A stretch of 24,116 nt of DNA from Chthonomonadales bacterium (lineage in GTDB: Bacteria; Armatimonadota; Chthonomonadetes; Chthonomonadales; Chthonomonadaceae). Within the stretch, counting starts at the first letter, position 1. Each line of letters starts with the position of its first letter. Of the stretch, positions 1 to 24,116 are shown piece after piece. The stretch is taken from positions 1-24,116 of the forward strand of contig JBBQPO010000062.1 in the NCBI GenBank assembly GCA_038217285.1, given 5' to 3'. A model generated the notes under the pieces. It did not search any database. It saw nothing but the letters and a program-made list of their open reading frames with translations, and was not told the DNA's origin. The position numbers and the translations under genes are program-made.

Positions 1-138
1 AGTTTCCATGCCTATCGTCGTCGTCAGCGTCAAAAGAAGGTCTATGGTTACTGGAAAATCGCCCGACCAGACGAATTGACGACGCCATTACGGTTTGCAG
101 CGTAGACAAAGTTTCACCCAATGAAATGGAACGCACCC
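1..138 (+). mobile_element. Probable right end of an ISKra4-family insertion sequence (transposase C-terminus 1-105, terminal IR ~122-138), cut by the window edge
   Basis: Frame +1 reads SFHAYRRRQRQKKVYGYWKIARPDELTTPLRFAA* (TAG 103-105), resembling remembered ISKra4 transposase C-termini. 122-138 reverse-complements to GGGTGCGTTCCATTTCA, similar to GGGTGCG-starting ISKra4 IRs. Only 34 codons are visible. Confidence 0.4.
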
Positions 139-592
139 AAAAGAAATCGGCCTTGGGCTCATTGAGGCCAGGCAAAACCACGCCGGATACGGCCTTAGGT
201 TCTATAACGACGATGCCGGCAAAACGCCGAAAGTGAGTGGGGTTCATGGTGAGAATGTGAGTAACGCCATGCGCTTGCATAACGGCTACAAGGCGCGCGT
301 CGTAAACTTGTCGTCCGATGATGCTGTAGGTGTCTACGAGGCTGCGCCACAAAGGAAAGATTGCTTCGATCTTTGTGGCTTCAAGACTGGCTTGGGCTGC
401 TGTCATACCCAGGCCGTTTGCTTCCATGGGGCGGGTCGCAAGCGCATGGAACTCAACAATAACTTGCGCTGTAATGTAAAGGACCTCGCCTTGCTGTCTC
501 AATTGGTCTATCGCCTGGTTCACAACGGTATATTGCGGATCGGCGGGCAGCACACGTCTGGCGGCCACATTGGTATCGACAAGATACGCCAT
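1..592 (-). CDS. PIN-domain (VapC-like) toxin; frame stays open to the window edge
   Basis: Not in the ORF track. Manual translation from ATG 592 (TGATG overlap with the antitoxin stop): MAYLVDTNVAARRVLPADPQY...YITAQVIVEFHALATRP..NGLG...GRQVYDARLVAVMQAHGVTHILTMNPTHFRRFAGIVVIEP. Shows the PIN DTN, E and D motifs. PIN similarity ends near 190, and no in-frame stop occurs down to base 2. Confidence 0.85.
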   Translation of the reverse strand, partial: MAYLVDTNVAARRVLPADPQYTVVNQAIDQLRQQGEVLYITAQVIVEFHALATRPMEANGLGMTAAQASLEATKIEAIFPLWRSLVDTYSIIGRQVYDARLVAVMQAHGVTHILTMNPTHFRRFAGIVVIEPKAVSGVVLPGLNEPKADFFWVRSISLGETLSTLQTVMASSIRLVGRFSSNHRPSFDADDDDRHGN

Positions 593-900
593 CAGAACCT
601 GTCCTCATACAGGTTCTCACGGTCGAATGCGGCCTCTGTAAGCACCGGCAGGCTCTTGTTCATCTGGGCAACCTCATCCAGTGCGCCATTGAACTGTTCG
701 CGGGTCGCCGTAAAGTAGAAGTGATTTCGGTCAGGCATGTGCGGCGCAGCGATTCCGTTCTGTCGTTCATTGTCAGCGATTTCCGGCAAATGTGCTGTTA
801 TGAGATTCTTAATGAACTCGGCCGGATCCTGCCTCTTCTGGCGGGCTGCCGCCATCACGCGTTCTTGTTCGGTCGGCGTCAAGTCAATCGTCACGGTCAT
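592..900 (-). CDS. Putative antitoxin (102 aa) for the downstream PIN toxin
   Basis: Small ORF coupled to the PIN gene. N-terminus MTVTIDLTPTEQ resembles the other antitoxins here. GGGAGG RBS and the conserved leader motif lie upstream. Confidence 0.8.
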   Translation of the reverse strand: MTVTIDLTPTEQERVMAAARQKRQDPAEFIKNLITAHLPEIADNERQNGIAAPHMPDRNHFYFTATREQFNGALDEVAQMNKSLPVLTEAAFDRENLYEDRF

Positions 901-1013
901 GGCGACCCTCCCTCTACTGCGGTAGCTTCCTTATTGTACCAGAACTGCTACGGCGCATCCAAGGGATGGAAATAGACTTTGATAGCCTGTTGGTTTTCGA
1001 ACAGGTTGATGGC
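891..1013. repeat. Direct repeat copy A: displaced dehydrogenase 3' end + leader + antitoxin start
   Basis: Aligns by hand to 10486-10619 with 13 mismatches in 123 nt (ignoring the 11-bp duplication in copy B). Minus strand encodes AINLFENQQAIKVYFHPLDAP* versus AIDLLESQQAIKVCFHPWDAP* in the intact gene. Confidence 0.95.
932..945 (-). promoter_or_regulatory. Conserved leader motif GTTCTGGTACAATA, copy 1 (contains extended -10 TGnTACAAT)
   Basis: Exact 14-mer, 31 nt upstream of ATG 900. Confidence 0.75.
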
Positions 1014-1144
1014 GATAAACAGAGCCGATAGCTTGAGGAGGACCAGGACACCTAACGTTATTTCGGCGGCTCCTGACGAGACCTGGTCAGCCTGGTACAA
1101 GATTTGCTTTGGTTCAGAACAACCGGGGCCGATGCGCCTCCGCC

Positions 1145-1477
1145 TTATCTGCGCCGCCTGCGGAGCACGAACCAGACGACGCTCCAGGCCCCTGCCCACG
1201 TTCCTAGAGGCAGACCAACCAGTGTGCCCCAAACAAGGCTGCCGAACATTCTTTCCATATCGATCAACTCGTGTCCGACGGGCAGCAACTGGGCCGCCGC
1301 CAGAAATACCAGCACAAAGCCCACCAGGCCCCCGAGTATGCTCAGTCCGGCGCACGCCGCGCAGGCTGCCCACTGCTGTCCATGGCGCACCAGCACCCGG
1401 CAGGCCGTAAGCACGGGCAAGACGAAACAGATCAGCATGAAAGTGACGATGAAGGCGCTGCCGGAGACTGTTCCCAT
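1145..1477 (-). CDS. Small membrane protein (110 aa, about 3 hydrophobic segments, C-terminal RRRRR)
   Basis: Hydrophobic ORF with GAGGTG RBS and a TATAAT about 30 nt upstream. Confidence 0.65.
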   Translation of the reverse strand: MGTVSGSAFIVTFMLICFVLPVLTACRVLVRHGQQWAACAACAGLSILGGLVGFVLVFLAAAQLLPVGHELIDMERMFGSLVWGTLVGLPLGTWAGAWSVVWFVLRRRRR

Positions 1478-1577
1478 ACCCCACCTCTTCCGCTCAGGAT
1501 GATCCTATTATAGAAGAGATAATGCAGAGGTGCATGGGGCTTTCGGCCTATTTATCAGGTTGTTCCTGAGGGAGAGT

Positions 1578-1877
1578 TCACAGTGTGGCGCGACAACCGC
1601 AGGCAAAGGTGAGGGAAACAGGCGAACTGTACTCGTCTGTTTGTCCGTCATGATAGTGGTGGACACGGTTGGTAGTGGGGTCGAAAATGACGATGTCGCG
1701 AATACCCTGGGTGAGATAGAAGGGGAGGCTGATCTCGGTGTCTTTCTTTTCGTAGCCTTTGCTGAGGATCTCGATGACGGCTTCCGGGATCATTTCGCAC
1801 ATCGTATCTTCCTCGGCAGGTTCCTCGCAAAAAATCGAAATGTCCGGGCGTTTCGTAGAGCCATCAGGAAAGAGAAT
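1578..1877 (-). pseudogene. 3' part of a Uma2-family PD-(D/E)XK endonuclease gene interrupted by an IS
   Basis: Reads ILFPDGSTKRPDISIFCEEP...IPEAVIEILSKGYEKKD...FYLTQGIRDIVIFDP (Uma2 PD, VIEILS and DP motifs). Begins exactly at the IS right end. Confidence 0.9.
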
Positions 1878-2050
1878 GTGACAACTCCCCAGCGATAAAT
1901 CGCGGGGCTTCTATCCTGTCAAGCAGGAACGCTGTGTTGCCCCACAACGATTTTTAGGAGATACAAGGCGGCGATTAGGATATTCCGAGCGGCGTTCACG
2001 TCCCGATCCAGCACAAGGCAGCAGCAGGGGCAGACATGTACGCGAACGGC
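1858..2050 (-). ncRNA. Predicted TnpB reRNA (omega RNA); guide about ATTCTCTTTCCTGATGGCTC; 5' boundary approximate
   Basis: Established TnpB biology: the scaffold overlaps the tnpB 3' end and right end, and the guide is the flank beyond the right end (1877 downward). Confidence 0.6.
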
Positions 2051-3121
2051 AAGCGTCTTGCGCTTATCCTTTTCGGGCCGGCAGCCACAGCCGGAGCAGT
2101 CCTGAGAGGTGTGAGCAGGATTGACCGCGATCACTTCACGAGCAGCGTTTTCAGCTTTCTGCGTGAGGAGAGCACGGAACATACTCCAACTGGCGTCGGC
2201 TATGGATTTGTTGAGTCCGCCCTTCGCGGCGGCTCCGTTGGGAAGAAACTGTCCGAGGTTTTCCGGGTCCGGTTTCGCTTTGGGCGTCGCCATCATATTT
2301 TCGACATGGAGTTCTTCGACGGCGATAAGGCCGAAGCGGTTGACGAGTTTGCGGGCGAGTTGGTGAACGAAATCGTGACGGCGGTTTTTGATGCGCTCAT
2401 GGATACGGCCAATGACCTTCTTAGCTTTCCTTCGCGCGGGGCTTCGATGCTTGTTCTTCACCTTATCGAACTTGTGCTGAGCCTTCGCAAGTTCCTGTTG
2501 CTCGTTGCGGAAGAAGCGGGGATTTTCGATAATCTCTCCGTTCGAGAGAGCGGCAAACTTCGATAGTCCAACGTCAATACCGATCTTTTCTGCGGAGGCA
2601 GGAAGTGGTTCGGCTTCAACTTCGCAGGAAAAGAAGACATACCATTTCTCGCCTTGACGCTGAACAGTGCAGGTCTTGACTTTGCCGTCTACGCGCCGAT
2701 GCAGAACCGCTTTGAGGGTTCCGATCTTGGAAAGATAAACGGATTGCTCCAACACCTTGAAACCGGCCTGCGGATAGGTGATGCTGTCGTATTGGCCTTT
2801 ACTCTTGAAGCGCGGATAACCGGGAGTTTCCCCTGCCTTCACACGCCGGAAGAAGGCTTGGAAGGCGAGGTCAACACGCTTGGCAACGTTCTGCAAAACC
2901 TGACTGAAAACGTCGTAAAGTTCGGGATGAGCGTCCTTCCACAGGGGAAGGTGTTTCTGTTGATCGTAGCAAGAAGGCGACTTTCCGCAGAGTTCAAAGT
3001 CGTGCTTACGTTGGCTGAGGAGGCTGTTATAGACTTCCCGACACGTTTCCAAAGTCTCCCGCAAGGTCGTTTCCTGCGCGGGGGTCGGATACAATCTGAA
3101 CTTGAAAGTTTTCCTGTTCAT
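1919..3121 (-). CDS. tnpB: RNA-guided endonuclease TnpB (400 aa)
   Basis: N-terminal FKFRLYPT, RuvC-I GIDVG, RuvC-II AVEEL, zinc finger CSGC/CPCC, RuvC-III DRDVNAARNI. All three catalytic acidic residues are present. Confidence 0.96.
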   Translation of the reverse strand: MNRKTFKFRLYPTPAQETTLRETLETCREVYNSLLSQRKHDFELCGKSPSCYDQQKHLPLWKDAHPELYDVFSQVLQNVAKRVDLAFQAFFRRVKAGETPGYPRFKSKGQYDSITYPQAGFKVLEQSVYLSKIGTLKAVLHRRVDGKVKTCTVQRQGEKWYVFFSCEVEAEPLPASAEKIGIDVGLSKFAALSNGEIIENPRFFRNEQQELAKAQHKFDKVKNKHRSPARRKAKKVIGRIHERIKNRRHDFVHQLARKLVNRFGLIAVEELHVENMMATPKAKPDPENLGQFLPNGAAAKGGLNKSIADASWSMFRALLTQKAENAAREVIAVNPAHTSQDCSGCGCRPEKDKRKTLAVRVHVCPCCCLVLDRDVNAARNILIAALYLLKIVVGQHSVPA

Positions 3122-3128
3122 CCTCTAT

Positions 3129-3157
3129 AATATACAGACAAACGCACATTTGTGCAA
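3129..3157 (-). promoter_or_regulatory. Predicted sigma70-type promoter of tnpB
   Basis: TTGCAC-17 nt-TATATT just upstream of ATG 3121. The -35 overlaps the inverted repeat TGCAAGT-N6-ACTTGCA (3153-3172). Confidence 0.55.
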
Positions 3158-3258
3158 GTTTATAGACTTGCAAAGCCCGATGCTGAGACATCGGTTTCGC
3201 AACACGATGACGCCGTATCCCCATGGATGAATCAAGGGGCATTGGCATTATGGATTTG

Positions 3259-3450
3259 GTAAATATCTGCATAGTGGATACAGCCGTATCCGCCTGCGTC
3301 CTGGTGAGTAGTCGTTATGCTTGCACGAATCCGATCCGTGATACGCTGATGCCGGATCACGGGCGAAGCTTCCCAGATGGGAATACCGCTGACGTATTCC
3401 AACCGGATGCCCAGCTCCTCTGCACGCTGTTCCATTGCTGCCGTAAGCAT
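3259..3450 (-). pseudogene. 5' part (64 codons) of the interrupted Uma2-family endonuclease gene
   Basis: MLTAAMEQRAEELGIRLEYVSGIPIWEASPVIRHQRI...GCIHYADIY (Uma2 E-x-x-x-G...SP...H motif) with GAGGAG RBS. Joined to 1877 it gives ADIY|ILFPDG, 163 aa. Confidence 0.9.
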
Positions 3451-3483
3451 CGTTTCTCCTCAGCTACATTAGCGATCATTTTT

Positions 3484-3497
3484 TATTGTACCAGAAC
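3484..3497 (-). promoter_or_regulatory. Conserved leader motif GTTCTGGTACAATA, copy 2
   Basis: Exact 14-mer, 33 nt upstream of Uma2 ATG 3450. Confidence 0.75.
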
Positions 3498-3613
3498 GGA
3501 TGCAGTGTATCCCAGGAAGTGCGCTCGGTACAAGGATTCCGGCTGCGCCGCAACGAAAAGCCTTTCGACGAGCGCCGCCGCCCGATCGTACCGGACAGAG
3601 GAGAACCCACACC

Positions 3614-6583
3614 GTGCGTTATCGAACAACCTGTTTCACGGTATTGCGCGCAGGTGGGCTCGGGGTTTTTGTCGCACTAGCCCTGGTCTGTCTGTGGCCA
3701 CACGCCTCCGCAGCACAGGGCGCGCTGCCGGTGAAGTGGATATACGCCCCGATGACCGAGGTCGATGGCGTGGCCTATTCGCCGGACGGAACACGGCTGG
3801 CCCTGGTGGGCGTCTACCACGGCAAAGATCCCATCGTCCAGATTCATACCGTTGCAGGCAGAGCGGTCATCTGCCTTCCGACTTCCGCCAATGAGGCTGT
3901 GCATGCCGTCGCCTTCTCTCCGGACGGTAAGACACTCGCGGTCGGCGGGTTGCGGCATCGTTACTCCCTCGACCTCGCCACGGTCGCTTATACAGGCGTG
4001 CTTGAGTTGTGGAACGTCTCCACCGGCAAACGCATCGCTGCGCTCGATACTGCGGCCAATAGCAGCGGCGCGGCTCTGCTGGTCACAGGAGGCGTACAGT
4101 CGGTCGCGTTCTCTCCGGACGGCACGACGCTCGCAGACGGCGGCTACAGCGGCACGGCAAGCAGCGCTGGCAGCGTCGTCGAGTTGTGGGACGTCGCGAC
4201 GCGGCAGCGGACCGCCATGCTCAGCACCGCCGCGAATGCGGGCATCTCCTCCGTCGCCTTCTCCCCCGACGGCAGCACACTCGCCGACGGCGGCGTCAGC
4301 GTCAACACCGCGACCGGCGCGAATAGCGGCGTGCTGGAACTCTGGAGCCTCTCCGGCAACAATCTCCTCGAATCGCTCGGCACCGCGGCCAATACCGGGG
4401 TGCGCTCGGTCGCCTTCTCCCCAGACGGCAAGACGCTCGCGGCCAGCGGCCAGAACTATAACGTCGCGACCGGCGTCTCCAGCGGCGTCCTGGAACTGTG
4501 GAGCGTCGCGACCAGCGCACTCACGAAGAGCCTGGGCACCGCAGCCGCCTCGGGCGTGAACGGGGTCGCTTTCTCCCCCGACGGCAGCACACTGGCAGCC
4601 GGAGGCTCCAGCGGCGCGGCAGGCCAGTCCAGCACCGTGCTGGAGTTGTGGAGCGTCCCCGGCGGCACACGGATCACCAAACTCTCCGCAGCAGACCTCG
4701 TCCACGCGGTCGCCTTCTCCCCCGACGGCAAAACGCTCGCCGACGGCGGCGTGTTGAATGTTGGCGAATATGGCGTGGCCCACCGCTGGAACGTCTCGAC
4801 CGGCACGCTCCTCGAAACGGTAAACACGGTCGCTATTGGTAACGTCCAGTCCATCGCCTTCTCCCCGGATGGGAAGACCCTCGCCTCCACCGAGGGGGGT
4901 TACGACTCTCTGGGTAAGTATTTTACAGCGATCAATCTGCGGAGCATCTCCACCGGCGTTCTGCTCACCTCGCTGCCGACCGCCGCCAACGACTTCGCCC
5001 CCTCGGTCGCCTTCTCCCCGGATGGAAACACCCTCGCCATCGGAGGAACGAACTACACCGAGACCCCGACCGGCCCGACCTATAAAGGGGTGCTGGAACT
5101 ATGGAACGTCTCGACCGGGAAACGCATCGCATCGCTCCCCACCGCTGCCAACGGTATCGTCAAATCGGTCGCCTTCTCTCCGAATGGACGCAGACTCGCC
5201 ATCGGCGGAGCGAACTCCATTCCCGGCCTCGTGCCCTCTCCCGTTCTGGAGATGTGGAACGTCTCCACCGCGACGTTGATCACCTCGCAGACCCGCTCTG
5301 ATCCGGGCGGGGGCTACACCTCCGTTGTCTTCTCTCCGGACGGGGCGACGCTTGGGGTCGGCGGCTTTGGTGGCACACTGGAGATCTGGGATGTCGGCCG
5401 CGCCGTGCGGACGGCCAGCATCAAAACGGCCGCCGACGGCGCTGTCTACGCAGTCGCCTTCTCCCCGGATGGCAGGACGCTCGCGGCTGGCGGCGCCTTA
5501 CGGGCTACGCGTGCCGCCGTGCTCGAGCTATGGGATCTGCCCACCGGTGCGCGGCGCGCGTCTCCGGCGCCTGTTCCCGGCGATTATAAGGTCTCCTCGC
5601 TCGCCTTCGCACCGCGCGGCAACGTTCTGTTCGTGGGCACCGACGCCAACCTGCAGATCTTCAATACGGTGACCGGCGGGCTGCTGAGCTACGATTTCCA
5701 GTATACGAACTCCGACGGCCCCGAATCGATAGCCGTCTCCCGCGATGGCAGACTTCTGGCCTACGGCACAGGCACAGGTACGCTCGCGATCGCTCCGGCG
5801 CCCTATTCCCGCACCTTTCTGGACTTCAACGGCGACGGCCTCACCGACCTGCTCCTGCAGAACGCCACGACCGGCGCGATAGCCGCCTGGTATATGAACG
5901 GCGGCAGTCAGGCAGGCAGCGCACCCTTCTCCCTCAGCCCCTCCCCAGACTACGCTCTGGTCGGTGTCGGAGATTTCGCCGGAGACGGAACCGCCGCGCT
6001 CGTTCTGCAGAACCGCGCCGACGATACCATTGCTCTCTGGTACACCGGAGGACTCAATAGTACGCTCATCACCGGCGCAGACTATATCCGTCCCAACCCG
6101 CTGCCGGGATGGAAGGTGGTGGGCGTCGGCGACTTCAACGGCGACGGCAAGTCCGACCTTGTCTTCCAGAACCGAACCACGAATCAGATCGTGATCTGGT
6201 TTATGGACGGTCCCGTCTATCAGGGCGGCGCGAGGCTGCCGTATACTCCGCCGGCCGACTGGCAGGTCGTGGGCACCGGAGACTTCAATGGGGACGGCTA
6301 CGCCGATCTGGTGTTTCAGAACCAGACCTCCGGTCAGATCGTCGTCTGGTATATGAACGGTGTCACTTATTTGGGAGGAACCGCGCTCGCCAACGTTCCC
6401 GATCCGGGCTGGAGGGTCGTGGGGATAGGGGACTACAACCAGGATGGCTCTCCAGATCTGCTCCTGCAGAACCGGACCACCAACCAGGCAGCCGTATGGT
6501 ACTTCCAGAACAGCATGTTGCAGGGCAGCGCCGGCCTCTCCGCCATCCCACCGCCAGGATGGCAGATCGTCGGTCCTCGCTGA
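3614..6583 (+). CDS. Secreted WD40-repeat protein (14 repeats) with 5 C-terminal FG-GAP/VCBS-like repeats
   Basis: 14 counted AFSPDG-type repeats and 5 (G)DFNGDG..DL-type repeats. Signal-peptide-like N-terminus ending ASA-AQ. GTG 3614 follows AGGAGA and is in frame with the ORF opening at 3500. Confidence 0.9.
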   Translation: MRYRTTCFTVLRAGGLGVFVALALVCLWPHASAAQGALPVKWIYAPMTEVDGVAYSPDGTRLALVGVYHGKDPIVQIHTVAGRAVICLPTSANEAVHAVAFSPDGKTLAVGGLRHRYSLDLATVAYTGVLELWNVSTGKRIAALDTAANSSGAALLVTGGVQSVAFSPDGTTLADGGYSGTASSAGSVVELWDVATRQRTAMLSTAANAGISSVAFSPDGSTLADGGVSVNTATGANSGVLELWSLSGNNLLESLGTAANTGVRSVAFSPDGKTLAASGQNYNVATGVSSGVLELWSVATSALTKSLGTAAASGVNGVAFSPDGSTLAAGGSSGAAGQSSTVLELWSVPGGTRITKLSAADLVHAVAFSPDGKTLADGGVLNVGEYGVAHRWNVSTGTLLETVNTVAIGNVQSIAFSPDGKTLASTEGGYDSLGKYFTAINLRSISTGVLLTSLPTAANDFAPSVAFSPDGNTLAIGGTNYTETPTGPTYKGVLELWNVSTGKRIASLPTAANGIVKSVAFSPNGRRLAIGGANSIPGLVPSPVLEMWNVSTATLITSQTRSDPGGGYTSVVFSPDGATLGVGGFGGTLEIWDVGRAVRTASIKTAADGAVYAVAFSPDGRTLAAGGALRATRAAVLELWDLPTGARRASPAPVPGDYKVSSLAFAPRGNVLFVGTDANLQIFNTVTGGLLSYDFQYTNSDGPESIAVSRDGRLLAYGTGTGTLAIAPAPYSRTFLDFNGDGLTDLLLQNATTGAIAAWYMNGGSQAGSAPFSLSPSPDYALVGVGDFAGDGTAALVLQNRADDTIALWYTGGLNSTLITGADYIRPNPLPGWKVVGVGDFNGDGKSDLVFQNRTTNQIVIWFMDGPVYQGGARLPYTPPADWQVVGTGDFNGDGYADLVFQNQTSGQIVVWYMNGVTYLGGTALANVPDPGWRVVGIGDYNQDGSPDLLLQNRTTNQAAVWYFQNSMLQGSAGLSAIPPPGWQIVGPR

Positions 6584-6686
6584 CCGCGCCAAAACGACTA
6601 CGACGCGTCCCACGGCGTAAAGGTCTTGCCTTCTCTTCCCCAGGAAGCGAGCCTGCCGGATCGTCGGAGCGCAATCTGTTCGGTGG

Positions 6687-7142
6687 TTATGGGAGGATGT
6701 GGGTCCAGAGATCGGCGGAAACGAAGCGAGAGATATGGGCGACGTTCGAAGTCGCGACGATAACATCAGAGGAGGGAGCCGCAAGCGTTTTTGCCTGGGC
6801 AGCGAGGATCACATCGATGTCCAGCTTTTTCGGGTCGCCGGTCGGAACACCAGTACGCCGTGAGTAGGCCCAAAGGTCGGCGGCGAGCAGTATGGCTTCC
6901 GTCGTGATCGGAAGGTAGGAGAAGAGCGTCTTCAAGCCATCCAGTTTGGCAACGCCATTTGTCTTGTTCGCCCGTAGAAGTTCACGGCGCAATTCGTAGT
7001 CGATAACTTCCGGGATGTAGAGACGATCACCGGCGACCAGTAGCGCTCGGCTCCATCGAGTGATAGCCAGAACTTCCGTGCTGCCGGAGGGACTGGATAA
7101 GAGGCTCAATGGAGAAGAATCAAGGACAATGTGGCGGATCAT
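6687..7142 (-). CDS. PIN-domain toxin-like protein (151 aa), intact
   Basis: IVLDSSPL...IPEVIDYELRRELLR...LDIDVILAAQA...VATSNVAH. ATGA overlap with the upstream antitoxin. Confidence 0.88.
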   Translation of the reverse strand: MIRHIVLDSSPLSLLSSPSGSTEVLAITRWSRALLVAGDRLYIPEVIDYELRRELLRANKTNGVAKLDGLKTLFSYLPITTEAILLAADLWAYSRRTGVPTGDPKKLDIDVILAAQAKTLAAPSSDVIVATSNVAHISRFVSADLWTHILP

Positions 7143-7465
7143 GGGAAGACAAGTCTCTCGCCTAAAGCGGCGCGGTTGGCGTTCAGATTGCGCTTTAGCT
7201 CTTCAAGTTCCCGCTCGGCCTGCCGTTTCGTCTGCTCATCAGCACCGGTGCCTTCGGCGATCCAAGAATCAAGGAGTGCGATGGCGGCTGCGTTCTTCGC
7301 ACTGATGACGTGCGCGGACTGTTCTGCCTCTTTTTGCATTGGGATTGGAGGCAACTGCGCGTCAATCAGTCGCTTGACGATTTCCGCAGGCGGCAATCCA
7401 AGTTGTGAGGCCTGGTCAGCAAGCCAGGCTTCCTCACGAGGGGTGACGTCGATGTGTAGGGTCAT
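7139..7465 (-). CDS. Putative antitoxin (108 aa), paralog of 10166-10495
   Basis: ATG 7465 after GGAGG. MTLHIDVTPREEAWL...ELEELKRNLNANRAALGERLVFP. Coupled to the PIN gene. Confidence 0.82.
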   Translation of the reverse strand: MTLHIDVTPREEAWLADQASQLGLPPAEIVKRLIDAQLPPIPMQKEAEQSAHVISAKNAAAIALLDSWIAEGTGADEQTKRQAERELEELKRNLNANRAALGERLVFP

Positions 7466-7478
7466 TGTATGCCTCCAT

Positions 7479-7661
7479 TCACAGTAATCGTTTCTCGTAT
7501 TGTACCAGAACTCTCGGTACGAGGATCCGTAGCGGTAGGCGCCCGATCCCAGGAGCATTGACGCCCACACATGGCCGGGCCTTGTGGATCTCTGCGCCGC
7601 GCGTAGGATTCAAATCGATTCGCCATATTTCGCCGCGTTGTGGATCAGGGGGTGGTCTCAT
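7479..7661 (-). pseudogene. Truncated PemK/MazF-family toxin (family similarity ends at ~7515)
   Basis: PQRGEIWRIDLNPTRGAEIHKARPCV...GRLPLRILVP is a typical MazF N-terminal half. It then reads into the leader motif and stops at 60 aa. Confidence 0.88.
7498..7511 (-). promoter_or_regulatory. Conserved leader motif GTTCTGGTACAATA, copy 3
   Basis: Exact 14-mer, 32 nt upstream of ATG 7465. Abuts the mazF breakpoint. Confidence 0.75.
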
Positions 7662-7953
7662 GGAAAGGCCCCCCTTCCAAACTACTGAAGGCGGTTAGTT
7701 CGCGTTCTGAGGGAGGCCGCGCCAAGTCGGCGATATACAGCGGTGCGGCGTCCTCAGCCTGAAGCGCCAGCAAACGGTTGCGTTCTTCATGAGGAAGCGT
7801 TCGCAATGTAAGGGGATCAGCGCAGCGTGCCATGCGGGCGATGATGGCTTGAACATAGACTTCCAGCGTCAGCCCCTGCTGTCGGGCCTGCGCCTGAAGG
7901 TGATTTTGCTCATCGGTTTCCAAGTTGACGGTTAAGTGTAGCGTCACAGACAT
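7645..7953 (-). CDS. Putative antitoxin of the MazF-like toxin (102 aa)
   Basis: ATG 7953 after AAGGAG. Overlaps the mazF start by 17 nt. N-terminus (LTVNLETDEQNHLQAQARQQGL) resembles the other antitoxins. Confidence 0.75.
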   Translation of the reverse strand: MSVTLHLTVNLETDEQNHLQAQARQQGLTLEVYVQAIIARMARCADPLTLRTLPHEERNRLLALQAEDAAPLYIADLARPPSERELTAFSSLEGGPFHETTP

Positions 7954-7996
7954 GAGTTTCTCCTTTCCCAATCGCTGCCTTCAACTTCCTGTCCCC

Positions 7997-8158
7997 CTAC
8001 ACGTGTTCACGGTCGAACGCAGAATCGGGAAGCACAGGCAGATTCTTGTTCCTCTGTGCGATCTCATCGAGTGCGTCATTAAACTGTTCATGGGTGGCCG
8101 TAAAATAGAAGTGGCTTCCGTCTAAAGCGTTTTGAACCGCTCCACGGGCGTTGCGTCG
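7997..8158 (-). pseudogene. Remnant of an antitoxin paralogous to 592-900 (C-terminal half only)
   Basis: Manual translation HFYFTATHEQFNDALDEIAQRNKNLPVLPDSAFDREHV* versus HFYFTATREQFNGALDEVAQMNKSLPVLTEAAFDRENLY. In-frame TAA upstream, no start codon, no PIN gene downstream. Confidence 0.85.
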
Positions 8159-8209
8159 TTACCCTATTGTATTTGCCGCTGCCGTCAGAGGATCGACCGG
8201 GCCTAGCGT

Positions 8210-9955
8210 CTAACGGTGATAGACGCCGAAGACAAGAGCAAGGACCAGAAGCAGGGCAATCAGCACGAGACGCTTTGGAACCGTGTGGGACGGCGTCCCA
8301 GTGACGGAGGGGACCGCCTTCTCGGAGATCACCTCCTCCCCGGCAGCATCGTCTCCCCTCGACTGATCCTCGTCTCTCTGCGCCCAGTGCCCATCCGGAA
8401 TAAAGTCCGGGCTATCGAAGTAGTATTGTCCTTCTGCCTGTAGGACTCGCTCGAAGAACTGAGGCAGGCCCGTGGCGATGACAACGGAGTTCGCCTTCGG
8501 CATGACCTGCTGTGAAGCATTCACAGGATCCGGTTCGAGCCGTCCCAGCACGATCCAGCACTCCCTTTTCAGGAGGCGCGGACGGTCGCCAGTGCGCCAG
8601 AAAGATACCCACGTAAAGCCGATACTGCGCCCGTCTGCCAGATCCGCGAAGCGGACATAGGAGGCACCCCTATCGTTGTGCAGGGTGAAAGAGCTGGAAC
8701 GGAGCAGCCTCCAGGGATGGTCGGTCTCCGCGAACAGTTTGCCTCCATCGCAATGGCACATCATCTCAACGAACTCTACTGGAATGGAGACCCATTCCAG
8801 TACCAGTCGCTCGAAGCCGGGCGCATACCTTGGCGGGTTCAGCGTATGCTCACGCGCCAATTTCTCCAGAATATCCGTCAAGGCGCTCCGCTCCTGAACG
8901 CCCCAACCCACTTCCGCTTGCACGCAGCCGGTGAGTGGATCCTGCGTGACTCCGAAGAAGCCGCCAAGAAACTCAAGAGGAATGGCGGCAGAGGCTGATT
9001 CACCGAGTTCGAGGCTTACGGGTACACTGGAGAGGCCGTTGGGAAATAGTCTCAGGGGCAAACCGTCTTCTGCTGTCAACTGCGAACGAGGGATGCAGAG
9101 AAGGGGATTCACGACGTCTGGCCTCTCTTCTCGATTGAGAAGGTACGGGAAGAGATCGGCGATCCATCCGGTGATCGTGTCGCCTCCGTACGCCTCTTTC
9201 GGTTTGTAGATCTGCTGCCAGAACTGGATCGGAGGGCGTCCTTCCGCCGTGGCGATGAAAGCGTCGCAGAGGGGAAGGAGTCGGTCCGTCCACCAACTCA
9301 ATCGGTAGGGCGCGAGCCGCTCGACTCGCTCCCGAATCGTCCTCCAGTCCCCTACCGTGCCGTACAGGGTAATTGTCGGGATGCCGCAGATACAACGCAC
9401 TGCATAGTCGAAGTAATGTTGGAACGCCTCCATCATGACCACCTGGCTGGCGATGCGGATGACCGGTGTGGTGGTGCTGAAGTCGCAGAGCAGCGTGTCG
9501 TGGAGATCGGGAGCGATGTGGCTTGCAATCTGTTGCGTCCACTGGTTCGCCGCATCGGCCCAGTCTTCCTGGCGCGTCACTTGCTTCACCTCCGCACGAA
9601 GCAGCATTTTGCCTTCGTGGCGCATCAGAAGAGGACGCAGATCTTCCTGATGGTTGTTGGCATGCTGCGCGAAGCCCTGGGCAATCGTGAGCCAGATCAC
9701 ATCAGGAGTGAGGGCCAGAGGCAGATGTCTGCTGAACGCGAGATGGACGGCGCTGAGGAGGGCATGGCACCCGTCGTCCTCCACGACCCGGAAATGGGAG
9801 GGATGGCTTGTGACCCGCAGAGAGCGTTCCGTCATCTTCTCCACTCTTGTCCAGAGAGAAACACTGGGGAAACGAGCCGCGCCGTGCTTGACGGAGTCTA
9901 CAGCGAAGGTGATCTTGTTCCGGTCGTCAGAGACGCGGTAGGTGGGAGCGACCAT
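8210..9955 (-). CDS. DUF4419-domain protein with possible SMI1/KNR4-like C-terminal domain and terminal TM helix (581 aa)
   Basis: AFSRHLPLALTPDVIWLTIAQGFAQH, CDFSTTT, YFDY...CGIPTITLYGTVGDW and ITGWI match remembered DUF4419 motifs. Hydrophobic C-terminal LVLIALLLVLALVFGV. Confidence 0.8.
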   Translation of the reverse strand: MVAPTYRVSDDRNKITFAVDSVKHGAARFPSVSLWTRVEKMTERSLRVTSHPSHFRVVEDDGCHALLSAVHLAFSRHLPLALTPDVIWLTIAQGFAQHANNHQEDLRPLLMRHEGKMLLRAEVKQVTRQEDWADAANQWTQQIASHIAPDLHDTLLCDFSTTTPVIRIASQVVMMEAFQHYFDYAVRCICGIPTITLYGTVGDWRTIRERVERLAPYRLSWWTDRLLPLCDAFIATAEGRPPIQFWQQIYKPKEAYGGDTITGWIADLFPYLLNREERPDVVNPLLCIPRSQLTAEDGLPLRLFPNGLSSVPVSLELGESASAAIPLEFLGGFFGVTQDPLTGCVQAEVGWGVQERSALTDILEKLAREHTLNPPRYAPGFERLVLEWVSIPVEFVEMMCHCDGGKLFAETDHPWRLLRSSSFTLHNDRGASYVRFADLADGRSIGFTWVSFWRTGDRPRLLKRECWIVLGRLEPDPVNASQQVMPKANSVVIATGLPQFFERVLQAEGQYYFDSPDFIPDGHWAQRDEDQSRGDDAAGEEVISEKAVPSVTGTPSHTVPKRLVLIALLLVLALVFGVYHR

Positions 9956-9992
9956 TTTTGCCCTCTCCTTGGGAACAGGGTAGAAAACTCTC

Positions 9993-10166
9993 CTATGCTC
10001 TGTTCGACGTGCGTACGTCCCAATCGTAGTCGATCACCTCCGGGACGTAAATGTGATGACCGGTTGCAAGGCAGGCAGCGGCCCAATGGGAGATGGTAAT
10101 CACTTCGGGGCTGCGGGCCGGACTGCATAGGAGCGCCAGCGGAGAGGAGTCCAGAAGGATATCCAT
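9993..10166 (-). pseudogene. Truncated PIN toxin, paralog of 6687-7142
   Basis: Not in the ORF track. MDILLDSSPLALLCSPARSPEVITISHWAAACLATGHHIYVPEVIDY|DWDVRTSNRA* (57 aa). Homology stops after VIDY (~10025). TGATG coupling to the antitoxin. Confidence 0.88.
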
Positions 10167-10495
10167 CAGGGAAAGACTAGCCTTTCCCCGGTCGCCGCTC
10201 GATTGGCGTTCAGGTTGCGTTTGAGTTCTTCCAGTTCTTGCTCGGCCTGACGTATTTCCTCCGGATCAGCCGTCGCATCCTCTTCCCTCCAGGACTGTAA
10301 CAGGGCAATAGCGGCTCTGGTCCTGGCGTCGATTTCTACGACCTGCTTCGCGTGCGCGATTTGTCTCATGTCAGCATCAGGCATGCGCTCATCCACCATT
10401 TGCTTGATAGCTTCGGCAGGAGGTAGTCCCTGCTGCAACGCCTGCGCGGCAATCCAGGCTTCTTCCTGCGGAGTAAATTCTATGGTCAGGGTCAT
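10166..10495 (-). CDS. Putative antitoxin (109 aa), paralog of 7139-7465
   Basis: MTLTIEFTPQEEAWI...ELEELKRNLNANRAATGERLVFP, GGAGG RBS. Confidence 0.85.
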   Translation of the reverse strand: MTLTIEFTPQEEAWIAAQALQQGLPPAEAIKQMVDERMPDADMRQIAHAKQVVEIDARTRAAIALLQSWREEDATADPEEIRQAEQELEELKRNLNANRAATGERLVFP

Positions 10496-10619
10496 GGCGA
10501 ACCTCCATCTACTGCGGTAGCTTCCTTATTGTACCAGAATTGTACCAGAACTGCTACGGCGCATCCCAGGGATGGAAGCAGACTTTGATGGCCTGCTGGC
10601 TTTCGAGGAGATCGATGGC
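10486..10619. repeat. Direct repeat copy B (intact dehydrogenase 3' end + leader) with an internal 11-bp tandem duplication
   Basis: Matches 891-1013. ATTGTACCAGA occurs twice in tandem (10528-10549). Confidence 0.95.
10527..10551 (-). promoter_or_regulatory. Conserved leader motif, copy 4, tandemly duplicated (GTTCTGGTACAATTCTGGTACAATA)
   Basis: 31 nt upstream of ATG 10495 and 2 nt after the dehydrogenase stop. Confidence 0.75.
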
Positions 10620-11537
10620 TTCGTTGTAGCGTTCGAGGGGAAGAGTATGCGTGACGAGGAGGGTCAGGTCGAGTTGGCCTGCAGTGATGAGGGCGACGGC
10701 GTACTCGGCGGCGGCGCGACTGTGGCCGGGATAGCCGCAGAGGCGCAGCATGGGGTGATAGTGGCGCGGGGTGAAGGCGTAGTCTTCGCGCTGCACTCCG
10801 AAGAGGGCGAGGGTGTTGCCGACATGATCCATGAGCCACTCGACGGAGCGCTTCGCGCCGACGCAGTCGATGCCGCAGTGCAGGGTCGTAGGCCTGGGGC
10901 GCGCGGGATAGAGGTCTTCGGGGGCGGAGCGAGGGTCGCAGGCGGCGTCGACGAGGTTGTGTTCGACGGCGAAGCGGCAGCGCTCGGCGGATAGATCGAA
11001 GCCGATGACAGCGGACGCTCCCTCCGCCCGCGCCATCTGCGCCGCGATCAGACCGGCCGGTCCCAGGCCGTTGACACCGACATTTTGGCCTGCCAGCACG
11101 TTCATTTCGCGCAGCATCAGGAAGGTCGCGCCGACGCACATCGCAAGCTCTACGGAGGCGGTCGCCTCGTAGGGCAGTTCAGCAGGGACCGGGATGACGC
11201 TCTCGGCGTTCAAAGCGACGAACTGCGCATAACAGCCCGGTCTGCCGTGCCCCGCATCGCGCCACGCGCTCACGCGCTGCCCGATGGTCAGCCCCTTCAC
11301 GCCCTCTCCCAGAGCCGCAATGGTTCCGGTCGCCTCATGGCCGGGCTGGCCCAGCGTGTAGGGGTAGTGGAAGCGGTGACCGAGAAACATCGGCTCGTCG
11401 TGGCGCAGGTGGAGATCCCACTGCGGACAGGTCGTCACCGCCTCCACACGCAGCAGAACCTCGCCCGGCCCCGGCTCCGGCACAGGCACGTCGAGGATGT
11501 CAAACGCCGGATACGCCCCGATCTGCAAGACTTTCAT
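10554..11537 (-). CDS. Zinc-binding MDR-family dehydrogenase (327 aa)
   Basis: GroES-like start (PEPGPGEVLLRV), TTC..D, GHE motif, Rossmann GLGPAG. No four-Cys structural zinc lobe. Confidence 0.92.
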   Translation of the reverse strand: MKVLQIGAYPAFDILDVPVPEPGPGEVLLRVEAVTTCPQWDLHLRHDEPMFLGHRFHYPYTLGQPGHEATGTIAALGEGVKGLTIGQRVSAWRDAGHGRPGCYAQFVALNAESVIPVPAELPYEATASVELAMCVGATFLMLREMNVLAGQNVGVNGLGPAGLIAAQMARAEGASAVIGFDLSAERCRFAVEHNLVDAACDPRSAPEDLYPARPRPTTLHCGIDCVGAKRSVEWLMDHVGNTLALFGVQREDYAFTPRHYHPMLRLCGYPGHSRAAAEYAVALITAGQLDLTLLVTHTLPLERYNEAIDLLESQQAIKVCFHPWDAP

Positions 11538-12541
11538 GCCGCTTCCTCCCAGTCCAGTATCACGCCCAGCACCGGCTCACGCCGGGACAGAATGAGGTCG
11601 AACGCTTGCGCCGCCTGCGCGACAGGGAAGTGGTGGGTGATGAGCGGCAGGGTCTGTAGGACGCCCTGCCGCAGCAGCTCCAGCGTTCGCTCGATCCGCT
11701 CGCCGGTCCATCCGGCGGGAGTGCGCAGGGTCATCTCGTAGTCGCGCATCTTCTGGACATCGATCTGCCCGGCCCGCCCATAGAAGCCCGCCGAGACGAA
11801 CTGGCTGAAACGGCGCATGGTCGGAAAGAGCGATTCCACCGTCGGAATCGAGCCAACGGTGTCTGCCACGACCTGCACCGTCCGTCCGGCCCATTCGCGT
11901 ACGGCCTCGATGGCATCCACCTCGCCGATGTTGACGCGCCGGTCGTCCGGCCCCGCCTCGAAAAGTTGCAGACGCTCCTCGTGCTTGCCCAGCATCAGCA
12001 CCCTGGCACCCCGATGCTTCAGGGTCTGCGCGGCCCACTGCCCCACCATCCCGTCCCCGATCACGACCGCCGCGTCGCCCGGTTTCATTGTGGGACACTG
12101 CCCGACGTTGTAACCGACCTGCGTCAATACAAGCCCGCTCGCCGCGACCGGATCGACATCGGGCGGCAGCCTCCACACCTGCGATTTGTGGGTGACGGAC
12201 GGGGAGATATGCCCACCGGACGAATAGAACATCCCCTCGACTCCGGAGACCGTCGCGAAAACGGTGTCGCCGACCGCGACATGGGAGACATTCGCGCCGA
12301 TACTCTGCACCACCCCCACCTTCTGATAGCCGGGAACATGGGGGAAAGGCAGCGGATCGGTATCGGAGCGCGGCGTGTCGCCTCCGATGCGCTCGCCGCG
12401 CACGAACGAGCCCTCCGTGCCGTTGCTGATCCAGGAGTGCGTCAGTCGAACCACCACATCCTCCGGGCCGGGATCGGGAACCGACACGGTCTGGAACGCG
12501 ACGCGCCCGCGCTCCACCGCGACAACCGCCTGCGCCTGCAT
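11534..12541 (-). CDS. MDR-family dehydrogenase-like protein (335 aa) lacking canonical catalytic-Zn ligands
   Basis: PDPGPEDVVV...ISNGTE...PGYQ, Rossmann GDGMVG, LITHHFP. ATGA overlap with the next gene. Confidence 0.9.
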   Translation of the reverse strand: MQAQAVVAVERGRVAFQTVSVPDPGPEDVVVRLTHSWISNGTEGSFVRGERIGGDTPRSDTDPLPFPHVPGYQKVGVVQSIGANVSHVAVGDTVFATVSGVEGMFYSSGGHISPSVTHKSQVWRLPPDVDPVAASGLVLTQVGYNVGQCPTMKPGDAAVVIGDGMVGQWAAQTLKHRGARVLMLGKHEERLQLFEAGPDDRRVNIGEVDAIEAVREWAGRTVQVVADTVGSIPTVESLFPTMRRFSQFVSAGFYGRAGQIDVQKMRDYEMTLRTPAGWTGERIERTLELLRQGVLQTLPLITHHFPVAQAAQAFDLILSRREPVLGVILDWEEAA

Positions 12542-12602
12542 AGAAGAACCTCCTCATCGAGAACTAAATAGATAGAGCCGGGACGGCAAAAGGCGAGGCA
12601 GT

Positions 12603-13649
12603 CTATGGCGGGGGAACGGCCATGGGGAGGCTGGTGGAGAGGAGCACGCGGTGATCCTGCCAGAAGGCTTCGACGCAGACAGACAGGCTGCCATAGTTGA
12701 GATACCAGAGAACGCCGGTGTCGATGGTCGGTTCGATCTGCACGGTGACCGGCTGTGTGACGGTCTCACCAGGGCCTACTTCCCAGCGGAAGACCTGCAT
12801 AGCGTTGGTAGCGGGACTGGTGACGCGCACACCGGGCGGCAGAATCATCTGAAACAGCCCGCCTTCCAGGCGTTCGCCGCCATTGTGGACACGTAGAGTG
12901 AGCTCGATATGATCTCCGGGTTCGATATCACGCACCTGTTCGCGCTCGATCCGCAGGCTCAGCATCCGTTCGCCCTCACCGATACGCCAGTCGCAGCCGG
13001 TCAGCGCGGGGCCAATGCCTTCGCTGTCCGATTTCGAGGCGCCTCCCTCGAGCCGCAGCCGCACATAGTCGGCGGTGACGTAGGCGTGCCACTCCAGGTT
13101 CCAGGCGCACTCGGTATTCGGGATCGGAGTACAGGCGTACTGGTTGAGCGGGTGCGTCAGGCAGAACTCGGTGAGCAAGGGATAGTCTAAAGGCTGCAGC
13201 AGCCGCAGCATCTTGCCGTGGGCCGTGGGGACGAAGCCGAGCCCGGTGTAGAGGCGATGTCCGGCGGTGTTGTCGATCTCTGTCTGGAGGAAGAGAAAAG
13301 CGAAGCCGCGCCGCGCCGCCTCTTCACGGCAGGCGCGCGTCAGCATCTGTCCCAGCCCCATACGCCGATAGTCCGGACGGACGCTCAGATTCACCAACTC
13401 CGCAAAGGGCGGGCAGAACGCCTCCAGCCCGACACGGGCTGCAATGACCCCGTCCACCTCCGCGACAATCTCCTTAAAATAGTGCTGGGCCTGCCACTCG
13501 GCATCCGCTTCCGGCAGGACACGGTGCCGAGTCGGCGCTTCGGCCCACCCTACCGACCACTGCACTGCCAGTGCGCGTGCCCGATCTTCCGAGCCGGAAG
13601 TTCGCAGCACGATCCTCGGCTCCTGCGGGGAACCTGCTTCTAATCTCAT
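12603..13649 (-). CDS. GNAT-family N-acetyltransferase with C-terminal extension (348 aa)
   Basis: LSVRPDYRRMGLGQML acetyl-CoA motif and N..GHRLYTGLGF. Beta-rich C-terminal region. Confidence 0.88.
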   Translation of the reverse strand: MRLEAGSPQEPRIVLRTSGSEDRARALAVQWSVGWAEAPTRHRVLPEADAEWQAQHYFKEIVAEVDGVIAARVGLEAFCPPFAELVNLSVRPDYRRMGLGQMLTRACREEAARRGFAFLFLQTEIDNTAGHRLYTGLGFVPTAHGKMLRLLQPLDYPLLTEFCLTHPLNQYACTPIPNTECAWNLEWHAYVTADYVRLRLEGGASKSDSEGIGPALTGCDWRIGEGERMLSLRIEREQVRDIEPGDHIELTLRVHNGGERLEGGLFQMILPPGVRVTSPATNAMQVFRWEVGPGETVTQPVTVQIEPTIDTGVLWYLNYGSLSVCVEAFWQDHRVLLSTSLPMAVPPP

Positions 13650-13902
13650 TGATCCGGTTTCCTTACTGTACCTGCACGATAGGGGTGATGATCTGCAATT
13701 TCTGCATGAGCGTCCGCGTCACGTCCGTTCGATTAGATTGCGCACAGTCTGTTGAGTTCCCTGCCGTAACTCTCCCGCGATGCATGACGACCGTGAAAAC
13801 CTCGTGTATTTATGGACGCCTGGAGAGTTGGGGTTATGATAACAGACGGCGAGGCTTTTTGGCAAGCGGATTGCTGCGCGCTCAAAACGGCAGAGGAGAA
13901 AC

Positions 13903-14064
13903 ATGTTTCGCTCTCGAACCGATGTCCAGCAACAGACAGCAGGGGTTGCAAACCGGGGAGTGATTGCCTTTCTGCATACGCCGCCATATCCCGTGATGAA
14001 TCAGCCCAAACGCAAGGAAAAAGAGATAAACGCAAAGGAAAAAAACCCTTCGGCGGTGAAATGA
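13903..14064 (+). CDS. Possible 53-aa small protein
   Basis: AGAGGAG 4 nt before ATG. MFRSRTDVQQQTAGVANRGVIAFLHTPPYPVMNQPKRKEKEINAKEKNPSAVK*. No recognised family. Confidence 0.3.
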   Translation: MFRSRTDVQQQTAGVANRGVIAFLHTPPYPVMNQPKRKEKEINAKEKNPSAVK

Positions 14065-14175
14065 GCATTAATAGCGACGCGCGGCGGGCCAACAGAGCCT
14101 GGTTTTTCTGTCTTTTCGCCCCGCTGCACTTTTCGACAATTGAGATGCACGGATCAGGACAACGGAGTTTTCGAC

Positions 14176-15615
14176 ATGGCACAACTTTTCAATATGCCGC
14201 AACTGGGCTCGACAATGGAGGAAGGCACGATCCTCAAATGGCACAAAAATGAGGGCGATACCGTGCGGACCGGAGAGGTACTACTGGAGATCGAGACCGA
14301 CAAGGCGTCGATGGAGGTCGAGTCGCCGGTAGATGGCGTGGTGCGTAAGATCCTCGCCCTGGCGGACGCCGTGGTGCCGATCCGACAGCCGATCGCGATT
14401 CTCGCCGGGGCCGAAGAGCCGATCGAGACGCTGCTCGCGGAAGCCGGTGTCGGGGGTCAGACGGCGAGCACAGGCGAGCCGAAATCAGCGGGAGATCTGC
14501 CGAAATCCTCCGCACCTGCGCCTTCCGCCGCCCTTCCCGCTCCCGCTTCCACCAACGGTATGGCGGCGCCTGTCTTCATTTCGCCGCGTGCGCGCCGGAT
14601 CGCGGATGAGAAAGGGGTGGCCGTCGCCCTGCTGGCAGGGCGCGGCACCGGGCCGCAAGGCCGGGTGATCGAGCGGGATGTCGAAGCTTTCGTCGCGGCG
14701 CAGGGCGCACGACCGGCGGCGGATACCGCAGGGCGCGCCACGCCGCGTACGACGCCGCTGGCCGCGCGTATGGCCGACGACCTGGGCATTAACCTGAACG
14801 ACCTGACGACCGGACTGCCCGGCAGCCGCGTTCGCAGCGAAGATGTGCTGCGTCATGCGGAGGCGGCGCGCCCGACGGCAGAGACCACTCCGGCCGCCGC
14901 GCCGAAATCGGAGAGCGCTCCTGCAGGCGTGAAGGTGCTTGCATTCGGGGGAATGCGCAAACGTATCGCCGACAATGTGGTGAAGTCGGCCTTTTCCGCG
15001 CCCCATGTGACCCTGACTCTGGAAGTAGACATGACCGCCTGCGCGGAGTTCCGTACGCGCCTCATTCCGGAGGTCGAAAAAGCCTACGGAACTCGCCTCT
15101 CCTTCACGGATGTACTGGTAAAGGCGACGGCGCGCGCGCTGGGGGAGCATCCGCTGCTGAACGCCGCTCTGGTCGGCAACGAGGTCCACCTGTTCGCGCA
15201 GAAAAACATCGGGGTCGCGGTCGCACTGGAAGAGGGCCTGATCGTCCCGGTAGTCAAAAGCGCGGAACAGAAGTCACTCGGCGTTATCTCGGCCGAACTC
15301 AAACAACTCGTCGAGCGCAGCCGAACCGGCAAGTTCACGCCGGACGATCTGTCGGGCGGCACATTCACGATTACCAACCTCGGCAGCTTCGGTATCGACG
15401 TGTTCGACCCGATCATCGTGACTGGCCAGGCGGCTATTCTCGGCGTGGGTCGCATTGCCGACAAGCCTGTGGTCGTTCAGAAAGAGGTTGTCATCCGCTC
15501 GATGATGAATCTCTGTCTTTCGTTCGACCATCGGATTCTGGACGGTGCGCCCGCCGCCCGCTTCCTGCAGCGCCTGAAGGAGTTGCTCGAAAATCCCATG
15601 ACCGTCCTTATTTGA
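14176..15615 (+). CDS. Dihydrolipoamide acyltransferase (E2 of a 2-oxoacid/acetoin dehydrogenase complex)
   Basis: Lipoyl domain IETDKA, two subunit-binding-like domains (SPRARRIA..GTGPQGRV and TPLAARMA..RVRSEDV), catalytic DHRILDG. ATG 14176 after GGAG. Confidence 0.95.
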   Translation: MAQLFNMPQLGSTMEEGTILKWHKNEGDTVRTGEVLLEIETDKASMEVESPVDGVVRKILALADAVVPIRQPIAILAGAEEPIETLLAEAGVGGQTASTGEPKSAGDLPKSSAPAPSAALPAPASTNGMAAPVFISPRARRIADEKGVAVALLAGRGTGPQGRVIERDVEAFVAAQGARPAADTAGRATPRTTPLAARMADDLGINLNDLTTGLPGSRVRSEDVLRHAEAARPTAETTPAAAPKSESAPAGVKVLAFGGMRKRIADNVVKSAFSAPHVTLTLEVDMTACAEFRTRLIPEVEKAYGTRLSFTDVLVKATARALGEHPLLNAALVGNEVHLFAQKNIGVAVALEEGLIVPVVKSAEQKSLGVISAELKQLVERSRTGKFTPDDLSGGTFTITNLGSFGIDVFDPIIVTGQAAILGVGRIADKPVVVQKEVVIRSMMNLCLSFDHRILDGAPAARFLQRLKELLENPMTVLI

Positions 15616-15725
15616 CGCGCTTCGCTGGCTCTCAATAAGGAGGCTGCGGTGGAGCCACAGAAGGCAACCAATCCCGTCTTCTACCAGACGATCCTTGCTG
15701 TTGTCTTCCCACGCGAGAGGAACAG

Positions 15726-17519
15726 ATGGCCTGTACTCATCACAAGTTCATGGCGTTGTTTTTTCTGGGCGCTCTCCTGGCTCTGGCGGTGAGTTCATGG
15801 GGGCAGTCGCCCGTCGCGCTGCGTGAGCAAGCGACGAAGCAGATGGAAGCCAGGAACTGGACGGCAGCCTCCGCTCTCTACAGCGAGATCGTGCGAGCCA
15901 ACCCGTACAGCGCGACGCAGTGGCACAACTATGGCTATGCGCTGCATCGATCAAAGCAGTATGAGGAGGCGATCCGGGCGTGGGAGAAGGCGGACGAACT
16001 GGGTTTTGGCTGGTCGAGTCGGCAGGAAGCCTGGATGTGGGAAGAGGCCTGGGTCTGGTCGGTTGGACGCGGCGTTCCTGCTTACAATATCGCCCGCGCG
16101 CAAGCCATGCTGGGACACCGGGAACAGGCGTTACGTTCGCTGGCGCAGGCGCTGAAACAGGGCTTTAACAGAGACGATACGGTCCGCAACGAGCCGGACT
16201 TTGCCGCCATCCGCCAGGACGCGCGCTTTCGGGCGCTGCTTGGCATCCCCGCCCCGGGACTGTCACGAGAGGAACAGTGGCGGTTCGATCTGGACTACAT
16301 GGCGCGGCGCATGGAACATGTGCATGTCAATCTGTACAGGAAAGTGTCGCGCAAGCGGTTTCAAGGCGAGGTGTCGCGGCTGAAACACCGATTGCCTGGC
16401 TTAACGGACCACCAGATCGTCGTCGAGATCATGCGTATCATCGCGATGGCGGGCGACGGGCACACACACCTGCTCTGGCCCGATACCGGCCCGTATGCCA
16501 TGCCTAAATTTCCCATCGGATTCTATCGCTTCAAGGATGGTCTCTTCGTAAACGCAGCACCGCCCGCGTTCGCCGCCGCGGTCGGCGGACGTGTCATTCG
16601 CATTGGTGATAAGAGCGTGGAGGAAGCAAGCAAGGCCGTCGAGCCGCTCTGCTCGGTAGATGGGCCGATGGGCTACCTGGCAGAGGTTCCGCGCCTGCTC
16701 TGTTCCCCGCACGTTCTGGAAGCGGTCGGGATCATCAAGGACACAGCGCGTGTCCCGCTGGTGCTCGAGAAGGCGGACGGCAGCCGGACTACGGTGGAAC
16801 TGACCCTGTCTCCCCCAGATGTCAAAGGTCCCTGGGTAACGCTGAACGCCGCCGCAAAGTCCGCGCTTCCCCTCTACCGGTGGCATCCGGACGATTTCTA
16901 CTGGTTTGAACCGCTTCCGGAAGCCAGACTGATCTATTTCCAGTTCAACACCGTGGCGAACAAGAAGGACGAAAGTTTCGATGCCTTTTGTCACCGCATG
17001 ATGGCCTTTGCCAGAACCAGTCACGCAGAAAATCTTGTGATCGATCTCCGGCACAACGGCGGCGGCGACAGTTCTCTCAACAAAGCGCTCCTGCAAGAAC
17101 TGTTGTTGAATGACACGATCAATCGGAAGGGGCACCTCTTCACCATTATTGGACGCGACACCTTTTCGGCGGCGATGAACCTGGTTTGCGATCTAGAAAG
17201 CCGAACAAGCACTCTCTTTGTAGGCGAACCGACCTTATCCGGCCCGAACTTCGCCGGGCAGTTCAATCCCATCACCCTGCCCTGCAGCCATCTGACTCTC
17301 AGCTGCACTTCCCTGAACTGGCAACTTTCGTTCTCGTCCGACCGCAGACGCTGGATCGAGCCGGATATCGTCGCCGAGTTATCTTCGCAGGATGAAGCGA
17401 ACAACCAGGATCCTGCATTACAGGCTATTCTCCGCATCCTTCACGAGGGATCCCCGGTGGTGAAGGACTACTCCGGACCGGGACAGGATCGGGTGGTGTT
17501 CTGGAAGTCTCTGCGATAG
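15726..17519 (+). CDS. Secreted TPR-repeat protein with S41-peptidase-like domain (597 aa)
   Basis: Signal peptide, TPR-like helices (WHNYGYAL..YEEAI; AYNIARAQA), GDGHT, IDLRHNGGGD, TFSAA, VGEPT, IEPD motifs. Confidence 0.85.
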   Translation: MACTHHKFMALFFLGALLALAVSSWGQSPVALREQATKQMEARNWTAASALYSEIVRANPYSATQWHNYGYALHRSKQYEEAIRAWEKADELGFGWSSRQEAWMWEEAWVWSVGRGVPAYNIARAQAMLGHREQALRSLAQALKQGFNRDDTVRNEPDFAAIRQDARFRALLGIPAPGLSREEQWRFDLDYMARRMEHVHVNLYRKVSRKRFQGEVSRLKHRLPGLTDHQIVVEIMRIIAMAGDGHTHLLWPDTGPYAMPKFPIGFYRFKDGLFVNAAPPAFAAAVGGRVIRIGDKSVEEASKAVEPLCSVDGPMGYLAEVPRLLCSPHVLEAVGIIKDTARVPLVLEKADGSRTTVELTLSPPDVKGPWVTLNAAAKSALPLYRWHPDDFYWFEPLPEARLIYFQFNTVANKKDESFDAFCHRMMAFARTSHAENLVIDLRHNGGGDSSLNKALLQELLLNDTINRKGHLFTIIGRDTFSAAMNLVCDLESRTSTLFVGEPTLSGPNFAGQFNPITLPCSHLTLSCTSLNWQLSFSSDRRRWIEPDIVAELSSQDEANNQDPALQAILRILHEGSPVVKDYSGPGQDRVVFWKSLR

Positions 17520-17562
17520 GATCGGTGACAGACAGGGGCCTCTTGCCATCGTTCTAACTCGG

Positions 17563-17595
17563 TCGCTCTGGAAGAACGATGTCCTCCCAGAGCGA
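17563..17595. terminator. Hairpin between convergent genes, possible terminator
   Basis: TCGCTCTGG...CCAGAGCGA 9-bp stem. No canonical downstream U-tract on either strand. Confidence 0.4.
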
Positions 17596-17608
17596 AAAGT
17601 GAGGCTGG

Positions 17609-19261
17609 TTAGTGGGCCGTTTCTGCGGCGGCGGGTGCTTTTTTGTTGCTGCGCAGCAGGAAGATGGCGGGCGAGACGCAGAGCATGAAGAGGCCAATCA
17701 ATAGAAAGGCGTCGTTGTAGGACATCGTGCTGGACTGTTTACCGACGATATAACCGATAGCCTGCAGCGCCATGCTTTTCGCTGTCGCCAAATCGTAGCC
17801 TTTGGCGACGAAGCCGCCCGTGAGAACCTGCAGGCGTTGTTCTAACGCGGGGTTGCCCCGATAGAGGTCGGACATCAGAATGTTGTAGTGGAACGCGTTC
17901 ATGCGGCTCAGGTAGGTGCTCAAAATGGCGATGCCGAACGAGCCGCCCAACTGTCGGGTCAAATTGAGCAGACTGGAGCCTTGCGCGATCTCGATGCCTT
18001 TCAGACTGCTGAAGGCGGCCAGATTGATGGGGGTGAACAGCAGCCCCAGCCCGGCTCCGCGCAGAATCAGGGCCAGACGGGTATCGGTCTCCCCGCTCAG
18101 GGTTGTCAGGTGCCCCAGATCCCACATCGATAGCACGAAGAGGGCCAGTCCGATAACGATTACGACGCGTGGGGAGGTGAGCGGCTTTTTGCCACCCAAT
18201 AGCCGCCCGCAGATGATCGCGCTGATTCCGGTCGCGATGCCGCCGGGCATCAGCGTCAGGCCGGTGATCGTGGGTGTGAACCCCAGGATATTCTGTGCGA
18301 ACAGGGGAAAGATGAAAAGCCCCCCGTATAGCCCGAAGCCGAGCGCCAGGAAGAGAAACAGCGCGGCGGTCAGGTCACGATTTTTCAACACCTTCAGATT
18401 GACCACCGGCGAGCGATTCCGGGGCGACATCTCCCATGCGATCAGCGCGATCAACGCCACGGCGGCGATAATGCTCAAGGTCGTGATCAGCGGATCTTCG
18501 AACCAGTCCTTCTGGTTTCCCTCTTCCAGCACATACTGCAGCGATCCCAGACCTATGGCCAGCAGAAAGATTCCCGGCCAGTCCACCGCGATAGAGGCCA
18601 CCTTATGCTTCGAGTCGTTGAGAAACGCCCCTACGATCCCGGCGGAGATGAGACCGATAGGCAGATTGACGAAGAAGATCCAGGGCCAGGAGTAGTTGTC
18701 GGTGATCCAGCCGCCGACCGTCGGGCCGATAGTCGGGGCGACGATGATACCGAGAATATAGAGGGCCTGCACGGTCCCCTGCTGCTCTTTCGGAAATATC
18801 TCCCGGAGTGTGGCCTGAGCGGTCGAAAGGAGTGCGGCGCCTCCGGCTCCTTGAATGATTCGCCAGAAGATCAGTTCGATGAGAGTATGCGAGGTGCCGC
18901 AGAAGAAGGAGGCGACCAGGAACAGCAGAATCGACCCGACGAGATAGCGCTTGCGCCCGAACCGGGAAGAGAGCCATGCGGTCATCGGCAGCACAATGAC
19001 GTTGGACAGAATATAGCCGGTGGAGACCCACCCAATCTCTTCGCGGGTGGCTCCGAGGTTCCCGGCCATCTGCGGCAGCGCCACATTGACGATGGTTGTG
19101 TCGAGCACTTCCAGAATTGCGGCGGTGATGAGACCGATCAGAATGATCCATCGGTAGGGATTAAGTTCTTCCTCCGCGCCCGTTGTTGGGGCGCTTCGGA
19201 CGGGCGGTTGCGTATCGTTTGGGCGGCTCGCACCGGGCGCAGCCGTGGTTTGTGTTGCCAA
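17609..19261 (-). CDS. DHA2 (EmrB/QacA) family MFS efflux permease (550 aa)
   Basis: LDTTIVNVALP, RFGRKR, RIIQGAGG, APTIGPTVGGWI, WPWIFFVNLPIG, RQLGGSFG motifs. TTG start after GAGG. Confidence 0.95.
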   Translation of the reverse strand: MATQTTAAPGASRPNDTQPPVRSAPTTGAEEELNPYRWIILIGLITAAILEVLDTTIVNVALPQMAGNLGATREEIGWVSTGYILSNVIVLPMTAWLSSRFGRKRYLVGSILLFLVASFFCGTSHTLIELIFWRIIQGAGGAALLSTAQATLREIFPKEQQGTVQALYILGIIVAPTIGPTVGGWITDNYSWPWIFFVNLPIGLISAGIVGAFLNDSKHKVASIAVDWPGIFLLAIGLGSLQYVLEEGNQKDWFEDPLITTLSIIAAVALIALIAWEMSPRNRSPVVNLKVLKNRDLTAALFLFLALGFGLYGGLFIFPLFAQNILGFTPTITGLTLMPGGIATGISAIICGRLLGGKKPLTSPRVVIVIGLALFVLSMWDLGHLTTLSGETDTRLALILRGAGLGLLFTPINLAAFSSLKGIEIAQGSSLLNLTRQLGGSFGIAILSTYLSRMNAFHYNILMSDLYRGNPALEQRLQVLTGGFVAKGYDLATAKSMALQAIGYIVGKQSSTMSYNDAFLLIGLFMLCVSPAIFLLRSNKKAPAAAETAH

Positions 19262-19441
19262 AATAGTTTCCTCACCAAACGGCGCCCGGGTCTGTGCAAG
19301 AGACTCCCGCCGACAGGTAAAATGGCGGGAACGCTACGATACTTTACGCTTGAGAACAGCAAAACTACGCACTTCGGCGAAACTTGTCTCGTGTGGCGTG
19401 GCGAGAGAAGGGCGTGCAGCGATGGGAACTGGCCCGCCGCA

Positions 19442-22333
19442 TCAAAATAATGTATCGATCGGATCGCCCGCCAGCAGCGCCTGCACGACGCGGTCAGGAA
19501 GAGCATCGGAAGGAGATCGCCTTTCCGACGGTGCTTCGGAGGCACGGGGAGTATGGACGTCGTGGGCGAGCGGCCCGACGCGAGCGGTCAGACCTCCTCG
19601 CAAAGCCTGCACGACCGGTTCCGACGGCACCTCCAGCACACCTAGGGTTGTAAACAGGCTGTTGGCCCAGGTGTAGCCTCGGTTGCGGCCCAGATTTCCG
19701 CAGAGGATCAGATGTTCGCGGGCGCGGGTCATGGCGACGTAGAGCAGACGGTCGTACTCTTTTCGGTCTGCTTCTTCACGTCTCTGCGCGATGGCCCGGT
19801 AGGCGAGATTCGGCTCCCCGCCGAGTTTTGTTCCGATAGCGAACGTCAGCGGTTCGCAGACAAACAGTCCGCGCTCCGGCACAATCAGATTCCGGGAGAG
19901 ATCAGCGAGCACGACGACCGGGAACTCCAGCCCCTTCGCACTGTGAATGGTGAGGAACCTGACGACATCGGCGGCCTCTTCTTCGGTCGGTGCGTCGCCT
20001 TCGCGGGCAGTGAGCCGTTCCATGTCGCGGACCCGGTAGATGAATTCGCGGATGCCCATGGTCCAGTCGGTGTTCGCCATCTGAAGCAGTTTGCGCACAT
20101 TCGCCAGCCGCCGCCTGCCGTTGGGCCTACAAAGGAGACGGGCGTCGTACAGAGTCTGGGAGATCAACCGTTCCAGCAGATGCCCCACCGGCAGACGATC
20201 CTCCTGCTCCCGCAGCCGGTCGAGGATCTGGACGAACGCCTTTAGCTTCGCCGCTTCGCTGGCCGGGAATGCGGGATCCTCGTGCAGCCTGTAGAGCGCG
20301 GGATAGAGAGCGCCTTCGGATTTGCGGCCTGTGTTCGTGGCCGCTCCCTGTGTGCCGTCGTCCTGAGCCAGTCGCGTCAGGCGTGTCAGGGTGTCCATGT
20401 CCGCGCCGACGAAAGGCGAGCGCAGGGTCGCCGCAAGCGCCACATCGTTCAGGGGAGTGTCCAGGACGGTCAGGACATTGACGAGGTCGCGTATCTCCGA
20501 CCGGGCGTAGTAGCCGCGCCCGCCGCCGACGACAAAGCAGGGTAGACCGCGCCGCGCAAAGGCCTCTTCATACTTCTGTATATCGGTCAGCGCGCGGAAC
20601 AGCACGGCAATATCCCGATAGGACACGCGCTCCCCACAGCGGGGATCGGACTGTGCGGTCAGGGTCAGTTCGCGATCTTCCACCAGGCGTTCGATCCGGG
20701 CCGCCAGTGCCTCCGCCTCCAGGGTCACATAGTCGCGCCGATAGATGCCTTCGGTCAGCAGCAGTTCGAGGCTGTGCGTCGTTTTGACATCGAAATCGGC
20801 GCCGGGAGTGAGCGGTACGAACGGCGTCTCCTCCTGTCGCCAGGCCTCGCTGAACACCTTGCCGATGACCTGCAGAATCTCCGGACGAGAACGAAAGTTG
20901 GCGGCGAGCTGCACATGGGTCCCGGCCCCCTCCTCTCGGTAACGGCGCTCCAGCCCACGGAAGAGAGAGGGATCGGCGCTGCGAAATGCGTAGATGCTCT
21001 GCTGCACATCACCAACGACAAAGAGGAAATTACGTGATACATTTGTATCCTTAAAATTCTTTGGGACATGCAGCAGTTCCAGGAGACGCATCTGAAGCGC
21101 ATTGGTGTCCTGAAACTCGTCTACCATCAGATGTCGGAACTGACGCCGATACCGGTTCCGGACAGTCGCGGACGCCTCCAGAAGCCGAACCCCTTCGGCC
21201 TGGAGGTCATCATTGTCCAGAGCGCCGCGCGCGGCTTTTGCCTCGTCATAAGCCTCCCAAACGGCCAGGGCCAGACCCCAGAGGTTATGACAGTGCCAGG
21301 CTTTCTCCTCTTCTTTACCGGTGGTCTGGAGGAAGAGCGTCTGCACCCCCTCGGAGAGGGCTTTGAGCCGTCCAAAGATCTGTGCCAACTCCATCTCTTG
21401 TCGGGTCGCGCCCAGACGCGGCCGCTGGTTCATCAGGGCCTTGTGAGCGGCTTCCAGAGCGGTGAGCGTCTCTTCGAAGCGGGCGTCCGTGTGCTCGGCA
21501 TTGCGTGCGGCGGTCAGAACCGGCTCGATCCAGAGGCGGGCGGTGCCGAAGGTGTGCGGTAGAGCGGCTTCCAGAGTCTCTCGAACGGCCTGGAGTTCGC
21601 GCTGTAGGGGCGCCAGCAGCATCCAGACGGGATTTTCGGAGGCGGACACGGTGATTTCCAGGCCAGCGCGCCAGTGTTGCTCCAGCTCTTGTCGGCTGCG
21701 GCCTGCGCCGCGCAGTTTCGCCAGTATGGATTCGACGCCTTCGGCAAGCGCCTGCAGCGGCTCACCGGTATCGCCATACTGCCGCTCGGTCTGTCCGGCT
21801 TCGAGGAGTGCGACGATGTCGGCATCGCCGTCCGCGTAAGCGCGCGCGGTCACCTGTTCGAAGGCCTGCCGCAACAACTGTCGGGCCTGCTTTTCGTCTA
21901 CGACTCGAAACTCGGGGTCAACGCCAGCCTCGAAGGGATTCTCCTGCAAAAGCCGGGAGCAAAAGCCGTGGATCGTGCTGATATAGGCGGTTTCCACCTG
22001 TCGGCGCTCGGCGACAAGGCGGTGACGATTCAGTTCGGTGACGATCCGCTGCTTCATCTCCTTCGTCGCTTTTTCGGTAAAGGTGATAACGAGGATGTTT
22101 TCAACCCCCGCCTGCTGTTCAGGAGGCAGTTCTGCGCGAAGGGTTCGGGTTATAATCCGTATAAAGCGTTCCACCAGGACGCCGGTTTTACCGGAGCCCG
22201 CCCCGGCGGCGACGACGACATCGTCGCCCAGGGTTTCGATGGCCTGCTTCTGTTCCGATGTAAACTCTCGCGCCACCGCCGCCCTGCTTTCTCCGTCGTC
22301 ATTCCAACAGACAGATGTATCTTGTGACCTCAC
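19442..22333 (-). CDS. AddA/UvrD-like SF1 DNA helicase (963 aa; start may be GTG 22276)
   Basis: AGAGSGKT, TFTEKA, STIHGFC, VDEFQD, VGDVQQSIYAFR, NFRS, TIHSAKGLEF, LLYVAMTRA. No evident C-terminal RecB-type nuclease. Confidence 0.92.
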   Translation of the reverse strand: MRSQDTSVCWNDDGESRAAVAREFTSEQKQAIETLGDDVVVAAGAGSGKTGVLVERFIRIITRTLRAELPPEQQAGVENILVITFTEKATKEMKQRIVTELNRHRLVAERRQVETAYISTIHGFCSRLLQENPFEAGVDPEFRVVDEKQARQLLRQAFEQVTARAYADGDADIVALLEAGQTERQYGDTGEPLQALAEGVESILAKLRGAGRSRQELEQHWRAGLEITVSASENPVWMLLAPLQRELQAVRETLEAALPHTFGTARLWIEPVLTAARNAEHTDARFEETLTALEAAHKALMNQRPRLGATRQEMELAQIFGRLKALSEGVQTLFLQTTGKEEEKAWHCHNLWGLALAVWEAYDEAKAARGALDNDDLQAEGVRLLEASATVRNRYRRQFRHLMVDEFQDTNALQMRLLELLHVPKNFKDTNVSRNFLFVVGDVQQSIYAFRSADPSLFRGLERRYREEGAGTHVQLAANFRSRPEILQVIGKVFSEAWRQEETPFVPLTPGADFDVKTTHSLELLLTEGIYRRDYVTLEAEALAARIERLVEDRELTLTAQSDPRCGERVSYRDIAVLFRALTDIQKYEEAFARRGLPCFVVGGGRGYYARSEIRDLVNVLTVLDTPLNDVALAATLRSPFVGADMDTLTRLTRLAQDDGTQGAATNTGRKSEGALYPALYRLHEDPAFPASEAAKLKAFVQILDRLREQEDRLPVGHLLERLISQTLYDARLLCRPNGRRRLANVRKLLQMANTDWTMGIREFIYRVRDMERLTAREGDAPTEEEAADVVRFLTIHSAKGLEFPVVVLADLSRNLIVPERGLFVCEPLTFAIGTKLGGEPNLAYRAIAQRREEADRKEYDRLLYVAMTRAREHLILCGNLGRNRGYTWANSLFTTLGVLEVPSEPVVQALRGGLTARVGPLAHDVHTPRASEAPSERRSPSDALPDRVVQALLAGDPIDTLF

Positions 22334-22407
22334 GTGTCACCGGTGTCGAAATTATGCCACAATAGTACACGATTACGAAAGAGCGTGTTTGCAGGGAAGG
22401 GGCAGCT

Positions 22408-23184
22408 ATGGGTCTGGTCTATTCGGTAGTCAATCAGAAGGGCGGCGTTGGGAAGACGACGACTGCCGTCAATCTAGCGACCTATATGGCCTTGCAGGGC
22501 GCGAAGACTCTGCTGATCGATCTGGACCCCCAGGGTAACGCGACGAGCGGCCTGGGCGTGGACAGAAACGGTGTCAAAGCCTCCACCTATGAGGTTTTGA
22601 TCGAAGGCAAGCCGGTCCTGGAAGCCCTGACGGTCACCTCCATCCCCAATCTCTCCCTTCTCCCGGCCACCCTGGACCTTGCTGGGGCCGATATCGAGTT
22701 AATGCCGCGGATCTCGCGCGAAAACTTTATGCGCCAGGCGCTGGAACCAGTGCGCGGAGAGTTCGAAGTGGTGTTGATCGACGCGCCGCCCTCTCTGGGC
22801 CTGCTGACTCTGAACGCCCTCGTGGCCTCCGACGCGATCATCATCCCGATTCAGACCGAGTACTACGCGCTCGAAGGCATCAGTCAGTTGCTGAAGACCA
22901 TCGATCTGGTAACCCGCCATCTAAATCCTACGCTTTACATTGCGAAGGTCATCCTGACGATGTACGACAATCGGACCCGTCTGGCCAATCAGGTCGTGGC
23001 CGATGTCAAGGACTTTTTTCGCGATAAGGTTTCGGAGACGATCGTACCGCGCAATGTACGCCTGTCGGAGGCGCCCAGTCATGGGCTGCCGATCGCGAAG
23101 TACGATGGACGCTCGCGTGGGGCGCTCGCCTATCAGGAGATAGCAAAGGAGATTTTAAGAGATGGAAAAGCGCGGACTAGGTAG
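22408..23184 (+). CDS. parA: Chromosome partitioning ATPase ParA/Soj
   Basis: NQKGGVGKTTT, DLDPQGNA, IDAPPSLG, EYYALEG, PRNVRLSEAPSHG. Confidence 0.97.
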   Translation: MGLVYSVVNQKGGVGKTTTAVNLATYMALQGAKTLLIDLDPQGNATSGLGVDRNGVKASTYEVLIEGKPVLEALTVTSIPNLSLLPATLDLAGADIELMPRISRENFMRQALEPVRGEFEVVLIDAPPSLGLLTLNALVASDAIIIPIQTEYYALEGISQLLKTIDLVTRHLNPTLYIAKVILTMYDNRTRLANQVVADVKDFFRDKVSETIVPRNVRLSEAPSHGLPIAKYDGRSRGALAYQEIAKEILRDGKARTR

Positions 23185-24094
23185 AGGTCTCTCGGCCCTG
23201 ATTTCCGATTCGATGGACGACCAACGGGGCGCTCAGGTGCGGGAGATCCCGCTGACGGAGATCGTGCCCAACCCGTATCAGCCACGTACGCTCTTTGATC
23301 CGCTCAAGCAGGAGGAGCTCGTCGCCTCGATCAAAGAGCATGGCATCCTGCAGCCAGTTTTAGTGCGCCGTGTCGGACATGAGCGCTATCAGTTGGTAGC
23401 AGGCGAACGGCGGTTTCGCGCGGCCCAGGCTGCCGGGTTGCTGGTCATTCCTGCACTTGTCAAAGAGGTGGCAGATCGCCAGCAGTTGGAGATCGCCATC
23501 GTCGAGAACCTGCAGCGCGAAGATATCGGGGTGATGGAGGCGGCGCGGGCGTATCGCCGTATGATCGACGAGTTCAGCATGACTCAGGAGACGGTGGCGC
23601 AGAGACTCGCGAAGAGCCGCTCCTCGGTGGCGAACACCCTGCGCCTGCTCAATCTCCCGGAGGAGGTGCAGGACTGTATCGAGCGTGGGGAGATCTCGGA
23701 GGGCCACGGCCGCGCCCTGATGATGGCAGAGGAGTCTTCGACGATTTTGAAGGCCCTTCAGAACGTTATAAAAAGAGGGCTCTCCGTACGCGACACGGAG
23801 AAACTGGCCAAGGAGATGCGTTCCTCGGCCCTGACAGCGGCCACAAGCGCCTCCTCAACCACTGCGAACCCATCGCGCGAGTCGTCTGCGGGAGATTCGG
23901 CCCGAAATTCCGAGCGTCCGAATGCTTCCGATCCGAATGAAGCCGCGCTTCTGGACGAGTTACAGCAGATGCTGCAAACGAAAGTCGCTCTGCGCCGCAT
24001 GCCTGGTGGATCCGGACGTGTGGAGATTGAGTTCTACTCCGGTGACGATTTGGCGCGTATTTTGGAGACGGTTCTCTCAATTCGTTCGCGCTAG
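23162..24094 (+). CDS. parB: Chromosome partitioning protein ParB/Spo0J
   Basis: KRGLGRGL, PNPYQPR, GILQP, AGERRFRA, ENLQRED, HTH region KSRSSVANTLRLL. Overlaps the parA end. Confidence 0.97.
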   Translation: MEKRGLGRGLSALISDSMDDQRGAQVREIPLTEIVPNPYQPRTLFDPLKQEELVASIKEHGILQPVLVRRVGHERYQLVAGERRFRAAQAAGLLVIPALVKEVADRQQLEIAIVENLQREDIGVMEAARAYRRMIDEFSMTQETVAQRLAKSRSSVANTLRLLNLPEEVQDCIERGEISEGHGRALMMAEESSTILKALQNVIKRGLSVRDTEKLAKEMRSSALTAATSASSTTANPSRESSAGDSARNSERPNASDPNEAALLDELQQMLQTKVALRRMPGGSGRVEIEFYSGDDLARILETVLSIRSR

Positions 24095-24116
24095 GTTTTG
24101 GAAAGGAGTGCAGGAA

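Follow-up and report, generated by a model that had tools for sequence, protein, structure and literature searches.

This locus raises the question of how a run of small accessory genes came to be stacked behind one conserved dehydrogenase gene, and whether the short motif that they have in common marks the edges of the stacked units. The window, all 24,116 nucleotides of the stretch analysed (positions 1-24116), is an entire contig, a point missed by the first-pass annotation. The gene order and co-orientation given there were confirmed, with the units read on the minus strand, as were its two cut-short toxin genes (a PIN fragment at 9993-10166 and a MazF fragment at 7515-7661) and its common 14-mer, which was found in five copies with 0-1 mismatch. 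The islet looks like a set of accessory genes, mostly decaying toxin-antitoxin (TA) pairs, layered behind the dehydrogenase gene ADH1. We put the probability at about one half that it is a strain-variable islet at an ADH1-anchored recombination hotspot where new DNA shifts older units downstream. Its structure looks like one of a known kind, an ordinary recombination hotspot rather than a new cassette system.

ADH1 (10554-11537, minus strand), the conserved anchor, belongs to the zinc-type alcohol dehydrogenase family (Pfam ADH_N and ADH_zinc_N) and has orthologues with 80-86% identity in all four congeners. A second dehydrogenase, ADH2 (11534-12541, minus strand, Pfam), forms the conserved upstream flank and adjoins ADH1 in eight of the ten relatives' loci fetched. 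The DNA after ADH1 was observed to differ in all four congeners (G001-G004). ADH1 is followed in G004 by the motif and an orthologue (64% identity) of the putative antitoxin gene antA, and in G003 by the motif and then a different gene. In G001 and G002 no motif follows ADH1, and in G002 the place is taken by a CRISPR array. The earlier suggestion of a repeatedly used hotspot behind ADH1 is borne out by these four differing flanks and by a relative without 6620-10575, described below.

The 14-mer had been taken as the boundary of the units. We found instead that the segments are bracketed by a larger repeated unit, the last 22-65 nt of ADH1 plus the promoter-like motif. This unit occurs in four copies of one orientation (10552-10619, 6581-6621, 3484-3523 and 932-1013) which bracket three segments; the copy at 6581-6621 and the decayed tail before the 3484 motif had previously been missed. 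The motif, GTTCTGGTACAATA, is found exactly on the minus strand at 932-945, 3484-3497 and 7498-7511. Motif copy 1 (10527-10551, minus strand) lies 2 nt past the ADH1 stop and contains an 11-bp tandem duplication, giving an overlapping pair (10527-10540 and 10538-10551) with one mismatch each. Copy 2 (932-1013, minus strand) consists of a 65-nt tail remnant (948-1013) and the motif at 932-945. Its 81 nt are 88% identical to 10539-10619, its last 26 tail bases match ADH1 at 25 of 26 positions, and a 150-nt alignment continues into the antitoxin start. In copy 3 (3484-3523, minus strand) the motif at 3484-3497 follows a decayed ADH1 tail (3498-3523) that matches ADH1 at 15/26 bases (empirical p 5.9e-4 at fixed position), or at 17/26 once six differences seen in sequencing run X2 are applied. 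Copy 4 (6581-6621, minus strand) is a displaced native-type ADH1 end with a stop codon at 6598-6600 and a degenerate motif in which GTTTTGG is kept and the -10 is gone; its tail at 6596-6621 matches ADH1 at 17/26 bases (p 2.6e-5). Motif copy 5 (7498-7511, minus strand), the putative promoter of unit A', is an exact match without an ADH1 tail in front, as its 26 upstream nucleotides agree with the tail at only 8/26 positions, which is chance level.

A strain difference was observed directly in run X2, from another sediment sample, where a 997-nt contig is ~94% identical to the window (27-33 mismatches per ~500 nt). In this contig, positions 11067-10576 (492 nt) run directly into 6619-6115 (505 nt), so that segment 1, the TA/DUF4419 block (6620-10575, minus strand, ~3.96 kb), is absent. 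The comparison used assembled contigs and covers the best-supported joints. The 10576/6619 join restores an intact, in-frame ADH1 end (...CFTPWDAS and stop). Copy 4 is therefore a true ADH1 end that has been displaced, and one strain has 6620-10575 while another lacks it. The breakpoint of this single mapped strain difference lies inside the ADH1-tail direct repeat, about 25 nt ahead of the motif rather than in it, contrary to the idea of units bounded by the 14-mer. Compared with X2 and X3, mismatches make up 6.7-7.7% of 10576-11067 and 4.0-4.8% of the sequence further upstream, and a sliding-window comparison places just the final 90 nt of ADH1 relatively closest to G004, otherwise the most distant congener. 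These two patterns give a weak signal that the 3' part of ADH1 may have been imported.

Extended -10 (TGn) promoters are a class used by bacterial sigma-70-type RNA polymerase in which the -35 element is dispensable. The 14-mer contains TGgTAcAAT, which fits the TGnTAnAAT pattern of this class; it has no -35, and the GTTC directly before it is conserved too, which differs from the class. From consensus and context, we infer that it is the extended -10 promoter of the ADH1-end junction. In the four units the motif begins 45-47 nt ahead of the ATG, and every one of them has a GGAG-type ribosome site. The leader sites were not flagged by a two-hexamer promoter scan because they lack a -35. A 13-mer is identical between units A and A' despite 62% identity over 520 nt, and all six differences listed between run X2 and copy 3 fall in the 26-nt tail, none in the motif. 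With up to three mismatches, the 14-mer was matched six times against 0.58 expected, a count reached in 0 of 100 shuffles. A genome scan, a check named in the first-pass annotation, found the exact 14-mer three times in the 6.2-Mb assembly, every time on this contig, and the 12-mer TTCTGGTACAAT six times, five of them here. As a locus-specific signal the motif nevertheless did not hold up, since it is a common promoter type in the lineage: motif-like 12/13-mers number 78 in the four congeners (19 in the reversed control) and 190 summed over 40 relatives (71 in the reversed control), and such sites precede panD (in 3 congeners), purC, metF and other genes by 18-115 nt.

The TA units show various stages of decay. 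Behind ADH1 lies the orphan putative antitoxin antA (10166-10495, minus strand), followed by the unit A PIN toxin fragment (9993-10166, minus strand), where homology to the A' PIN covers residues 3-48 only; a tblastn match (57% identity) spans 10160-10023 and homology to the intact paralogue extends no further than 10023. At the nucleotide level, unit A (10024-10539) aligns with unit A' (6994-7510) at 62% identity. Beyond the DUF4419 gene, a B-type antitoxin remnant of the last 45 codons (7988-8122, minus strand) has 79% nucleotide identity to 598-732 and 69% amino acid identity to residues 57-101 of antB'. The orphan putative antitoxin antC (7645-7971, minus strand), with weak RHH hints only, shares 38% identity with the gene that precedes an intact MazF paralogue on contig C75. 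It precedes a MazF/PemK fragment of the first ~49 codons (7515-7661, minus strand; Pfam PemK profile positions 1-42 of 109) whose residues 5-49 are 53% identical to the C75 paralogue. In unit A', the putative antitoxin antA' (7139-7465, minus strand) has 60% amino acid identity to antA, and none of its 67 homologues has a Pfam family or informative name; the intact PIN toxin (6687-7142, minus strand; Pfam PIN E 5.4e-6) has paralogues of 53-68% identity on C178 and C129. In unit B', the putative antitoxin antB' (592-900, minus strand) has no Pfam family, with a weak DUF6290 hint (E 0.21), and overlaps start to stop with a PIN-domain (VapC-like) toxin gene (193-592, minus strand; Pfam PIN E 6.7e-6). 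This toxin scores 30.8 bits to an NCBIfam VapC subfamily, under that family's cut-off, and has paralogues of 48-62% identity on C226, C55 and C411. Paralogues of antB' adjoin PIN genes on C411 and C226.

On the hotspot reading, DNA would have entered several times at the ADH1 3' end, every entry bringing its own ADH1 end, usually with the following promoter, and displacing the earlier ADH1 end, promoter and cargo downstream. The resulting stack would be the TA/DUF4419 block, the WD40 gene, the Uma2 gene with a membrane protein, and antB'-PIN, with decaying copies of the ADH1 tail and promoter separating the segments. We propose that the 14-mer has escaped decay because the first gene in every displaced unit is transcribed from it; this gene is a putative antitoxin in three of the four units. 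Later decay would have cut the PIN and MazF toxin genes while the antitoxins survived, and an IS would have split Uma2. The most likely entry route would combine recombination through ADH1 homology at one end with illegitimate joining at the opposite end, as in the "sequential displacement" scheme put forward for arrays of orphan immunity genes. The three displaced tails measure only about 22, about 22-26 and 65 nt, and two of them begin at a nearly equal ADH1 coordinate, a pattern that fits a preferred site of crossover better than illegitimate joining at random. The ADH1 anchor leaves the PIN fragment/DUF4419, DUF4419/antB remnant and antB remnant/antC junctions inside the TA block unexplained, and the A' leader lacks a tail.

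The same tails might tentatively be read as site-specific tandem accretion, in which the segments would be decayed CIME-like elements and an integrase, now lost, located beyond the IS-like contig-end repeat or supplied in trans, would act at an att site in the ADH1 end with a GTTYTGG core. The X2 empty site matches exactly the product expected from precise excision, two of the displaced tails start at about -22, the incoming end restores the ADH1 frame, and GTTYTGG is retained by every one of the four copies, including copy 4 where the -10 is missing, and also by G003 and G004; a tandem scheme of ICE, IME and CIME has already been described in the available part of a review (PMC5704250). Such accretion is harder to reconcile with tails of unequal length (65 against about 22 nt), with the lack of arm-like similarity between the regions left of copies 3 and 4, and with the lack of additional tail copies elsewhere in the assembly. 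Pfam and NCBIfam searches found no integrase in the three segments and no integrase or transposase besides TnpB within 1-12541, and the tyrosine recombinase matches of the genome are generic only, the best (133.6 bits) being on another contig.

A purely local history, with duplications of the ADH1-end/TA region followed by deletions and an IS insertion and with no import, is unlikely. Units A and A' are indeed paralogous, copy 2 carries the lineage-specific ADH1 ending (...HPWDAP and stop), and small duplications occur both in copy 1 and in G003 (~100 nt of the promoter region). However, the repeats enclose unrelated cargo (WD40, Uma2, DUF4419 and different TA families), GC varies by segment (0.50-0.57, then 0.60-0.68, then 0.56-0.59), other metagenomes contain close Uma2 relatives (84-93% amino acid identity) that lack this leader, and copy 4 has a G001/G003-like ending (FTPW...) that serves as the working ADH1 end in the X2 strain. 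A new cassette system that works without an integrase, where the 14-mer would be both recombination site and portable promoter and units bounded by it would be exchanged, is very improbable. It would account for five copies within 10 kb of a motif whose exact form is found nowhere else in the genome, for the end of MazF homology at 7515, 3 nt from a motif copy, for the end of similarity between G003 and our assembly (G000) at the motif, and for a run X4 contig that matches 6781-7517, across the A'-PIN unit, and then leaves 107 further letters unaligned, 6 nt beyond the motif. The position of the X2 breakpoint and the commonness of this promoter type among relatives speak against it, as do the upstream ends of the repeat copies (0, about 22, about 22-26 and 65 nt before the stop or motif), which share no single fixed position. 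Selection on linked toxins alone would also leave a deletion ending at the edge of an antitoxin promoter. The absence of an integron integrase and canonical attC sites noted earlier was upheld, as neither IntI in the assembly nor attC-like R''/R' inverted pairs were found.

Chromosomal integrons and CALIN (attC clusters without an integrase) hold small units in a common orientation, many of which are TA modules, and the newest units of integrons are nearest the fixed end, where the promoter sits. The islet resembles them in its small, co-oriented, often TA-bearing units and, on the proposed order of events, in having the newest unit nearest the fixed end with its promoter, but it lacks IntI and R''/R' pairs, its repeats are direct gene-end copies rather than imperfect palindromes, and its units carry their own promoter copies. 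The first-pass annotation knew of no described system with this signature, yet the same logic appears in the available parts of two articles (PMC5361080 and PMC5704250). Kirchberger et al. 2017 (PMC5361080) describe how orphan immunity genes form sequential displacement arrays at T6SS effector-immunity loci; they propose homology-facilitated illegitimate recombination, draw the integron parallel explicitly and also cite Rhs and CDI orphan modules. As far as that text goes, both cases have a conserved upstream anchor beside which newcomers enter and older modules shift downstream, keep the protective gene while the toxic gene is lost or cut, and involve no integrase. The islet differs in that its anchor is a housekeeping-type dehydrogenase 3' end plus promoter, outside the toxin system, its cargo is type II TA modules with unrelated WD40, Uma2 and DUF4419 genes, the antitoxin comes first, and displaced units each retain a promoter copy. 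The consulted part of the review PMC5704250, which lists Pavlovic 2004 and Bellanger 2011 among its references, deals with integrative elements, and their decayed derivatives with att flanks (CIME), that accumulate in tandem at target-gene 3' ends. Compared with that account, the islet segments are likewise in tandem without integration or transfer genes, and the empty site of the relative is exactly as excision would give, whereas the assembly has no integrase of matching specificity, the repeat lengths are unequal, and the segments are small (2.5-4 kb) with no relics of conjugation or mobilisation genes.

The remaining cargo is varied. The DUF4419 protein (8210-9955, minus strand, 581 aa; Pfam E 2.1e-72) has a hydrophobic C-terminal stretch and its gene is single copy in the genome. 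A large WD40/FG-GAP repeat protein with internal repeats (3500-6583, plus strand; Pfam WD40, PD40 and FG-GAP) is encoded convergently with ADH1, and its true start may lie downstream of 3500. Against an intact 163-aa relative, the Uma2 endonuclease gene is split into a 5' part (3259-3450, minus strand; residues 1-64, 84% identity) and a 3' part (1578-1865, minus strand; residues 69-163, 93% identity, Pfam E 1.5e-9), and all 72 homologues contain PF05685. Arrival of the leader with the Uma2 gene was ruled out, as the 12-mer (<=1 mismatch) is upstream in none of 27 Uma2 orthologue loci. The gene is interrupted by a TnpB-only IS200/IS605-type element (1866-3258, minus strand; boundaries set from the Uma2 alignments) whose TnpB ORF (1919-3121) scores 308.5 bits to NCBIfam guided_TnpB (cut-off 100) and has Pfam OrfB_IS605, Cas12f1-like TNB and HTH domains. 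An ORF at 1145-1477 (minus strand), single copy in the genome, encodes a small hydrophobic membrane protein of 110 aa with no family match in Pfam, NCBIfam or PADLOC. The contig is closed by the end of a multi-copy IS-like repeat (1-140, no strand assigned), the interior of which is absent from the assembly; it abuts the 3' end of the B' PIN gene, whose ORF continues into it. Four other contigs of the same assembly end in sequence 97-100% identical to this repeat, and G002 has 15 weaker matches to it, mostly at ends of contigs.

The unit repeated along this locus is, by sequence comparison, the 3' end of the dehydrogenase gene ADH1 (10554-11537, minus strand) together with the promoter-like leader behind it. 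Four copies were found, the first of which (10552-10619) is the end of ADH1 itself. Copy 2 (932-1013) retains 65 nt of ADH1 coding sequence at 88% identity and an almost identical leader, and the similarity fades out in the start of the antitoxin gene. Copy 3 (3484-3523) has a decayed tail that matches ADH1 at 15/26 positions (p 5.9e-4 at fixed position), while copy 4 (6581-6621), which was absent from the first-pass annotation, matches at 17/26 (p 2.6e-5), has its stop codon in register and has kept GTTTTGG but lost the -10 element. The tails start at about -22 in copy 4, at about -22 to -26 in copy 3 and at -65 in copy 2. The motif at 7498 was observed to lie behind MazF codons without an ADH1 tail (8/26); a resemblance of the sequence preceding it to that preceding the 3484 motif (TCCTYGTACCGAG) was dropped, as it is MazF coding sequence at 7498. 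The copies bracket a toxin-antitoxin (TA)/DUF4419 block (segment 1, 6620-10575), a WD40 gene (about 3524-6580) and a stretch with a membrane protein gene and a Uma2 gene interrupted by TnpB (1014-3483). Past copy 2 follow the antitoxin gene antB' with its PIN gene and an IS-like multi-copy repeat that closes the contig. The gene order first read behind ADH1 was recovered by ORF, family and paralogue comparisons.

Logan contigs of four sequencing runs were compared with positions 1-13000 for the best-supported joints and differences only, and further variants may exist. Run X2, from another sample, contains a 997-nt contig that is collinear with 11067-10576 and then with 6619-6115, with no extra letters between and with 27-33 mismatches per ~500 nt. 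The join reads as an intact ADH1 end, IKVCFTPWDAS*, equal in length to the IKVCFHPWDAP* of the source assembly (G000), and the FTPW form was also observed in congeners G001 and G003. Copy 4 is therefore a native ADH1 end that has been displaced, and G000 carries segment 1, which the X2 haplotype lacks. The join is unlikely to be a graph mis-join because the two copies have no 31-mer in common. X2 also spans the WD40 5' end, copy 3 and the Uma2 side. Among the differences listed, six fall within the 26-nt tail belonging to copy 3, whose motif has none, and the match of this tail to ADH1 rises to 17/26 once the six are applied; these differences therefore support both the tail reading and a constraint on the motif. 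The missing cover of 7813-9982 in the X2-X4 contigs carries no evidential weight apart from the bridging contig. A contig of run X4 that aligns with 6781-7517 extends 107 letters further, and these do not align past 7517. With the last codons of ADH1 nested in four copies, and with a related strain that naturally shows the empty site, the locus is a clear, decay-dated record of a small accessory islet growing behind one conserved gene.

The shared 14-mer, GTTCTGGTACAATA, was found exactly on the minus strand at 932, 3484 and 7498 and, with one mismatch each, as an overlapping 11-bp tandem pair at 10527/10538. At up to three mismatches, six matches were observed in the window against 0.58 expected, which upholds the shared motif of the first-pass annotation. 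The genome scan proposed there placed the exact 14-mer in this contig (C62) only, along with five of the six copies of its 12-mer in G000. The element TGGTACAAT fits TGnTAnAAT, which we take, by textbook consensus, to be an extended -10 element, and the motif starts 45-47 nt upstream of the ATG in all four units. A two-hexamer promoter scan did not flag the motif sites because a -35 element is absent. The five copies at this locus share a common descent and are maintained by selection. Directly after the ADH1 stop, the 11-bp tandem duplication at 10527-10551 (TCTGGTACAAT x2) gives two overlapping -10 elements. A motif relative with three mismatches, GTGCAGGTACAGTA, was also noticed at 13664-13677, where the GNAT gene begins 15 nt further downstream (13649); AGGAA comes after it, as it does in copies 1 and 2.

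Sites within one mismatch of the 12/13-mer were more frequent than in a reversed control both in four congeners (78 versus 19) and in 40 relatives (190 versus 71, summed rows), and they lie 18-115 nt upstream of ordinary genes including panD, purC and metF. The panD assignment is above cut-off in three congeners with a motif-like upstream site. Outside C62, G000 showed no enrichment (5 versus 5 in the reversed control), and its other TA paralogues carry different TGn-type -10 elements. The enrichment in relatives and the position upstream of ordinary genes suggest that the motif is a promoter typical of the lineage. None of 27 Uma2 orthologue loci has the 12-mer upstream at up to one mismatch, and the leader is therefore not part of the Uma2 gene family. 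Terminator-like sites in the window were at chance level (9 found, 9.3 expected), and no Rfam family reached its gathering score anywhere in it. The locus also cautions that a leader common to the genes of an array may be no more than the standard promoter of a lineage travelling with a duplicated gene end.

ADH1 orthologues were found in all four congeners at 80-86% identity, and the neighbouring dehydrogenase gene ADH2 (11534-12541, minus strand) is beside ADH1 in two of them (G001 and G003). The DNA downstream of ADH1 is different in each congener. In G004, ADH1 is followed by the motif with one mismatch, an antA orthologue (64%) and the contig end. In G003 the motif comes directly after the ADH1 stop, the first ~200 nt also hold a ~100-nt duplication of the promoter region of a hisD-like gene, and that gene follows downstream. 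After ADH1, G001 lacks both the motif and any TA module, and in G002 the stop is followed, from about 90 nt on, by a CRISPR array. The only two repeats of this CRISPR type in G000 are on contig C104 (138-236), directly beside the IS-like repeat end that also closes C62; their orientation does not agree with simply joining the two contigs. Metagenomes supplied 80 further ADH1 loci, the closest 86-87% identical and none at strain level. Within 70 nt of the stop, the 12-mer at up to two mismatches was in none of the 72 with downstream sequence, and one locus has a two-mismatch match at +80. The metagenome relative L093 carries TTCTTGACAAC in place of the motif, which reads as a -35 box and then TAGAAT. 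Sliding-window identity along seven ADH1 sequences showed no clear mosaic, and the signs that the 3' part of ADH1 was imported are weak.

The toxin genes were assigned by Pfam families, with PIN at 2-592 and 6687-7142 (above cut-off) and PemK/MazF at 7479-7661. The putative antitoxin genes, read from the sequence, are small, lie directly upstream and overlap the toxin start. Searches of the putative antitoxins against Pfam, NCBIfam and PADLOC gave no significant family, and PADLOC assigned no defence-system family to the small proteins. The products of antA and antA' (10166-10495 and 7139-7465) are members of a family numbering at least 67 small proteins, none with a Pfam domain, which is likely an unnamed antitoxin family for a PIN subgroup. 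Where family members carry any name it is hypothetical, apart from one odd 'spermidine/putrescine-binding protein' label. Units A and A' share 62% identity over 520 nt, with an identical 13-mer, and appear to be old paralogues. Both toxins described as cut off in the first reading are indeed truncated: antA is followed by a 48-residue PIN fragment whose likeness ends at 10023, and antC by a MazF fragment that stops at codon 49, 3 nt from the 7498 motif. Of antB only the last 45 codons remain, without a toxin. Against an intact 163-aa relative, Uma2 is split into residues 1-64 (3259-3450) and 69-163 (1578-1865) by a TnpB-only element (NF040570, 308.5 bits, cut-off 100). This IS200/IS605-type element has no TnpA and no Rfam match, including to guide RNA. 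On G000 contig C63 (11500-12000), the C-terminal half of an antA-like antitoxin gene directly follows the 3' end of a TnpB-like ORF, apparently another instance of a TA or accessory gene being disrupted by a TnpB element.

The window is the whole of contig C62 (24116 bp), which belongs to a 6.2-Mb assembly of 459 contigs with 60% G+C, and the runs containing it are labelled sediment metagenome. Its right half holds housekeeping genes for a GNAT acetyltransferase, the E2 component of a 2-oxoacid dehydrogenase, an MFS transporter, UvrD and ParA/ParB. As parA and parB lie at its right end (22408-24094), the locus may be near the replication origin. At the left end, positions 1-140 are a multi-copy repeat that abuts the 3' end of the B' PIN gene, is 97-100% identical to the ends of contigs C153, C115, C104 and C57, and in G000 is confined to contig ends; congener G002 has 15 weaker matches, mostly contig-terminal. 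The repeat is probably the end of an IS with an unassembled interior. By ORF listing, none of the four contigs continues the array or carries an ADH1 tail. The genes downstream of ADH1 in G001, G002 and L093 were found on G000 contigs C144, C347, C217, C278 and C7 or were missing, and the far flank of the islet is therefore not placeable.

An integron was rejected, in agreement with the first-pass annotation, which had seen no integron integrase or canonical attC site. The best match to the integrase model (TIGR02249) in the whole assembly, which at 95% completeness may still miss an integrase, scores 133.6 bits against a cut-off of 265 and lies on another contig; the same sub-threshold matches occur in 14/14 control genomes. 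A crude scan for inverted R'' (RYYYAAC) and R' (GTTRRRY) pairs 55-145 nt apart found none on either strand in 1-10650 and none in the flank (12600-24116), and TnpB is the only recombinase in the contig. Integron cassettes are promoterless and depend on one Pc promoter, whereas here four units each have their own copy of the promoter-like motif. The first reading knew of no described system with this exact signature, but the architecture has described parallels in PMC5361080 and PMC5704250. The former proposes sequential displacement with homology-facilitated illegitimate recombination for orphan immunity arrays, and the latter, in its CIME scheme, site-specific accretion of elements from which the integrase was later lost. 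The proposed cassette-like hotspot is real and repeatedly used, with cassette-like layering, but its boundary is the end of ADH1 rather than the 14-mer.

The nested tails would fit either scheme, and we favour sequential displacement as their origin with a probability of about 0.5. DNA from a related strain would come in, pair with ADH1 at one end and join illegitimately at the other, and the resident tail, promoter and cargo would stay behind, downstream of the incoming DNA. What speaks for this origin is the absence of an integrase, the unequal length of the tails, the mixed cargo and the resemblance of each incoming tail to a natural ADH1 allele. As in displacement arrays, a conserved anchor (here ADH1) is directly upstream of the variable array, and the older modules downstream have kept an intact protective gene but lost all or part of the toxic one (antA, antC and the antB remnant). 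Such arrays were described for polymorphic toxin/immunity loci and the cargo here is ordinary type II TA modules, to which the displacement picture would thus be extended. It is possible, if rather unlikely, that the segments are elements accreted site-specifically whose integrase was lost later. As in CIME-like tandem accretion, direct repeats that include the 3' end of the target gene flank each segment, in four copies, and the boundary at copy 4 is borne out by the X2 contig; all tails are short, with two of them starting close to -22, and precise excision would give exactly the empty site of X2. Such accretion would depend on a cognate integrase, resident or incoming; none lies in this contig, which ends in a repeat. 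That the repeats record a purely local duplication history is improbable.

The motif itself is very unlikely to be the recombination site because the single mapped breakpoint, that of X2, lies about 25 nt upstream of it, in the ADH1 tail. The leader, first proposed as both portable promoter and recombination anchor, probably keeps the former role and loses the latter; the proposed comparison of relatives bore out variable content after ADH1 but not a break at the 14-mer. It is quite doubtful that the ADH1 end with GTTYTGG-TACAAT is a true capture site, into which a recombinase encoded elsewhere or a site-preferring host pathway would insert circular or linear cargo exactly and repeatedly. Each insertion would then place cargo under the strong resident promoter and leave a promoter copy to the older cargo, giving an integron-like platform for expression and capture, without a linked integrase or attC, in an uncultured sediment bacterium. 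Were a dedicated recombinase to exist, the ADH1 end would become a novel type of capture platform, which the present results do not show.

The survival of antitoxins and promoters beside cut toxins may have a simple reason. Since the antitoxin is first in these operons, loss of it or of the promoter to an insertion or deletion should kill a cell whose toxin is intact, while events that clip the toxin would be harmless. From this lethality one would predict that antitoxins are orphaned, that units end in toxin stumps and that deletions stop at the promoter edge, and a deletion ending at the promoter edge was seen at 7512-7514. In addition, a self-comparison of G000 gave 38 same-strand local repeat pairs of 60-400 nt, 0.8-25 kb apart and at least 78% identical; islets of a similar kind might lie at some of these, such as those on C152, C264, C171 and C193.
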